This document shows positions 1 to 64,000 of a stretch of DNA of 64,000 nucleotides, one piece after another. Every line of letters begins with the position of its first letter. Position 1 is the first letter of the stretch. Both the position numbers and the translations under genes were made by a program. The stretch is from an uncultured Gemmatimonadales bacterium (GTDB taxonomy: Bacteria; Gemmatimonadota; Gemmatimonadetes; Gemmatimonadales; GWC2-71-9), in contig CAVUDL010000003.1 in assembly GCA_963740175.1 (NCBI GenBank), positions 7,413 to 71,412 of the forward strand. The letters are read 5' to 3'. Below the pieces are notes generated by a model. The model was not told the DNA's origin. It ran no database searches and saw only the letters and a list, made by a program, of their open reading frames with translations.

Positions 1-354
1 CCGGGCTTCTCCCTGCTGGCTCCGGCGCGCCGCCGTGCTGGGCAGGCACTTCAGGTACACGGCCAGGCTGGAGCCCAGCGCCGCTTCGAGCTGTCCCGGT
101 TGCGCCGCCCAGCCACCCCCGGGCACGATGACGCCGGGATTCCCCCCCTGCGCCGCAATCACCGCGTCCCGCTCCATCTCGCGAAAACGGGCTTCGCCCA
201 CCATGCCGAAGATCTGGCTGATCGGCATGCCCATCTCGCGCACCAGCAGGCCGTCGATGTCGATGAGAGGAGCGGGCAACCCGTCGGCCACCAGTCGTCC
301 CACCGTGCTCTTCCCGGATCCGGGGAGGCCGACCAGCAGGACGTGGCGCGGCAT
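1..354 (-). CDS. aroK: shikimate kinase (C-terminal part runs off the left edge of the window)
   Basis: Absent from the ORF track because no stop lies in the window. My minus-strand translation from the ATG at 352-354 reads MPRHVLLVGLPGSGKSTVGRLVADGLPAPLIDIDGLLVREMGMPISQIFGMVGEARFREMERDAV. This has a Walker A loop and the shikimate kinase N-terminal pattern. The start shares one base with the aroC stop (TGATG). Confidence 0.8.
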   Translation of the reverse strand, partial: MPRHVLLVGLPGSGKSTVGRLVADGLPAPLIDIDGLLVREMGMPISQIFGMVGEARFREMERDAVIAAQGGNPGVIVPGGGWAAQPGQLEAALGSSLAVYLKCLPSTAARRSQQGEAR

Positions 355-1607
355 CAGCTCCGGGAAGTATCCGCTTCAGAATGCCAGCGGGAGCCGAGGG
401 CCGCGACGTAGCCGTCGTAGTTGCGTCGCATTTCGGCCAGGGAGTCGCCGCCGAACTTCTCCAGCATGGCGTCGGCCACCACCAGCGCCACCAGGGCCTC
501 GGCGATCACGCCCATAGCGGGCACTGCAGTGATGTCCGATCGCTCACTCACGGCCTTGGCCGGCTCGCCCGACGTGAGGTCCACCGTGGGCAGGGGGGAC
601 ATCAAGGTGGCAATCGGCTTCATTGCTACCTTAACAACGATGGGTTCCCCGGTGGTGATTCCGCCCTCGAGGCCGCCTGCGTTATTGCTGCCCCGCCGGA
701 ATCCGCCGCGCGCATCCCCACCAGTGGGGACGCGCTTTCCACCCTCTCCGTCCTCTCCGCCTTCTCCGCCCTTTATCGCATCATGCACCTCGGAGCCCGG
801 CCGACGCGCAGCTTCGAACCCCATTCCGATTTCGACGCCTTTTACGGCAGGAATGGACATCAGCATGCCGGCCAGCCGCCCGTCCAGCTTTCGGTCCCAG
901 CTCACGTGGCTGCCCAGCCCCACGACGACCCCGCGCGCCACCACCTCGACCTCGCCGCCGAGCGTGTCCCCGGCTTTCTTGGCGGCGTCGATCCGCTGGA
1001 TGATCGCTGCCTCGGCGGCGGGATCGAGCACCCGAACCTCCGACCGATCGGACGCGGGATTGAGCGGTACCGGGAGAGCGCCACTGAGGTTCACCTGTAT
1101 GCCGCCGAGGGAGATGACATGGCTTCCAATCTCCACCCCAAATTCATCCAGCAGCCGCTTGGCCAGGGCTCCGGCGGCGACGCGGGCGGTGGTTTCCCGG
1201 GCGCTGGCGCGCTCCAGGATGTCCCGTCCATCGAGCCGGTCGTATTTGAGCACGCCCGCCAGATCGGCATGCCCGGGGCGCGGCCGGGTGACCCGCCGGC
1301 GTCGGATTTCTCCCGGCGGATCCGAGCTCTCGTAGGCCATGACGTCCTCCCAATTGGCCCAGTCTCGATTGGGGATCAGCATCGCCACCGGAGAGCCCAG
1401 CGTCTCGCCCGCGCGAAGACCGGACAGCCATTCGATCCGGTCCCGCTCGATCTTCATCCGGGCCCCGCGGCCGTAGCCCTGCATCCGCCGGGCAAGCTCG
1501 TGGTCTACCCAGTCAGCTGTAATGGGCAGGCCAGCAGGCAGGCCCTCGACGATGGCGACGAGTGCCTTGCCATGGGATTCGCCGGCAGTGGTGAAGCGGA
1601 GTGTCAC
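354..1607 (-). CDS. aroC: chorismate synthase, with an extra Gly/Glu-rich loop
   Basis: The 417-aa ORF starts MTLRFTTAGESHGKALVAIVEGLPAGL and carries RPGHADL and NNAGGLEGGITTGEPI motifs typical of AroC. It holds an atypical GGEGGEDGEGG segment. Confidence 0.95.
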   Translation of the reverse strand: MTLRFTTAGESHGKALVAIVEGLPAGLPITADWVDHELARRMQGYGRGARMKIERDRIEWLSGLRAGETLGSPVAMLIPNRDWANWEDVMAYESSDPPGEIRRRRVTRPRPGHADLAGVLKYDRLDGRDILERASARETTARVAAGALAKRLLDEFGVEIGSHVISLGGIQVNLSGALPVPLNPASDRSEVRVLDPAAEAAIIQRIDAAKKAGDTLGGEVEVVARGVVVGLGSHVSWDRKLDGRLAGMLMSIPAVKGVEIGMGFEAARRPGSEVHDAIKGGEGGEDGEGGKRVPTGGDARGGFRRGSNNAGGLEGGITTGEPIVVKVAMKPIATLMSPLPTVDLTSGEPAKAVSERSDITAVPAMGVIAEALVALVVADAMLEKFGGDSLAEMRRNYDGYVAALGSRWHSEADTSRS

Positions 1608-1652
1608 GACAGGGTCCTTGGAAGAAGGTCTGCCCTCGCCGGATACTAACGA

Positions 1653-1678
1653 ACGAGCCCGGCTCGCGCCGGGCTCGT
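1653..1678 (-). terminator. intrinsic-terminator-like hairpin after pilQ
   Basis: ACGAGCCCGGC / TCGC loop / GCCGGGCTCGT gives a perfect 11-bp stem 26 nt downstream of the pilQ stop. On the transcribed strand it is followed by TCGTT, a weak U-tract. Confidence 0.5.
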
Positions 1679-1703
1679 CCTATCTCATGAAACGTCCGCC
1701 GGG

Positions 1704-3458
1704 TCACTGCGGCACGACGCCGTCGTCTATGATCCGGGGCGTCACCAAGATAATCAGGTCGCGCCGGGTTTCCTCGGTCTTGCTGAAGCCGAACAGCTTG
1801 CCGATGATCGGCAGACCGGAGAGCAGCGGGATGCCGGACCGGCTGTTGGTAACCTCGGTGACAGTCAGACCACCGATCACGGCGGTCTCGCCGTCGTTGA
1901 CGAGCAGCTGGTTGTCGGCCCGCTGGGTCGAGAAGGTAAAGCCCAGGTCGCCGGCGGTGATCTCCTGAATGGCGGACCGCTCGGTGTGCAGTTCCATCGC
2001 GATCTGCCGGTTGCTGGTGACGTGCGGCGTCACCGTCAGGCGGATACCGGTTTCCTTGAACTGTACCGTGGACTTGGCATCAGCGGAGTTGGACCCGGCG
2101 TCGATCACGCGAACCGGGGTCTCCTCACCCACGAGGATGTCGGCCTTGCGGTTGTCGAGCGTCGTGATCACCGGCTCGGCCTGCACGTCGGAGAGGTCCT
2201 GCCGCTCGAGCGCGCTCAGGAACGAGGTCAGCGTAAAGCCGCCCAGCGCGGTGGAGAACACCAGGTCGAGCGCCGAGCCAACGATGGTGTTCTCGGCGTT
2301 GCCGATGGCCGACACCGAGTTGCCGCCGAGGTCCACGACATTCACACCCTCATCGAACGGCTCGCCGGTGGACGGATCGGTGCGCTGAACCAGCTTGTTG
2401 AAGAACTGGTTGTTGCTGCCCAGGTCGTACTTGACGCCCAGCTCCTCGATGTCGGTCCGATCCACGAACACGATCTTGGCCTTGATCGACACCTGGGGCG
2501 TACGTATATCGAGACCGCGCACGAACTCGGCGATGTTGGCCACCTTGCTGCGCGTGTCGGTGATGATGAGCGAGTTGGTGTTGTCGTCGGCGATGACCTT
2601 GCCGCGGCCCTTGGTCAGGCTGCCTTCGATGCTCTTGGTCAGTTCCTTCGCCTTGCCGTAGTTGATACGCACGACGTTGGTCTCCAGCGGCTCGAGCGAG
2701 TCGAGCGACGCCAGAACTGAAGGCGCATCCACCCGGATGATGCCGCCGGCCATTTCCTGAGCCGACAGACCCTGGGAGGCGAGAATGGCCTGAAACGCCT
2801 GGGGCCACGGCTGATTCTTGACCTCGGCCGTCACTTCGCCCGTGATTCCCTTGCCGAGGATGATGGTCCGGCCGCTGAAGGCAGCGAAGCCGGCGACGAC
2901 GTCGGCCACGTTGGCACGATCCCACACCACCGTGATCCGGGGCTCCTCGGAGGTCACCCGGGTGAGCCGGGCGGCCGGCAGCTGAACTTCCGGCTGGCGC
3001 TGAGTCCTGGCACTGGCCACGGGCCGGGCGGTGCCGTTCGACGACCAGGCCAGGAACGACTGGTCGGTGCCGAAGGAGACCCGGATGGCGTCGGTGCCGC
3101 GCTCGACGTGATAGTCCTTCGCCTGATCGAGCTCGAGGACGATCCGTACCACGTCGCGGTCGAACTGCGAGTAGCGCACGTTGAGCACGCCGCCCCGCTT
3201 GACGCCGTCGTACGTACTGATTGACTTGCCCTTTAACCGGGCACCCATCACATCGAGCACCAGCCGGTCCGGGGTCTGGAGCATGAAGTCGCGGACCTCG
3301 ACCGCGCCGCGCACGTTGATCACGATGTCGGCGCGTCCCGGTGAAGCCTGGACGCTGACGCCCGTGACCTCTCCGCTCCCGGGGCCGTCGGCGAGCGCCG
3401 CAGAGGGCACTCCGAAGACCGCGGCGGTGGCGAGCATTAGGCGATACAATCGGGTCAT
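1704..3458 (-). CDS. pilQ: type IV pilus secretin PilQ
   Basis: 584 aa with a signal peptide, an AMIN-like N-terminus and a C-terminal secretin core (GGLTVTEVTNSRSGIPLLSGLPIIGKLFG). It is the last gene of a pilMNOPQ-ordered block, and its ATG overlaps the pilP stop (ATGA). Confidence 0.9.
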   Translation of the reverse strand: MTRLYRLMLATAAVFGVPSAALADGPGSGEVTGVSVQASPGRADIVINVRGAVEVRDFMLQTPDRLVLDVMGARLKGKSISTYDGVKRGGVLNVRYSQFDRDVVRIVLELDQAKDYHVERGTDAIRVSFGTDQSFLAWSSNGTARPVASARTQRQPEVQLPAARLTRVTSEEPRITVVWDRANVADVVAGFAAFSGRTIILGKGITGEVTAEVKNQPWPQAFQAILASQGLSAQEMAGGIIRVDAPSVLASLDSLEPLETNVVRINYGKAKELTKSIEGSLTKGRGKVIADDNTNSLIITDTRSKVANIAEFVRGLDIRTPQVSIKAKIVFVDRTDIEELGVKYDLGSNNQFFNKLVQRTDPSTGEPFDEGVNVVDLGGNSVSAIGNAENTIVGSALDLVFSTALGGFTLTSFLSALERQDLSDVQAEPVITTLDNRKADILVGEETPVRVIDAGSNSADAKSTVQFKETGIRLTVTPHVTSNRQIAMELHTERSAIQEITAGDLGFTFSTQRADNQLLVNDGETAVIGGLTVTEVTNSRSGIPLLSGLPIIGKLFGFSKTEETRRDLIILVTPRIIDDGVVPQ

Positions 3459-4339
3459 GGGGTTACGTCCTCCTGCTTCCTGAGCGAAAGGGTTTCCTGA
3501 CGTTCAAAGCCGAAGTCCTCGATCATGAACACCACGTCACGGTCACGGATCTGCACTACCCGGGAGCGGCCCAGCTGATCGCCGGCCCGCAGCTTGTGAC
3601 GCTTGCCGCCCTCCTTCTCCCGGAACACAGCCACACTGGCGGACGGAGACCGCATGTTATGATAGATCCCGACCAGCTGAAGGTCGGCAACTTCGGGACC
3701 CGCCTTCTCCATGTTCAACAGCGAATTGAACGGATCGCGGGTGGAGCCGGAGTACGCGAACGTCTCGCGCAACATCTCTGTTTCTCTGACCTTTTGGATC
3801 GAGTCGGTGACCGCCGCCGAGTCCATGGCCGGAACCATCGCGGTGTCCTTCATCGCCACTGCGGGAGCCTTGGCGCTGTCGGCGGCAACGGGGGCCGCAT
3901 TGGCCGCGGCTACCGTGGTCTTCGGCATCGAATCCTTGGCCGGGGTCTTCCGGGAAGCGGAATCAGTCGCCGCGATCGTCATGGGCGCCTGGGCATCCGA
4001 CCCGCAGGTCGACTGCGCCTGCGCCGTGATCAGCTCCTCTGAGGGCTTCGGAGGCGCCTTCCGGGACTTCGACTTGGCCTTGACCTTCTTCACTGTCATG
4101 GCCGGTTTGACCAGCTCGGCGCGGACCGAGTCCACGCAGGCCGCAAAGCGCACCTGGGAGAGCGAGTCGGCAGCGCGACGGGCCTTGCGAAGGCTGTCGG
4201 TGCGGGCGCGCAAGGCGGCCGTACGCGCCTCGACCTCCTTGGCCTTCTTGTTTCCGACGAACGGCAGATTGTCGAGCTGGGAGCACCCGGACAACGCCAC
4301 CGCGGCCAGAAGGGCGAGACCGAAGGCGTTACGTGCCAC
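3455..4339 (-). CDS. pilP: pilus assembly lipoprotein PilP-like
   Basis: Lipoprotein signal MARNAFGLALLAAVALSGC, a low-complexity Ala/Lys linker and a C-terminal beta-domain (LQLVGIY...RAGDQLGRSRVVQIRDRDVVF). It lies between pilO and pilQ. Confidence 0.7.
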   Translation of the reverse strand: MARNAFGLALLAAVALSGCSQLDNLPFVGNKKAKEVEARTAALRARTDSLRKARRAADSLSQVRFAACVDSVRAELVKPAMTVKKVKAKSKSRKAPPKPSEELITAQAQSTCGSDAQAPMTIAATDSASRKTPAKDSMPKTTVAAANAAPVAADSAKAPAVAMKDTAMVPAMDSAAVTDSIQKVRETEMLRETFAYSGSTRDPFNSLLNMEKAGPEVADLQLVGIYHNMRSPSASVAVFREKEGGKRHKLRAGDQLGRSRVVQIRDRDVVFMIEDFGFERQETLSLRKQEDVTP

Positions 4340-4958
4340 TGGCCCCTCCTTCCTGGGTGGGAGACTTCACATAAGTCCGGATCTGGAAGCGGGCTTCGAG
4401 CAGCGCACCGGTGCTGTCACCCAGCGCCTTGGCCGACGTCGAGTTGGCGGCGGCGACGGACAGGTTGTAGGGCACGATGATCCGCTGCAGAGAGGCGACA
4501 TCGGCCATGAACTGGCCGATCTGATCGTATCTGCCGATGACGGACATGTTATAGGTATAGGTGTCGAATGGAGCCGGGCCCGGTTCCACCGGCTGCGGCA
4601 CGACCTGCGACAGCGTCACCCCCCGGATCTTGCTGCGGGTGGAGATATCGTCCAGCAGGTTGGGCACTTCGTTGCGCTCGGGCACCAGACGCCGGAGCAG
4701 CATCAGATTGGAGCGATAGCTCTCCAGCCGCTTCCGCACATCGGCCACGCTGCCACGGGCCAGCTCCTTCTTGGCGCTGTCGGTGGCGGCCTCCATCCGG
4801 CTGATCGTGTCCCGCACCGCGACGATCCGCTCTTTCCCGGCGGCCAGACCCTTGAGCCCGACGAGGTCGATGACCGCGCCGGTATAGGCGACGTATCCCA
4901 CCATTCCGGCCAGAACCAGCGCGAGCAGAGGTGCCGCCTTCTCGTTTGAGATTGCCAT
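4329..4958 (-). CDS. pilO: type IV pilus assembly protein PilO
   Basis: 209 aa with one N-terminal TM helix followed by a coiled-coil. Both its position in pilMNOPQ and its size fit PilO. Confidence 0.75.
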   Translation of the reverse strand: MAISNEKAAPLLALVLAGMVGYVAYTGAVIDLVGLKGLAAGKERIVAVRDTISRMEAATDSAKKELARGSVADVRKRLESYRSNLMLLRRLVPERNEVPNLLDDISTRSKIRGVTLSQVVPQPVEPGPAPFDTYTYNMSVIGRYDQIGQFMADVASLQRIIVPYNLSVAAANSTSAKALGDSTGALLEARFQIRTYVKSPTQEGGASGT

Positions 4959-4965
4959 GGCTATC

Positions 4966-5694
4966 TCACCTCACCGACTGGCTGAAGGGAGCGGTGCGAA
5001 TGTAGGCCGAGTCGGCCGATTGATACGTCGCCCGGATGCTGAAGGCAGTGACCGGGCGTTCTTTCTCCACCACGGTCTGGGCCGACACCGGCGTCACGTT
5101 ATAGATCCAGGGAGACGCTTCCAGCTGCCGCAGGAACCGGGTGTACGCCTGTATGTCGATGGTGCGGCCGGTCAGATTGAATACCAGCTCGGGCGGCTTG
5201 GTGGTGTCTGCCGAGTCGGTGGCCACCGCGGGCGTCCCCGCCGGAGCCGGCGGCGGCGTTGGGCTCGCCACCGGGGCTGCTGAGCCGAGATCGACCAGCC
5301 AGGTGTACGCCGGAAGCGCCTTGGTCACTTCGTCGAGCACATGGGGCCACACATAGCGGTCGCCATCCACGTTCCGGATGACGGTGATCTGCGCCAGCAG
5401 CGAGTCACGGATCTTCTCCTGCCGGCGCTTGTCCGCCAGGAAGGTCTTGAAGCGGGTGTTCTCGGCCCGGGCCTGCTCCAGGCGCGGCTCCAGGGTATAG
5501 AGCTGGCGCACGTTGTTCAGGTAGACGAAGGAGAGAAGGCCGAGGACGATAGCCCAACCCGCCATGGCACCCAGCAGGAGCGGGTCCTTCACCTTGGTGC
5601 CCAGGTCACGGAAGACGTCCAGGACTCCCTTGAAGTTGATAGGGATTCCGGTGCGCTTGCGCCGTTTACCGGGGCGAAGATTGACGGTGATCAT
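4966..5694 (-). CDS. pilN: type IV pilus assembly protein PilN
   Basis: 242 aa. The conserved MITVNLRP N-terminus is the PilM-binding INLLP-type motif, followed by a single TM helix. It lies between pilM and pilO. Confidence 0.75.
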   Translation of the reverse strand: MITVNLRPGKRRKRTGIPINFKGVLDVFRDLGTKVKDPLLLGAMAGWAIVLGLLSFVYLNNVRQLYTLEPRLEQARAENTRFKTFLADKRRQEKIRDSLLAQITVIRNVDGDRYVWPHVLDEVTKALPAYTWLVDLGSAAPVASPTPPPAPAGTPAVATDSADTTKPPELVFNLTGRTIDIQAYTRFLRQLEASPWIYNVTPVSAQTVVEKERPVTAFSIRATYQSADSAYIRTAPFSQSVR

Positions 5695-5719
5695 CTGATG
5701 ACGGTGTCCCTGGTCGGGG

Positions 5720-6763
5720 TCAGGCTGCGGTGCGCAAGGCTAAACCGATCGGGAGCATCAGCAGGGGGGCGACTTCATCCACCTGCATCTCATCGAACAC
5801 TCCCTCGGCTACCTGCAGCTTCTCGATCGGATTGGCGAGCTGAACCGGGATCTGCAGCCGGTCTCCCAACGCACGGCTCAGCCGGGGAATACGCGCGCCG
5901 CCACCGGTCATGAAGATCCGGGAAATGCCACCCGCCGAGCGGCTGGCCGTCTGCAGGAATGCGCCGGCGCGCTCGATGCCCACCGCGAGCTCCTCGGTCC
6001 GCGTCTGCAGAAATGAATCGGGGATCTCACCGCCGCTCCCGCCCTGCAGCAGCCGCTCGGCTTCCTCGGCCGACTGCCCCCGCTCCCGCTGGAGGTCCTC
6101 GCGGAACCGCCGAGTGCCCACCGGGATGTCGCGGGTGAGGACCGGAACGCCGTCATCGAGTATGTAAATGTTGGTGACCTCGTGACCGACGTTCACCAGG
6201 CCGACCACACCGTTCATGGCTTCGGGGTAGTTGATCTCGAATGCGTTGTGAAGCGCGAAGGCGTCCACATCGATGATGCTGGACTGCAAACCGACATCGG
6301 CGAGCAGCGCCACTTTGTGGTCGACCAGCTCGCGCTTGGCAGCAACGAGCAGCACGGTCATCTGGAGCCCCTCGCCTTCAGGATCCAGGATCTGGAAATC
6401 GAGCTCGACGTTGTCCATGTCGAACGGCACGTGCTGCTCGGCTTCCCAGCGGATGACCTCGCGGGCCTCGTTCTCTCCCATGCGATCCATCGTGATCTTC
6501 TTCACGATGACATCTCGACCACCGACGGCGGTGACCACCGACTTCGCCTTGATGCCTGCGCTGGCGAGGAGACCCTTGATGGCCTCGGCGACAATGCCGG
6601 GGTCCATGATCTCACCCTCGACGATGGCATCATGGGCGATGGAGGTGAACGCCACCTTGGTCAGAACCGGACCACCGGCGGAGTGCGAGATGGCGACGAG
6701 CTTGATCAGGCCGCTTCCGATGTCCAGCCCGACCGTGGTCGCCTTGCGCCCGAAGAGTCCCAT
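5720..6763 (-). CDS. pilM: type IV pilus assembly ATPase-fold protein PilM
   Basis: Actin-like fold starting MGLFGRKATTVGLDIGSGLIKLV. I moved the start to the ATG at 6761-6763 because the ORF-track extension to 6886 would run through a sigma54-type promoter. Confidence 0.9.
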   Translation of the reverse strand: MGLFGRKATTVGLDIGSGLIKLVAISHSAGGPVLTKVAFTSIAHDAIVEGEIMDPGIVAEAIKGLLASAGIKAKSVVTAVGGRDVIVKKITMDRMGENEAREVIRWEAEQHVPFDMDNVELDFQILDPEGEGLQMTVLLVAAKRELVDHKVALLADVGLQSSIIDVDAFALHNAFEINYPEAMNGVVGLVNVGHEVTNIYILDDGVPVLTRDIPVGTRRFREDLQRERGQSAEEAERLLQGGSGGEIPDSFLQTRTEELAVGIERAGAFLQTASRSAGGISRIFMTGGGARIPRLSRALGDRLQIPVQLANPIEKLQVAEGVFDEMQVDEVAPLLMLPIGLALRTAA

Positions 6764-6810
6764 AATGTCCGCTGGTTGGAGAGGCAACAGGATATCAGCG
6801 CGTTCAGTGG

Positions 6811-6825
6811 GCAACCGATGTGCCA
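6811..6825 (-). promoter_or_regulatory. sigma54 (-24/-12) promoter candidate for pilMNOPQ
   Basis: The minus strand reads TGGCAC-ATCGG-TTGC, an exact match to the TGGCAC-N5-TTGC consensus. It ends 48 nt upstream of the pilM ATG. Confidence 0.6.
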
Positions 6826-6931
6826 CACAAATTGCACATTGGCAATCCTTTGCAGGGAAGCAGCTTAACACGGGAACTGACGGCATCTTCCCCGGCGCCG
6901 GCGCTCCTGCATCTTCTCTTTCGCAAGCCGT

Positions 6932-6961
6932 CTCTCGGGATGCAGCAGTAGGCTCCGAGAG
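6932..6961 (-). terminator. inverted repeat after the pilX-like gene (terminator or activator site)
   Basis: CTCTCGG ... CCGAGAG forms a 7-bp stem with a 16-nt loop. It lies 25 nt downstream of the stop at 6986 and upstream of the pilM promoter. There is no U-tract. Confidence 0.3.
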
Positions 6962-6985
6962 TGGAAGTGCAACAACTGGCAGTGG

Positions 6986-7453
6986 TTAGTTGATCTCCAC
7001 CCAGGCTCGCTCCGCCACCCGGATGACCTGCGGAAGCGGAGCTGTTCCTGTCGTGTCGGACTCACCAGCGTCGAGCCGCAGGAACAGGCCCAGCGTTCGC
7101 GTTGCCAGCGACCCGCCGGCGGCATCGTGCCGGAGGCCGTGGGCACGGAGCAGGAACACCTTCCCGGTAAGGCGGCTAACCGTGGTATGCACGGTTGTGG
7201 CTTCCCCTACCCTGGCGACACCGAAGTCGAGCGGCGGGCCGCCGGCCGGCAGCGACTGGAGTGCCCCAGCATCCAGGACAGCGCCGGCCAATCCGGACTC
7301 GGCCGCCTCTCTGGCCTGAGCGGCGAAGAAGAGGTTCTGTCCACTCTGCTGCTCGAGCCTTCCGACGAAGAAGCTGCCCGCTACCAGGGCACCGATGACC
7401 GCGAGAGCGAACATGGCACCGAGCAACGCCATGCCTGAGCGGGAGCGGATCAC
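6986..7453 (-). CDS. PilX-like minor pilin / pilus assembly protein
   Basis: 155 aa with a hydrophobic N-terminal helix (MALLGAMFALAVIGALVAGSFFV). It is the last gene of a three-gene minor-pilin block and overlaps the upstream gene by 4 nt. Confidence 0.55.
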   Translation of the reverse strand: MIRSRSGMALLGAMFALAVIGALVAGSFFVGRLEQQSGQNLFFAAQAREAAESGLAGAVLDAGALQSLPAGGPPLDFGVARVGEATTVHTTVSRLTGKVFLLRAHGLRHDAAGGSLATRTLGLFLRLDAGESDTTGTAPLPQVIRVAERAWVEIN

Positions 7454-8295
7454 GAAGCCGGAGAGTTGCGGAGCGAAACTCGAGTGATGAGCTCCTCTCC
7501 AATGCCGGCAGAGTTCTCGGGTCCCTGGAGCAGGCCTCGCAGTGTGACCCGGATGGTGCTTATGCTGGTGCGGTCGAGTGTAGGTGCGCCGAACGCGTCC
7601 AGGTACTCCAGCGCAAACCCTTCGGCTCCGGCGAGGGGGCCGACCAGCGGCTGAATGGCTTCGCCGGTAGCAACGGAACGGACGCCAAGCCAGGAGTTAT
7701 CATCGGCACGGTAGAGCCGGAGCTCCATGAGCTCTCCGATACGGACTGGTGTGCCGGGGGCCAGAAGGTCGGCGCGTGGGTTGCCGGAGAGTGTCAGGGT
7801 GATGCCGGGACCTTGGCCGGGCGGACACGCCGATGTCGATGCCACATTCAGGATCCTGAAAGGCAACCAGGTGTCCTTCGTCTCCGTTGCGGGGTCCCCT
7901 GGCACGAAGACGTAGGCCTCGTCCCGGGCGGCCTGCGGGTCGCGATGCCCGGAGAAGGTGGCCTGCGCCAGCCGGATGACCGAGCCCCCCGGCGCCTGGC
8001 AGATAAAGCCCGTGCCCCGCATGGCGCGGTAGGTGACCGCCGCCGCCCCCATGGCCACGATGTCATTTTGTTCGGGAGTGCCCCCAGGTACGGTGCCGAG
8101 CTCGCCGAGCTCGTTCATGACGATGAGAGAGCCGGCGCGAACGCCGGATTGAAGCACCACCCGCTCCGCCTGTGCCCGGGCAGTTCGCTGAGTTGCCAGA
8201 AGCACATGGTAGATGGAGCCCATGACCATGAGCGTCACCACCAGGGAGAGCATGATTTCGGGCAGGGTGAACCCTCGGCGGGAGTGCCTCAGCAT
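7450..8295 (-). CDS. PilW-like minor pilin (prepilin-type N-terminal cleavage/methylation domain)
   Basis: The N-terminus RRGFTLPEIMLSLVVTLMVMG matches the G/FTLxE prepilin motif. Its 281-aa size fits PilW. Confidence 0.65.
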   Translation of the reverse strand: MLRHSRRGFTLPEIMLSLVVTLMVMGSIYHVLLATQRTARAQAERVVLQSGVRAGSLIVMNELGELGTVPGGTPEQNDIVAMGAAAVTYRAMRGTGFICQAPGGSVIRLAQATFSGHRDPQAARDEAYVFVPGDPATETKDTWLPFRILNVASTSACPPGQGPGITLTLSGNPRADLLAPGTPVRIGELMELRLYRADDNSWLGVRSVATGEAIQPLVGPLAGAEGFALEYLDAFGAPTLDRTSISTIRVTLRGLLQGPENSAGIGEELITRVSLRNSPAS

Positions 8296-8660
8296 GAAAT
8301 GCTGCTCTCCAGCTGGGCCGTGCGGATACCTCGCACCGTCAGGTAGGAGACGCTGACTCGTACCTGGCGCACCCTGCCGGCCGGAGCGACTTCCCAGCGC
8401 TCGGTAACGGCTCCCGAAATGATGGGGCCTCCGCTGGCCAGGTCAGCGCTTTGGCAGCGCGGCGTAGTGGACCCCGCGGCGGAGCGAAGCAGATCCATAC
8501 GCTGTGACGCCACCTGGGCGGCCCTCGTTTCCATCTTGCCGCGGCCGATCATACGGGTGATCGATGCGGAGGCGGATACCAGGGCGACGATGCCGACTCC
8601 AAGTACAACGATGGCCACCAGCGCCTCGACAAGTGTGAAGCCGGAGCTCATATGCTTCAT
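8289..8660 (-). CDS. PilV-like minor pilin (prepilin-type N-terminal cleavage/methylation domain)
   Basis: The N-terminus SSGFTLVEALVAIVVLGVGIVAL is a prepilin motif. The protein is 123 aa. Confidence 0.7.
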   Translation of the reverse strand: MKHMSSGFTLVEALVAIVVLGVGIVALVSASASITRMIGRGKMETRAAQVASQRMDLLRSAAGSTTPRCQSADLASGGPIISGAVTERWEVAPAGRVRQVRVSVSYLTVRGIRTAQLESSISC

Positions 8661-8749
8661 GGCTCATCCTCCATTTTCAGAAGGTGGCATCATCGCGGCG
8701 GAACGGGCGTACCCGATCCCCGCGATCTTGATCGAATGAGTGGTGGACA

Positions 8750-8827
8750 GGGTCTAGGGTCTAGGGTCTAGGGTCTAGAGTCTAGCATTGGGTGAGACCC
8801 CTAGACTCTTGACCCTTGACCCTTGAC
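8750..8827. repeat. heptamer tandem-repeat palindrome (repeat family, copy A)
   Basis: (GGGTCTA)x4 plus GAGTCTA faces CTAGACT plus (CTTGACC)x3. Hand folding gives about 24 pairs out of 27, with a T-T mismatch every 7 nt. It starts 3 nt after the stop of the activator gene. Confidence 0.85.
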
Positions 8828-8831
8828 GAGA

Positions 8832-10178
8832 CTAATGGGCCGGTAGCCGCCGAAGCTTGTAGAAGAGAGTGCGGAGGCTGATACCGAGGAGGTTGGCCGC
8901 TTGCCTGCGGTTGCCCTTGGCGGCATCGAGCGCACGCTGAATGGCCTCGCGCTCCACCGCTTCGACTTGAGAGCGCAGATCGAGGGGTCCGTTCGGCCCG
9001 CCGTTGTGGGATGCCGAGGCGCCGTTCGACAGGGCGAAGTCCTTGGAGTCCAGCGGGCTGCCTGCGCCCAGCACGGCAGCGCGCTCGAGAGTGTTACGCA
9101 GCTCGCGAACGTTGCCGGGCCAGCCATGGTGCGTAAGGGCCGCTAGCGCCGCCGGGGTAATGCTCACGGGATGGCCGAGGCGCTGGGCCATCTGGCGGGC
9201 AAAGTGGGTGAGCAGCTCGGGAATGTCTTCCGGCCGCTCGCGGAGCGGCGGGATGTGCAGCCGGACCACGTTGAGGCGGTAGTACAAGTCAGAGCGGAAC
9301 TCGCCGCGCTCGACCGCCTGCTCGACCGGACGGCCGGTGGCGGCGAGCACCCGCACATCGATCCTCCGCGCGTCGCGCCCGCCCAGCCGGCGGACCTGAC
9401 CCTCTTCCAGAACACGCAGGATCTTCGACTGCAGGCCGGGCGACACGTCAGCGATTTCGTCCAGAAGCAGGGTTCCGCCATCGGCCAGCTCGAAGAGGCC
9501 GGCGTGGTCGGTAGTGGCTCCCGGGAACGCGCCCTTGGTGTGGCCGAAGAGCTCTGATTCGAGCAGCTGCTCGGGTATGGCGGCACAGTTGACGGCGGTA
9601 AAACTCCGCTCGCTGCGGGTGCTCATCCGATGAATGGCGCGGGCCACCACTTCCTTGCCGGTACCGCTCTCCCCGGTGATCAACACGGGGGTCTGGTGCC
9701 GGGCGACCCGCGAGGCCAGCTCGAGCACGTCGCGCATGGCGGGACTCTGGGAAACGACCAGCTCCTTCACGGCGCCGATGCCCACATTCGACCGCAGGGC
9801 TTCGACCTCCCGGCGCAGCCGCTCCCGCTCCTCCGCCTTCCGCACAGCCATGGTGACTTCGTCGGGCTTGAAGGGCAGGTGTACGTAGTCGTAGGCGCCC
9901 TCGCGGAGGGCCGCCAGCGCGAGGTCTTCCATGCCCTGCGGGCTCAGCATGATCAGGAGGGCACTGCCGCCTTCGGCGCGCAGGCGGCGCAGAAAGCTGA
10001 GCCCGTCCATACCGGTCAGCTTGACGCCGCACAGGATGAGATCGAAGTCTTCGGCGGTGGCGCGGGCCAGCGCACGCGGAGGATCGCTCTCGGTCTCGAC
10101 CAGGTAGCCGGCCTCTCCGAGGAGCAGCGCGAGCGATTGCCTGATATCGCCATCATCCTCAACGATCAGCAGCCGCAT
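8832..10178 (-). CDS. sigma54-dependent response regulator (NtrC family; no adjacent kinase)
   Basis: REC domain (MRLLIVEDDGDIRQ), AAA+ domain (LITGESGTGKEVVARAIH, ESELFGH) and a C-terminal Fis-type HTH. The start was moved to the ATG at 10176-10178. The GAFTGA loop reads GAFPGA. Confidence 0.9.
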   Translation of the reverse strand: MRLLIVEDDGDIRQSLALLLGEAGYLVETESDPPRALARATAEDFDLILCGVKLTGMDGLSFLRRLRAEGGSALLIMLSPQGMEDLALAALREGAYDYVHLPFKPDEVTMAVRKAEERERLRREVEALRSNVGIGAVKELVVSQSPAMRDVLELASRVARHQTPVLITGESGTGKEVVARAIHRMSTRSERSFTAVNCAAIPEQLLESELFGHTKGAFPGATTDHAGLFELADGGTLLLDEIADVSPGLQSKILRVLEEGQVRRLGGRDARRIDVRVLAATGRPVEQAVERGEFRSDLYYRLNVVRLHIPPLRERPEDIPELLTHFARQMAQRLGHPVSITPAALAALTHHGWPGNVRELRNTLERAAVLGAGSPLDSKDFALSNGASASHNGGPNGPLDLRSQVEAVEREAIQRALDAAKGNRRQAANLLGISLRTLFYKLRRLPAH

Positions 10179-10303
10179 CGGTCTCACCTGCGATTGGAAG
10201 AAAGACCCGGGCATAATCCACGGGACCTTGCACGATCCGTAGCGAAAGCCGTTGCACCTCACCCGCTATTTCAGGGAGATCCGGCAGTGCAGAGCCATCT
10301 CTA

Positions 10304-10318
10304 GCAATTTTGCCGCCA
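10304..10318 (-). promoter_or_regulatory. possible sigma54 promoter upstream of the orphan activator gene
   Basis: The minus strand reads TGGCGG-CAAAA-TTGC. The GG and GC elements have correct spacing but the -24 box is imperfect. It lies about 126 nt upstream of the start at 10178. Confidence 0.35.
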
Positions 10319-10381
10319 TTCCACGATCACACTGCCATTCCCGACTGCAGCCGGCTGCACCGCGCTTGCTACCCTCGCGTT

Positions 10382-10795
10382 TTACGGGGTGCAGGCGGCG
10401 ACGCCAGGCTGGGTAGCAGGCACTGGGGGAGCCGCAGTTCCGATGAAGACGGCGCAGCTGCGTGTTGTAGCCGTGCTAGTCGCGACGGCGGACCAGCCCG
10501 TGTTGGTAACGTTGGACAAGGTGACCGTTACGTTCTGCGATGGACCGTAGGCCATTGCCGGGCCCGGTACCGGTCCGTTGTAGTAGGTGGCAGCGTCAGC
10601 CATGTAGGACTCCTGGGCCGTCACCATGTTGCGCAGGTCACTTCTCATCTGGCTGATGATCGCCCGCTCTTTGCTGTTCTTGAACTTCGGGATGGCGATG
10701 GCAGTCAGGATGCCGATGATCACCACCACGATGAGCAGCTCGATGAGCGTGAAGCCGCTGCTGGAGCGTCTCGTACTCGATGGTAGGTTCGGCAT
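10382..10795 (-). CDS. type IV pilin (second of two tandem paralogs)
   Basis: Prepilin leader followed by G/FTLIELLIVVVIIGILTAIAIPKF. The protein is 137 aa with a C-terminal Cys pair. Confidence 0.85.
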   Translation of the reverse strand: MPNLPSSTRRSSSGFTLIELLIVVVIIGILTAIAIPKFKNSKERAIISQMRSDLRNMVTAQESYMADAATYYNGPVPGPAMAYGPSQNVTVTLSNVTNTGWSAVATSTATTRSCAVFIGTAAPPVPATQPGVAACTP

Positions 10796-10844
10796 AGGTT
10801 ACCGCTGCTCTCTCACAAGTTGGGGGATATTGTTCCTGAGAAAC

Positions 10845-10871
10845 GGGGCGGTGACCGACGGCCACCGCCCC
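10845..10871 (-). terminator. intrinsic terminator after the first pilin gene
   Basis: GGGGCGGTG / 9-nt loop / CACCGCCCC forms a perfect 9-bp GC stem. It is followed by GTTTCT on the transcribed strand and lies 26 nt after the stop at 10897. Confidence 0.55.
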
Positions 10872-10896
10872 TTGGTTCCTCAAGCTACGCTCAGGC

Positions 10897-11319
10897 TTAC
10901 CAACAAGCCGGGGCGCCTTCCTGTACCACGGCAGCGTTCGGCGGCGCCTGGTTGCCACCGTACACACCGCAGGTCTTGGCGGTGCTCAAGCTGGTGTTCG
11001 TGATGGTCGCCGAGTAACCAGCGGCCGGCACGGCAGCAGCAATGGTCAGCACCGAGTTGCCCAGGGTCTGCGCAAAGCAGACGGTCGCAGCGGCTGGGGT
11101 ACAGGCGTTCGCCGGGTCATGCGCGGTCGCGTAGGTGGCGAAATCAGCGAAGTGGCCTTCCTGCGCGGACACGAAGTTACGCAGGTCCGTCTTCATGCTG
11201 GCGATCTTCGCCTTGTCCTTGGTGTTCGCGAACTTCGGGATCGCGATAGCGGCCAAGATGCCGATGATCACGACCACGATCAACAGCTCGATCAGGGTAA
11301 AGCCCTTGCGGTTGCTCAT
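10897..11319 (-). CDS. pilA: type IV major pilin PilA-like
   Basis: MSNRKG/FTLIELLIVVVIIGILAAIAIPKF is a classic short-leader type IVa prepilin. The protein is 140 aa and has a sigma54-type promoter upstream. Confidence 0.9.
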   Translation of the reverse strand: MSNRKGFTLIELLIVVVIIGILAAIAIPKFANTKDKAKIASMKTDLRNFVSAQEGHFADFATYATAHDPANACTPAAATVCFAQTLGNSVLTIAAAVPAAGYSATITNTSLSTAKTCGVYGGNQAPPNAAVVQEGAPACW

Positions 11320-11394
11320 ACTTCCTCCGGTTGAGTGGCGCGATCAACGAACATGGTTGTGCTGCGAGGCGCGGTGTAACTGGCCTGGGGTAAG

Positions 11395-11409
11395 GCAACA
11401 CTGATGCCA
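11395..11409 (-). promoter_or_regulatory. sigma54 (-24/-12) promoter candidate for pilA
   Basis: The minus strand reads TGGCAT-CAGTG-TTGC, with one mismatch to the consensus. It lies 76 nt upstream of the pilin ATG and downstream of pilR. Confidence 0.55.
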
Positions 11410-11715
11410 GCCCTGGGGGGCTGTTCTCAACCTGCGACCCCGCTGCTACTTAGCCATAGCTTGCACTGCGTTGTGCAGACACTTTCCAGGTCCGTTCAGG
11501 CGGATTTTGCAAGAACGCGGATGCCGTGGCTCAACGGCGCAAGCTGATGCGCTGTCTGCAGCGGCGCACAACCATCTCGCCGCGATCTTGGGCCTATTCG
11601 CGTGGATTACGAGTGGACGAACTCTGGAAGGGGTACTTCGTGGAGCCGACCTGACCTGCACAGGAACCGGGCGCCCACGACACCGTCGGACGGCGTCGAG
11701 GGCGTGTCGTGCCGC

Positions 11716-13094
<1,379 letters not shown>

Positions 13095-13098
<4 letters not shown>

Positions 13099-14795
13099 GC
13101 AGCGTCCTCCGCAATCATCTTGGCAGGCAGGAAAATGGTGAACGTGGTGCCTGACGCCGGCCCCGAATCGACCAGGACGAGCCCACGGTGCGCCTCAACG
13201 GCGCGCTGTACGATAGCCAGTCCGAGGCCGCTGCCGCCGGATCGGCCCGAAACGAAGGGTTGAAACAGCCGCTCCCGCACCTCTTCCGGAATACCGGGGC
13301 CGTTGTCCTTGACCTGCAGCCGGACGGCGTGCTCCAGATTGGTGCCGTGAGGTATATCCGCCGCCTGCACCGCCGTGACGGTCACCGTGATCCTGATGGG
13401 GCCGCGAGCCGCCTGGACCGCATTCAGCACCAGGTTCGCAATGACCCGGTGCAGGAGATCTTCGTCCCCCTCCAGCACGGTATGCTCGCCCTCCACCGTG
13501 ATGGCCGCGTCCGGCCGGCAATCGGGGTGGGCCCGGATCAATCGCACCACCGCCACGATGACCGAATGCAGGTCGAGCGGCACGAACTGGGTCGCCCGCA
13601 CCCGGGCGAAGTCCAGGAACTCGCTCAGAAGCCGGCTGAGACGATCACTTTCGCGGACGATCAGCCCGGACAGAAAACGCTCGTCCTCGTCGGCATGCTT
13701 GGACCGCGCCAGCTGTTCCACCGAGCTCCGGATAGAGGCGAGAGGATTACGGATCTCGTGGGCCAGCGACGCACTCAGCTCCGCCACCGCTTCCAGGCGC
13801 TCCGCCCGCATGTGCAGCTCCTGCACCTCCTTGAGATCGGAGATATCGGTGAAGATGGCCGTCACCGACGGCGCCTCCTGGGCTTCCTGCCGGAAGGTGG
13901 TGGTACTGAGGCCGATGGGGAACATACGCCCGCCGCCCTGCACCACCATCCCCTCGCCCCGGCTGATCTTGCGCCCATTCCGTATGCCGGCCACCGCGGC
14001 GGCCCAAAGCTCGGAAGAGCGGGTCTTCAGGTGGTCGAGCACGGGGCGTCCGATCAGGGCCTCACCGTCGAGGTCCAGCAGTCGTTCCGCGGTGGGGTTG
14101 ATGAATGCCAGCCGCCCGACTCCGTCAACCGTGAGCACCCCGGATCGGATATTGCGCAGGATGTCGTCCGCCTCCAGCCGGACCCGCTGAAGCTCGGTGG
14201 CCAGAGTCGCCTGTTCCATTCCGGCCTCGCGCAGCCGGTGGCCCAGCACCGCCACGATGGCAAAGACGAGATTGTACACCACAATCTGCGCCCACGTCGC
14301 GGTATCCAGACCGAAACCATGGTTCCAGATCGTGTCGCCGAGGTAGAGCACCGCGGCCAGCCCCGCGGTAACCGATACCCACACCGGCGGCATCAGCAGG
14401 GCGTAGGCGACGACCACCAGGGCATAGAGGGCCGGGAACGCGGACTGCGGCTGTCCTACGAAATGCACCACCGTCGTGACCAGACCCAGGTCCACCATCG
14501 CCTGGATCAGGAAGAAGGTGTTGCCCGCCTTCCGGTTGAGCAGGAACACCGCCCACGCCCCGTAGCCGGTGAAGACCAGGGCGAATACCACCGCGATACT
14601 GACGATGAAGGATTCCTGGGGACGCTCGGTCCAGACCAGGGCGGCCCAGAGCAGCGCGCCGGTTGCCAGGACCAGCCGGCCCGCGAACAGCCAGGTGAGG
14701 AGCGTGCGCTGGTCGGGAAGGGTGTTCTTTCCCGGGCGCCGCCGATGCGGCACCGTCGGAACCGATATCCGTTCCGGCGGAGCGTGAGATTCCAT
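13095..14795 (-). CDS. pilS: sensor histidine kinase PilS-like (multi-TM, PAS, HisKA, HATPase)
   Basis: About six N-terminal TM helices, a PAS domain, the H-box SLAHEIRNPLASI and G-boxes. The start was moved to the ATG at 14793-14795 because the ORF-track extension reads through repeat copy B. Confidence 0.8.
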
Positions 14796-14807
14796 CGTAC
14801 CTCTGCA

Positions 14808-14886
14808 GCTGGGAGCTGGGAGCTTGGAGCTGGAATAGGCTGAGCACGAGCCGCTTACTGCCAGCTCCATAGCCCTAGCTCCTAGC
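14808..14886. repeat. heptamer tandem-repeat palindrome (repeat family, copy B)
   Basis: (GCTGGGA)x2-GCTTGGA-GCTGG faces CCAGCTCCATAGCCCTAGCTCCTAGC. The inner 9-bp stem (14825-14833 with 14861-14869) is perfect. Copy B shares a 22-nt identical string with copy F at 54177-54198. Confidence 0.85.
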
Positions 14887-14953
14887 TCACACGGGGGACA
14901 GCCGAAGATAGAGAGGGCGACCACGTCGACGGTAGGGGGCGTATCATTAACGG

Positions 14954-15208
14954 ATGACCTGGACCGTCTATGTCGCTCGCTGCCGTGACGGCACCTTGTA
15001 CACCGGCATCACGACCGATCCCGAGCGCCGTCTCGCGGAGCACAACTCCGGGACCGGAGGGGCGTACACCCGATCCAGGTTGCCGCTGGTGATGATCTAC
15101 GGAGAGCCGGCGGGGGACCGGTCCAGCGCCCAGCGGCGTGAGCGCGCCATCAAGCGGCTCACGCGGGCGCAGAAAGAGATGCTGATTACGGGGTTGCGCG
15201 CGGTTTAA
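14954..15208 (+). CDS. GIY-YIG nuclease family protein (small, stand-alone)
   Basis: 84 aa. VYVARCRDGTLYTGITTDPERRLAEHN matches the GIY-YIG/UPF0213 pattern. Confidence 0.8.
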   Translation: MTWTVYVARCRDGTLYTGITTDPERRLAEHNSGTGGAYTRSRLPLVMIYGEPAGDRSSAQRRERAIKRLTRAQKEMLITGLRAV

Positions 15209-15732
15209 CCGGCGGAGCGTTCGTTGGCTCGGCGAGCGGTGCTCAATCCGGCTCCGGCCGGAAGCTCCGAGAGTGAGCTGGGCGAATCCAGGTGCGCCCC
15301 TCCATCCACCCCCACCCCCAGGCGGTACACCAGCTCGCCGCCCAGCCACGCCGTCAGCAGCGAGAGCATCACCCCAGAGAGGCCGGCCACGATGGCTCCG
15401 GTGGGAGGCAGCTCCGGGTGGTCGCGCCGCAGCATCCAACTCAGGATGAACAGCACCACGACCGCGACGTTCCCTACGCCATGCCACAGGCCGATCCGAC
15501 GGGCCCTGGTTCCGGGTGGAATTCGCAGCCAGTCGAGCCAGCCAAAGAGTGCCGCAGCAAGGCCCCCCACCACGCCTGCGCCAATCATGTAGTAGGCGGC
15601 GACCGCCCAGCGCGTGTTATCCGAAATCAGGTAGATGATGTCGAAGATGACGGCCGCGCCCAGCAGACCCAGCGGGAACACGATGAGCATCGGATGTACC
15701 GGATGCCCAGCGAATTTGACTTTGCTTTCCAT
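15205..15732 (-). CDS. DUF2231-like membrane protein
   Basis: Four predicted TM helices starting MESKVKFAGHPVHPMLIVFPLGLL. The start was moved to the ATG at 15730-15732. Confidence 0.65.
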   Translation of the reverse strand: MESKVKFAGHPVHPMLIVFPLGLLGAAVIFDIIYLISDNTRWAVAAYYMIGAGVVGGLAAALFGWLDWLRIPPGTRARRIGLWHGVGNVAVVVLFILSWMLRRDHPELPPTGAIVAGLSGVMLSLLTAWLGGELVYRLGVGVDGGAHLDSPSSLSELPAGAGLSTARRANERSAG

Positions 15733-15827
15733 AGTAGGCTCAACTCCTCGAGGCGGCGTCCTGCGGGGATTCAGGGTAGGAAAAGATGGGAGGACTCGAA
15801 GAGGCGAGATGTGACGCAGGTCCCCAC

Positions 15828-18431
15828 TCACTCCCCGTGCCGGGCATCCTGGTCCAGAACCTGACGGACGGTGAGGAGGAGATTATCGGCGGAAAACGGC
15901 TTTTGAAGGAACGAGCTGTCCCGGTCGGCTATTTCACTGCGGATCTTGTCTCCCTGGGCGTACCCTGACATGTAAACAACCCGAATGCCGGGCCAGCGTT
16001 GCCAGATGCGTTCCACCAGCTCCGGGCCGCCCATGTCCGGCATGATGACATCGGTAAGGACCAGGTCAACGGCGCCGCCAACCTTGTCCGCGATCCCCAG
16101 CGCCTCCTCACCGTTGCAGGCCGCAAGCACGAAATAGCCCTGGTTCCTCAGAACCCGGGTTGCAACGGTGCGTACGGCCTGCTCGTCCTCGACCAGCAGA
16201 ATCGTCTCGGATCCCCTGGCCGGCCCGATGGCCCGTTCGATGGGGGGAAGATCCTCACCCTCCGCATCAACCCGGGGAAAGCAGATCTTGAATGCGGTTC
16301 CCCGCTCCGGCTCGCTGTCTACCCAGATGTACCCGCCGCTCTGAACCACAATGCCGTAGACGGTAGCCAGGCCGAGGCCGGTATTCTGAGTCGTGGGTTT
16401 GGTGGTAAAAAACGGCTCGAACAGCCTCCCTTTGACCTCCGCGGTCATCCCGTGGCCGGTGTCAGTCACCACGAGCATGACATAGGGCCCGGCCGGGATG
16501 TCGATGCCCGTGTGCCGGTACGCGTAGCCTTCCGGCAACTCCACATCGAGCGTCTCGATGCTGAGCCGGCCCCCACCGCGCATGGCATCCCGGGCATTGA
16601 GGGCCAGATTCATGACCACTTGTTCCAGCTGCCCATAGTCGGCTTCGACCCCACCGAGTCCCACGGACAGGCGGGTCAGCAGCCTGATGTCTTCCCCGAG
16701 CAGGGGCCGCAGCATTCGCTCCATACCGGAGACGACTTCGTTGAGGCTCAGAACCGACCGCGCCACCAACTGCTGCCGGCCGAAGCCCAGCAGCTGACGG
16801 GTCAGGTGCATCGCCCGCTCTGCGGCCTTCCGAATTTCGTCGGCATCGGCCCAGCGCGGATCGTCCTGGGCCAGGGTCGTCAGCAGGAAGTCGCTGAAGC
16901 CCATGATGATCATCATCATGTTGTTGAAGTCGTGCGCCACGCCGCCCGCCAGCCGTCCCACCGCCTCCATCTTCTGTGCCTGCCGCACCTGCTCCTCGGC
17001 CCGGCGGCGCTCGGTGAGATCCTGCACGTTCACCGCGTAACAGATCACCTGGCCTTCGGCGTCCTTCACCGCGGTGGCATCGATCAGCGCCGGGAAGGAC
17101 GCGCCACCGCGCCGCAGCCGCTCCGTCTCCCATATGCGGTGCCCCTGGACTCGCAGCTCGCCACCCTGCGGCGGAAACTCGTCCCGGCGGCCCGGGGACG
17201 GCGAGATCGGCCATGAGCTGGCCGCGCAGCTCGTCCACCGTCCAGCCGTGCATCAGCGCGAACGCAGGGTTCACGCTCTCGATGGTCTGGCCATCGGGGC
17301 TGATGATGGCCACACCCCAGCCGGCGTGCTCGAAGATGCGGGCCCAGCGCTGGAGCTCACGGCCGGCCTCGACCCGCTGGGTGACGTCCCGGCCCACGCC
17401 AACGATGCCGGTAATCTGCCCCGACGGATCGCGCAGCGGCGACAGCGTGGTTTGCATGTGATGGACGTCGCGCTGCGATCGAAGCACCCAGTCGTACGTG
17501 AGCGTTTCCCCCGCCAGCGCGCGGAGATTCGCCATCTCATGTGCTCGCGGGCGGCATCCGGACCAACGATCTCGGCGATGGTTTTCCCGATCAGATTGGC
17601 GGTGCTGAAACCCTGCCGCTCCAGCCAGCGGCCGAACGCGTCCACACAGCGCTGCTCCCGATCGAGCCGGAACACCACATCGTCTATGGATTCGACGAGG
17701 CTGCGAAACCGTTGCTCGCTGGCCTGGAGCGAATGCTCGGTGGGGCTGTTTTCAGCCAGCTCTCGGGCGTAGCAGACCAGGCCGCTGGAGGTCGGCGCGA
17801 TCCGCAGGGAAAACCGTGCACCAAGCCGGCTGACCTGCTCGGCAAGCTCGATCTCGGTTCCCTGGGCATGGGCCCGAAACGCCTCAGCCTGGATCCGGGT
17901 GCCGGCAAGAGTCGGGAAGGCCCGCCACACATTCAGGCCGAGCAGGTCGGCACGGCGGAAGCCGAGAGCGCTTAGATAGCGGTCGGCGCGCTCGTTGATG
18001 TGGGTAATGTGCCACTCGTGGTCGCAGCCGAGGAATGCCTCGCCCATGCCGTCGAGGATCTGCGCGGTGTGACCCTGAAGCGCGCTCTCGCGGAGGAGAA
18101 CCGTGAGGCCAGTGTCCGACGGGTAGGCACGAACTTCGATGGTGCCGCGACTGCCGCTGTCCAGCACCTCTTGCATGACCGGGGTCTGCTCGGCCTGGGC
18201 CCGGTGCAATGCGCGGCCCAGCGAGGAGTCGGCCAGAGCGGGCCGCTCCCAGATGACGGTGCCGATGAGCTGTCCGGAGGGTGAGCCTGTCAGGCGGGCC
18301 AGCACCAGTTCCGCGTGCTGGTTCATGTAGGAAAACCGCCAGTCGGCGTCGAGGGCAAAAATGCCCTCGCCTATGCGGTCGAGCAGATCCAGTGGCTGAG
18401 CGGTATTGAGCAACCGGATGAACCTTGGCAA
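15828..18431 (-). pseudogene. multi-PAS hybrid sensor histidine kinase/response regulator, interrupted by two frameshifts as sequenced
   Basis: Three ORF-track pieces (17271-18431, 16462-17535, 15828-17069) join into one protein: PAS repeats, HisKA (GVAHDFNNMM), HATPase and a C-terminal REC domain. The frame changes lie near 17535 and near 17200. Confidence 0.8.
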
Positions 18432-18478
18432 TGAGGAGGCCGATTGAAACTAAGAACTTCCGTCCTCCGTTGCTACCC

Positions 18479-20870
18479 TCACATCGGGGCGCTCTCGACC
18501 GGGGGCGGATTCTCCGCCGATGTGGTGGGGAAGATCTCGTAGAGCGCCTTGTAGATCTCTTCGTTGCGCTGAATGATGCGGACGTAGTCGCGGGTCTCGA
18601 CGAACGAGATGCGCTCGGCGAACACTTCGGGATCATCCACCCCGATGCGCTTGGACCACCGCTCGACCCGGGAAGCACCGGCGTTGTACGCGGCAAGAAT
18701 GTGGCCCCGCTGCTGGTACTGGCTGAACAGCTCGCGGAGGTGCACCGCGCCGAGCTGAATGCTCACGTCGGGCTGATAGAGCAGGACCGGATCCCACACG
18801 GGATATTCCAATGCGCGCGCCAGCCGCTCACCCAGCTCGGGCATCACCTGAGCGAGGCCCCGAGCGCCGGCCGGCGATGTGGCTGAGGGATTGAAGTTCG
18901 ACTCCTGGCGGATCAGCGCCGCCATCAGGCTGGGCTCGAGCCGATGCTCCGCCGCCTCCGCGAACAGGGCGTCCTCATGCACCACGGGATAGATCAGCCG
19001 GTAGGTCCGCGCATCCGGCAGCGCACCGTGGGCCAGCGCCCGGCGGGCGATCTGGATGGCCTGAGCCGCCATGCCCTGGCCTGCGGAACGCGTTGGCGAG
19101 AGTCAGGAGCCGTTCGGGCGAGCTGTCGGTGGAGCGAGCCAGCCGGTCGAGCTCCCACCGCGCTTCGGATCCGAGGCCGAGCCGTGCGAGCAGGGCGGCC
19201 CGGGCCACTTGGGTGTCCAGCACGGTATCGGTGGGAAACGAATCCCGGGCGGGTGCGGGTACCCACGGGCGAATACCGAGCCGGCTGGCGCTCAGCGCGG
19301 CGTAGTAAGAGAGGGGGTCCCGGGTCGTCAGGCTCAGCCAGCGCCCCCGTGCCAGGGCGCTGTCACCGGCGTTGGCCCAGGCGCGGCCGGCCCAGTAGGT
19401 GGCGCTGAGTGCCTCGTCACTGGAAGGGTAGCGTTCGACCAAGGCATCGAACTCCGCGGCCGCCAGCTTCGGGTCGCCGCTCAGGAGCGCAATCATGGCG
19501 GCCCGAAAGCGGGATGTCGGGCGCGAAGCGGCTGCTGGGGTAGCGTGTGGCCACAATCCGGTGCAGCCGCCTGGCCTCGAGGTCGCCCCGGTCGTCCGAG
19601 GCAAGATCGGCGCGCAGGAAGAAGGCGGAGGCGGCAGCAACGGTATCACGCTCGTACTGCCGGGTGACCGTCACCAGCGCGGCCCGGCCTCGCTCGATCT
19701 GGCCATCACGCACCCACGCCCGCGCTCCCTGGTACGCGGCGAGCGCCGCCAGCGAGCGAGGGGTGCGAACCAGCTTGAACTGGGCCGCGGCTTCGGCATT
19801 GCGATTGAGCCGGGTGAGCACATTGCCGTACGCGAAACGATCTTCGCTTGCGCCGAGGGCCTTGTTGCCCGCCCGGGCAAAGCCCGCCGCCGCGCGCGCG
19901 AGCAGGCCGGCGTCCACGGCGGCCCGGGCGACGACCAGCTCCTCCGAGGAGCTGAGCGGTGCGAACACACTGTCGAGAGTGGCAATGGCTTCGCGGATCG
20001 CGGCGCTGCCGGCCCGCCCCGCCACGACGCTCAGGAACTCGCGGCGTAAGCGCGGCCCGGGGCGCCCGGTCGGGACTCGCGGCGAGACGTAGGCGAAGAC
20101 TGGCGAGACGATCTCCGGCGGCGGCATACCGCCGGGCTGCTCCGAGCAGGTCGCCGATCTTTTCGTGGGCCGCGGCCTCCGCTCGGGGAATCCGACTCTG
20201 GGCCAGTGGATTCGTGATCCTGCCGTAAAGCCCAGCTCGCGCGACGCTGTCATCCGTCACCACAGCCGAGCGAAGCAGCAGCCAGTCGGCGATGGAAGGA
20301 AGACGCTCAGCGGCCCGCAGATAGACCTCGGCGGCGCTGTCTCTCGCACCCAGGCGGTCCAGCGCGGTCGCCAACAGGAGCAGGCGTTCTCCGGAACCGG
20401 GGCGGCGCTGGAGCGCCAGGGTCGCATGCCGTAGCGCCACCGAGTCCTGCCGCCGCTCAAGCGCCGCCCGCGTGAGCAGGACACGCGCGCTGCCGCCGTA
20501 AAGGGTGTCGACCCAGGGCTCCGAGCCCAGCAGCTGAAGCACCTCGCTCCAGCCGCGCCACTCGCTGGCGGCACGCGCGGCCAGGAAGACCACGGCAGGC
20601 GTCCGCATGGACGAGTCTCTGAGCCATGGGGCGATGAGGCGAGTCGCCTGCCATGGCCGGCCCCGCGCCAACGCCTCATTGGCCTGCGCCAGTGCCGAAT
20701 CGAGAGTGCGATGTATTTCGGTCGAGTCCCTGCGCTGGCGCAGCCGTCCGGGCGGCCGGAATCAGTGGAGATCCCGGCGGTGAGACGGTGATACTGGCCA
20801 GCCAGAGCCACACATGGACCAGATGGGTCACGATTAGTCCGTTCGGTGGAGGAATGCAGCCACGGACTTG
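18479..20870 (-). pseudogene. slt: soluble lytic murein transglycosylase (Slt70-like), at least four frameshifts as sequenced
   Basis: The C-terminal SLT domain (ALIRQESNFNPSATSPAGARGLAQVMP...AAYNAG) lies in 18479-19072. The superhelical N-terminal repeats continue through the frames of 18975-19649, 19417-20253 and 19706-20671. The 5' end is uncertain. Confidence 0.7.
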
Positions 20871-21009
20871 TATGCAAATGCCGCGCCGCCGCAGACTTAG
20901 CCGTTTGGCCACCGCACGGGCGGGGGTTCGCGTGTTTCTGCCCCAAACCTCGCAAAACCGAGGACAGCAGAAAGGTGCACTGGCTACTTTAGAGGGATGA
21001 CCGACAGCG

Positions 21010-21537
21010 ATGACCGGGTACGTGCTGGACAAGTGGCTCTGGGCGGCGCGCTTCTATAAAACCCGCTCCCTGGCGGCCGAGGCCATCGCGGGCGGCAAGG
21101 TCCAGGTCAACGGGGACCGGGTCAAGCGCGCGAGGCCGGTACAGGTCGGCGACGAGGTGCGAATCCGCCAGGGGCCCTACGAGCACCAGATCCTGGTGCG
21201 AGCGCTCTCCGGCCGGCGCGGGCCGGCCAGCGAGGCGGCTCAGCTGTATGAGGAGAAGCCGGAGAGTCGGGCGGCGCGTGAGGCGATGGCACTCCAGCTC
21301 AAGAGCCTGCACGCCGCCTTCGTTCCGGAGCGCGGGAGGCCGACGAAGAAGGACCGGCGGGAGATCAAGAGACTGAAAGGACGTGAGACGGTGAACGGTA
21401 AGGACAGTAAACCGGTGCGCAGCACCCGTTCACTGTTCACCGCTTCTCCGTTCACGCTCATATTTTCGACCATCGCCTTGGCGAACTCACTGGTCTTCAG
21501 CAGCGTGGCGCCGGTCATGAGCCGCTCGAAGTCGTAG
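21010..21537 (+). CDS. hslR: S4-domain heat shock protein 15 (HslR-like); the ORF overruns the expected end
   Basis: [39 protein letters not shown] and the [13 protein letters not shown]-type tail align with HslR up to about residue 128 (about 21393). The remainder reads through repeat copy C into the antisense strand of icd. Confidence 0.8.
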
Positions 21538-22709
21538 GTCACCCGCTTCTGCGCGATGGTCTTCTCGAGCGACGAGATGATCAGGTCCGCCGCCTCGTTC
21601 CAGCCGAGGTAGCGGAACATCATTTCACCGGAGAGAATGACCGAGCCCGGGTTGACCTTGTCCTGACCGGCATACTTGGGGGCGGTTCCGTGGGTGGCCT
21701 CGAAAATGGCGTGGCCGGTCAGATAGTTGATATTCGCCCCCGGTGCGATGCCGATGCCGCCGACCTGCGCTGCCAGGGCATCGGAGATATAGTCGCCATT
21801 GAGGTTCATGGTCGCGATCACGCCATAGTCGCGGGGCCGGGTAAGGATCTGCTGCAGAAACGCGTCGGCGATGACATCCTTGATGACCAGGCCACCGGGC
21901 AGGCGACACCAGGGGCCGCCATCGAGGTCAGTCGCCCCGTACTCCTCCCGGGCCAGGGCGTAGCCCCAATCGCGGAAGCCGCCTTCCGTGAACTTCATGA
22001 TGTTGCCTTTGTGCACCAGCGTGACGCTCTCGTACTTCTGGGCCAGGGCGTAGTCGATGGCGGAGCGGATCAGCCGTTTCGATCCCTCCTCTGAAATGGG
22101 CTTGATTCCGATGGCGCTGGTTTCCGGGAAGCGGATGGTCTGGACGCCCATGTCGCGCTGCAGGAAATCCACCATCCGCCGCGCGTCCTCGGTTCCGGCC
22201 TTGTACTCGATCCCGGCATAGATATCCTCCGTGTTCTCGCGGAAGATCACCATGTTGACCGCCTCGGGTGCCTTGACCGGGGAGGGTACCCCGGCGAAAT
22301 AGCGGACCGGTCGGACGCAGGCATAGAGATCCAGCTTCTGACGCAACGCCACATTCAGCGATCGGAACCCGCCGCCGACCGGCGTTGTGAGCGGCCCCTT
22401 GATTGCGACCAGAAAATGGTCGATCGTGGCCAGGGTTTCCTCGGGAAGCCAGCTGTTGAGCCGATCCTTCGCCTTCTCCCCGGCAAGCACTTCCAGCCAG
22501 GCGATCCGGCGACCGCGGCCGTATGCCCGCTCAACCGCCTGGTCGAAGACGTACTGGGATGCGCGCCAGATATCGGGCCCGGTGCCATCTCCCTCGATGA
22601 ACGGTATGATCGGGGTTGCCGGCACCTGAATGCGACCCTGGTGCATGGCAATGGCCTCGCCACCGGTGGGCGCCTTGAGTGGCTTATAGGCAGGGGCTGG
22701 CGCGGACAT
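21240..22709 (-). CDS. icd: NADP-dependent isocitrate dehydrogenase (homodimeric Icd type) with a 72-codon read-through tail
   Basis: [17 protein letters not shown]...[14 protein letters not shown]...[25 protein letters not shown]...[11 protein letters not shown] is collinear with E. coli-type Icd, which ends at ENM (here 21459). The start was moved to the ATG at 22707-22709. Confidence 0.9.
21383..21456. repeat. octamer-unit imperfect palindrome (repeat family, copy C) between convergent genes
   Basis: GTGAACGG-TAAGGACA-GTAAACCG-GTGC faces GCACCCGTTCAC-TGTTCAC-CGCTTCT-CCGTTCAC. It sits exactly where both hslR and icd would be expected to stop. Confidence 0.7.
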
Positions 22710-22772
22710 GGATACCTCGGGCAACGGGCTATGGGTCACGGGGAAGTGCCGCTCAATCTGATCGGGTGACGG

Positions 22773-24527
22773 ATGAACAGCAATACAACTCTCCGGCCTG
22801 TCGCGGCCGCGGTGGCATCCATTCGATCGGCCTACGAGAGGTACGAACGGGGCTTCGAGGAGATCACGGGGAGGGCCCAGAGCCGCTTCGAGCGGCGCGA
22901 TTGGTCCGGCGCACAGGCGGACGCCACCGAGCGACTGGCGCTCTATAAGACGCACGTGGATGCGGCGGTTTCCGACGTTCGCGACATCCTGGACGACGGG
23001 GTCATGGAACGCACTGTCTGGGCCGCCATGAAGTCTCAGCATGCGCGCGAGATAGCCGGGCGCGCCGATCGCGAGCTGGCGGAAACATTCTTCAACTCGG
23101 TCACCCGGCGGGTGTTCAGCACCGTCGGCGTCGATCCGTCAATCGAATACCTGGACTGCTCCCCTTCGTCGTCGACGGATGATCCGGCTATCTGTCACAC
23201 CTACCGGGCCTCGAAGGTCGATGCCGCTCTCGTGCGCCGGATGCTCCAGGCCGTCCCTTGGTCCGTAGGGTACGCCCAACTGGAGCGCGATGCCGCGCTC
23301 GTGGCCCAGCTGATCGACGCACGGATCCGGCAAGAGACGGAGTCAGCTGGTACGGTAGAGATCGACGTGGTGCGGTCCGTGTTCTATCGCAACAAGGGAG
23401 CCTACCTGGTTGGACGCATCCGTGCCGGTACTGCCGTCATACCATTGGTGATCCCGCTGCTGCATGCCGAGCGCGGCATCGTGGTCGACGCGGTGCTCAT
23501 GACGACCGACGCGGCGAGTGTGGTGTTCGGATTCAGCTGGACCTACTTCCGGGTGGAGGCACCCAGCCCCAGGGCCCTGGTGAGCTTCCTCGGCTCAATC
23601 ATGCCGTTGAAGCTGGTTCACGAGCTCTACACGGCAATCGGCTACAACAAGCACGGGAAGACGGAGCTCTACCGGAACCTCATGCGGCACCTGCAGGAGC
23701 CCAACGCGCGCTTTGCTTTCGCGGAGGGAGACGAGGGAATGGTGATGGCGGTGTTTACGCTGCCGTCCATCAATGTCGTGTTCAAAGTCATCAAGGACAG
23801 CTTTGGGGCTCCGAAGAACACCACCCGTCGCGCCGTGATGGAGAAATACCATTTCGTGTTTGTCCGGGACCGGGTGGGCCGGCTGGCCGATGCGCAGGAG
23901 TTCGAGCATCTGGAGTTCCCCCGGCACTGCTTTCCGGATGATCTGCTCGCGTATCTCGTGCGGGAGGCCGCGGCAACCATCCGGGTTGAGGGCGAGCGGG
24001 TGGTGGTGCGGCAACTGTACACCGAGCGCCGGGTGGTGCCGCTCAACCTGTTCCTTCGAGATGCCGACGAAAGTGCGGCGCGGGAGGCAGTGATCGACTA
24101 CGGCACGGCCATCAAGGATCTGGCCGCAGCAGATATTTTCACGGGCGACATGCTGCTGAAGAACTTCGGGGTGACCCGGCACGGCCGGGTCATCTGCTAT
24201 GACTATGACGAGCTCTGCCTGCTGTCCGAGTGCCGTTTCCGCCGGATTCCCGAGCCGACATCGCTGGAGGACGAGCTCTCGGCCGAGCCCTGGTTCTACG
24301 TCGCCGAGCAGGACGTGTTCCCCGAGGAGTTTCGAGCGTTCCTCGTTCCACCCGGCCCGCTGCGCGAGGACTTCCTCCAGGCTCACGCAGATCTGCTGGA
24401 CGTCCGGTTCTGGCAAGGCGTGCAAACGAGGCTGGCGGCCGGTGAAGTGGTGGACGTCTTTCCCTACCGGCGCGACGCCCGATTGCAGCGGAACGAGGAG
24501 ACCCTCCTCAGCGCTCGAATTCGGTAA
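22773..24527 (+). CDS. aceK: isocitrate dehydrogenase kinase/phosphatase
   Basis: 584 aa, collinear with AceK: ESFFNSV-type segment ([12 protein letters not shown]), [74 protein letters not shown] and DVFPEEF. Confidence 0.9.
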
Positions 24528-24882
24528 GCTCGGCGGCTGCCTCCAGAATTCTGCGGGTATAGTCCCCCGCCCCTTCGCGGGCGCGGCGCTCGGGCAGAAC
24601 GAAGCGAGGGTTGTCAGGCTCGGACGAGTCCGGCGCGTTGGTCATCGTGTCCCCGCCTCGAGCTTCCACCAGGGATTCGAATCGCTCCACCGATGACCAT
24701 AGGTCCGCCAGCTGGTCGTCGGTCTCGTCTCCGAACAGAAGGACGCCCCGGCGCGCGAGCAGATCCGCTACGCGCTCACGGGTCCGAAGCTGTTCCTCTG
24801 ACCGGTGGGGGTTCAGGATGTCGTTCTCGTCTTCGGCCATGCGCTCCTCCAGGGATGTGTGACTCCTGTTAATGTCGGTCAA
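24508..24882 (-). CDS. hypothetical acidic protein
   Basis: 124-aa ORF with no motif I recognise. The codon bias looks native. It overlaps the aceK 3' end by 20 nt (convergent). Confidence 0.4.
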   Translation of the reverse strand: MTDINRSHTSLEERMAEDENDILNPHRSEEQLRTRERVADLLARRGVLLFGDETDDQLADLWSSVERFESLVEARGGDTMTNAPDSSEPDNPRFVLPERRAREGAGDYTRRILEAAAELTEFER

Positions 24883-24917
24883 ATCAGGCGGATGTCCAGC
24901 AGCGAGTCCCCCAAAAC

Positions 24918-24953
24918 CAGCGGGGCCGCCCGGTCTCCCGGACGGCCCCGCTG
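24918..24953 (-). terminator. intrinsic terminator after cspA
   Basis: CAGCGGGGCCG..CCGG-TCTC-CCGG..CGGCCCCGCTG forms a long GC hairpin. It is followed by GTTTTGG on the transcribed strand and lies 19 nt after the cspA stop. Confidence 0.6.
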
Positions 24954-24971
24954 TCTCACCGTTCAGCCCGC

Positions 24972-25187
24972 TTAGTCGCGGATCTTGGTGACGTTCTCCG
25001 CCGCGGGGCCCTTCTGGCCCTGGACGATATCAAACTCTACCTTCTCACCTTCTGCCAGCGACTTGAAGCCGCTGCCCTGGATCGCGGAGTGGTGCACGAA
25101 GCAGTCCTTCTGGCCGTTCGACGGGGTGATGAAGCCGAAGCCCTTCGCATCGTTGAACCATTTCACGGTTCCGGTGGTACGTGCCAT
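24972..25187 (-). CDS. cspA: cold shock protein (CspA family)
   Basis: [37 protein letters not shown] carries the RNP1/RNP2 motifs. The protein is 71 aa with a GGAGG Shine-Dalgarno sequence upstream. Confidence 0.95.
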
Positions 25188-25285
25188 TTCGTACTCCTCT
25201 GGTTGGTTGTCGTCGGAGTCCGGTGATGCCGTACCTGCCGACAGTGAATTGTTCGCGGACTTTGCCCCCGCGCCGGGCTCTAACG

Positions 25286-25314
25286 AAAAAGGACCCAGCT
25301 GTGAGCCAGGTCCC
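25286..25314 (-). terminator. weak terminator-like hairpin with T5 tract
   Basis: The minus strand reads GGACC-13 nt-GGTCC followed by TTTTT. It lies between the hypothetical gene at 25396-25692 and cspA. The stem is only 5 bp. Confidence 0.3.
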
Positions 25315-25395
25315 TGAGGATATTCACTGGTCCGGCTTCGCGATCCAAATTCGCATCTTTGCTGGCGCAGAATTTAGGGTCCGGCTGCGGCGCTG

Positions 25396-25692
25396 TCAAT
25401 CTCGTGCCGCGGTCCGCGTCGGTACCCTAAGGAAGCGCTCCGCCAGTTGTTCCAGTCGCTCGTTTCCGTCCTCCCGCGCCTCCTCCAGAATTCGCTGAAT
25501 CAGGGCCCGAAGCTTTGGCTCGCCCCAGTAGTAGCCCGTGGCCGACTCGGCGCTGGCGGTGTCGCCCAGGTCCGCACCCTGAAGGAGTGCGCGGGCCGCC
25601 GCCATGTCGAATGCCGGGTCATCCCGACCTGGGAGCGGAAACCGGGGCGCTTCGCCGGCCCCGGCATCCTCATTAATGAACGCTCGAGACAT
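25396..25692 (-). CDS. hypothetical protein
   Basis: 98-aa ORF (MSRAFINEDAGAGEAPRFPLPGRDDP...) with no motif I recognise. Confidence 0.4.
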   Translation of the reverse strand: MSRAFINEDAGAGEAPRFPLPGRDDPAFDMAAARALLQGADLGDTASAESATGYYWGEPKLRALIQRILEEAREDGNERLEQLAERFLRVPTRTAARD

Positions 25693-25753
25693 CCTCCAGT
25701 ATAGCAGAACGGCCGCGGCCGACCAGTATGGAGAATGCCCCGCTAGAGCTTCC

Positions 25754-26497
25754 TTAGATCGTGCGGCGGAACGGAGTCGCCAGAGTCACCTTGAGCCGGG
25801 AGCCGGCCGGAACGACGACATCCCGGTCCTGGGTCTCCACCGCCCGCTGGGCACCCACGGCCCCACCGGCGACGCCGCCGATGACCGCGCCCTTGGTGCT
25901 GCCACCGCTCACCGCCGTGCCCAGGAGGGCCCCGGCGCCGACACCCATGCCCACCTTGGCAATGTCGCCGGCGTTGGTTTTCCGATCCTTGAGCGTGCGA
26001 TCGAGAGCGCTGGCCGTTCCCGTGAGAGCATAGGTGCGTCCGCCGATTTCGACCTTGGTCGGGGTGAGCACCAGCTTACCGGTCTTGTCGCTCTTTCTCT
26101 CGGACTCGTGGATCGCGGTGATCGTAACGTACACCTTGGAGCCGGCGGGAATCACGACCTTACCGCTCTTGTCCTTGACGCTGGACGACACGGTGCCGGT
26201 GATCTTCTGGCCGGCCTTGTGGGTGCGGGAGCTTATGCCGGCATCGAACTTGGCCGAGATCGCCGTGCCCGTCGCGAGCACCCGCTCACGGGCCGCCGGT
26301 TTTGCCGCGGGCTTCGCCGCAGACGGCTTGGCAGCCGGTCTGGCGGTGGAGGCCCGGTCGTTCTGGGGGTGGCTGGCATCGACTGCCGGACGTTGCATAT
26401 CGCGGGTCGAGTCGTCACCTGCAGCACGGTCATCTGGCTGACCACCACAGCCCACCAGAAGGGCCAACGTTAGAAGTGCCAGTTTCTTAGCTACCAT
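25754..26497 (-). CDS. lipoprotein with C-terminal glycine-zipper segment
   Basis: Lipobox in MVAKKLALLTLALLVGCGG, a low-complexity Ala/Lys/Pro linker, and GMGVGAGALLGTAVSGGSTKGAVIGGVAGGAVGA, which is glycine-zipper-like. Confidence 0.6.
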   Translation of the reverse strand: MVAKKLALLTLALLVGCGGQPDDRAAGDDSTRDMQRPAVDASHPQNDRASTARPAAKPSAAKPAAKPAARERVLATGTAISAKFDAGISSRTHKAGQKITGTVSSSVKDKSGKVVIPAGSKVYVTITAIHESERKSDKTGKLVLTPTKVEIGGRTYALTGTASALDRTLKDRKTNAGDIAKVGMGVGAGALLGTAVSGGSTKGAVIGGVAGGAVGAQRAVETQDRDVVVPAGSRLKVTLATPFRRTI

Positions 26498-26695
26498 GGA
26501 GCCCTCCGGAACTATTGGGACTGAGATGTAGTTCGGGTCGCCGTTTCCTGACGGAAAGGCAATTCCAGGGCCAGCCTGGGGCCTTGGAGAGTCGCGGCAC
26601 GAGCTCAGCGGGTAGGGAACCGGCTCAGCGAGGGTATAGAGGTAGGGATGTCCGGGCTATAGCCTGGTCGACTCCCAGGTTGGGCATCGTGGTGC

Positions 26696-26943
26696 TTGTT
26701 GTGTTAGGGTGGAGTGGTGTATATGGTGATAGTGAGAGTGTGTGGAGGTGTGGTGATGGTGGTAGGGGAGGTGGGTGTGATGTAGAAGTATGGGTTGGTG
26801 ATAGAGGTGTGAGGATGGATGAAAAATGATTTGGTGTGGTGATGGGAGGAGGGTGGTGTTGGTGGTTGAATTAGTGAGGGTTGATTGGGGGGAAGAGGAA
26901 GGGGAGCGGAGGGGTGTGTGGAGGTTGTGAAGGGTGGTAAGAG
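26696..26943. other. 248-nt G/T/A low-complexity tract containing a single C
   Basis: Direct reading finds no C from 26696 to 26906, one C at 26907, and none again until 26944. I found no exact periodicity. It abuts the 3' end of the degraded oxidase gene. Confidence 0.9.
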
Positions 26944-27053
26944 CGCAGAAAGGTACGCATGGTAAAAGGCGCGATGGTAGAGTTGGGCGTGCGCGATGCG
27001 AGCGGCGCGCGTCGAGGGTGGTGACGACAGCGCTCCGCCAGGGGGGCGAGCGT

Positions 27054-28647
27054 TCAGGTCTTCCATCTGACGCACCAGTTTCGGTTCAAGGGGAAGCAGG
27101 TCCTCCTGTTCCCATAACGGGAACCTGCTGCGCACCACCGGGATGCGCGCGAACTGCGCGTCGGCGGGCGGCGATGCTTCCGACCATTCGAGCGAGTCGC
27201 CGCCCCACGGGTCGTTGCCCGCCGTCGTGCCGCGCCGCAGCGTCGAGCACGAGGTTGACGAGGAAGAGCAGGACGCCCGAGCGCGAAGCACGAACGCGCC
27301 GATCGTCGACAGCAGGTTGTAGCGCTCGAGCCCGAGCCCGGCGCGGGTAGGTGTAGACGCGGCGCGGCATCCCGTGGAGCCCCGACCAGTGCATGGGGAG
27401 GAAGGCGAGGTTGAAGCCGACGAACATGAGCCCGAAGTTCCACCGCCCGAGCCGCTCGCCGAGCAGCCGGCCGGAGAACTTGGGGAACCAGTAGTAGAGC
27501 CCCGCGAAGATGCGGGAAGACGCATGCCGCCGAAGAGCACGTAGTGCAGGTGCGCGACGACGAAGTAGCGTGTCGTGCGCCTGCCAGTCGAAGGGCACGG
27601 CGGCGACCATCACGCCGGTGATGCCGCCGATCACGAAGATGACGATGCCGCCGAGCGCGAAGAGCAGCGGCGTGCGCCACACCGGCTGCCCGGCCCAGAG
27701 CGTGGCGATCCAGCCGAACACGTTGATCCCGCTCGGGATGGCGACCGCCATGCTCGCCGCGGCGAAGAAGCCGAGCGCCATGGGCGAGAGCCCGGTCGTG
27801 TACATGTGGTGCACCCAGAGCCCGAAGCTGAGGAAGCCGGTGGCGACGAGCGCGAGCACCATGAGCGTGTAGCTCATCACCGGGCGGCGCGCGAACGTCT
27901 GCACGACGTGCGACACGACGCCCACGGCCGGCACGAACATGATGTAGACGTCGGGGTGGCCGAACACCCAGAAGATGTGCTGCCAGAGCAGCGGGTCGCC
28001 GCCGTAGCCTCGCGTCGAAGAAGCGCGTGAGCTCCTTGCGGTCGAGCTCCAGCATGGCCGTGCCGACGATGAGCGGCGTGAACGCGAAGATGATCATCAC
28101 GCTCGTCACGAGCATCGCCCAGCAGAACAGCGGCAGGCGGTTGAGCGACATCCCCGGCGCGCGCATGCGCAGGATCGCCGACGATCATCTCCGCCGCCGC
28201 GCCGATCGCCGCGACCTCGGCCACGCTCAGGCCGATGTCCCAGAAGTCCATGTTCAGGCCGGGCGAGTACTCCTTGAGGTTCAGCGGCACGTAGGCGAAC
28301 CAGCCGCCGTCCGGCGCGAGGCCGAACAGGAAGCTAGGAGTAGAGGAAGATCCCGCCGAACAGGTAGGTCCAGTACGAGAGCGCGGTGAGGCGCGGGAAG
28401 GGCAGGTCGCGCGTGCCGTTGAGCAGCGGGATCAGGTAGTTGGCGAACGCCTCGAGGAACGGGACGACGAAGAGGAAGATCATCGTCGTGCCGTGCATCG
28501 TGAACAGCTGGTTGTACGTCTCCGCGTCGAGCAACGCGTTCTCCGGGGCCGCGCGAGCTGCAGCCGCATCACGAGCGCGAGCAGCCCGCCGATGAGTGAA
28601 GAAGGCGAAGCTCGTGACCATGTAGCGCGTGGCGATCGGGATGTTGT
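27054..28647 (-). pseudogene. ctaD: cytochrome c oxidase subunit I, riddled with single-base indels as sequenced
   Basis: Conserved CoxI segments are spread over all three minus frames: ETYNQLFTMHGTTMIFLFVVP; MSLNRLPLFCWAMLVTS; FGHPDVYIMFVPAVG...[24 protein letters not shown] (my translation); [11 protein letters not shown]...GMPRRVYTYP; GNDPWGGDSLEW. I traced at least 8 frame switches. Confidence 0.85.
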
Positions 28648-29054
28648 AAAAAGAAGAGGAGAGGGGGGAGAGGGGCAAGAAGAGAAGAAGAAGGGAGAAG
28701 AGGAGAGGAGGGAGGAGGGAGAGAGAGGAGGGAGAGGGAGGAGAGGGAAGGAGGGGAAAGGGGGATGAGAGGTGGGAGGAGAGAGGGGGAGAAAGAAGAG
28801 GAGGGAAAGAAAAGAAGAGAGAGAGAGAGAGGAGAGAAGGGAGAGAAAGAGAAGAGAAGAAGGTGAAAGGAGAGAAAGAGAAGAGAAGGAGAGAGAGAAA
28901 AGAAGAGAGAAAAGAGAGGAGAGAAGAGAAAGAGAAAGGGAGAAAAGGGAGAGAAGAAGAGAGAGGAGAGAGAGGGGGGGAGGAAGAAGAAAGAAAGGAG
29001 AAGGGAGAGAAGGGAGAGGAGGAGGGAGGGGAGAGAGAGAGAGGAAGGGGAGGA
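28648..29054. other. 407-nt purine-only (A/G) low-complexity tract
   Basis: Direct reading finds only four pyrimidines (C at 28676; T at 28766, 28773 and 28864). There is no exact repeat unit. It begins where the N-terminus of the oxidase subunit I gene should lie. Confidence 0.9.
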
Positions 29055-29324
29055 CGAGCAGGGCGTCAGTACACGTGGAGGACACGCCCCAGCACGACAG
29101 AGTGGGAGGAGTCGTGTGATCGAGAATGCGGCTCTGCGATGCGCGATGGGTAAGCCGCGTGCCAACGTCACATGACCACCAGAAAAATGACGGGGCGCTG
29201 CCAGCTGATCCACAGAGATCGGCGATCTGCTCCGCTCCCGGGCCGCCGGGATGAAGCGTTGACTGGCCTGTCGGAACACGCCGCAAGAGCGACGAGGCAG
29301 GCCCGCCGCGTAGCGATGGATGGC

Positions 29325-31571
29325 TTAGCGGCCACGGCGGGCCTCGCGCTCTCCTCGCCGCATGCTCCGAGAGGGTGCGACGAAGCTCACGATCTCCAGA
29401 CCTGGTCATCGGGAATCTGGCTGCCAATGAGGGCATCCCATTGGGCCTGCCTGCACGATCGTGAGGAAGATGTTGGCCGGCTCTCCCCCGTAGATCGAGT
29501 CGTCATCCGCGAGCGGAGGCCGATCCCCCCCACCGGCACCACATGGCAGCCGGCGCAGTGAACCACCGTAGTACCGCTTGCCTCGGCCAGCACGTTGCGC
29601 TGGCCTTCGTAGGGGTTGCGCAGACCGGTTCGGGCGGACGACCTCCAGCCACCAGCTCACCGGTGCGAACCATCTCGGGACCGACGCTGGGGCGGGCTCC
29701 CGGTCACGATCGGCGCCGCTCGCCTGCAGCGAGGACCAGCACCATGAGTACCGCAGAGAGCGATCCGGCGCGACGGGTCTCACCGGCTGCCGCCTTCGGC
29801 AGGGCAAAGACGTGGAGTGTCCCGCTCGGCGGTATAATCCGGCAAGTCACGCATCCGCAATCCCAGTGCGATAAACGGATCCGCCGGGGCAAGATCCCCA
29901 GGCCGCGCCGGCCAGCCACCACGCCGGACAAAACCGCGACGTACTGCCGCCGTGGGCCAGATACGTCATCGGCTGGCCTATGATCCGGAACCGACCTGGT
30001 ATTGCCACAGCAGCTGGCCGGTCGAGCGTTACCGCCTTGAACCATCGATCCATCGTACCATAGAAGGCACGTCTCCGGCCGTCACCACCGCTCCACCCAG
30101 ACCGGAAACCGTCCTTGATCTCCCAGATCTTCTCCGGGCGATCGGATCCAGGCGCTGAAGACGCCGCGTGGCGCCGGGCCGGCATACATGCGAACCTCAG
30201 CGCCTACGTACGGGGTACCGGCGATATAATCGCCTCGACCCGAGCATAGTCCATGCAGAGATGTTGTGCGGCAGATAGAGAAGGCCGCGGGGAGAGAAGG
30301 CTGACGGCTGCCAATCTCATGCCAGGGGCGGGGGGCACACGTCCTGGCCTGGCGATCCCGTCGCTTGTCGGGGTTGAGGACCGGTCGGCCGGTCTTGAGG
30401 TGATCCGGTGGCCAGTTCACCGGGCCGTACGGATCCGCCGCGAGCACCTCACCCGTGGTCCGATCCATCACGTACATGAACCCGTCCGCTCGGGCCGGAT
30501 CATCAGCTGCGGCGTCGGCCACCCCACGGCAGGTCCAGCAGGATGTTCGTTTATCCCATCAAAATCGTGCTCGTCATGCGGGGTCCACGATACGCCCACA
30601 GGGCTCCCGGTGTCGCGTCCCGGGCAAGACGGACGATGCCCATTGTTGTCCCAGGACGCAGGGCCGGGTTCCAGGATCCGGATTGGAGGTGCCGTAGAAG
30701 ACCGCGTTCATATCGCGGTCGTAGGAGATCCATCCCCAACGGCACCTCCCCCGATCCGCCACTGGTCGCCCGACCAGCTGGTCACGCCGAGGTGGGAGCC
30801 GATCGGCAGCATAGAAGGGCCGGAACCGGCTGCCGATGAGAACATCCTTGTCGGGACCGGTCTGTAGGCCCGCCAGACGATTTTCCGGTGGCCGCATCCA
30901 GCGCCGTGATCCAGCCCCGAACCCCAAACTCACCGCCACTATTGCCGACATAGACCTTGTCGTCACAACCAGGGGAGCCATGGTCATGGACTCGCCCTGA
31001 TTGATCTCGCCGAGCTTGACCTTCCAGAGCTCCGTCCGGTTCGGCGTCCACGCCACGTGTGGACGTCCAGGGTGTTGAAAAAAACCCGTCCGGCCGCGTA
31101 CGCCGCGCCCGATGACGACGTCACAACACGCTACACCGCGCGCGGCGCGGGAGGTGCCGGGATCGTACCTCCACTTCAGCGCTCCGCCGCGGGTCAGGCC
31201 AGAGCAAAGAGGATGTTGGGATGGGGAGTCACCACATACATCGTGCGGTTGGCCACGATCGGCACTGCCTCGTGACCCCGCAGCACACCGGTGGAAAAAC
31301 TGAACTCCGGCTGCAGCCGTGCGACATTGCCAGTCGTGATCTGGTCCAGGCCACTGAAACGGGTGCTGGCGTAGTCCTTGGCGGGGATGCGCCACTCGCC
31401 GTCATCGGCCGGGGACGCCGGGACCGGTCCCGTGTCCCTCGGGGCTGCCGGCGTCGCAGTTGCTTTGGCCGGAGGGGAGGATTCGCCACCAGCTCTGCAG
31501 CCTGCCTGAGAGGAGACCAGGAGGCACACCGCAGCCCACACAACCCGACGATAGCTGTAAATCGGTGTCAT
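29325..31571 (-). pseudogene. PQQ-dependent quinohemoprotein alcohol dehydrogenase, many frameshifts as sequenced
   Basis: The N-terminus is intact (signal peptide, DYASTRFSGLDQITTGNVARLQPEFSFSTGVLRGHEAVPIVANRTMYVVTP). Later pieces lie in other frames: WKVKLGEINQGESMTMAPLVV; DKVYVGNSGGEFGVRGWITALDAATGK; a CAGCH heme-c motif; and a C-terminal cytochrome c tail. Confidence 0.8.
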
Positions 31572-31703
31572 CCCGTTTGCCGCCAGGGGGAGGCATGAGA
31601 GAGCCGTCCCACTGTAGGTAGGGGTGTGCCGGGAGACAGGCGGTGAGGCGGATCACCGATGGGCGCGTGCGCTCCGAACACCGGCCCAATTAGACTTAAC
31701 GCG

Positions 31704-33272
31704 ATGCCCAATCCCATTCCAGCGAAGGATTCCGACAGCCCCGTCACAGCGTTCCTTCAGCGCGTACGAACGGCCACCGATCTCTTGGAGTCGATCGTCG
31801 CCGACAGGGGCCTGCTTGCAGGCCTGCCCCCCGACGACCGACACCGGCTGATCCAGGCCGCGGGCCATGTCTACGCCCCGGATTCTGCGTCGCGACGGCA
31901 GCTGGTACGTGCCGGCGTGCGTAGGGAAAAGGCGGCTCGCATCAAACGCGAGGAGCAGGCCCTGGAGCGCACCGGGATCAGAACGCTTCGGCGCCAACCC
32001 GTGTATACCAGCCCCAACGTATTCCCGCCGCCTGAGTTCGAGCAGCGAGAGATAGAGGATCCCGAGTTCCGGGAAGCACTCGAGCCGCAGCACTGCTACG
32101 TGTGCAAGGAGAAATACACCGTCCTGCACCACTTCTACGATCAGATGTGCCCTCCGTGTGCGGCTTTCAACTTTGCCAAGCGCACCGAGCTGGCGGATCT
32201 GACCGGACGGGTGGCCCTTCTCACGGGCGGCCGCGTAAAGATCGGCTATCAGGCCGGCCTGAAGCTGCTCCGTTCGGGAGCGCATCTCATCGTGACGACC
32301 CGCTTCCCCCGTGATTCAGCGGCGCGCTACGCCCGTGAGCCTGATTTTGTTGATTGGGGCCACCGGCTCGAGATCTTCGGGCTCGACCTCCGGCATACGC
32401 CCAGCGTGGAGGCGTTCACCCGCGAGCTGCTTCAGAACCGGCACCGGCTTGACTTCATCATCAACAATGCCTGCCAGACCGTCCGCCGCCCTCCCGACTT
32501 CTACGCCCACATGATGGAGCGGGAAACCGCCGCCCTGCACCAGATGCCGGAGCGGGCCCGCCCGCTGCTGGGTGCATACGAGGGGTGGCGCGACGCCCAC
32601 GTCCACGGTGGCGGGAACGGGGTCGCGCCTGCGGTGTTCGAGCGGCGTCTGCCTAACGTGGCGGGGATGATCAGCTCTGCCGAGCTGTCGCAGGTGACGC
32701 TGCTGGCGGACGAGCGCCACCCTCAGCGGCATCTCTTCCCCGAAGGTCAGCTCGATCAGGATCTGCAGCAGGTGGATTTGCGGCAGAAGAACTCCTGGCG
32801 CATGCTGATGGCGGAGGTCCCCTCGGTGGAGCTGCTGGAGGTGCAGCTGGTCAACGCTGTCGCCCCGTTCATTCTGAACGCGCGCCTGAAGCCGCTGATG
32901 CTTCGGACGCCGGGACGGGACAAGCACATCGTCAACGTATCAGCGGTCGAGGGGCAGTTTTACCGGAACTTCAAGACCACGCGCCATCCGCACACCAACA
33001 TGGCCAAGGCCGCGCTGAACATGATGACACGCACGGCCGCCGCGGACTACTACGGAGACGGTATTCACATGAACAGCGTGGATACTGGGTGGGTTACCGA
33101 TGAGGATCCGGTTGAGCTGGCGGCACGAAAGGTGGTGGAGCACCGCTTCCACCCGCCGCTGGACATCGTGGATGGGGCGGCCCGGATCGTGGATCCAATC
33201 ATCACAGGGATCAACACGGGCACGCATGTATGGGGGAAGTTCCTCAAGGACTACCGCGAGACGGACTGGTAG
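31704..33272 (+). CDS. SDR-family oxidoreductase with a long N-terminal extension carrying a CxxC...CxxC motif
   Basis: Rossmann motif [18 protein letters not shown] and the NNACQ motif of SDRs. The approximately 165-aa N-terminal region contains CYVC-17-CPPC. The start was moved to the ATG at 31704. Confidence 0.75.
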
Positions 33273-33291
33273 CGATCGACCGTGGCCCTGG

Positions 33292-33903
33292 TCAGCGAGA
33301 TGACGTTGTCTTGCTCGCTCCCGTGCTCGTGGTGGGGCAGGTGTAGTTATAGCTCAGGTTTTGCACCTTCTGTCCTTCAATCAGCACACTGGCGACGAGT
33401 GTCACGCAGCTGCTGAGTGCCACGCTCCAGCTATCCGAGATGGGCTGATCGCCGCTGTACCAGCGGCGACCCTTTCGAAGCGACGGGTAGTGCTTGCTGA
33501 GCACCTTCCACGTCAGCCCGCCCGGCAGCCGCGATCCGGTTGAAGCCGTAATCAACCGCTCGTTCTCATCAAAGAAGAGCTGGTATCGTTCCGGCCCGAG
33601 GTCCAGGTGGTGGCGTGGGCGAATCTCGTGATCGCCGGCGAGCCATACCGTTCCGGGCGGCCATGGAGCGGGATTGCCGCCATGCCCCCGCGGCACCTTG
33701 ACGCTATCCGACCAGAGATGCTCGGCGAACATGCGGAGCGCGCCCGCGAGCGTCGTCTGTCCCAGCACCACTTCGCCATGGCGGGCCTGTTTGCCGGGCC
33801 GCAGATCGGCCAAGGGCGCCGGACGTACGTTCAATGTCTGCGCCTCTGCGGGCCCGACCACAAGGGCCGTGCCCACGACGAGGAGAGTAAAGGCAATGCG
33901 CAC
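33292..33903 (-). CDS. hypothetical secreted protein
   Basis: 203 aa with signal peptide MRIAFTLLVVGTALVVGPAEAQ. No motif recognised. Confidence 0.45.
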   Translation of the reverse strand: MRIAFTLLVVGTALVVGPAEAQTLNVRPAPLADLRPGKQARHGEVVLGQTTLAGALRMFAEHLWSDSVKVPRGHGGNPAPWPPGTVWLAGDHEIRPRHHLDLGPERYQLFFDENERLITASTGSRLPGGLTWKVLSKHYPSLRKGRRWYSGDQPISDSWSVALSSCVTLVASVLIEGQKVQNLSYNYTCPTTSTGASKTTSSR

Positions 33904-33906
33904 CGA

Positions 33907-35119
33907 CTACTGTACCGCGTTCATCATGTCGAAGATCGGCAGGTACATCGCGACGACCATGCCGCCGACGATCACGCCGAGCACCACGATCATCACCGGC
34001 TCCATCAACGAGAGCAGCGATCCCACCGCCACGTCCACTTCCTCGTCGTAGAAGTCGGCGATCTTGGTAAGCATTTCATCCAGGCCGCCGGTCTGCTCAC
34101 CGACCGCGATCATCGAGATGACCATGGGCGGAAAGACCTTGGACTTCTCCAGTGGTGCAGAGATCGTTTCGCCACCCGCGATGGACTGCCGGGATTCCAT
34201 GACCGCATCGTGAATCACCATGTTGCCGGCGGTCTTAGCCGTGATTTCCAGCCCATCGAGAATCGAGACACCGGAGGAGATCAGGGTTCCCAGCGTACGG
34301 GTGAAGCGGGAGACCGCAGACTTCCGCAGGATGTCGCCCAGCACCGGGGCCCGCAGCAGGAGTCCGTCGATTTGTCTCTGACCGCTGGTCGTGGCGTAGT
34401 ACTTCTTGATGACAAAGAAGATTCCGGCCCCGGCGGCAATGAACGCCCACCAGAACCCGATCAGCAGATTGGACATCCCGATGACCACCCGGGTGGGCAG
34501 CGGAAGCTCCATGTTGACCGAGGCGAACATGCTCTGGAACGTCGGGATCACGAAAATAAGCAGCACCGCGATCGCAATGATGGCGACACTGAAGATGACC
34601 GCAGGATAAATCATGGCGCCCTTGACCTTCCGGATCAGGGCGTCACTCTTTTCCAGGAAGGTCGCAAGCCGGATGAGGATGGTATCGAGAATACCGCCGG
34701 CTTCGCCCGCCGCCACCATGTTCACGTACAGGCCGCTGAAGGCGGCGGGGTGCTTGGCAAAGGCGTCCGCGAGGGTGTTCCCCGACTCGACGTCATGCAC
34801 CACCGCCCTGGTAACCTCTTTCAGCGTCTTGTTCTCGGTCTGATCAGCCAGAATGGTCAAGCGACTGCACCAGCGGCAGGCCGGCATTAATCATGGTGGC
34901 GAACTGCCGGGTGAAAATGACGATGTCGCGGATTTTGACCCGCGCCTTACCCAGGCTGCCGCCCAGGCTGATCTTCTTGGGCGCCTCCCGGACGCTGACC
35001 AGCATCATCCGGTTCTTGCGGAGGTAGGCGCTGACCTCCTCCTTACTCTTGACCTCGACCTGACCCTTTTGGATCTGGCCGTTGGCGGAGTTTCGCGCGG
35101 TGTATTCGAAAAGCGGCAT
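33907..35119 (-). pseudogene. pilC: type IV pilus platform protein PilC, one frameshift as sequenced
   Basis: ORFs 34844-35119 and 33907-34887 join into a full GspF/PilC protein. Deleting one A near 34859-34860 restores ...NAGLPLVQSLTILADQTENK. This is probably a consensus error. Confidence 0.85.
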
Positions 35120-35162
35120 CGGTCCTCTCCCGAATCATGGGCGCAGCGGCGCGCCCGGCGTG

Positions 35163-36296
35163 TTACCGGCGGACTCCGGCGGATTTCTGCTGCGGGCGGT
35201 CGGTCATGCCCGTGTCCTGGTCTTCCAACGGCGTGACGCCGATCATCCGCAGGAACTCCTTGGGATCGTGCGAGACCCGCTCGCACTCATCCTGAGCCAC
35301 CTCGCGGGCAGTGTAGAGCTGAAACAACGCGTCGTTCATCGTCTGCATGCCGAACTTCTTGCCCGATTGCATGGCCGAGTAGATCTGGTGGACCTTGTCG
35401 TCACGGATCAGCGCCCGAATCGCGGGGGTCGCGACCATGATCTCTGCCGCCATGGCCCGCCCGCGGCCCTTGAGCTTGGGCAGCAGGGTCTGGGTGATCA
35501 CGCCTTCGAGCACGAACGCAAGCTGCGCCCGCACCTGCGACTGCTGATTCGACGGGAACACGTCGATCACGCGGTTGATGGACTCCGCAGCCGAATTCGT
35601 GTGCAGCGTGGCGAGGACGAGGTGGCCGGTCTCGGCGATGGTCAGTGCCGCGCCGACCGTTTCCAGGTCCCGCATTTCTCCCACCAGGATGACGTCGGGG
35701 TCTTCACGGAGCGCGTACTTCAGCGCCGCCGCGAAGGTCTTGGTGTCAGTGCCGATCTCGCGCTGGTTGACGATACAGGACTGGTGGCGATGAATGAATT
35801 CGATTGGGTCCTCGACCGTGATGATATGACCCTTTCGTTCCTTGTTGATCTTGTCGATGATCGCGGCCAGCGTGGTCGACTTACCCGATCCGGTCGGGCC
35901 GGTGACCAGGATCAGTCCACGGGGCCTCTCGGCCAGCTTGGCGATGACGGGGGGAAGACTTAACTCCTGAAACGTTCGCACATTGAAGGGAATCATGCGG
36001 ATTACCATGGCAACGCAGCCGCGCTGCTTGAAGACGTTGCCACGGAATCGCGCCAGGTTCTGGATGCCGAAGGAGAAGTCCAGTTCGTCCTCGGTTTCGA
36101 AGCGCTTCTTCTGGTTCTCGGTGAGGACGGAATAGGCCAGCTGAAGGGTGTCCTTGGGCGTCAGGACCTCGAGCACCGAGCTGTCGACGATGTCTCCGTC
36201 TACCCGGAGCTTGGGCCGCTCGGCCGCCGTGATATGGAGGTCCGAGGCGTCCTTCTGGATCATCTCTTCGAGCAGGGAACGCAGGTTGAACGTCAT
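35163..36296 (-). CDS. pilT: twitching motility ATPase PilT
   Basis: LILVTGPTGSGKSTTLAA, the Asp/His boxes and AIRALIRDDKVHQI (the PilT AIRNLIRE-type motif). The protein is 377 aa. Confidence 0.95.
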   Translation of the reverse strand: MTFNLRSLLEEMIQKDASDLHITAAERPKLRVDGDIVDSSVLEVLTPKDTLQLAYSVLTENQKKRFETEDELDFSFGIQNLARFRGNVFKQRGCVAMVIRMIPFNVRTFQELSLPPVIAKLAERPRGLILVTGPTGSGKSTTLAAIIDKINKERKGHIITVEDPIEFIHRHQSCIVNQREIGTDTKTFAAALKYALREDPDVILVGEMRDLETVGAALTIAETGHLVLATLHTNSAAESINRVIDVFPSNQQSQVRAQLAFVLEGVITQTLLPKLKGRGRAMAAEIMVATPAIRALIRDDKVHQIYSAMQSGKKFGMQTMNDALFQLYTAREVAQDECERVSHDPKEFLRMIGVTPLEDQDTGMTDRPQQKSAGVRR

Positions 36297-38002
36297 CCGG
36301 CTGTCTCCTTGACCACTTCCTCGAGGGTTGTGACGCCACGCTCGATCTTTTTCATCCCGTCCATACGCAGCGTAAGCATGCCGTCCACAACGGCCTGGGC
36401 CTGGATGTCTGCGACCGAAGCCCCCCGCAGGATCATGCGCCGCAGCTCGGGCGAAAGCGCCATGACCTCGTAGAGGCCGGCCCGGCCCTTGTAGCCGGTG
36501 CCGCTACAGGTATCGCAGCCGGTTCCCTTCATAAAGTTGATCGCCCGCAGGGTCTCAAGATTTGTGCCCAGGGCCCCCAATTCGACATCGGTGTACTTGT
36601 GCTCCGCCTTGCAGTCCTTGCAGATACGCCGGATCAGTCGCTGGGCTACTACCAGGTTCACGGCACTGGCCACGTTGAAGGCCTCGATGCCCATGTCGAT
36701 CATACGAGTGATGGTGCTGGGCGCGTCGTTGGTGTGCAGCGTCGAGAGCACCAGGTGGCCGGTGAGCGCCGCCTTAATGGCGATACCGCCGGTTTCGAGA
36801 TCCCGGATCTCACCGATCATGATGATGTTCGGGTCCTGCCGCAGGAACGCCTTCAGCGCCGCGGCGAAGGTCAAACCGATCTCGTTTCGTACCAGTACCT
36901 GGTTGATGCCCATCAGGTTGTACTCGACCGGGTCTTCCGCGGTCATGATGTTCACTTCCGGCGTATTGATCCGGGAGAGCGCTGAGTACAGCGTGGTGGT
37001 CTTTCCCGACCCGGTCGGGCCGGTGACGAGCACCATGCCGTACGGATTCAGAATGGCCTTCATGAGATCGCGCTCGGCCTTTTCCTCGAAGCCGAACTTG
37101 GTGAGGTCAAGGGTCAGGTTCCCCTTGTCCAGGATTCGGAGCACGATCTTCTCACCGAACAGCACCGGCAGCGTAGACACGCGGAAGTCGATGACGCGGC
37201 TTCCCATCTTCAGCTTGAGCCGGCCGTCCTGGGGGACCCGGCGCTCCGCGATGTTGAGCTGGGAAAGAATCTTCACGCGGGATGTGAGCGCGGCCTTCAT
37301 CTTGAGCGGCGGCTTCATGATCTCGAGCAACGCGCCGTCGATCCGGTAGCGGACCCGGATCTCGTGCTCGAATGGCTCGATGTGGATATCGCTGGCCCCG
37401 CGCTTCACCGCATCGGTCAGGAGTCCGTTGATCAGCTTGACCACCGGGGCGTCATCGATCTGCGCCTGGGTGGCGGCCTCGTCCTCCTGCTCTTCGACAA
37501 CCTCGACGTCCTCCCCCGATTCTTCCATGTCCTTGAGCAGCGTGGCCAGCTGCTGGTCGGAAGATTCGTAGTGCTTCTCGATGAGGTTGCGAAGCGTGTA
37601 TTCGCCCGCGATGACCGGGAAGAGATCGAACCGGGTGATGAACTTCAGGTCTTCCAGCAGGCCATGGTCGGTCGGGTCTGCCATGGCGACCGTGAGCGTC
37701 CGGCCCTCCCGCTTGAGCGGCAGGACGATGCTCTTGGTGGCCATCTCGGCCGGAACCAGCTTGATGATTTTGGGATCGACTTCAAAGCGGGTGAGATCGA
37801 CCGCCGGCATGCGATACTGGCGCGCCAGGACCTTGGTGATCTCGAGCTCCTGGACGAGGCCGAGCTTCACCAGGACATAGCCCAGCCGGTGCTTTGTGTT
37901 CTTCTGTTCCGCGAGAGCCTGCGAGAGCTGTTCTCTCGTGACCAGGCCTTCGCGAAGCAGGATTTCACCGAGCCGATCGCCACCGGCCGCTGCGGTCGCC
38001 AT
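36293..38002 (-). CDS. pilB: type IV pilus assembly ATPase PilB
   Basis: N-terminal GSPII domain, VLVTGPTGSGKTTTLYS and a tetracysteine motif (CKDC...CDTC). The start was moved to the ATG at 38000-38002. The stop overlaps the pilT start (ATGA). Confidence 0.95.
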   Translation of the reverse strand: MATAAAGGDRLGEILLREGLVTREQLSQALAEQKNTKHRLGYVLVKLGLVQELEITKVLARQYRMPAVDLTRFEVDPKIIKLVPAEMATKSIVLPLKREGRTLTVAMADPTDHGLLEDLKFITRFDLFPVIAGEYTLRNLIEKHYESSDQQLATLLKDMEESGEDVEVVEEQEDEAATQAQIDDAPVVKLINGLLTDAVKRGASDIHIEPFEHEIRVRYRIDGALLEIMKPPLKMKAALTSRVKILSQLNIAERRVPQDGRLKLKMGSRVIDFRVSTLPVLFGEKIVLRILDKGNLTLDLTKFGFEEKAERDLMKAILNPYGMVLVTGPTGSGKTTTLYSALSRINTPEVNIMTAEDPVEYNLMGINQVLVRNEIGLTFAAALKAFLRQDPNIIMIGEIRDLETGGIAIKAALTGHLVLSTLHTNDAPSTITRMIDMGIEAFNVASAVNLVVAQRLIRRICKDCKAEHKYTDVELGALGTNLETLRAINFMKGTGCDTCSGTGYKGRAGLYEVMALSPELRRMILRGASVADIQAQAVVDGMLTLRMDGMKKIERGVTTLEEVVKETAG

Positions 38003-38076
38003 GGGTTCCGAGGTATCCGTAGAGAAGGGTTCAGGGATATCATCGGAAGCCGGTGCCGATGACGTGAGTACGCACC

Positions 38077-38767
38077 TCAGGGCGCGCTGACCCACTTCCC
38101 CAGGCGGGTCACCAGCGCCGGGCCGATACCGGGGACGCGATCCAGTGCCTCCACCGTCGCAAATGGGCCCCGTGCCTCGCGATCCGCCACAATTCGCCGC
38201 GCCAGGGCCGGCCCGATTCCGGGCAAACCCTCGAGCTCGACCGCTGTGGCACGATTGACGTTGAGCACGGAATTGGGCGACACCGCCGTCGGGACCGCCA
38301 AATTCCCGTCAGGCAGGGGAGCAAACGTGGTGCCAACACCTGCACCAGAGCTGCCACCGGCAGCCGGCCGCGCCGCCGAGCCGCTGAACGACAGGTGACC
38401 CCCTACGCTGCGTAACAGTCCGGGCCCGACTCCCGGGACGCGATCCAGTCCCGCCAAGGTGCCGAACGGCCCGTGCGTATCCCGGTTGGCGACGATGGTC
38501 TTGGCGAGCGCGAGTCCTACCCGCGGCAACCGCGCCAGCTCGGACGCGCTGGCGGCATCGGCATCCACGCGCTCGCCCGGCCGGAGAGGACGAGCCTGCC
38601 GCATGGTGCTGTCCTTCTGCGCGCCGGGTGAGCCGGCCGGCAACACCGACAGGAGCTGGACCTGGCCGGGTGGCTCACTGGGCTGCGTGATGAGATACCT
38701 GACGCCCTGGCCCAGCGACTGCCAAGGCGAGCAAGAGCAGCACTGCCCTGCGTTCAGGGGAAAGCAT
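38077..38767 (-). pseudogene. comEA: ComEA-like helix-hairpin-helix DNA-binding protein, one frameshift as sequenced
   Basis: Two HhH units (ELARLPRVGLALAKTIVANRDTHGPF; ELEGLPGIGPALARRIVADREARGPF). The N-terminal signal anchor MLSPERRAVLLLLALAVAG lies in another frame, and removing one base near 38710 joins them. Confidence 0.7.
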
Positions 38768-38833
38768 GAAGGACGGTAAGTGGAGCGGAATTGAAACAGG
38801 TAGGCGAAATTATGCAGACATGCGCAGAAGCGT

Positions 38834-39745
38834 TTACTCCCTCCGCACTAACGCCAGCGCCACATCGCCGACGATCTGTAAACTCCCGGGGCTCACCTTG
38901 TCCATGGTGTCCTCCGTGGTGTGCCAGGCGGGGTAATCGAAGTCTACGACGTCGATCGCGCGAATTCCGGCCTTCTGGAGCTCCAGGTGGTCATCGATCA
39001 GCGTATGACGTGGTGACGAGATGAAGTAGCCACCGTAGCCGAGATCCTTCGCCGTCCCCCACACCAGCTCGACCACCTCCGGCGCACCGACCAGCGAGTT
39101 GCCCTCCTGATACAGCTGAAGATCCTTGTCGGCCACCAAATCGAAGAGAACCGCATACAGCGGCTTGGGGCCGGGAAGCTGATGGGCCCCGTAGTAGCGA
39201 GAGCCGATCAGCACGTCGGCCGGAGCCTCGGTGAAATGACCGTAGTCCTCGCCGTCGACGAACAGGAGATCGACTCCGGCGGAGGGTGGGGTCCGCTTCA
39301 GAACATCTGCAACGCCCAGCAGCAAGGCAACGCCGGAGCCGCCATCGTTCGCTCCCAGCACGGCCTTGGTCGAGTCGCGGGAGCGAGGGCTGTCGGACAT
39401 CGGCCGACTGTCCCAGTGCGCCAGCAACAACAGGCGCTTTTCTGCCGTGGGGTTGAATCGCGCGATGAAGTTGCGAAGCGGCAGCGTGGTCTTGTCGGCG
39501 GTGACGTGGTTCCAGCTCTGTACGATGACGGTGTCGGCCCGTTGCCGCAGCAGGCTGTCCAGCCAGTCGCCCATGCGGCGGTGCGCCTCGGTCCCGGGAA
39601 CCCGGGGGCCGAAGCCCACCTGGGTCTGGATGTAGCCGAACGCCGAGGCGCCGTCGAATTCGCGCGGCGGCTTGGCCTTCTCCCTGCAGGAGACGGAGAG
39701 GACGGAGAGGATGGAGACGGCGGAGAGGTATTTGAGTCTATGCAT
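38834..39745 (-). CDS. M28-family protein resembling bacterial glutaminyl-peptide cyclotransferase
   Basis: LLLLAHWDSRP...VLGANDGGSGVALLLGVADVL...GVDLLFVDGEDYG matches the type II glutaminyl cyclase / M28 pattern. The signal peptide is encoded by repeat copy D. Confidence 0.8.
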   Translation of the reverse strand: MHRLKYLSAVSILSVLSVSCREKAKPPREFDGASAFGYIQTQVGFGPRVPGTEAHRRMGDWLDSLLRQRADTVIVQSWNHVTADKTTLPLRNFIARFNPTAEKRLLLLAHWDSRPMSDSPRSRDSTKAVLGANDGGSGVALLLGVADVLKRTPPSAGVDLLFVDGEDYGHFTEAPADVLIGSRYYGAHQLPGPKPLYAVLFDLVADKDLQLYQEGNSLVGAPEVVELVWGTAKDLGYGGYFISSPRHTLIDDHLELQKAGIRAIDVVDFDYPAWHTTEDTMDKVSPGSLQIVGDVALALVRRE

Positions 39746-39804
39746 GCCGAAACCTAATGGGGTCCCTTCTCAATCCTCTCCGTCCTGCTCCGTCCTCTCC
39801 GTCC
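39689..39804. repeat. 9-nt tandem-repeat palindrome (repeat family, copy D) spanning a start codon
   Basis: Left arm GGAGACGGAGAGGACGGAGAGGATGGAGACGGCGGAGAGG (39689-39728). Right arm CCTCTCCGTCCTGCTCCGTCCTCTCCGTCC (39775-39804). The inner 8-bp stem is 39721-39728 with 39775-39782. Confidence 0.85.
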
Positions 39805-42800
39805 TACTGATAGTCCCCCGCATAGAGCGACAACTGGAAGGTGACCATCAGAAAGATCTGCGATGTCCTGCGGCTCACGTGGCGAGCGTCGCTGATCGAG
39901 TAGCCAAACTGAAGGCCCCCGCTCAAGGTCTTGAGCAGGTCGGTGTCGAGGCCGCCGCGTAGCTCCTGGCGCCGCACATCGGACACGACGATGCACGCCG
40001 GATCCCCACCCTGCTCCAGGCACGTGAGCGTCTTGGAGGAGAGTGCCGTCAGTGTGGAGCGAACCTGTTTCCTGGTCCGGCTGATGGAAGCCGGCAATGC
40101 GAAGGAATAGTTGGCCGACCCGGTGAGATCGTCCTGATCCAGTTCGGTTGCATTGCCGTTGTTCTCGGTACGCTGGGATCGGGTGGAAAGCCCGAAGGTC
40201 AGCGCCAGACCGTTCCGGAAGGAAAGCTGCAAGTCCGGCGTCAGCGCGTAGGACGAGATGGCGCTGGTGGCCACCGTCCCGCCCCCGCTCGGCTGGGTCG
40301 AGGTGCCGTTGCGCTGCCGCAAGCCGGCTCCCGCGGCCACCAGCGTCAGAGGTCCGCCGGCAAAGGCTCGGGTCCATCGGACATTGCCCACCGGCCACTC
40401 AATTTGCCGGGTGATGATTTCAGCGAACTCGCCTCCGAGAAGCTGGAAGCGGTCCGTCCGGGTCAGCGAGTAGGACAGCGTGGCGCTGAACCCGAGCGGC
40501 AGGTCGGCCCCCGACGTCACTGTCGTGCTCCGAACCTCGGTGACGCCCCGGGCATCCTCGCCCTCGTGGGTGAGGAACTGGTCGCGTCCGCCGAGCCCCA
40601 GCATGAAGCCAAGGTCCGGGTTGAATGCCATCAAGTCGTAGGTCGAGGTGCGGCCCAGGCGGGTGGCGAAGTCCACCGGGCGCACCCGCGCGAATGCCTT
40701 CCCGATGCCGCTGCTGTCGGACCAGACCTGGCGCAGCGCCCGCCCCAGGTCGAGGGAGACTCCGATCTCCCGGTTCCGACCGTTGTTGAGGGTCTGAGGA
40801 AGGATGAAAGCGCCGCTGTCGCCCAATTCGCGGACCGGATCCCGGCTGGTCAGGGTACGGGACAACACAAAGTTGCTGGTAGTGGTGTATCGCGGGCGCA
40901 GCCATGAGTTCAAGCGTGGGGTAATCGACAGGGCAGTGCTGAACACACGGTCGCGCTCTACGCCTACCGGTATACCAAGGAAAAAGCGGCGCTCCTCATA
41001 GGCCAGCCGGCCCAGGGATGTCGAGTCAGGATAGACTCTGAGATCCCGGGTGCTGGAGAGATCGCCCGTCAACCCGATCATGCCCAGGGGCTGCCAGGTG
41101 AGACCAGCAGAATTCCGCCACAGGTGGGTGAGGGATAGCGTGGGCGTGATCAGGAAATCGTCGGGCCGGGAGACCGGCACTGCGAAGAGCGAGTAGTCGG
41201 ACTGGTTCCTGGACAGGCCGCTGCTCAGCCGCACATTTGACGGCACCAGGCTGAACGTAGCGTCCCCCAGCGCCTTGCCGCCTTCGCTCCGGCGAATCCA
41301 GTCGGGCAGCCCCTTGATGATTCCGCCGAACGGCAGCCGCGGGCCCCGGCGCTCCATCCGAAGATTGTAGCCCAGCGTGAGCGAGTATGCGTCGTTGTTC
41401 GCGTCCGAGAGCTCGGTGCGCGCGCGTCCCTGGTTCAGGATCCCCGCCAGCGAGAGTGGATCCACCACCCCTCGGACCAGCCAGCCCTTGCCCCGCTGAT
41501 TGCGCCGGATCGCGAGCGTATAGTTGCTGTTCCACGCGAGCGGCTTTCGCAGCCCCTCGAGCGCGTCACCGCGCAGGTCACTGCCGGTGAGGAGCTCGGG
41601 CGTCACGTCGCTCCGCGCATAAGCCACGGTGAGCGGAATCGACAGACCAAGACTGGTGGGCAAAAACCGGTCGAGCCGCCAGTTGGTGTTGACCTGAAAT
41701 GCGCCGGTGGTGCGATAGGTGGGGTCGCGGTTGATCTGGTGGAACTGCCCGTCCTGCTTCACGAAGGAAAAGTTCACATTCCCCACATCGGAGGCCAGCA
41801 GCCGGGCGTCCACCGCCATGGCGGCCCCCAACTCGGCGAGGGGACTGCTGAGCCGGATATCATCCACCCAGAGCTCCGCCTCGGGCACTGCCTAGGCTGC
41901 CGGCACTCCGGTAGATGCCTGCGGAGATCTCCTGGACGGCGGCAAGGTTGGGTGGATTGATTCCGGGGTCCGCGAGGTGGACCAGGTAGGGCCCATCGCA
42001 CGCCACGTAGGCATCCACGTCCAGGCTGCCGCACTCGGTTGCGCCGGAAGCGGGTGCGCCGCTCAACCAGCGATCCTCGATGTCGGCCCTGAGACTGCGC
42101 CAGACCTCGAGATCAATGGTGAACTCCGGCTCCCACGTGGTGCTACGCGCGGGTGCGCGATACATGTAGAAGTTGCTGCCATCGCTGCCCAGCTTGATGA
42201 ACGCCTGGAAGTCCCCCTGCTCCCAGCCCTCTCCCCGGCCGCGCATCCAGACCCGTAGCTGCTCGTAGCTCAGAACGTTCTGAGGACCGGTAGGGAGGCG
42301 GAGGTACGCCTCGGCACGCTCGCCCACCTCGATTCCCCGGGCAATCAGCCGCAGGGACTTCTCGTTGACCTCGGTGCCCAGCACCCGCTGGTCTCCGTCT
42401 TTCACGGAGAGTCCCTCAAACACCCCGGGCGGCGGGATGTAGCCCAGGTCCGTGGTATTCTCGGTCGAGATGACCGAGGCGATAACCTCACCACTGGGCT
42501 CCGCCGCAGTACCCGAGATACCCGCGATCGGCGCCTCGGCACGTCGAACCCAGGGCGAACCCACCAGCCGCATGCGCGCAAGCGCGAAGCGCGCGATCAC
42601 GTCCGGACCGCCCACGTCGGCCGTCCCCGCCACGGTGACTCTGAGGTGCTGGATCAGGCGCAGGCTGGGAGTGCCGATCGTCACATCGGGCGTGCGGATG
42701 GGAACCCGGTAGAGCTCCCAGACGCCAGTCGTAGCTTGGGTGATCGAGTCCTTCTGCTGCACGCCGTTCCGCACGAAGTACTTGTCTCCCGGCAGCAGCG

Positions 42801-45800
42801 TGACAACGTAGCGGAACATGCTCTCGTTGGCCCCGGTGGCGTTCAGCACGTTGTCGCCGTTCAGGTCCTCGGTGTCGAGGCTTCCGTTCCCCCGGGTGCA
42901 GCGGCCGCTCAGGTCGCCCCAGGGGAAGACCGGAACGGCGGCGCTGAGAAACCGCTCGCAGAGTGCCCCGGGCTCCGGGATCTCTTCACCCGTGACGGCG
43001 TCCACCAGCACATCCGGCCGATCTCCCAGGATCCCGATATCGTCCACCTGAGCGTCAAAGATGTCAAAGCTGCTGCGCTCGCTGTCGAGGCGTCCGGGGC
43101 CGACATACTGGCGCCCGGTGAAGACGGTATCACCGCCGGCCGTCGCAATCGTCAGCGGGGCTATCCCCAGGGCATCTTCATTGACGGTGCCGAGGTCGAA
43201 CACCAGCCGCACGCCGGCAGAGTCCGTGGTTCTGCTCTCCGGCGGACCGGGCTGAAAGACCCAGAACTCCAGGTACTCGTCCTGGGTAATGTCCACCCCG
43301 GTGGGGCTGAGCGTCGTCACCATGGAGCGCCAGCGCGGCTTCCCGGGCCGGACTGGTAAGGACCAGCGGGAGGCGTTGTTCCGCTGAACCAGGCCGCCCG
43401 CGGTGTCGGCATGGAGAGTGAGATACATCGCAGTCTCCTGCTGCTGACTGCGACCCGCAACACGTATCAGGGAATCGATGTCCTGCGCAAAGAGTTCGAC
43501 CGGCTGAGCCGACCCGCTCGAGATGGGAACCAGGTTCTGCCAGGTGAGCGCTACCGCGTCCTCCTCGTCGAACGTCCCTCCCACCACGTCAGCCACGCCA
43601 TCCGCCTGCTGAGGGCGGCTCCCAAACTCCCACGCGGTCTCACTCAGCGAGATGGGGATTCCAGCCTCGGCCTCGAACTCTTCCAGGTAGGCCTGGCCGG
43701 ACCGATTGGCGTCGGGCTTGGTGAAGGCGTACTCGGCGTTCACATCCAGACGGGACGGGGCCACGGCGGGTGAGGAGGTCAACCGGTTAAAGAACCGGGT
43801 GATCGCCATGGGCTTGAAGCTGAGCTCGGTGTTAACGCCACCGACGAGGTTCGCCGATGCCTCGAATCCGAGCGGTGGGCGATTGAAGGCGCTCTGCTCC
43901 CGCTGATACATTCCGATGAGGTTGATCGCTCCCACGTCTCCCAGGCGGTAGCGGGTGGAGAGGCCCAGGATGGTAGTGGGAGCCACGGCAAAAAGCCCTT
44001 GCTCCTCGAAGCGGGCGGTAATCTGGGCGGCTCTGGTGCCGAAAAGCGCATCGGGGTTCAGGAAGGTGACCTGGCCGAGATCGTACGAGATCGTGTAATC
44101 CACTCCCCGCTCCAGCCGCCGGCCATCGAGTAGCAGCTGTTCGCTCTTGTCCCGGATCTGCAGGGCCCCGAGACTCAGCGTAGACCGGTCACCCGCCCCG
44201 GTGGAGTTGTATTGCAGCCGGGCCTGAAACTTGGCGGGCGGACCCTGCGACAGAATCAGGTGCAGCGGCGTTCGGTACAGAGAGTCGGAACGTTCTTCGA
44301 CGGTCAACCTGGGATCGGAGAACGGTGTGAGCGTCGGAAACACGATGTAGGATTCGCGCAGAACCTGAGCGGCGTCTGGATCGCGGCTCCGGGGGAAGAG
44401 GCGGTTCTCGCGGTCGAACACATTCTGGTCGGTGGCCACGGCCAGGCCGAGGAGCGCCAGGTAGGTGGTTCCGCCGCCCAGGGGCCGTTCCGACCGGTTG
44501 ACCGAAAGGCTGAGCTGCAGCGACGCCGGATCGAGATCGGATCCGCCCGCGCGGTAGATGTGGCGCATCTCATGGCGGAAGGTGACCCACTCGGGGCCGC
44601 GTTGCGGCTGGAACACCAGCCGAAGGCTATCGCTTGAACCTTGACCGCGATCTTCCGACGGAAAGGTGCCGACCGTGGTGCCTGCCGCGGTGGTATAGCT
44701 GACCGCCAGGTGGTCGCTCGCGTCGAGCTTCGTGGCCAGCGCGAGCCAGAGACCGGACGGATCCAGGTAATAGTCCGTCCCCTGAACCAGGAGTTGCCAC
44801 CGAACCGGTCCAAACTTCTGGTTTGGGTCAATGGTCGCTGCCAGCGCGGTGATTCCGCCGAGGTTAGGGTCGGTGCCCCCCTGGCTCTGGGGCGGCCGGT
44901 ACCGGTAGACCCGGACCTGGACCGGCCGGTCATTCGGGGCCAGCGTGGCCGCCGAGAGGTCAAGGATATCGATGCCGGGGTAGCCAGGTAGGGCCGCGGT
45001 CGGGTCGATTACCCAGAAAAAGCGGCCGGTCTCGAAGTCGAGATCGCGCACTTGGCGGTCCTGCGGCTGGCTCGTCGTCTGCCCGATCGTGTAGGTGCGC
45101 TCGGCGACCTGGCTGCCCTTCTGGGTTGCGGCCAGGGTCTGGAATTCAAACGCCCCGACCTCGAACTGGGCATTCACGCCGAAATTGTTGGCGGGAATCG
45201 CAGCGGTGATGAAGCGCGACTGGGGTGGCTGGAAGCTGACGGTGCCGACTTCGATCCGACGGATAATCTCGTCTTCCAGTCCCTGGTAGTAGACTTGAAT
45301 GTTGTTGTTGGCGGTAAAGTCCCGCTCGGTGTCGTAGTCCAGGTTGACATGCACCCGACGTCCAATGGTGCCGCTCGATCGGAGGTTCACCTGATTATCG
45401 AGTCGCGGTGGTTTGAATCCGCCGCTGCAGCCGGAGTTCGGGTCAAGCAGCAGGGCCGGACTACAGCGCTCGTTGCGCAGGCGGTCGGTCCGGAGCTCGA
45501 GCCTTACTTGGCCGTCGAGTGTCAGGTCGGCATACTTCGGAGATAGTCCCAGGACGCCGCCACGTTGCTCCCGCGGCTGGGTGCTGTCAGTCGCCTGAGG
45601 CTTGGCGGCGAGGCCATATAGTAGGAGAGCGCGCTGGGCAGCGGCATGCTCGGTCCGGGCCGAATCGAGCGCGACGCTCAAGGTGCTATCCCAGACCTGG
45701 CCGCGCTGGCCGGGAGAGAGCTTGGAGGCGCCTAGCCACGGCGCCCGCAGCACTGCCGGTTGGCGCAGACTGAGCGGCGGGGCCGAAATCCGAAGGCGGA

Positions 45801-45915
45801 GTGCCGGAAGGGTGGTATCGGCCCGAGCCGAATCGGCCTGCCCAGCCAGAAGCCGCGGGAGCGTAGCAAGGCAGATCAGGGCGACGACTGAGCGCGCCAG
45901 GCTAGCGCAGGGCAA
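39804..45915 (-). pseudogene. sprA: T9SS translocon SprA-like protein (about 2035 aa), one frameshift as sequenced
   Basis: ORFs 41860-45915 and 39804-41888 are collinear with SprA (YYQGLEDEIIRRIEVGTVSF...; ELWVDDIRLS followed by a C-terminal beta-barrel). Removing one base near 41893 fuses them. Confidence 0.8.
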
Positions 45916-45928
45916 CGATATACTGGGC

Positions 45929-45956
45929 TTGAGAGTAGTGGATCGGGGAATATAAT
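45929..45956 (+). promoter_or_regulatory. sigma70-like promoter candidate for lptF
   Basis: TTGAGA, a 16-nt spacer, then TATAAT. It lies in an AT-rich divergent intergenic region and ends 41 nt before the lptF start. Confidence 0.35.
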
Positions 45957-45996
45957 TGGCCTACGAAACCCTTACAACTAGACAAGTTAGCTCTCC

Positions 45997-47499
45997 GTGA
46001 GACTCCTGAACCGCTACGTCCTGCGGCAGCTGGTCGCCCCGTTCTGCTTTGCGCTGGCGGCGCTGACCGGCTTCATGTTGATCAGTCAGGTGGCGAAGAA
46101 GTTCGGAGCCCTGGTCGGCAAGGGACTGCCCTGGTCGGTGATTACGGAGGTGTTCGTGCTGAGCCTCCCCTTCATCGTGGCTATGACGTTGCCGATGGCC
46201 GTCCTGTTGGCGGTGCTGTACACCTTCAGCCACCTGGCGGCCGACAACGAGATCACCGCCATGCGGGCCAACGGCATCAGCGTCTACCAGATTCTTGCCC
46301 CGGTTCTGGTCTGGGGTGTCTTCATGGCCACATTCAACCTCGCATTCGTGGACCAGGTCCTCCCCCGAAGCAACGCCCGGCTTCGCTCTCTCCTCATCGA
46401 TATTGGCCGTAAGAAGGCGGCGTTCGGCCTGCGCGAGCAGGTCATCAACGAGGTCCCCCCCTCGAAGTACTTCATCCGGGCCAGCCGGATCGACGCCGCT
46501 ACCGGCCGCCTGAGAGGGGTCACGATCTACGATGTAGGGGGCGAGGCCAGCCGCCGGATCATTTATGCGGACAGCGGTTCCATGGCGTATGCCGAAGGAC
46601 AAACCGACCTGAGCTTGCGCCTTTTCAATGGCTCCATCCACCAGTACCGGCCCGCGGAGCCCACGCGGTTCCAGCTGACGTATTTCACGGTCAACGACAT
46701 CCGGGTGAAAAACGTTTACGACGAGCTGCAACGAAGCACCAGCGAATCGATCCGGGGCGACCGCGAGATGAGCACATGTGAGATGCTGAATGTGGTCCGA
46801 GAAGCCCGGCACGAGCAGGTCGAGGCGCGGCAAGACCGGCGCGAGCTGGTCTTCCGGGACCTACGGCTACTTCTGGCGCTGCCCGCCTTACCTCCAGTGC
46901 CGCCATCCGCCCCCGACACTACCGGCCACGGCTACTGCGACTGGCTCAAATCGGTACAGACACTGGTCCTTCCGGGGACGGCCGAAGCCCAAGCTCCAGC
47001 ACAGGTTCAGACCCCCAAGCTGCCCGGTCCTCCCCGGGGGAAACTGAGGCTGTCCAACTGGTCCGAGGTGGCCACCGCGGCTGACCGGGTACGCGAGGCG
47101 GACCGGAGGGCGGACCGCTATGCGGTGGAAGTCCATAAGAAGTGGGCCATCAGCATGGCCTGCATCACCTTCGTCATCATTGGCATCGTGATGGCCCTGC
47201 GGTTCCCCCGGGGAGGAATCGGGCTGGTCATCGGCGGGGGGCTTCTGGTCTTCTCCATCCACTATGTGGGCCTGACCGCAGGCGAGAGCCTGGCCGACCG
47301 GGGGCACGTGGCGCCCTGGGCCGCCATGTGGGCGCCCAACATAGCATTGACCATCCTGGGAGTGCTGGGGCTGCTCTGGGTGAGCCGCGAGTCCGGGTCG
47401 ACTCGGGGCGGAGACTTCCGCGAGATGATCGAGGGCCTAGCGCACCTGGGCCGCCGACTCCAGGCGGCGACGCTCCGGCGCCTGGGGAGGGTGGAGTGA
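45997..47499 (+). CDS. lptF: LptF/LptG-family LPS export permease (with a long periplasmic insert)
   Basis: MRLLNRYVLRQLVAPFCFALAALTGFMLI is the YjgP/YjgQ N-terminal signature. Six TM helices are predicted. Confidence 0.8.
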   Translation: MRLLNRYVLRQLVAPFCFALAALTGFMLISQVAKKFGALVGKGLPWSVITEVFVLSLPFIVAMTLPMAVLLAVLYTFSHLAADNEITAMRANGISVYQILAPVLVWGVFMATFNLAFVDQVLPRSNARLRSLLIDIGRKKAAFGLREQVINEVPPSKYFIRASRIDAATGRLRGVTIYDVGGEASRRIIYADSGSMAYAEGQTDLSLRLFNGSIHQYRPAEPTRFQLTYFTVNDIRVKNVYDELQRSTSESIRGDREMSTCEMLNVVREARHEQVEARQDRRELVFRDLRLLLALPALPPVPPSAPDTTGHGYCDWLKSVQTLVLPGTAEAQAPAQVQTPKLPGPPRGKLRLSNWSEVATAADRVREADRRADRYAVEVHKKWAISMACITFVIIGIVMALRFPRGGIGLVIGGGLLVFSIHYVGLTAGESLADRGHVAPWAAMWAPNIALTILGVLGLLWVSRESGSTRGGDFREMIEGLAHLGRRLQAATLRRLGRVE

Positions 47500-48620
47500 T
47501 CAAGATCCGGCAGGCCCTGAGGCACTTGCTCCCTACCCGCCGGCTCCGACAGCTGGATCGCTACGTGCTCAGCAGCTGGATTCGCCTGTTCGTGCTGGCC
47601 GCTTTGGGGCTGCCGCTGGTGGCGATCTTCTTCAACCTCACCGACATGCTGAGCAAGCTGTTGGACCGGGGTCTGACCATGAAGGAGATCACCATCAGCT
47701 ACGTGTACGCCCTCCCGGAGTACGCGTTTCTGGTTATGCCTGCCGCGGTGCTCTTTGCCACGGTGTTCACGGTGGTCAGCATGAGCCGCCACTCGGAGCT
47801 CACCGCGGCCAAGGCCGGGGGCCAAAGCTTTCACCGGATCATGCAGCCGTTGTTCATCGCAGCGGGCCTGGCCGTGGTCCTGACATTCGGCGTAGGCGAA
47901 CTGGCACCGTGGGCGACGGCTCGGCAGCTCGAGATCCAGAAGGCCAAACAGGCACGTCCCACCCGGTCGCGCTTCAACTTCGTGTACAGCGGTGACGCGG
48001 GCTGGGTGTACACCGTCCGCTCGCTGGATGTGGCCAACCGCCAGCTGAAGCAGGTGATGTTCGAGCGGCAGGGCACCGGGCTCGACTACCCAGGACTGGT
48101 TCTCACGGCGGACAGCGCGACCTATGACGACTCGCTCAAGAGCTGGCGGCTGCGCACCGGTGCCAGCCGCGTGATTGCCGGGCCCGGCAGACAGGCGACG
48201 TTCAGCTTCCGCACGATGCGCCTCCGAGCACTTCGTCAGTCACCGGGAGACCTGCTGGCGGAGTCGAAGGGTCCCGACGAGATGCGGTATGCGGAGCTGG
48301 GTCGGTATATCGAGGCCCTGCAGCGCTCCGGCAACGATGCCAATAAGCTGATCGTCGAACAGGCGCTCAAGCTGGCCCTCCCGGCGACGTGTCTCATCAT
48401 CGCCTTGTTCGGCGCACCGCTTGCGATCAGTGCACCACGGGCGGGCCCCGCTGTCGGAGTGGCCATCAGCCTGGGCACGGCGCTGATCTTTCTGCTGCTC
48501 ACCCAACTCACCAAGGCAATCGGGTCGGGCGGTGTCATCAACCCACTGGTGGCCGCCTGGTTCCCCAACGTGATCTTTCTGTTCGCGGGACTGGTGCTTC
48601 TGGCGAGGGTGAGGACGTAG
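47496..48620 (+). CDS. lptG: LptF/LptG-family LPS export permease
   Basis: LDRYVLSSWIRLFVLAALGLPLVAIFFNLTD is a YjgP/YjgQ signature. I place the GTG start at 47496, overlapping the lptF stop (GTGA). The ORF-track extension upstream is rejected. Confidence 0.8.
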   Translation: MIKIRQALRHLLPTRRLRQLDRYVLSSWIRLFVLAALGLPLVAIFFNLTDMLSKLLDRGLTMKEITISYVYALPEYAFLVMPAAVLFATVFTVVSMSRHSELTAAKAGGQSFHRIMQPLFIAAGLAVVLTFGVGELAPWATARQLEIQKAKQARPTRSRFNFVYSGDAGWVYTVRSLDVANRQLKQVMFERQGTGLDYPGLVLTADSATYDDSLKSWRLRTGASRVIAGPGRQATFSFRTMRLRALRQSPGDLLAESKGPDEMRYAELGRYIEALQRSGNDANKLIVEQALKLALPATCLIIALFGAPLAISAPRAGPAVGVAISLGTALIFLLLTQLTKAIGSGGVINPLVAAWFPNVIFLFAGLVLLARVRT

Positions 48621-48699
48621 CGGGGCAGCGGGTAGCGGGTAGCGGGTAGCGGGTAAGCGGGGCAGCGGGGCAGCGGGGCAGCGGGGCAGCGGGGCAGCG
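48621..48699. repeat. tandem G-rich repeats, left arm of copy E
   Basis: (GCGGGTA)x3-4 followed by (GCGGGGCA)x5. The array starts directly after the lptG stop. Twenty-seven nt are the exact reverse complement of 49189-49216. Confidence 0.9.
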
Positions 48700-48724
48700 T
48701 ATCGGGTTCGACGAGGGCTTTCGG

Positions 48725-49051
48725 TCAATAGCTCGGTACAGACCCACATGTAAGACGACCGGCGTGATCGCGCAGGGCCTCAATCTCTCCCCAACCTTCC
48801 GCTTTCAGATATCCCAGATCTCGAGCCAAGAGCAGGATATAGGAAAGCTCGGAAAGCGAGCCTAAGACTGATATCCAATAGCGCCGGAATTCGCGAGCGC
48901 CGCGCTTAGCTGAGCCTTCGGCGATGTTTGCAGCAGCAGAATAGGCTGCCCGCTCGGCTTGCGATGTCAGCCCGTACTGTTCTGTTCGCTGGCCAAGTCC
49001 TTGAGTGATGCGATAAACAGTCACAGCACAAGCTCGTGGCACGCAGCCCAT
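48725..49051 (-). CDS. four-helix-bundle protein (23S rRNA intervening-sequence protein family)
   Basis: QYGLTSQAERAAYSAAANIAEGSAKRGAREFRRYWISVLGSLSELSYILLLARDLGYL matches the LtsQlrRAa.Si..NIAEG...GS..E pattern of this family. G+C is visibly lower than in the neighbouring genes. Confidence 0.8.
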   Translation of the reverse strand: MGCVPRACAVTVYRITQGLGQRTEQYGLTSQAERAAYSAAANIAEGSAKRGAREFRRYWISVLGSLSELSYILLLARDLGYLKAEGWGEIEALRDHAGRLTCGSVPSY

Positions 49052-49188
49052 GACTTGAGTCTCTCATGCCGTTTGCCATCTCTCATCGGCGCTGTTTCCG
49101 CGCGAGCTCCCATACCAGCTAGAGTAGCTAGCCGCGGCCGGGTTTTCCCCATCTATCTAGCGCACTTTGTACCTCAGTCGTGCGGGTC

Positions 49189-49216
49189 TCTGCCCCGCTG
49201 CCCCGCTGCCCCGCTG
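49189..49216. repeat. tandem C-rich repeats, right arm of copy E
   Basis: (TGCCCCGC)x3 is complementary to the (GCGGGGCA) array at 48659-48698. It ends 12 nt before the nadB ATG. Confidence 0.9.
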
Positions 49217-49227
49217 TATATTTAGCC

Positions 49228-50733
49228 ATGCTTTCGCCCTCCCGTCCCGTCATCGTAGGCACCGGAATAGCCGGCTTGTGGACGGCGTGGCGGTTGGCGT
49301 CTGAGGGTCTCCCCGTAGTTCTCGTTACCAAAGAAACCCTTGCCGACAGCGCCAGCTCCTGGGCTCAAGGGGGTATCGCCGTGGCACTCGGGCCGGGCGA
49401 CAGCCCCAGCCAGCATGCGGCCGATACCATGGCGGCCAGTGATGGACTGGCCGACCCGGAGGCGGTCCGTATACTCACAAGTGAAGGCCCGGACCGTGTT
49501 TACGAACTCTTGGCGCTGGGTGCCGTGTTCGATCGTGGCCCCGACGGCAGGCTCGGCTTCGGCCTGGAGGCAGCCCATACCCGGGCCCGGATCATTCATT
49601 CAGGTGGCGATCAGACTGGTGCCGCGCTGATCGGCTGTCTGGCTCAGGTGGTGCGCTGTCACCCGTCCATCGAACTGCTGGAGCACACCGAGGTGACCGG
49701 GATACTGGCACCGGACGGCCCCGTGCGCGGAGTCTCCATCCTGCGGCCGGACGGCACCGGGGTGACACTTGCCGCCTCGGCGGTGGTCCTGGCAACCGGT
49801 GGGGTGGGCCAGCTGTACGCCGTGACCACCAACCCGAAGGTCGCCACCGCCGACGGATGGGCACTTGCCCACCAGGTAGGGGCAAAGCTTCGCGACATCG
49901 AATTTCTCCAGTTTCATCCCACCGCCTTGAAGCTTCCCGGCATCAACCCCGCCCCGCTCATCTCCGAGGCTGTCCGCGGCGCGGGAGCACTGCTGCTGGA
50001 TCAGGCGGGACGCCGGTTCGCACTCGACTCAGACGCACGCGGCGAGCTGGCGCCGAGGGATGTCGTCGCGCGGGCCGTGGCGGCGGCCGATGCCTCCGGC
50101 GGAGCGTGGCTCGACGCCAGGGCGGTTGCGGATTTCTCAACCCGCTTTCCCGGCATCACCGCCATGCTGTCACGCCACGGGCTGGATGCCTCCACAGATC
50201 TGCTGCCGGTGGCTCCGGCGCTGCACTATGCCATGGGCGGAGTGCAGACCGACCTCGAAGGGCGCACCACGAAGGCGCGGCTGTGGGCCGTGGGCGAAGT
50301 GGCCCGCACCGGGGTCCACGGAGCCAACCGGCTGGCCTCCAACTCCCTGCTGGAAGGGCTGGTGTTCGCCGACCGGGCCGGCAGAGCGTTGGGACGGACG
50401 CTTCGGTCCGGTACGGCCGCCCAACCGGAACTCTCCCCGCCTCCCGCGGTAATCGAAAGCGGGGCCGACGCCGATTGTGAGTCGATCAGAGCCGAGATGA
50501 GGGAGGTCATGACAGCCGACGTGGGCCTGCAGCGCAGCGAGTCTTCCCTGCTCCATGCGGAGCGCGAACTCCAGCGGCTCACCAGCGCCACACCGAAGGA
50601 GGCGTGGCGCACCCACAACCAGCTCCTCGTGGCCCGACTCATTACCAACGCGGCTCGGCGCCGGCGGGAAAGCCGCGGTGGTCACCGCCGCACCGACTAC
50701 CCTCCCGCATCGTTCCGGCGAGAGGCGGTATGA
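49228..50733 (+). CDS. nadB: L-aspartate oxidase
   Basis: FAD motif VIVGTGIAGLWTA, plus HPTAL and RLASNSLLEGLVF motifs. The start was moved to the ATG at 49228. The stop overlaps the nadA start (ATGA). Confidence 0.9.
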   Translation: MLSPSRPVIVGTGIAGLWTAWRLASEGLPVVLVTKETLADSASSWAQGGIAVALGPGDSPSQHAADTMAASDGLADPEAVRILTSEGPDRVYELLALGAVFDRGPDGRLGFGLEAAHTRARIIHSGGDQTGAALIGCLAQVVRCHPSIELLEHTEVTGILAPDGPVRGVSILRPDGTGVTLAASAVVLATGGVGQLYAVTTNPKVATADGWALAHQVGAKLRDIEFLQFHPTALKLPGINPAPLISEAVRGAGALLLDQAGRRFALDSDARGELAPRDVVARAVAAADASGGAWLDARAVADFSTRFPGITAMLSRHGLDASTDLLPVAPALHYAMGGVQTDLEGRTTKARLWAVGEVARTGVHGANRLASNSLLEGLVFADRAGRALGRTLRSGTAAQPELSPPPAVIESGADADCESIRAEMREVMTADVGLQRSESSLLHAERELQRLTSATPKEAWRTHNQLLVARLITNAARRRRESRGGHRRTDYPPASFRREAV

Positions 50734-51737
50734 CCGCCGCCAGTTCCAGCCTGCAGCTGCCGGTCATTGAGGCTCCCAGCGAAACACCGGAACAGATCGC
50801 GGACCTACAGGCGGAGATTCGCCGACTGGCCCGGGCTCGGAAAGCGGTGGTGCTGGCCCACAACTACCAGCGTCCCGAGGTCCAGGACGTCGCCGATTAC
50901 GTGGGCGACTCGCTCGGTCTCTCCCGGCAGGCCGCCGCCACCGAAGCCGACGTGATCATCTTCTGTGGCGTGCACTTCATGGCGGAGACCGCCGCCATCC
51001 TGTCGCCCCGGAAGCGAGTGCTGCTTCCCGACCTGCGGGCGGGATGCTCGTTGGCCGCAACCATTACCGCGGACGATGTGCGGCAATGGAAGGCGCAGTT
51101 CCCTGATTACATCGCCGTCGGCTATGTGAATACCACCGCCGAGGTGAAAGCCGAGCTGGACTACTGCTGCACCAGTGGGAACGTGCTCGACGTGATCGAC
51201 GCAATCCCGGCGGACCGCGGCATCCTTTTCCTGCCGGACTTCTTCCTCGGCAGCCATGTACGTCGGATGCGCCCTGACCGCCGCATCGAGGTCTGGATGG
51301 GCGAGTGTCATGTCCACAAGGGGATCAGGCCCGACGTCCTGAATGAGGCGCGGTCGGCATACCCCGACGCCGAGGTCCTGGTGCATCCGGAGTGTGGTTG
51401 CGCCGGCCAGCTGATTTACAGCATGGGACGGGGCGATATCGACCCCGAAGGCCTGCACATTACTTCCACCGAAGGCATGATACGCGCGGTTCAGCAGCGT
51501 CCTGCCAAGCAGTTTATCGTGGCCACGGAGACCGGCATCATGCATCGCATGAGTCAGGTGGCGCCCGAAAAGCAGTTTATCGCCGCTGACCCCGAGGCGG
51601 TCTGCGCCTTCATGAAGACCATCACCCTTCCTGGCGTGCGCGACTCGTTGACGCTGGACCGCTATCACGTCACCGTTCCCGCCGACATCGCCCGACGCGC
51701 CCGCGGCGCCATCGACCGCATGGTGGCGCTCGGTTAG
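50730..51737 (+). CDS. nadA: quinolinate synthase
   Basis: VVLAHNYQRPEVQDVADYVGDSL, CGVHFMAET and VHPECG motifs. The start was moved to the ATG at 50730. Confidence 0.9.
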   Translation: MTAASSSLQLPVIEAPSETPEQIADLQAEIRRLARARKAVVLAHNYQRPEVQDVADYVGDSLGLSRQAAATEADVIIFCGVHFMAETAAILSPRKRVLLPDLRAGCSLAATITADDVRQWKAQFPDYIAVGYVNTTAEVKAELDYCCTSGNVLDVIDAIPADRGILFLPDFFLGSHVRRMRPDRRIEVWMGECHVHKGIRPDVLNEARSAYPDAEVLVHPECGCAGQLIYSMGRGDIDPEGLHITSTEGMIRAVQQRPAKQFIVATETGIMHRMSQVAPEKQFIAADPEAVCAFMKTITLPGVRDSLTLDRYHVTVPADIARRARGAIDRMVALG

Positions 51738-51742
51738 GTGCC

Positions 51743-52588
51743 GTGCTGAACTCCAAACGCGAGATCGAACGCATCGCCGCGGCGGCGCTGGCCGAAGATG
51801 GCCGCGTGGATATCACCAGCGCGCTCACGGTGCCACCGCGGGTGCAAGCCGCAGGGGTCGTAGAGCACCGCAGCGGCGGCGTCCTCTCTGGAACGCGCTA
51901 TGCCGATGAGGTGGCGAAGTCGTGTGGCTGCAAGGTCGAATGGTCAGCCCAGGACGGGGATCCGGTTGCTCCCGGCTTCGCGGTGGGGGTCGTCCGCGGG
52001 ACGCTGGCCGACATCCTGCGCGCGGAGCGTCCGCTGCTGAACCTGCTGCAGCGTGCGTCAGGAATCGCCAGCGCCACGCGCGTCTACGTTGAGGCAGTCC
52101 AGGGTACCCGCTGCCGGATTCTTCATACCCGGAAGACCGCACCGGGTCTGCGCTCGCTCGATCTCGCGGCGGTGCTGGCCGGCGGTGGCCACGCACATCG
52201 ATCGGATCTGAGCCACGAGGTGCTGGTGAAGGACAACCATTGGCAGGCGCTGGCGCGAAGCGGGAAGGGGCTGGGGGAGGCGCTGGCGGAGGGAAGGAAG
52301 CGGGGGGTAACGGCGCTTTACGTCGAAGTAGAAACCCTGGAACAGCTGAAGCTCGCCTGCGCCGCGGGCGCTACCCGCCTGCTGGTGGACAACCAGCCAC
52401 CGGCCACGGTACGCAAATGGGGTCAGCTGGCGCGGCAGCTAGCGTCAGGAATTGAGATCGAAGCCAGCGGAGGTATCACCCTCGAGAACGTGAGGGAATA
52501 CGCCGAGGCCGGGGCTGACTTCATTTCAGTTGGCGCCCTCACTCATAGCGTGATAGCGGCGGACATTGCGATTGAAGTGAAGATCTGA
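51743..52588 (+). CDS. nadC: nicotinate-nucleotide pyrophosphorylase (carboxylating)
   Basis: ERPLLNLLQRASGIAS, HTRKTAPGLR and VKDNH motifs. It completes a nadB-nadA-nadC operon. Confidence 0.9.
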   Translation: MLNSKREIERIAAAALAEDGRVDITSALTVPPRVQAAGVVEHRSGGVLSGTRYADEVAKSCGCKVEWSAQDGDPVAPGFAVGVVRGTLADILRAERPLLNLLQRASGIASATRVYVEAVQGTRCRILHTRKTAPGLRSLDLAAVLAGGGHAHRSDLSHEVLVKDNHWQALARSGKGLGEALAEGRKRGVTALYVEVETLEQLKLACAAGATRLLVDNQPPATVRKWGQLARQLASGIEIEASGGITLENVREYAEAGADFISVGALTHSVIAADIAIEVKI

Positions 52589-52597
52589 AAAGCCTTT

Positions 52598-52814
52598 GCC
52601 ACGGATGAACACGGAGGGAACGGCCCAAAAGATCTTGTTCAACAGCACACCGGCTGAGTTAGATGAGGGCAACAAACATACTGCATACAACTTTACTCAA
52701 ACGGGTAACGAACTGTACTGGTGTGTATGTGACCAAAGCTTCTTGTGCATCCACGTGAGACGGGACCTTCGTTTGACTCAAGGAGCGATCCGTTCCCTCC
52801 GTGTTCATCCGTGG
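52598..52814. repeat. 26-bp perfect inverted repeats enclosing a 165-nt low-GC core (repeat family, copy G; MITE- or IVS-like)
   Basis: GCCACGGATGAACACGGAGGGAACGG (52598-52623) is the exact reverse complement of 52789-52814. The core is markedly AT-richer than its surroundings. The right arm overlaps the last codons of the permease gene. Confidence 0.85.
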
Positions 52815-54157
52815 CTAACGTTTTTGTTTTTGGACCAACTCCGCCACGCATAGTATACCGGCAAGCCCAGCAGAATAATCCCGAACGTCACGCCGGTATT
52901 CACCGGATCCGTCCACAGGGCATTCAGCATCATACCCACAGACGCGAGCAGGAACAGGACGGGCACCACGGGATAACCCCAGGTCCGGTAGGGCCGGGGC
53001 AGATCAGGTCGGACCCGCCGGAGCACGAATACGGCGGCTACCGCAAGCGCGTAAAAGGGCCAGATCCCGAGGATGAACTTGTCGGCCAGCTGCTGAAAAT
53101 CATTGAGCAGTACATAGATGACGCCGAGACCCGTCGCCAGCCAGATTGCCACCGAGGGGCTTTGATAGCGAGGTGAGACCCGGGCAATGGTCTGAAAGAA
53201 GAGACCCCGGTCAGCCATGGCGAAGAAGATGCGCGGACCTGTCATCATCGAGCCATGGAGAGTCCCAAAGCACGACACCATCACAACCAGTGAGATGATG
53301 CCCCCGGCATAGCGTCCTAGCAGGGGAATCCGCTCGGCGGCGGTTGCCGCGATCAGGGGTGACTTCGCCATCTCCGGCAAAGGCACCAGGTAGATGTAGG
53401 CGAGGTTCAGGAGGAGGTAGATAACCAGGATGCCGGCAGTGCCGATGATCAGCGCCATCGGCAGTGTGCGACCCGGGTTCTTCACCTCTCCGCCCATGAA
53501 CGACAGATCGGCCCAGCCATCGTAGGTCCACATGATGGCGATCAGCGCGGTGCCCGTAAGCGATAAGTTCAGACCGCTGCCCCACGCCGGACTGAAATGA
53601 TCCCAGCTGCCCTCTCCCGCTGAGAAGGCCAACAATCCGAGTACGGCCAGGGCGCCGTACTTGAGGATCGTGACCAGGTTCATCACTACGGAGGCGCGAC
53701 TCACACCGAGGTAGTTCAGCAGGCCTACCGACACCACTCCCGCGGCGGCGATGAGGCGGACCTGGAATGGCGTGAGCGGAATGAAGTAGCCGAGATATTC
53801 GGCGAAGATGGTAGCGATGGCACCGAGCGCGGAGGCCCGGATCACCGCCAGCTCGGACCAGCCGAAGAGGAACGCCGGCAACGGTCCGAACGCTTCCAGG
53901 ATGTAAGCGAAGACCCCACCCGAGCGAGGCATTGCCCCGGCCAGCTCGGCCAGGGTAAGCGCGCCAAATAGTGCAATGACGCCGCCCAGGACCCAGGCGA
54001 GCAGAACCGGGCCAGGATCCTGGAGGCGCTCGGCCACACTCGCGGGAACCCGGAAGATGCCGCTTCCGATGGTAGAGCCCACGAGCACTGCCACCGCGCT
54101 CCAGAGCCCGAGGTGCCTGGGAAGACGCTCACCCCAGGCGTCGCGTTCAGGGAGCAT
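52805..54157 (-). CDS. APC-family amino acid permease
   Basis: 450 aa with about 12 TM helices. The N-terminal GSGIFRVPASVA motif is typical of APC transporters. Confidence 0.85.
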   Translation of the reverse strand: MLPERDAWGERLPRHLGLWSAVAVLVGSTIGSGIFRVPASVAERLQDPGPVLLAWVLGGVIALFGALTLAELAGAMPRSGGVFAYILEAFGPLPAFLFGWSELAVIRASALGAIATIFAEYLGYFIPLTPFQVRLIAAAGVVSVGLLNYLGVSRASVVMNLVTILKYGALAVLGLLAFSAGEGSWDHFSPAWGSGLNLSLTGTALIAIMWTYDGWADLSFMGGEVKNPGRTLPMALIIGTAGILVIYLLLNLAYIYLVPLPEMAKSPLIAATAAERIPLLGRYAGGIISLVVMVSCFGTLHGSMMTGPRIFFAMADRGLFFQTIARVSPRYQSPSVAIWLATGLGVIYVLLNDFQQLADKFILGIWPFYALAVAAVFVLRRVRPDLPRPYRTWGYPVVPVLFLLASVGMMLNALWTDPVNTGVTFGIILLGLPVYYAWRSWSKNKNVSHG

Positions 54158-54175
54158 GGAGGAATATAGGCTGGG

Positions 54176-54235
54176 AGCTGGGAGCTGGGAGCTTGGAGGT
54201 GGGAGCTCCTGGCTCCTAGCTCCTAGCTCCCAGCT
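54176..54235. repeat. heptamer tandem-repeat palindrome (repeat family, copy F)
   Basis: (GCTGGGA)x3-GCTTGGAGGTGGGAG | CTCCTGGCTCCTAGCTCCTAGCTCCCAGC. Hand folding around the centre at 54205/54206 gives about 26 Watson-Crick pairs out of 30. It lies in a divergent intergenic region. Confidence 0.85.
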
Positions 54236-54253
54236 ATTTAACTTTCCCGGCGA

Positions 54254-56176
54254 ATGAAACCACTGCCTCCAGACTCGACCCGACTGCTCCGCCGCCTGTC
54301 ATGGACCGGGGTCACCCTGGCTTTCGGTCTCATCGTGCTGGGCGGCATCGTTCGCATTACCGGCTCAGGGATGGGCTGCGGCGAGCACTGGCCCCGTTGC
54401 AATGGAGAGTGGTTCCCTCCGCTCGATCTAGCCACCATGATCGAGATCGGACACCGGTGGGCCGCTGCGCTCGTTAGTCTGGTCGTGTTGGCCATGGCTG
54501 CCGTGGCATGGATCCGCCACCGGTCCGAGCCTGCCCTCCGCAACCCCGCCACGCTGGCACTGTTCATCCTCCTGGTTCAGGTCCTGCTGGGCGCGATCAC
54601 GGTCAAACTCGCGCTACCCCCCACCGTGGTCATCATCCACCTGGCCAACGCCATGCTGCTGCTGGCGGTAGTCCTGGTGACCGCATTACGGGCGCAAACA
54701 GTAGCGTCCGGCTCCGGATCGGAGGCCCGTCCGACTCAGCGACATGTCGCCCATCCGCTCGTGCTGGGGACGGTGGCGCTGGGGTTCGTCGTCATCCTCT
54801 TCGGCGCCCAGGTCGCGAACTTCCACGCCGGCTTGCTCTGCCTGGGGTTCCCACTTTGCAACGGCTCCGTGCGTCTGCCCGCCAACACACTTGCGGCCCT
54901 GCCCTGGGCCCACCGGGCGCTCGCATTCCTGTTTCTCGCCGTCGCTACCGTACTCGCGGTGCGGCTGAACCGGCGGAGCGACTCGGCGAGCGGTGCCTTG
55001 AGACGGGCCGCCGGCTTCGTGGTTGGAGCAACCGTGCTCCAGCTTGGCGTAGCGGCGGCGATGGTGCTGCAGCTGCTGCCTCCGACTCTCCGAGCCGTAC
55101 ACCTGCTGGTGGGTACGCTGATCTGGGGCGCACTCGTGCTCCTGGCGTTCCACTCGCACCATACTCCCGCCGCTGTCGGCGAGCCGGGAACCACATCGCG
55201 GGAGGGAAAGCGGCGCACTGAGCCATCGGTACTGGCCGACCTCGTCACGCTTACCAAGCCCCGCATCATCTCGCTCCTGCTGGTCACCACCGTGGCACCG
55301 ATGTTCATCACTCCCGCTGGCTTGCCCTCGCTCTCCCAGGTCCTTTGGGTGATCCTGGGCGGCTATTTGATGGCGGGCGGGGCCAATGCCATCAACATGT
55401 GGTTCGACCGGGATATCGATGACAAGATGAGTCGTACCCGGCTGCGGCCAATTCCCGCCGGCCGGATCCCGGCTACACTGGGCCTGGCATTCGGGGTCTC
55501 ACTCGGCCTGACGGCGTTCGCCATCTTCTGGTACCGGGTAAATCCGCTCAGCGCGTGGCTCGCGCTCGGTGGCCTCCTCTTCTACGTCTTTGTGTACACG
55601 ATCTGGCTCAAGCGGACCAGTCCGCAGAACATCGTCATTGGAGGAGCGGCCGGGGCGTTTCCACCGCTGGTGGGATGGGCCGCCATGACCGGGCGCCTCG
55701 ACCTGGCAGCGGTCTACCTTTTTGCCATCATCTTTTACTGGACGCCGCCGCACTTCTGGGCCCTGGCTCTCATCAAACGGGGCGAGTATGCCAAGGCGGG
55801 CGTCCCCATGATGCCCGTGGTGCGCGGGGAAGCGCGGACCAAGTTCGAGATGCTGGCCTACACGCTGATACTGCTCCCGCTCACCCTGATGCCGGCCTTC
55901 TTCGGGGCGCTGGGCCCTTTCTATGGCGTTGCGGCCGCGCTCCTGGGTGCTCGGCTCCTGTGGTATTGCATCCAGCTCCGGCGGGAACAATCGGGCGGGC
56001 CCGTCGCGTGGCGGATGTACCGCTACTCTCTGCTGTACCTGGCCCTGCTCTTCGCCGCCATGGGCATCGATCGGGCGCTTCCGTTCGGGCACCTGGCGGC
56101 AGGCCCACCGATCATCATTCTCGACCGTCCAGAGCAGGACGTCGCAACTCCGAGTGGTGGCCACCACGGGCACTGA
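54254..56176 (+). CDS. fused heme A synthase (CtaA/COX15) and protoheme IX farnesyltransferase (CtaB/CyoE)
   Basis: The N-terminal half has GGIVRITGSGMGCGEHWPRCNG and paired His-containing TM helices (CtaA). The C-terminal half has TKPRIISLLLVTT...NMWFDRDIDDKMSRTRLRPIP (a UbiA-type CtaB). It is a single 640-aa ORF. Confidence 0.85.
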   Translation: MKPLPPDSTRLLRRLSWTGVTLAFGLIVLGGIVRITGSGMGCGEHWPRCNGEWFPPLDLATMIEIGHRWAAALVSLVVLAMAAVAWIRHRSEPALRNPATLALFILLVQVLLGAITVKLALPPTVVIIHLANAMLLLAVVLVTALRAQTVASGSGSEARPTQRHVAHPLVLGTVALGFVVILFGAQVANFHAGLLCLGFPLCNGSVRLPANTLAALPWAHRALAFLFLAVATVLAVRLNRRSDSASGALRRAAGFVVGATVLQLGVAAAMVLQLLPPTLRAVHLLVGTLIWGALVLLAFHSHHTPAAVGEPGTTSREGKRRTEPSVLADLVTLTKPRIISLLLVTTVAPMFITPAGLPSLSQVLWVILGGYLMAGGANAINMWFDRDIDDKMSRTRLRPIPAGRIPATLGLAFGVSLGLTAFAIFWYRVNPLSAWLALGGLLFYVFVYTIWLKRTSPQNIVIGGAAGAFPPLVGWAAMTGRLDLAAVYLFAIIFYWTPPHFWALALIKRGEYAKAGVPMMPVVRGEARTKFEMLAYTLILLPLTLMPAFFGALGPFYGVAAALLGARLLWYCIQLRREQSGGPVAWRMYRYSLLYLALLFAAMGIDRALPFGHLAAGPPIIILDRPEQDVATPSGGHHGH

Positions 56177-56204
56177 AGGGCGGCGGCTTCCCCCTCCGGG
56201 ACGG

Positions 56205-57955
56205 CTGGTCCGCCTCTGGCCCCGGGTGCGCCGCTACCAGGGGATGCTCGCGCTGGCAACGCTCACCCTGGTACTCAGCGCCCTCATCGGTCTCGCCTTT
56301 CCCATGGTGGTGCGGTATCTGCTCGACGCGGCGTTCATCGAACAAAACCGAAAAGTGCTCGACCGGATCGCCGTGGGCCTGGTGCTGCTCTTTACCATCC
56401 AGGCGGTACTCAACTACGCCCAGACATACCTCCTGAGCGCGGTGGGTGAGCGGGTGGTGGCCGGGCTCCGGCAGGAGCTGTTCGGCAGACTGCTCGACAT
56501 GCCGCCGGGCTTTTTCGCCGAGCGCCGGACCGGCGAGCTCACCAGCCGTCTCACCACTGATATCGGCCTGCTGCAGGGCGTGCTCAGCCACCAGATCGCC
56601 GAATTCTCGCGCCAGATCCTGGCACTGGTCGGCGGGATTATTCTGCTGACATTGATGCAGCCGCGACTTACCCTCACCGCCCTCGGCGTCGTACCCCTGG
56701 TAGTGGGGTCGGCGCTGTTCTTCGGGCGGCGGCTGCGGCGGATGACGACCTCGGTGCAGGACAAGGTGGCAGATGCCACCGCCTCAGCCGAAGAGGCCTT
56801 CAGCCAGATCCGTACGGTCCAGAGCTTCGTGCAGGAACCCGCCGAGCGGAAGCGATATGGTGACCGGATAGGCGAGAGCGTCCGTGCGGCGTTGATTCGG
56901 GCCCAACTCCGAGGCGTGTTCTTCGGGGTGCTCACGTTCTCGACCTTCGTCGGGATCGTGATCGTCCTCTGGCAGGGCGGTCTCCTGGTCCTGGAAGGGC
57001 AGCTGACGCCAGGCGAGCTGGTCCAGTTCCTCCTCTATACCATCACCATTGCCGCGGCTATCGGCGCGCTGGCGTCGTTCTTCAGCAGCTATCAGGAAGC
57101 GGTCGGGGCGGCGCAGCGGGTGTTCGAGATCCTGGAAACCGAGCCCGACCATCACCGATCCCCGCTCACCGGTGGAGCTGCCGTCTCCCACCCGGGGGCG
57201 GGTGACGTTCGAAGGGGTTTCGTTCCGCTACCGCCCGGATCCGGAGCAACCCTGGACGCTGGAGGACGTCGACCTGGCCTGCGCCCCCGGCGAGGTCGTC
57301 GCGCTGGTGGGCCCCTCGGGCGCCGGCAAGACCACACTCGTGTCTCTGATTCCCCGATTCTGGGACCCCGATCGGGGCCGAGTGCTGGTGGACGGTATCG
57401 ACATCAGGTCGCTGCGGCTGGCTGACCTCCGCAGCGCTATCGCCATCGTGCCCCAGGATCCGGCCCTGTTCAGCGGGACGGTGCGCGAGAATATCGCCTA
57501 CGCCAAGCCCGGGGCCTCAATGGAGGAGGTGGAGGCGGCGGCGCGGGCGGCCCACGCGCATGAGTTCATCGAGCGGCTGGCCGGAAGGCTACGACACCGT
57601 AGTTGGCGAGCGGGGAATCAAGCTTTCGGGCGGGCAGCGCCAGCGAGTCGCGATCGCCCGGGCCATTCTGAAGGATCCCGCCATCCTGATCCTGGATGAG
57701 GCCACCAGCAGCCTCGATACCGAAAGCGAGCAGCTGATCGAGGATGCCTTGAGCAAGCTGCTGGTGGGCCGGACCACGCTGATCATCGCGCACCGCTTGA
57801 GCACGGTCCGCCGGGCCGACCGCCTTGTCGTCATGAACCGGGGGCGGGTGGTGGAGGACGGATCGCACGCCGAGCTGCTCGCCCTCGGAGGATTGTACGC
57901 GCGGCTGTACCAGCGGCAGTTCCGCGACGAGAATATCGCCGTGGAGATTACCTGA
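56205..57955 (+). pseudogene. MsbA-like ABC transporter (permease and ATPase), two frameshifts as sequenced
   Basis: The TMD is in the 55923-57425 frame. The NBD is split: Walker A GPSGAGKTTL lies in 57049-57699, and [14 protein letters not shown] with ILILDEATS lie in 57560-57955. Extra bases near 57150 and 57580 explain both breaks. The start codon is uncertain (56205-56244). Confidence 0.8.
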
Positions 57956-58017
57956 TTGGGGTAACGTCACGCCCCCTCCCACACCGGCACGTCCGCCTAC
58001 GGTCATAGCGGCACGCA

Positions 58018-58056
58018 GCAAAAAGCCCCCGCCAGATTCGGCAGGGGCTCTTTGTT
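58018..58056. terminator. bidirectional intrinsic terminator between convergent genes
   Basis: AAAA-AGCCCCCGCC-AGATTC-GGCAGGGGCT-CTTTGTT forms a 9-bp stem with one mismatch. It has A and T tracts on both sides. Confidence 0.5.
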
Positions 58057-58088
58057 GGTACCAACTGGCTGCTTAGTGCCTCACGGGC

Positions 58089-59732
58089 TCAGCGCGAGAT
58101 CGTGAGTGAGAACACCGGCGGGTCCCCTACTCCGAAGTTGACAACTGCTAAGATATACGTCTTGGCCAGCAGTGCCGAAGTAGAAGTTTCTGGCGTTGCA
58201 CCCGCGCCTCCTGCATCGGCGGGGAGTCCTTCGCCCGGCTCGGTTACGCCGTCGGCTTCGAAATAGTACACCCCGAGATCCTGATCAGTCGGCCAAGATA
58301 TCGTGACCGTGAGCGCTGTAGGCGCGGGCACGACCACCTTATACAAGCGGGCCGGGAAGGTAGTACCGAATAGTGGTGCTACATAGTCGTACGTCCCTGC
58401 ATCGTTGATGGTGGTGCTACCGCCCACACCGGGCAAGGCGATAGTCGGGGCGGTCTCGGGGGTTTCGGTGCCCTCCAGCGGCGTGACCGCCGGGACGGTG
58501 ACCGCCGTCGTGGATGGTAGCGTCAGCAGGAACTGGGGTGCGGCATCGACGATCACGCCGGTGATGCTGGCCACCCCCGCTGCGCCTGGAAGAGGCGTGA
58601 TGGTGGCCGACTTGCCGTCCGGTGCCAGCGATCCGATGATGGCGGGTAGACCACCGAACAGGAACTGGACCGTAGGGTCGAAGGTGAAGCCGGCCGGCGC
58701 CGTCACCGTGATTTCCTCGAGGACGTCAGGCGCCACATTGGAGAAGACCACCGCGATGCTGTCGATACTCGGAGTGGTGACCTTGAACGGCGTCGAGAGG
58801 ATCTGGGGGAACTGCGGGAGTACGCTCGGCACCACGCCGCGCAGCGTGATGACGGAGTCCGAGTTCGGTGCCGGCACGAAGGTAAGCGTCCGCCCGTCCG
58901 GCGACACCGCGATGTCGGCGGGGTTCGTGGCGCCTTCCACCACGAATCCGCTGTCCGCGAGCACGCTATCGCCCAGCACCTCGACCCCCGCCGGCAGCGT
59001 CAGGGTAACCACCTCACCCAGGGCCGGGGTGGGGTTGGAGATGACTGCCCCGGTCAAATCGGTGAGCGGCGGTGAGGTGACCGTGCCGGCGGATGTGATG
59101 GTAAAGTCCAGCGTCGGGTCATAGTCCACCGTCGTGTGACTGATCGTCACCGCACCGGCCGTGTTCGGGCCCGGCGTTACCGTCAGCATGGTCCGATCGT
59201 CGGAGATGCCGACGACCTGGCCGGCGGGCCCGCCGCCGAAGGTCACTGCCGAGCTATCGGTGAACAGAACCCCGGCTGGCGCCGTAAGAGTGATGCTTTC
59301 CCCCCACACCGGCGTCGGGTTGGAGATACCGATTTCAACGGTTGCCGGGGTGACCCGAACCGGAACGACCAGGGACTTGCCGCCCGCGTTCAGCTTAAAG
59401 GAGGAGTTTGCTATGCCTCCCGCGGTGACCTGGAAGAGGACCTGGTTGTCGATCTTGACGCCGGGGGCCGTGGTGTGCTGGAAGGCGGTATCCTGAACCA
59501 CCGTAATGCCGGGGCCCACGTCGGTAATCGTATACTCGGCGGCAATCTGATTGCCTTGCTCATCGATGAGGGAGGCCGTGACCGGCTTGGTCTCACCGGC
59601 ATCGATAAACAGGGTCGTCGGAGAGGCAACGATGCCCGCCGGCTCCCGTAAGTCGCTGGTCGGGTCGCCCGAACAGGAGACGAATCCGACGGCAACCGCG
59701 AGTACGACCGAACCACGCAACAAACGCTTCAT
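58089..59732 (-). CDS. lipoprotein with repeated Ig-like beta-sandwich modules
   Basis: The signal is MKRLLRGSVVLAVAVGFVSCSG. Several modules of about 90 aa recur with the pattern ..ITLTAPAGV.F....V.FGG. The start was moved to the ATG at 59730-59732. Confidence 0.6.
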   Translation of the reverse strand: MKRLLRGSVVLAVAVGFVSCSGDPTSDLREPAGIVASPTTLFIDAGETKPVTASLIDEQGNQIAAEYTITDVGPGITVVQDTAFQHTTAPGVKIDNQVLFQVTAGGIANSSFKLNAGGKSLVVPVRVTPATVEIGISNPTPVWGESITLTAPAGVLFTDSSAVTFGGGPAGQVVGISDDRTMLTVTPGPNTAGAVTISHTTVDYDPTLDFTITSAGTVTSPPLTDLTGAVISNPTPALGEVVTLTLPAGVEVLGDSVLADSGFVVEGATNPADIAVSPDGRTLTFVPAPNSDSVITLRGVVPSVLPQFPQILSTPFKVTTPSIDSIAVVFSNVAPDVLEEITVTAPAGFTFDPTVQFLFGGLPAIIGSLAPDGKSATITPLPGAAGVASITGVIVDAAPQFLLTLPSTTAVTVPAVTPLEGTETPETAPTIALPGVGGSTTINDAGTYDYVAPLFGTTFPARLYKVVVPAPTALTVTISWPTDQDLGVYYFEADGVTEPGEGLPADAGGAGATPETSTSALLAKTYILAVVNFGVGDPPVFSLTISR

Positions 59733-59783
59733 AATCGACACCTCAATGCGGAGGTCTGGTAGGAATGCGTCCCGTATCTTCAC

Positions 59784-61247
59784 TCAATATGACTGGCGTG
59801 CGCCCGTATCGTCCCGCCTTGCCACCCTGTACAGATCAATTCCCAGGAATTGTCCGGCATCATCAACCGCCTTGCTCCCGATGACATCGGCCCAGGAAGG
59901 AAATCCGGGCTCCCGGAGGTCGTTGGAATAGATCAGCTGAAAGGCTCCAAACCCGGTTCGGTCGGCAAAGATGTAATGCGTCCCCTTGCCCTTGGTATAC
60001 TGCCACACCTCGTACGGTGGAGCGCTGCCCTGCTGCTCCTGCCGGTATACGTCGTCGGGTGGGCCGTACCGGGCAAAGATGCGTCCTCTGTCCGAGCGCC
60101 AGCCCGCTACCGGCTTCCGGCCGCCTTCCTTGTACTCCCGATTGGCGTAGGCGATGGCCTCGTAGAATCCCTCGCGCCTCTCGTTCCTGGGGGTTCCTGG
60201 CGTCTCATCGCGTTTCTGCCAGAAATTGACGAGGAATCTGCGCTTGGCATCCAGACTGAGCTCCGGCTTCCAGGAAGAGAGCTCACGCTGCTCCGCTATG
60301 TACAGCAACGGCGCCTTGGCGGCGTCCAGCTCCGGGCCGGACATCGCGGCAAAGTAGCCCTGGTCCGTCACCCGGTCTGCCTGGCGCATGGCCGAGTCGC
60401 GGGCCAGCGTCTCCTGGAGGCCCGCCATGACGATCGGCGCCGAACGCTCGATATTGCGGCTTCCGAGCTTGAGGCTGGCCACCATCATGTAGTCGCCCTC
60501 CGGCAGGCCGGCCAGATCGAGCTGGCCCTGCAGGACACTGCCACCCGGACTGACCGTGACCGGAACCTCGGGCGTCTTGATACTGGTCTTGCCGCGGGGG
60601 TCGGTAATGGCCACGCTCATGGTCCCGGCCTGGCCCGAGTCGGAGTACGCCTCGAGCAGGTAGAACACCTTGGCCCGGAGCGGCGTGAGCCCGACGCGCG
60701 CCGCCGCGGTGACCAGGTTATTTCCGGTGCGAAACTCGCCCGGCCGCGGCACCGTGTCGTCGGCCGTGGCCAGGCGCATCTCTGGGGCAACCAGGAGATC
60801 GGAGGCGCCATCCTTCGCTGACAGCGCCTGGACATCGATGCCCCCACTGATCTTGCGGCCGGACACCGAGTCTTCGACCCCCACCTCCAGCCGGTACTTG
60901 CCGGGCGCGACCGCGAAATCGACGATCTCCACGGTATAGGCATCGGCGGCGGCCGCCTGCGCCCTGGCGCGGTTCCGCCACGTCTGCTGGTACAGGGTGA
61001 GACCGGTCGAGTCCACCACCCGGACCGCGACCGTGTAGTTCAGCTGGGCTGTCGCTCCGCTGGAAGACTGGATCATGGAAAAGGGGATCTGCACCAATCC
61101 CTTGACCCGGGTCCGATTCTGGTCCGGCCGATAGAAGCGCACCGCGCGAAGCACCAGTCCGGAATCGTTTTGCGGAACTATCGTCGCCATCGGCGCCACT
61201 ACGGCGGCCGCGGCGAGTAACGCTATTGAAATGCTGTGCATGAACAC
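59784..61247 (-). CDS. GWxTD domain-containing protein
   Basis: 487 aa with a signal peptide. The C-terminal region has GWRSDRGRIFARYGPPDDV...YEVWQY, matching the GWxTD domain pattern. Confidence 0.75.
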   Translation of the reverse strand: MFMHSISIALLAAAAVVAPMATIVPQNDSGLVLRAVRFYRPDQNRTRVKGLVQIPFSMIQSSSGATAQLNYTVAVRVVDSTGLTLYQQTWRNRARAQAAAADAYTVEIVDFAVAPGKYRLEVGVEDSVSGRKISGGIDVQALSAKDGASDLLVAPEMRLATADDTVPRPGEFRTGNNLVTAAARVGLTPLRAKVFYLLEAYSDSGQAGTMSVAITDPRGKTSIKTPEVPVTVSPGGSVLQGQLDLAGLPEGDYMMVASLKLGSRNIERSAPIVMAGLQETLARDSAMRQADRVTDQGYFAAMSGPELDAAKAPLLYIAEQRELSSWKPELSLDAKRRFLVNFWQKRDETPGTPRNERREGFYEAIAYANREYKEGGRKPVAGWRSDRGRIFARYGPPDDVYRQEQQGSAPPYEVWQYTKGKGTHYIFADRTGFGAFQLIYSNDLREPGFPSWADVIGSKAVDDAGQFLGIDLYRVARRDDTGARQSY

Positions 61248-61296
61248 CCTTGTTGGGGGCGGCGCGTTGTTCCGCCCGCCCCCCGCAATTCAGACT

Positions 61297-62427
61297 CTAC
61301 CAGCCCAGAGAGACACTGAAGAAGTTGGTCGCTCCCAGCACGCCGAGATATTTCCAGGCGTAGTCGAAGCCCACGTTAAAGTTGCCGCTGCCGTAGTTGA
61401 GCCCGCCGCCCAGCGCGAGACCCTGAAGGTTCTCCTCGTCGCCGAGTGCTGTCGTGGCAGGATCGACTGGATCAAGATTGTTGGCCGCTGCGTAGCTGTA
61501 GCTGCCCCGCAGCGCGAACCCGAACGCCGAGCCGCCCAACCGCTGCGACATCCACTCGCCACCAGCCGAGAAGCCGGCCGCGTTGTTGTTGGGCTGGTTG
61601 AAATCCGACAGCAGCGTCAGGCGATTGTTGTCGCCCGCGATCAGATCGTACGCCAGACCCACGCGGAAGATGGTGGGAAGCGGGAAGTCCTTGGTTCTGA
61701 ACTCGGACGGCTGCGGGTTCTGCGCAACCGGTGCCTCGCCAGGGATGGAGTCCCGGGGAGCGTCGGTCTCGAGAGCGCTGCCGCTATAGGAAAGGTTGGT
61801 GCCGAGGTTGGACACCACGAAGGAGAACCGAATCGGGTGGCCACTGAGCTGGGCGTGGAAGTTGGTGCCGAAGTCGACCGCGAAGGCCGCGCCCGACGCC
61901 TCGCCCAGGTTGTCGAATACACCCTTCGCGGTGATACCGGCCGAGAACCGGTCGGAGAAGTTCTGCGCGAAGGTAAGACCGGCCACCGTCTGACTGACGG
62001 AATACACCGACCCGGTGCCATCGGGCTGTTCGGCGGTGTAGACCGGCTGATCCTTGAAGCCGAATGTTCCAACCGAGATGCCGACCGAGCGGGAGCCACC
62101 GCCGAACGGGAAGGCGAGGCCGCCCCAGCTGTAGCGGGTCTCGGCGACGTAGTCGTAGGTACCGACCAGGGCTCCGGCCCGCGGCATCAACGCGATGCCC
62201 GCCGGATTGTAGTAGAGCGCGCTGACATCATTGGCGATAGCAGCGAAGGCGGTACCCAGCGCCGTGCCCCGGGCGCCTGCCCCGAAGAGCAGGAACTCGG
62301 CCGCCGTCGTGCCGTAGCCGGTGTTGTCCTGATTGATCTGGTCGTCGGTCTGCGCAGCAGACAAGGCGGGAATCCCGCCGAGCAGCGCCGCCACGAGGGC
62401 CAGGTTCCGTGCAGAGAAATGACTCAT
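61297..62427 (-). CDS. PorV/PorQ-family outer-membrane beta-barrel protein (T9SS-associated)
   Basis: Signal peptide, then GARGTALGTAFAAIANDVSALYYNPAGIA, the PorV-type N-terminal motif. It has alternating beta-strand character and ends in an aromatic residue (W). Confidence 0.75.
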   Translation of the reverse strand: MSHFSARNLALVAALLGGIPALSAAQTDDQINQDNTGYGTTAAEFLLFGAGARGTALGTAFAAIANDVSALYYNPAGIALMPRAGALVGTYDYVAETRYSWGGLAFPFGGGSRSVGISVGTFGFKDQPVYTAEQPDGTGSVYSVSQTVAGLTFAQNFSDRFSAGITAKGVFDNLGEASGAAFAVDFGTNFHAQLSGHPIRFSFVVSNLGTNLSYSGSALETDAPRDSIPGEAPVAQNPQPSEFRTKDFPLPTIFRVGLAYDLIAGDNNRLTLLSDFNQPNNNAAGFSAGGEWMSQRLGGSAFGFALRGSYSYAAANNLDPVDPATTALGDEENLQGLALGGGLNYGSGNFNVGFDYAWKYLGVLGATNFFSVSLGW

Positions 62428-62451
62428 AGCTTCCCATCTCCTGGATGCGGA

Positions 62452-62474
62452 GGGGCAGGCGGGATGCCTGCCCC
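62452..62474 (-). terminator. GC hairpin after the T9SS cargo gene
   Basis: GGGGCAGGC-GGGAT-GCCTGCCCC forms a perfect 9-bp stem 14 nt downstream of the corrected stop at 62488. There is no clear U-tract. Confidence 0.45.
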
Positions 62475-62487
62475 ATCCCGTGGGGTA

Positions 62488-64000
62488 CTACTGGGCGAAG
62501 TTGACCACCGTGAACCGGCCGACCCTGCGGGCGCCGCCGGACTTCGATGTGATAGAAGTACACACCGCTCGCCACCACCTGGTTGTTCCGGCTGCGAACA
62601 TCCCAGTCTACACTTCCGCCAAATGTGGACGAGTGGTGCTCGAGCAGGTCCACCAGCACCCCGCTCGACGAGTAGATGCGGATGATCGCGTCAGACGGCA
62701 GGTTCACGAACTTGATGAGCTTGGTGTCCGTGGTCTGCTCGAAGGCGCTGGTGACGTAGTACGGATCCGGCACCGTGTGGACCTGGGTGAGGTCGTTCTC
62801 CGCCGCTTCGCGCACCACCGTTCCGCCGGTCGTGACGAAGCGGAACCGGAGGCCAGCAACCGCCGGATTGCCGGTGCGCTGGACGAAGGTATAGCCCTCC
62901 GGGTTGATGCCGTCCGCGCCAGTGGCGGCCCGTTGTGGCCCTGTCACACTGCGGAGGACCCACCTGGTTCCTTCGGCCGGCAGTGCGCCGCCGGTGAGCT
63001 GGAAGATGTGGTAGTGCCCCGCGACGTAGAGACCGAAGCCGATACCCGTCTGAGTATGGAGCGCGGGATCCGTTCCGGCAGCCAGAATCGATACTGGGGT
63101 CGCCGCAGCGGCCTCCACCAGGGGAGCGCCGGCCCCGGGTGCCGGAATGGTTACGGTCGGAGCCACGCCGCCAGCCGCACCGCAGAAGTCGGTGTGGATA
63201 TGCGCCTGCAGCATATCTTCCGTCGGAATGATGTCCAGCCAGTCCACCACGCCATTTCCGTTATTGTCGGTCACGAAGCCGTAGCTCGACTGCACGGTCG
63301 GCTTGAATGGAACCGCGACATTGAGGCTCAAGTCCCGGACACTGGCCAACGCCCCACCCGCTCCCCAGACGAGCTCGATATCCGCCTGGCGACCGTAGGT
63401 GCTGGCCACGTAGTTGTACATCTGCATGCACACAGAGGACGGCGGGGCCTGAACGACTCCGGCAACCGGGTCAGGATTCGGGGTAACCGGATCCTGGTCG
63501 ATGTGGGACAACGGGGCGAAGATCGAGTCGACACCCGTGAGATGCCCTACTCGAATCGAATAGGCCGGATCGTCGAGGGTTTCGTTGTCACCCTCGAACC
63601 ATCGCGATCCGCCGGGAGAGGTATTGAGCAGCGGGACCGCCGCTCCTGCGGCGGCACCACCGGTGCGGCGGCCGAAGAAGTTCTCACCGGCAGAGTTCTC
63701 GCCGTGTCGTGATACGGTGACCTCCAGGCCGGCTGCCGGAGGGCTCTGAACCCCGGCCGGCAGGCCGAATTCATTCGCGGTCTCCGGGTCGAGCCCAACC
63801 GGTCCCGGGTTGATTCGGGTGGTGACTTCGACCGGTTCGCCGAAGACCGAGTGGATCGGGACTCTGACGATGGTGCGAGTCTGCACCGTGCCCACCGGAC
63901 CGACATACGTCACGAAGTACTCGTGACAGAGGCCCTGGGTGTTCTCAAGTCCCAGGCAACTGGAGGCCGCGATTCCGTCGTCCGGGTAGGACTCGCCGGT
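62488..64000 (-). pseudogene. large secreted protein with a T9SS C-terminal sorting domain (N-terminus beyond the window; one frameshift 17 codons before the stop)
   Basis: CTD pattern VPDPYY...IKFVNLPSDAIIRIYSSSGVLV...WDVRSRNNQVVASGVYFYHIEV. Removing one base at about 62539 gives the expected ending GGARRVGRFTVVNFAQ-stop at 62488. The frame stays open to the window edge. Confidence 0.75.

Follow-up and report, generated by a model that had tools for sequence, protein, structure and literature searches.

What is the 78-base hairpin at positions 8750-8827 of a Gemmatimonadales contig, whose arms are built from short tandem repeats, and to what does it belong? An earlier note on the 64-kb stretch analysed here (the window) had read it as one of a family of paired tandem repeats at gene boundaries. 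We find that the 8750 hairpin is a cargo-less "solo" member of a tandem-repeat hairpin family that is abundant in Gemmatimonadales, and that the long form of this family has the same arms around a toroidal four-helix-bundle gene that is also carried by rRNA intervening sequences (IVSs). The locus thereby touches three old puzzles that have been handled apart, namely the purpose of the heptamer repeats of Xanthomonas, Geobacter and cyanobacteria, the role of PF05635 proteins and the origin of rRNA IVSs.

The hairpin at 8750-8827

The 5' G-rich arm (8749-8785) consists of (GGGTCTA)x4 followed by GAGTCTA and a G, and TRF calls it as a period-7 array of 5.3 copies (AGGGTCT, 96% matches). A 15-nt loop (8786-8800), with a small inner GGGT/ACCC stem inside, leads to the 3' C-rich arm (8801-8827), which consists of CTAGACT plus (CTTGACC)x2.9 and, paired with the left arm, leaves a T-T mismatch in each unit; the TRF array on this side spans 8799-8827 (period 7, 4.1 copies). 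An inverted-repeat finder places the arms at 8759-8785 and 8801-8827 (27 nt, 89% complementary, spacing 15 nt). The hairpin is real, and the pairing described in the earlier note could be reproduced base by base, including the perfect match of 8777-8785 with 8801-8809 and the T-T mismatches at 8776/8810, 8769/8817 and 8762/8824, spaced 7 nt apart. The heptamer composition given there also stands, but the right arm starts at 8801 rather than 8798 and closes with a partial CTTGAC unit. The minimum free energy of the fold is -47.3 kcal/mol (z = -4.4) for the + strand and -48.1 kcal/mol (z = -6.2) for the - strand, and none of 200 shuffles was equally stable.

The hairpin edge at 8827 lies 4 nt from the stop codon (8832) of an NtrC/PilR-type sigma-54 activator gene (8832-10262, - strand; Pfam Response_reg, Sigma54_activat with E = 2.9e-68, and HTH_8). 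Downstream, with 88 nt between the hairpin and its ATG, is a prepilin-type gene (8289-8660, - strand; Pfam N_methyl, E = 5.8e-07). The site is not conserved: on metagenome contigs whose activators are 86-88% identical in protein, the orthologous spacers hold ordinary hairpins, so any function of the 8750 hairpin would be dispensable or replaceable there. These orthologous pilR-pilin spacers contain a sigma-54-type promoter motif, which in the 8750 spacer is present only in degenerate form, if at all; the single match to the sigma-54 promoter pattern in the window lies elsewhere, and no sigma-70-type promoter was detected around 8750.

Six further hairpins in the window

Six other loci that had been listed with this one are equally real, and a whole-window scan ranks them highest among inverted repeats with complementarity of 85% or more. 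Judged by distances to the starts and stops of flanking genes, all seven stand at gene boundaries. The solo hairpin at 14807-14888 (arms 14807-14833 and 14861-14888, AGCTGGG and AGCTCCT, with a 27-29-nt spacer; z = -5.7 on the + strand) has its edge 11 nt upstream of the ATG of a PilS-like histidine-kinase gene (14795, - strand); its G-U-pairing strand is antisense to this adjoining gene, which counts against reading it as an RNA stem. A weaker hairpin at 21383-21456 (z = -5.8 and -6.4), with GTGAACGG-type units and the weakest tandem character of the seven, begins 3 nt past the natural ...VENM C-terminus of isocitrate dehydrogenase. At 39692-39805 (arms 39692-39728 and 39765-39805; z = -6.4) the arms are made of the 9-mers GACGGAGAG and TCCTCTCCG; the right arm overlaps the stop of a SprA-like ORF, and the left arm codes for the signal peptide of an M28 peptidase on the - strand. 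The solo at 54170-54235 (GCTGGGA and AGCTCCT arms, nearly no spacer, z = -8.2) occupies a 96-nt divergent spacer, and its mismatches turn into G-U pairs on the + strand (-62.5 vs -48.9 kcal/mol).

The element at 52588-52825 has inverted arms of 36 nt (52588-52623 and 52790-52825, 92% complementary) around a 166-nt non-coding cargo. It lies between convergent genes, with its 52588 edge overlapping a stop codon and T-runs flanking it on both sides. It is weakly tandem in the window, and its orthologues have (GCAGATGAAC)n arms. The closest relative (L023) retains neither the left arm nor the greater part of the cargo; comparison of the occupied with this shorter site indicates a partial deletion and showed neither a clean insertion boundary nor a target-site duplication. 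A permissive Rfam scan of the cargo returned only a chance snoRNA match, and since the cargo is conserved only partly, we no longer regard it as a candidate small-RNA gene.

Across the seven loci there are six or seven different unit sequences, AGCTGGG being present at two of them. Rfam and tRNA scans of the 64-kb window found no rRNA, no Rfam family and no tRNA.

An abundant family in Gemmatimonadales

A scan of related genomes for inverted pairs of tandem arrays, covering 1.19 Mb in all, made up of the window and 80 Gemmatimonadales loci, found 128 pairs and bears out the proposal of a multi-copy family with a common architecture and locus-specific units at gene boundaries. The distance between arms is bimodal, either below 100 nt or 400-600 nt. 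Units are 7-10 nt long and fall into 26 clusters. A comparison set, consisting mostly of distant relatives of the sigma-54 activator (37-59% identity) at loci without taxon assignment, held only 4 pairs in 528 kb, in line with enrichment in particular taxa.

The arms of solos have a median of 4.1 copies (IQR 3.6-4.4; ~31 nt), with the mode above the detection floor. The G-rich arm is 5' in 44 of the 47 solos (p = 2.5e-10) and in all 57 gene-carrying pairs. Telomerase-like addition of repeats at a healed break was considered as a source of this G-first polarity and discarded, given that each locus has its own unit and that at orthologous sites the units shift gradually. Solos are concentrated between genes: whereas 76% of random positions lie in predicted coding sequence, this is true of the midpoints of just 14/47 solos (p = 3e-11). 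Hairpins stand close to a neighbouring stop codon, their edge being separated from it by a median of 3 nt (within -19 to +17 nt for 18 of 21), and the elements abut stops and keep farther from starts. The genes on either side of a solo may be in tandem, divergent or convergent orientation. The periodic T-T mismatch, which had been singled out as a special trait of 8750, is instead typical, the consensus units of the two arms differing at one position in 17 of 26 period-7 solos.

A long form with a gene between the arms

One of the seven window loci carries a gene. Its 5' arm (48617-48699), which begins on the lptG stop codon, is (GTAGCGG)x~5 followed by (AGCGGGGC)x5.5, and its 3' arm (49190-49216), (CTGCCCCG)x3.4, ends 11 nt before the nadB ATG (49228). 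The arms are 490-500 nt apart and form a stem, 48663-48689 with 49190-49216, in which 27/27 positions are complementary. The cargo, at 48704-49113(-), is a gene for a four-helix-bundle / 23S rRNA-IVS protein (IVP), identified by Pfam PF05635 (48725-49051(-), E = 1.9e-20) and NCBIfam TIGR02436. The window copy is a pseudogene with indels of +2, +3 and +1 nt relative to intact orthologues (nucleotide alignment to loci L023 and L005; tblastn), and the arms are fully paired despite the broken gene. Because the arms of the long form enclose the rRNA-IVS protein gene, its build is IVS-like, but it stands between ordinary genes.

Among the Gemmatimonadales loci, a called inverted pair encloses 55 of 80 IVP genes, and a one-sided array accompanies another 11; every well-matched array pair with arms 410-530 nt apart has an IVP gene inside. 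Gene-carrying pairs show ~89% Watson-Crick pairing over 2059 columns. A sigma-70-type promoter between G-arm and IVP start was found in 0 of 53 cassettes, and a scan against the PADLOC defence-protein library gave no match to the IVP.

The same arrangement recurs in other taxa. In Xanthomonas, Stenotrophomonas, Pseudoxanthomonas and Dyella an IVP gene lies between tandem arrays as accB-IVP-accC with GGGAATC arms, the Xanthomonas gene XCC0516 and its orthologues being placed between two GGGAATC-type arrays. IVP genes also have period-7 arrays on their flanks in a Chamaesiphon metagenome-assembled genome, where these are AGCTNNN heptamers, and in two groups of uncultured contigs. The polarity rule is not universal, since AT-richer lineages have their purine-rich arm on the 3' side of the IVP gene, and in other lineages arrays extend into the IVP C-terminus. 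The published Xanthomonas catalogue lists the XCC0516-adjacent array as unpaired and leaves the gene family unmentioned (PMC4692102), and our literature search found no paper linking IVP genes to tandem repeats.

Pairing of the arms at orthologous sites

Presence and absence vary at orthologous sites, the 54.2-kb site being occupied or empty and the 8750 site lacking a family hairpin in its orthologues. Where elements are shared, their units change. The orthologous lptG-IVP-nadB cassette occurs in 19 genomes (the window plus 18 loci) with AGCGGGGC, AGCGGGTA, AGCGGGGA or GGCGGGAC as its unit; most have the identical variant on both arms, and a few have a one-base difference. At the 54.2-kb site the window has GCTGGGA, and relatives have GGCTATT, GGCTATG or AGCTAGG, the other arm matching in each. 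Elements are thus kept at the same sites across genomes just 70-80% identical in DNA, complementarity surviving complete turnover of the unit. The two arms also agree in unit 2 of the Xanthomonadales cassettes, as GGGAGT in Xanthomonas and as GGGAAT in Stenotrophomonas and Dyella, which amounts to a compensatory change across ~400 nt. That units differ from locus to locus and yet the arms match argues that base pairing, and not a sequence motif, is conserved; on these comparisons we regard pairing between arms as shown to be the conserved property.

Two observations bear on how such pairing is read. On the IVP sense strand G-U mismatches outnumber A-C mismatches (79 vs 52), but by locus the difference (34 vs 23) is not significant, and units are non-independent; a G-U excess could also be produced by transcription-associated C-to-T change on the non-template strand. 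In addition, arm co-variation could arise without selection through template switching between the arms of a quasi-palindrome.

Comparison with known systems

The architecture had not been recognised as a described one, but similar paired arrays have been catalogued in Xanthomonas (PMC4692102) and in Geobacter metallireducens (PMC2700814), in both cases without an established function. In Xanthomonas, GGGAATC arrays form 70-75 convergent inverted pairs, 21-67 nt apart (Rehm et al. 2015; PMC4692102). About 90% of these arrays are intergenic, adjoining or overlapping the upstream stop codon; they prefer four units (28 nt), vary in length and sequence among close species, and are treated in that paper as G-quadruplex-forming simple sequence repeats (PMC4692102). 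The hairpins described here resemble them in their G-rich 7-nt units at about four per array (5.3 copies at 8750), in G-first convergent arrays tens of nt apart (15 nt at 8750) and in an intergenic position by a stop codon (4 nt at 8750). However, Xanthomonas uses one consensus unit genome-wide, whereas the Gemmatimonadales units are locus-specific and include 8-, 9- and 10-mers.

For Geobacter metallireducens, Aklujkar et al. (2009; PMC2700814) describe 3-5 tandem 7-9-mers in opposite-strand pairs at variable distance, located between genes such as proB/proA, and, as another family, GGGACCG repeated four times in tandem. Paired opposite-strand arrays of 3-5 short tandem units were likewise found in the Gemmatimonadales census, and the Geobacter class 2 unit TCTCCGTS[Y] is essentially that of the 39.7-kb hairpin (CTCTCCGTC). 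The Geobacter arrays differ in falling into a few fixed unit classes per genome, in being read as sites for global-regulator proteins (IHF/HU) and in that IS110 and IS481, not IVP genes, are reported between the pairs. Cyanobacterial STRR sequences are also tandem heptamers dispersed in intergenic regions, but they have been described as direct arrays, with only a few inverted heptamer pairs in Nostoc (PMC4692102).

The 23S rRNA IVSs of Coxiella, Leptospira and Salmonella share with the present elements a long terminal inverted repeat with a stem of ~28 bp, long versions of ~0.4-0.7 kb with one, often decaying, PF05635 gene, and short versions that are gene-less; the 8750 element has no ORF, like short Salmonella IVSs. 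The Coxiella IVS (428-444 nt, 28-bp terminal stem, same-family gene inside) is cut by RNase III (PMC4990558). Unlike IVSs, the elements found here lie not in rRNA but between protein genes (lptG/nadB, accB/accC, ABC permease pairs), and the Coxiella study names no tandem repeats among the traits of IVS stems (PMC4990558).

Likenesses to REP/BIME (REPIN)-RAYT systems are the intergenic hairpins near gene 3' ends and in operons, and many solos beside one gene flanked by inverted copies. A further likeness is long vertical persistence. REPs, however, are a conserved, non-tandem family of 20-40-nt imperfect palindromes in each genome, whereas the window loci have no sequence in common beyond their architecture; RAYT is a Y1 transposase, whereas the gene between the arms here belongs to PF05635, and no catalytic activity is known for the IVP. 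A MITE is equally a poor match, as copies are unlike each other and the 52.7-kb comparison lacks a target-site duplication. The earlier note's view that this is not a REP, BIME, ERIC or MITE family therefore holds, there being no common sequence among copies and no Rfam match.

Candidate explanations

We give about an even chance to the explanation that the hairpins are maintained by base pairing, most likely in RNA, perhaps also or instead as DNA cruciforms, and represent an IVS-like build outside rRNA. An element comprises about four 7-10-nt G-rich units and a complementary C-rich array, separated by a short spacer (0-100 nt) or a cargo, and starts within a few nt of a neighbouring stop codon. 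Each arm probably evolves through slippage and homogenisation, so that a mismatch, once present, repeats once per unit. Transcription would most likely yield an RNA stem-loop in a 3'-UTR or between cistrons, and the stem may act as an RNase III processing site or exonuclease barrier that punctuates transcripts, mirroring the stems of 23S rRNA IVSs. Among the roles suggested before, an RNase III substrate would fit the anatomy best.

Possible, though doubtful, is a neutral or selfish origin without function, in which the elements are palindromic microsatellites whose arrays are resized by slippage, whose complementarity is kept by template switching (quasi-palindrome correction), and which accumulate in unconstrained sequence, that is, on the stop-codon side of spacers. 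Gain and loss among close relatives would follow naturally (8750 absent in the 86-88% orthologues, the 52.7-kb element half deleted in L023), as would arm copy numbers that are unequal within one element (e.g., 10.5 vs 3.4), the typical periodic mismatch, which shows arm-by-arm homogenisation, the adjoining of stops at a greater distance from starts, and the entry of arrays into coding sequence (the 39.7-kb signal peptide, the lost isocitrate dehydrogenase stop at 21.4 kb and the IVP C-terminus elsewhere). Such drift sits less well with arm lengths centred on about four units (~31 nt) with no decay from the detection floor, with an almost invariant polarity, with an architecture that recurs in unrelated phyla (PMC4692102, PMC2700814 and the IVP loci found here), or with site persistence at 70-80% DNA identity and complementarity kept through full unit turnover. 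This persistence, with both arms turning over together, also speaks against the earlier proposal that the hairpins are footprints of a copy-and-paste mobile element. We consider MITE- or REP-like mobile hairpins, or their excision footprints, highly improbable, although presence varies among relatives, AGCTGGG recurs at two window loci, IS110 and IS481 insert between Geobacter paired arrays, and REP-flanked RAYT genes offer a formal parallel to array-flanked IVP genes; the copies have no common sequence family, no transposase was noticed in a non-systematic look, the 52.7-kb occupied and shorter sites reveal neither a clean insertion boundary nor a target duplication, and vertical inheritance of the cassette site extends over at least 19 genomes and over four Xanthomonadales genera.

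Bidirectional transcription termination, another of the suggested roles, would account for the location immediately past stop codons, the very stable stems and the T-runs on both sides of the 52.7-kb element between convergent genes, and hairpin-only ("I-shaped") terminators are known in high-GC bacteria. We nevertheless find it decidedly unlikely, and the elements are not canonical intrinsic terminators: a terminator scan found no terminator-like site in 8500-9000, just 2/47 solos are followed by a T-rich tail (5 or more T within 12 nt), against a background of 4%, and copies occur in all gene orientations, including inside operons (pilR-pilin here; accB-accC, atp and groESL in Xanthomonas) and in the 96-nt divergent spacer at 54.2 kb. 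G-quadruplex or i-motif switches, as proposed for Xanthomonas GGGAATC, draw on the fit of (GGGTCTA)x4 to a G3-N4 motif (four G3+ tracts with 1-7-nt gaps in the 8750 left arm), on the preference for four units, equal to the four G-tracts needed, and on GGGAATC oligonucleotides that form quadruplexes in vitro (PMC4692102). They are very unlikely as a general account, since units contain GGG in only 16/47 solos, the GACGGAGAG 9-mer, GGCTATT and AATGCGG are incapable of three-tetrad quadruplexes, the full 8750 element remains a predicted hairpin even with quadruplex energies enabled, and upkeep of the complementary arm is left unexplained. Somewhat less remote, but still unlikely, is that an oligomeric protein (IHF/HU-type or the IVP) recognises the arrays as double-stranded DNA, their inversion serving symmetric binding or looping and not a hairpin. 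Geobacter paired arrays have been so interpreted (PMC2700814), Xanthomonas uses the single unit GGGAATC genome-wide and also beside its IVP gene, and an array of ~4-5 units agrees in number with the pentameric XCC0516 ring (2GSC); yet 26 unit clusters, with six or seven units in 64 kb alone, are beyond one protein's reading while arms still match, the window IVP copy is a pseudogene with intact arms, and the IVP has no PADLOC match.

We also entertain, as a fairly unlikely idea, a single functional system, present across bacterial phyla, composed of the IVP and the tandem 7-10-mer arrays. In it, the pentameric IVP ring would bind ~4-5 single-stranded RNA or DNA units, one per subunit as in TRAP, in competition with the hairpin. 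The cassette would then be a self-flanked master copy, and solos would be its targets or a maintained population, as REPINs are for RAYTs.

Implications

IVP genes lie in the loops of tandem-repeat hairpins in two unrelated phyla (Gemmatimonadales and Xanthomonadales), and the common cargo-less hairpins such as 8750 share the architecture of the IVP cassettes. Gemmatimonadales offer a natural experiment in which the unit differs at each locus and the arms still match. If an IVP-array system exists, it would provide a function for PF05635 proteins and an origin for rRNA IVSs, and would account for the unexplained heptamers of Xanthomonas, Geobacter and cyanobacteria. Xanthomonas can be cultured, so direct testing is possible on the accB-IVP-accC cassette.

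The arrays also have practical consequences for annotation and assembly. They lengthen or overlap ORFs and may mislead gene callers. Very short contigs are common among those recovered with an IVP gene, and several IVP matches are located at a contig end, a pattern consistent with assemblies breaking at the arrays.

The hairpin near 8750 and its surroundings

The element at 8749–8827 genuinely belongs to a real family of hairpins that follows consistent rules, with arms of G-rich and C-rich tandem repeats. Read base by base, its sequence matches the description in the earlier note, including perfect pairing of 8777–8785 with 8801–8809 and a T opposite T at 8776/8810, 8769/8817 and 8762/8824 (three of three mismatches, one per heptamer); the sole correction is that the right arm starts at 8801, not 8798. 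TRF places a 7-nt array (AGGGTCT x5.3) at 8749–8785 and another at 8799–8827, and the inverted arms, 8759–8785 and 8801–8827, are 27 nt long and 89% complementary across a 15-nt spacer. Folded as single-stranded RNA, an 88-nt segment reaches −47.3 kcal/mol on the + strand (z = −4.4) and −48.1 kcal/mol on the − strand (z = −6.2), with 0 of 200 shuffles equally stable. The mismatch, T-T on one strand and A-A on the other, gives neither strand an advantage.

In a line of − strand genes, the hairpin follows the stop codon of an NtrC/PilR-type sigma-54 activator (8832–10262, −) by 4 nt, with a PilS-like kinase farther upstream and a prepilin-type gene (8289–8660, −) 88 nt beyond the hairpin. A site scan around 8750 returned no terminator-like or promoter-like site. 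The position is not conserved: at L081 and L082 (L-numbers denote loci from relatives' genomes or metagenome contigs), spacers beside activator orthologues of 86% and 88% protein identity hold ordinary imperfect hairpins. Beside an 80% orthologue (L083), GGAACGTG-type arms ~210 nt apart span the whole spacer. A sigma-54-type promoter motif, TGGTAC-N5-CTGCT/CTGCA, is clear before the pilin-like gene in the orthologous L084, L085 and L091 spacers downstream of the activator, which fits PilS/PilR control of the pilin; 8660–8750 of the window carries just a degenerate form.

Family rules among relatives

Relatives were sampled through IVP, a PF05635/TIGR02436 four-helix-bundle ("23S rRNA intervening-sequence") protein. 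The nearest IVP proteins (70–80% identity) come from Gemmatimonadales MAGs, and species-representative genomes, scanned with an IVP alignment, gave 80 loci, all Gemmatimonadales or Gemmatimonadota; about 25 are syntenic with 38.8–59 kb of the window, L023 being closest at ~90% DNA identity. We ran TRF on the window and these loci (1.19 Mb) and called arrays paired if their units were reverse-complementary within 1.5 kb. Array periods peak at 7–10, and the 128 inverted pairs show a bimodal arm distance, either <100 nt or 400–600 nt. Just 4 pairs occur in 528 kb around metagenome relatives of the sigma-54 activator, which mostly share 37–59% identity and lie on contigs not assigned to taxa.

Of 47 solos (short hairpins without a cargo gene), 44 have the G-rich arm 5' (p = 2.5e-10), as do all 57 IVP-bracketing pairs, and most seeming exceptions are neighbours paired wrongly. 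Solo midpoints fall within predicted CDS in 14 of 47 cases, against 76% of random positions, and several of the 14 reflect ORFs over-extended through longest-start choice. For solos adjoining the 3' end of a gene, the median distance between hairpin edge and stop codon is 3 nt (18/21 within −19 to +17 nt); start codons lie farther off. The flanking genes are arranged in tandem (19), convergently (5) or divergently (5). The median solo arm has 4.1 units (IQR 3.6–4.4; ~31 nt), with the mode above the detection floor. Units are 7-mers in 26 of 47 solos, and IVP-bracketing arms are built of 8-, 9- or 10-mers, plus one 7-mer case. Because the two arms' consensus units differ at one position in 17 of the 26 period-7 solos, the T-T mismatch every 7 nt at 8750 is typical. 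A T-rich tail follows only 2 of 47 solos, equal to background.

A palindromic AGCT core is common to many 7-mer units in unrelated lineages (AGCTGGG, AGCTAGG, AGCTGAT, AGCTTTC), at 14807 and 54170 in the window and at L009, L034, L040, L057, L065 and L167–L175. Four inverted tandem-array pairs occur at L100, L130, L148 and L151, which carry only distant activator relatives (39–41% identity) on taxonomically unassigned contigs; one example is ACAGGATTA x4 / AAATCCTGT x4 with 15 nt between. The architecture may extend past the groups studied here.

Units turn over and arms co-vary

The 1.19 Mb hold 26 unit clusters, and at orthologous sites the hairpin is retained with its unit altered. Across 19 genomes (the window and 18 loci), the lptG-IVP-nadB cassette carries AGCGGGGC, AGCGGGTA, AGCGGGGA, GGCGGGAC or further variants, with the same variant on both arms in most and a one-base difference in a few. 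The 54.2-kb spacer has GCTGGGA in the window, GGCTATT in L023 and GGCTATG, GGCTTTG or AGCTAGG elsewhere; every variant has a matching second arm, and three relatives are without the hairpin. At one unit in Xanthomonadales, with arms ~400 nt apart, the two arms agree on GGGAGT in Xanthomonas, and on GGGAAT in Stenotrophomonas and Dyella. Judged from these sequence comparisons, pairing, not the unit, is the conserved property.

Paired arrays in Geobacter metallireducens were proposed to be sites of unidentified global regulators (PMC2700814), and one sequence-specific protein reading the arrays is an alternative to a nucleic-acid hairpin. We prefer the hairpin chiefly because the units are locus-specific yet the arms match: a single protein cannot explain dozens of such units whose sole common property is matching arms. 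Selection could maintain the agreement between arms, or template switching from one arm to the other could. We weight action of the hairpin as RNA above action as DNA because the close association with stop codons suggests a role in the transcript. G-U mismatches outnumber A-C on the sense strand of IVP (79 vs 52, in non-independent units), a bias that is not significant per locus (34 vs 23) and that transcription-associated deamination equally predicts. In a transcript entering from either side, G-first polarity would mean that a C-rich, Rho-accessible segment is never single-stranded.

A long form around the IVP gene

The same arms, ~0.5 kb apart, form a cassette around the IVP gene. The window's IVP ORF (48704–49113, −; profile match E = 1.9e-20) lies between arms at 48617–48699 and 49190–49216. 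This copy is a pseudogene, with indels of +2, +3 and +1 nt against intact orthologues (L023, L005), and its arms are still 27/27 complementary. A called inverted pair brackets 55 of the 80 IVP genes and an array lies on one side of 11 more, some at contig ends; every well-matched array pair 410–530 nt apart encloses an IVP gene.

The association recurs in other phyla. In Xanthomonas, Stenotrophomonas, Pseudoxanthomonas and Dyella, the IVP gene sits between accB and accC, with about four GGGAATC units right after the accB stop and a complementary array right before the accC ATG; these arms show the pattern of six paired bases and one mismatch seen in period-7 solos. The sole solved structure of the IVP family, 2GSC, is XCC0516 of Xanthomonas campestris, a homopentameric toroid (PMC4990558). 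Period-7 arrays (AGCTTTC/GAAAGCT, AGCTGAT) flank IVP genes in a Chamaesiphon MAG and two groups of uncultured contigs, where arrays enter the IVP 3' end and G-first polarity fails; in one of these groups the arrays are direct, not inverted. At L167–L175, a heptamer array (AAAGCTG, GCTGACC and similar) encodes the IVP C-terminal residues (...KAES, ...ADR).

In build, the cassettes match the Coxiella 23S rRNA intervening sequence, an RNase III substrate of 428–444 nt whose 28-bp stem surrounds a decaying S23p ORF (PMC4990558). In both, a stem of ~25–60 bp encloses, within ~0.5 kb, one small PF05635 gene, and the enclosed gene is sometimes decaying in the cassettes too; the cassettes, however, lie between protein-coding genes.

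Relation to described repeats

The architecture has been seen earlier in other phyla, without explanation, and is therefore not categorically new. Rehm et al. (2015) catalogued Xanthomonas GGGAATC repeats, with four units preferred and 70–75 convergent inverted pairs 21–67 nt apart, the repeats being ~90% intergenic, near stop codons and variable between species; their repeat #15, there classed unpaired, adjoins XCC0516 (PMC4692102). In Geobacter metallireducens, Aklujkar et al. (2009) annotated four tandem GGGACCG (49 copies), 4 x GTTGCTYN (24 pairs, often with IS110/IS481 elements inserted between), 3 x TCTCCGTS[Y] (21 pairs) and 5 x MTYCTGA (8 pairs) (PMC2700814). The window's 39.7-kb hairpin has essentially the TCTCCGTS[Y] unit. 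Since ISGme8 (IS110 family) and ISGme9 (IS481 family) lie repeatedly between paired arrays (Table S4; PMC2700814), such hairpins may be insertion targets for IS elements.

Three features appear new: in Gemmatimonadales, units are specific to each locus and co-vary; in Gemmatimonadota, polarity is strict and the hairpins adjoin stop codons; and across phyla, an IVP gene recurs within the hairpin loop. A literature search of incomplete coverage, which does not prove novelty, found no paper linking such arrays to IVP genes.

Other hairpins and features of the window

The six additional loci that the earlier note listed are real and rank best among inverted repeats in a whole-window scan; tandem character is weaker at two, 21383–21456 and 52588–52825. 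Units in the window are GGGTCTA, AGCTGGG (twice), GACGGAGAG, AGCGGGGC/GTAGCGG, GTGAACGG and an ACGGATGAAC-like unit. Spacers lie between tandem (39.7 and 48.6–49.2 kb), convergent (52.7 kb) or divergent genes (14.8 and 54.2 kb). The 54.2-kb hairpin strongly favours the + strand (−62.5 vs −48.9 kcal/mol). The closest relative retains the right arm at 52.7 kb, but its left arm and most of its cargo are gone; the orthologous site in L010 (~6108–6495) holds a different array of ~30-nt tandem units containing 'ggttccaaaccatt'.

The isocitrate dehydrogenase ORF (21240–23042, −) lacks a stop after its natural C-terminus and runs for 77 extra codons through the 21383–21456 hairpin; its stop seems to have been overwritten by the repeat or lost to an assembly error. 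In the 39.7-kb hairpin, the left arm (39692–39745, −) encodes the hydrophobic core of an M28 peptidase lipoprotein signal peptide (MHRLKYLSAVSILSVLSVSC), and the DNA repeat is thus also an LSV-LSV peptide repeat. Overlapping − strand ORFs at 39804–41888 and 41860–45915 (694 and 1351 aa), the former matching solely the middle of the SprA_N profile, look like one frameshift-split SprA-type (type IX secretion) gene.

The G+C content of the window is 65%, and tRNA and Rfam scans of it returned no tRNA and no Rfam family. A non-tandem inverted repeat in the lptF/lptG region, 47028–47049 and 47196–47217 (TCCTCCCCGGGGGAAACTGAGG / CCTGCGGTTCCCCCGGGGAGGA; 22 nt, 86% complementary), has arms 146 nt apart. 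At 28650–29050, ~400 nt of the + strand are nearly pure purine (G/A), with many overlapping GA-rich periods (TRF), within a stretch lacking alignment to the syntenic locus L021; polypurine/polypyrimidine tracts of this type can form H-DNA.

Follow-up and report, generated by a model that had tools for sequence, protein, structure and literature searches.

What kind of element fills the spacer between lptG and nadB, and what are the complementary tandem arrays at its two ends? The spacer (48621-49227, with the nadB ATG at 49228) lies in the window, which is the whole 64-kb stretch of DNA that was analysed and whose nearest genomes are uncultured Gemmatimonadales MAGs; domain search placed lptF, lptG, nadB, nadA and nadC around the insert. 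The three-part layout given by the first-pass annotation, i.e. a left array, a minus-strand ORF and a right array, was present as described (Table 1). Direct sequence reading resolved the left array into GCGGGGCA, then (GCGGGTA)x4 and then (GCGGGGCA)x5; it is G-rich on the + strand and stands downstream of the four-helix-bundle (4HB) gene, and Tandem Repeats Finder (TRF) also reported a period-7 array at 48617-48661 that overlaps the left period-8 array. Sequence reading, TRF and the repeat finder all concurred on the arrays. The right array had been called the exact reverse complement of part of the left one, and the repeat finder confirmed 100% complementarity over 27 nt between 49190-49216 and 48663-48689 (or 48671-48697), with an inter-arm distance of 500 or 492 nt according to the left-arm register. 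The insert is enclosed by terminal inverted repeats of the length (about 20 bp or more) that characterizes a stem of the intervening-sequence (IVS) type, and RNA folding of the cassette gave the long-range stem in both the MFE and the centroid structures. Each 4HB gene was scored by the best inverted match, without gaps, of its 300 nt of upstream sequence to its 250 nt of downstream sequence, and the window cassette reached 27; since shuffles never exceeded 15.5 and windows shifted by 1300 nt had a median of 9, its arms are not a product of chance.

Table 1. Features of the lptG-nadB cassette and gene-less inverted repeats of the window.
Feature	Position	Strand	Evidence and remarks
lptG stop codon TAG	48618-48620	+	Its G is also the opening base of the left array; LptF_LptG Pfam match 47142-48620
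Left arm	48619-48699	.	TRF period 8, 10.5 copies, 90% matches; repeat-finder families D1, I1-I10
Longest surviving ORF (108 aa) of the 4HB pseudogene	48725-49051	-	PF05635, TIGR02436; alignment to intact homologues
N-terminal fragment of the 4HB gene in another frame, MGARAETAPMRDGKRHERLKSWAACHELVL*	49021-49113	-	Three-frame translation; tblastn
TACTCT (TAnnnT element)	49121-49126	-	7 nt upstream of the ancestral ATG; read from DNA alignment
Right arm, (CTGCCCCG)x3.4	49190-49216	.	TRF and repeat finder, 100% matches; upstream of the 4HB gene
TATATTT	49217-49223	+	Adjoins the right arm and precedes the nadB ATG by 4 nt; conserved in all relatives (22-locus spacer comparison)
Gene-less tandem-repeat hairpin	8749-8827
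Gene-less tandem-repeat hairpin	14807-14888
Gene-less tandem-repeat hairpin	39692-39805
Gene-less tandem-repeat hairpin	54170-54235
Non-tandem inverted repeat	52598-52815		26 bp

Several ordinary explanations of such repeats were ruled out. An intrinsic (Rho-independent) terminator was rejected because a consensus scan found no U-tract terminator in 48400-49400 and the arms lie 490 nt apart, and a CRISPR array because the units are 7-8 nt long and abut directly without spacers. G-quadruplex formation as a general principle was dismissed by eye, as low-G+C arms (TCAGGAG, AAAAGGG, GGTTCAAG) contain no G-runs. Rfam returned zero families, rRNA included, in the cassette or in the whole 64-kb window. 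A sigma-70 consensus scan of the cassette region gave no promoter match; the TATATTT next to the right arm is likely the -10 box of nadB.

The gene between the arms had been described as a 108-aa 4HB gene with a low G+C content. Its family and its composition held, and its standing as a gene did not, the ORF being a fragment of a frameshifted gene. The ORF scored 73.5 bits against PF05635 (E 1.9e-20; cut-off 33.8) and 72.5 bits against TIGR02436 (cut-off 24), PF05635 being the sole domain found inside the cassette, and it has a G+C of 56.3% vs 64.9% for the window and a GC3 of 0.50 vs 0.76 in lptG and nadB. In the protein alignment, intact homologues are 130-145 aa long and share the N-terminus R.G.RHE.LKSW.ACHEL.LAVYR. 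The ancestral start codon of the window copy was located at 49113-49111, and tblastn with the intact orthologue P0015 split the match into two HSPs that lie in different frames. Aligned at the DNA level with four intact orthologues, the window copy showed at least six private indels, among them a T inserted close to the C-terminus, in a conserved Trp codon, and it has lost its original stop codon. A full-length member would have about 115-145 aa and all four helices; the window copy falls short of this, with its first helix out of frame. Because the neighbouring lptG and nadB are intact, this copy is read as a pseudogene rather than as assembly noise. The arms are perfect despite the dead gene, which indicates that arm maintenance is independent of the window's own protein copy.

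The window 4HB gene is antisense to both neighbours. The TACTCT element in front of its ancestral start has counterparts, i.e. a TAnnnT before the ATG, in three close orthologues (L009, L018 and L008; alignment read by eye), and can tentatively be taken for the -10 box of a promoter that would be leaderless and lie inside the arms. With TAnnnT-N6-7-ATG located inside the arms in Gemmatimonadales, the 4HB mRNA may lack the upstream arm. To our knowledge, no function is known for members of the 4HB family other than Avd. By sequence match, the closest solved structure to the intact orthologue P0015 is 2GSC (XCC0516; E 5.8e-23), and a solved 4HB homologue forms a homopentameric ring (PMC4990558).

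The history of the locus was followed by comparing the lptG-nadB spacer in 22 loci. All 14 relatives with an LptG 82-97% identical carried a 4HB gene at the same place and in the same orientation between inverted tandem 8-mers, the units of which vary by species with left and right in step (GCGGGGCA/TGCCCCGC, GCGGGACA/TGTCCCGC, GCGGGTAG/CTACCCGC and GCGGGGAA/TTCCCCGC). The identity of the nadB protein to relatives was 77-93%. Six relatives with an LptG of 71-79% identity lacked the 4HB gene, with nadB following 87-283 nt after lptG, and the contigs of two further relatives end within the left array. Empty sites, which the first-pass annotation had suggested seeking in relatives, were found in the more distant ones, and the close ones have the gene together with its repeats. 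A compact, gene-less hairpin of related units was present at lptG-nadB in L012 ((GCGGTACG)x3-loop-(CGTACCGC)x3(CTTACCGC)x7), L015 and L017, and none in L013. With midpoint rooting, the loci that have the cassette and those that lack it are reciprocally monophyletic, which makes a single gain as parsimonious as a single loss, and no presence/absence polymorphism of the cassette was seen within the lptG-nadB clade. The 4HB orthologues are intact in ten relatives (L001, L002, L003, L006, L008, L009 and L018-L021) and frameshifted in L004, L005 and L007. The dN/dS of the intact orthologues is about 0.16 in unsaturated pairs and 0.09 overall, and values of about 0.1-0.2 indicate that the intact protein is maintained by purifying selection. 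The cassette at lptG-nadB is old and has been inherited vertically through a Gemmatimonadales clade, and is not recently mobile there (14/14 relatives with LptG at least 82% identical).

The same architecture was found far beyond this locus. A metagenome scan supplied 80 further 4HB loci, and the median inverted-match score at 4HB loci was 22.5; shuffles gave 9, and the direct, reversed or complemented versions gave 8.5-9.5. Every shuffle was beaten at 83 of the 87 4HB loci, other phyla included, and a score of at least 14 was reached at the gene in 67/74 cases vs 3/103 windows shifted by 1300 nt. In the 83 loci, a tandem array rich in purines stands upstream and is complemented by one downstream; a gene-relative rule that the G-rich arm stands upstream of the gene was dropped, because an inverted repeat will read purine-first whichever strand is taken, and the polarity belongs to the hairpin. 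These results demonstrated that the inverted-array architecture is a property of most sampled 4HB family members and not of the lptG-nadB locus. The IVS-like topology outside rRNA that had been suggested for this one spacer is borne out more widely than proposed, and the expectation of flanking inverted repeats at other 4HB genes held at 83/87 loci. One of these, the Azospirillum lipoferum match (L137), lies inside a 23S rRNA gene between purine-first, tandem-like arms, at a site that we take, from flanking rRNA recognised by eye, to be helix 45 and L137 to be a genuine IVS.

Armed 4HB genes occurred in Gemmatimonadota, Nitrospirota, Omnitrophica, Margulisbacteria, Cyanobacteria and Bacteroidota, besides the Azospirillum 23S IVS, in about 20 unrelated genomic contexts in Gemmatimonadota and about 30 overall; a single-sequence search put the family at 15,963 clusters at 50% identity. 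In 72/74 loci the 4HB gene had a G+C about 7 points under its flanks. Cultured carriers are Nostoc punctiforme and Trichormus variabilis, both with arms of TCAGGAG/CTCCTGA heptamers, Picosynechococcus PCC 7003, in which the cassette sits between cas10 and cmr3, Riemerella anatipestifer, Geminocystis and Gemmatirosa kalamazoonensis; the cassettes of N. punctiforme are on pNPUN01/02 and that of G. kalamazoonensis KBS708 is on plasmid 1. A distant subfamily at 40% identity (Omnitrophica, Nitrospirota, Margulisbacteria and others), among whose sampled loci PF22296 (bAvd) matches were obtained, has arms of the GGGGCAAG/GGGTCAAG type and its complement at 5-60 nt from the ORF, and its cassettes lie between two AcrB genes, between histidine kinase and response regulator, or between EAL/TPR genes and a sensor kinase. 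Outside Gemmatimonadota, the cassettes are mostly co-directional with the host genes, with spacers of 5-60 nt, and many arms have 10-20% mismatches. From such co-directional, tight insertion in operons (cas10/cmr3, kinase/regulator, AcrB pair) it follows that both arms must be co-transcribed.

Arm type tracks the 4HB protein tree. The sub-clades at lptG-nadB carry GCGGGGCA, GCGGGTAA or GCGGGGAA arms, and other protein clades carry GGGCGGTA, GAGGCGGTAA, GATGGGCG, GGGAAGGAC or GGTGGAGGTT. The cassette of L034, which lies between unrelated genes, has GCGGGGAA arms, is 82-83% identical to the lptG-nadB cassettes with these arms and nests within the lptG-nadB clade of the protein tree; L063 and L070 are similar cases. 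The tracking of the tree by arm type, together with the nesting of L034, indicates that the gene moves along with its arms. Several phyla have the GGGnCAAG arm type in common, and this sharing of arm types across loci and phyla argues against the gene having merely landed in a local hairpin.

Hairpins of the same design also occur without a gene. Six other loci in the window had been credited with the same type of repeat; four gene-less tandem-repeat hairpins and one non-tandem inverted repeat were found (Table 1). The supposed link of these loci to the cassette stood in design and polarity, which are like those of 4HB arms, and fell in the repeat unit, which is different: no 11-mer was common to the window's four gene-less hairpins and any sampled 4HB arm. 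Some gene-less hairpins elsewhere do have 11-mers in common with 4HB arms. No 4HB gene remnants were found in the loops of gene-less hairpins, and no gene-less hairpin with the cassette's unit was found on the whole, very small Geminocystis plasmid. At one syntenic site the hairpin unit is GCTGGGA in the window and GCTATTG in L001, although the proteins on either side are 90-97% identical. The inter-arm DNA of L007 and L009 is inverted relative to the other relatives, and other window hairpins adjoin stop codons or -10-like boxes. Taken as a whole, the earlier interpretation of this locus is partly supported.

For decades, some members of the S23p/IVS 4HB family have been known from rRNA intervening sequences bounded by a stem. 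The window cassette shares its protein family with the S23p ORF-carrying rRNA IVSs of Leptospira, Coxiella, Xanthomonas, Brucella and Azospirillum lipoferum (AZO_p2, L137), and it resembles them in that terminal inverted repeats form a 20-40 bp stem with the ORF in its loop, the 5' arm holds tandem 7-8-mers, the ORF often decays and the insert measures about 430-600 nt. In Coxiella, the IVS has a 28-bp terminal stem with a decaying S23p ORF in the loop and is excised by RNase III, and its 5' part holds a tandem heptamer, GACAGAT x3, of variable copy number (PMC4990558). Unlike an rRNA IVS, the window cassette stands between two protein-coding genes, antisense to both, and not in helix 25 or 45; its arms are longer, pure tandem arrays, its gene probably has its own promoter, and RNase III excision is proposed for it by analogy.

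We favour, at about even probability, the reading that the lptG-nadB insert is a free-standing, decayed IVS-type cassette, the arms of which would pair in transcripts that cross it and so form a substrate for RNase III. The cassette would be a small Avd-like (S23p/TIGR02436) 4HB gene in the loop of a long hairpin of inverted tandem arrays, and any transcript crossing it would fold the arms into 20-40 bp of double-stranded RNA. At lptG-nadB the crossing transcript could be lptFG read-through on the + strand or the 4HB transcript on the - strand. RNase III would cut the arm stem as in rRNA IVSs, so that the insert leaves the host RNA; this cleavage would separate the lptFG from the nadBAC messages and leave stem-capped ends, and an element processed in this way could occupy rRNA, operons and tight spacers at little cost. 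The basic, pentameric 4HB protein would probably bind the element's own RNA or DNA, with a role that may lie in propagation or in upkeep of the arms. We infer RNA pairing and RNase III cleavage from the IVS-like design, the operon insertions that force co-transcription and the stems of 20-40 bp. Among the arm mismatches, wobble-compatible (G-U) ones numbered 98 in the sense and 74 in the antisense direction, a difference that is not significant and hence gives no clear RNA-strand signature. A search of sequencing runs with the window returned only soil DNA runs, with at most 12% of the words, and no RNA run with the window sequence. The co-variation of the arms could come from template-switch DNA homogenisation instead of selection on pairing. 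The candidate promoter inside the arms, the antisense orientation of the gene to its neighbours and the 10-20% arm mismatches elsewhere count against an RNA mechanism.

The main rival places the element at the DNA level, like REPIN-RAYT or MITEs: the arms would be terminal inverted repeats, the gene-less hairpins non-autonomous derivatives and RNA pairing incidental, and the 4HB protein would propagate or maintain the hairpins, perhaps helped by a reverse transcriptase or nuclease of the host. We consider this fairly unlikely. In its favour, copies at new loci comprise gene and arms jointly, arm type mirrors the protein phylogeny, gene-less hairpins exceed cassettes in the window (4-5 vs 1) and turn over quickly at syntenic sites (GCTGGGA vs GCTATTG), some of them elsewhere share 11-mers with 4HB arms, the inter-arm segment is inverted in L007 and L009, and the wobble test is without strand bias; in addition, the 4HB proteins are homologous to Avd, the reverse-transcriptase cofactor of diversity-generating retroelements (DGRs) (PMC10053308; weak NF033474 match). 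However, the 4HB protein has no nuclease, transposase or reverse transcriptase (RT) domain and no RT lies beside any sampled cassette; no target-site duplication or direct repeat was seen by eye outside the window's arms, the cassette shows no presence/absence polymorphism within the lptG-nadB clade, the window's four gene-less hairpins share no 11-mer with the sampled 4HB arms, and near-identical copies at different loci were not seen, except for an IS-linked pair in Nostoc PCC 7120. The lack of a direct repeat by eye, with PF05635 as the sole domain, also sets the window cassette apart from elements defined by a transposase and a target-site duplication. In REPIN-RAYT systems, a single, vertically inherited gene under purifying selection is flanked by inverted repeats, and many gene-less hairpin copies lie in intergenic sites near stop codons, as they do here; the 4HB protein differs in having no HUH or tyrosine-transposase domain, and no unit match between the cassette and the window's gene-less hairpins was seen.

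The pentameric 4HB protein might instead bind the arms, each of them being an array of sites with about one unit per subunit, and this would serve autoregulation or the packaging of the element's own mRNA or DNA, pairing being secondary. The arrays typically have 3-10 units of 7-10 nt, the unit type correlates with the protein subfamily, proteins of different phyla that are 60-70% identical keep the GGGnCAAG type, cyanobacterial upstream units contain a Shine-Dalgarno-like AGGAG directly 5' of the ATG, and the solved homologue is a homopentameric ring (PMC4990558). This proposal nevertheless seems very unlikely to us, for it leaves the reverse complementarity of the two arrays unaccounted for, the window arms are still perfect though the protein is dead, and orthologues about 70-85% identical in protein have different units. 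Highly improbable, in our view, is an ordinary intergenic terminator or insulator hairpin between the lptG stop and the nadB promoter, in the loop of which the 4HB gene landed, so that the arms would not belong to the element. Gene-less hairpins of related units do occupy the same site in the more distant L012, L017 and L015, the arms adjoin the lptG stop and the nadB TATATTT, other window hairpins adjoin stop codons or -10-like boxes, and rRNA IVSs are also found at the tips of pre-existing helices. Such a local hairpin is at odds with the same arm type accompanying related genes at unrelated loci and in other phyla, with arms at 83/87 genes vs 3/103 shifted windows, and with the lack of a U-tract terminator in 48400-49400.

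On a wider and, as we judge it, unlikely reading, the 4HB cassettes would be the gene-carrying members of a widespread hairpin class. Its non-autonomous derivatives would be the gene-less tandem-repeat hairpins seen in Gemmatimonadota together with the short tandemly repeated repetitive (STRR) heptamers of cyanobacteria; an Avd-like pentamer, perhaps with an RT in trans, would create, homogenise or propagate the arrays, and the rRNA IVSs would be copies that landed in rRNA helices. STRRs are heptamers of heterocystous cyanobacteria, reportedly described by Mazel et al. in 1990, and they also occur inside RNase P RNA. Like the arms studied here, they are intergenic tandem heptamers, often in inverted pairs able to form hairpins, and heptamers of this kind (TCAGGAG/CTCCTGA) stand on either side of the 4HB genes in Nostoc punctiforme and Trichormus variabilis. 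They differ in that STRRs are described as gene-less, and the window units are different 7-8-mers in a different phylum. A literature search found no report linking STRR to four-helix-bundle genes. As to the protein, Avd (bAvd, PDB 4DWL) is a homologous basic four-helix-bundle protein and PF05635 is described as Avd-like (PMC10053308); an Omnitrophica-type member matched NF033474 (Avd) weakly and the window ORF did not match it. In contrast to Avd in DGRs, the window cassette has no reverse transcriptase, template repeat or variable repeat nearby, its neighbours being lptF, lptG, nadB, nadA and nadC.

A literature search likewise found no report of inverted tandem repeats flanking 4HB genes outside rRNA in such a stem-and-loop design, be it in intergenic spacers, in operons or between cas10 and cmr3. 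If this design holds, how rRNA IVSs arose, what stand-alone Avd-like proteins do and what STRR-type hairpins are would become one testable question about one class of hairpin-borne cassettes. For annotation, the flanking arrays call for caution, as they can be mistaken for CRISPR-like repeats and short-read assemblies break there. A figure legend on CRISPR-associated proteins lists a "23S rRNA IVP" (PMC10910872).

The window carries four tandem-repeat hairpins that enclose no four-helix-bundle (4HB) gene, each built of tandem 7-9-mers followed by their complement (units AGGGTCT, AGCTGGG, GACGGAGAG and GCTGGGA), with the purine-rich half first in all four and loops of 0-60 nt. These hairpins directly adjoin nearby ORFs, at either the stop codon or the start region, and no 11-mer was common to them and the sampled arms of 4HB cassettes.

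Turnover of such hairpins was followed at the divergent spacer at window positions 54157-54254, which was compared with that of the related locus L001 (16478-16617) and of six further relatives' loci, L003, L004, L006, L007, L009 and L020. The repeated unit of the hairpin reads GCTGGGA in the window and GCTATTG in L001, despite 90-97% identity of the flanking proteins between the two. Some relatives lack a hairpin at this spacer and have a conserved ATATATCCTTGACAAGGC...GTTCTTTC segment instead; in L007 and L009 this segment lies between hairpin arms and in inverted orientation, an arrangement which may mean that the arms mediate inversion of the DNA they enclose.

Features of the window and 4HB loci of cultured organisms
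Feature	Replicon	Position	Remark
Gene-less tandem-repeat hairpins (n = 4)	Window	8749-8827, 14807-14888, 39692-39805, 54170-54235	
Perfect 26-bp inverted repeat	Window	52598-52623 and 52790-52815	GCCACGGATGAACACGGAGGGAACGG
TATATT(T)	Window	49217-49230	Near nadB start
TATATT(T)	Window	54143-54157	Near start of minus-strand gene 52805-54157
Polypurine (GA-rich) tract, ~400 nt	Window	28651-29049	+ strand
4HB cassette L133	Picosynechococcus sp. PCC 7003 plasmid, NZ_CP016476.1	126543-126899	
4HB cassette L132	Gemmatirosa kalamazoonensis plasmid 1	About 1300-1880 of locus	
4HB copies L130 and L131	Nostoc sp. PCC 7120 plasmids alpha and gamma		

Across 74 4HB loci (L001-L114 and the window), the G+C of the 4HB coding sequence was below that of its flanks in 72, by a mean of 7 points, and it stays low even in cassettes whose vertical inheritance goes back far enough for synonymous sites to be saturated. 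4HB loci were also found on plasmids of cultured organisms. In Picosynechococcus, a type III-B operon carries the cassette and its arms at the exact junction of cas10/cmr2 and cmr3; insertions of this kind, or flanking arrays taken as CRISPR-like repeats, might explain the '23S rRNA IVP' entry in a figure of CRISPR-associated proteins (PMC10910872). In Gemmatirosa, the upstream arm has two alternative pairing partners: its G-rich array, (AGGGCAGG)x4, runs straight into a partial C-rich array, and another C-rich array, (CTCCTGCC)x4, comes after the stop codon. The two Nostoc copies code for one and the same 4HB protein, and of the arrays both retain the downstream one alone, (CTCTGCC)x5. On plasmid gamma the copy lies immediately behind the end of an ISL3-family transposase gene, and homologous sequence, with no gene annotated there, precedes the copy on plasmid alpha; the pair may owe its spread to carriage by an IS.

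The TATATT(T) boxes of the window directly adjoin repeat arms, lie 4-6 nt upstream of the ATG of both genes, and are kept in all relatives (at the nadB starts of L001-L020). Their placement suggests a -10 box that would act without a further promoter element, giving leaderless transcripts. The 26-bp inverted repeat, in the spacer at which nadC and the following gene both end, encloses a 166-nt AT-rich loop, and neither an Rfam match nor similarity to 4HB genes was found for it. The polypurine tract, for which no complementary partner was found within 900 nt, lies just upstream of a minus-strand cytochrome-oxidase-subunit-I-like ORF, named by eye from its translation.
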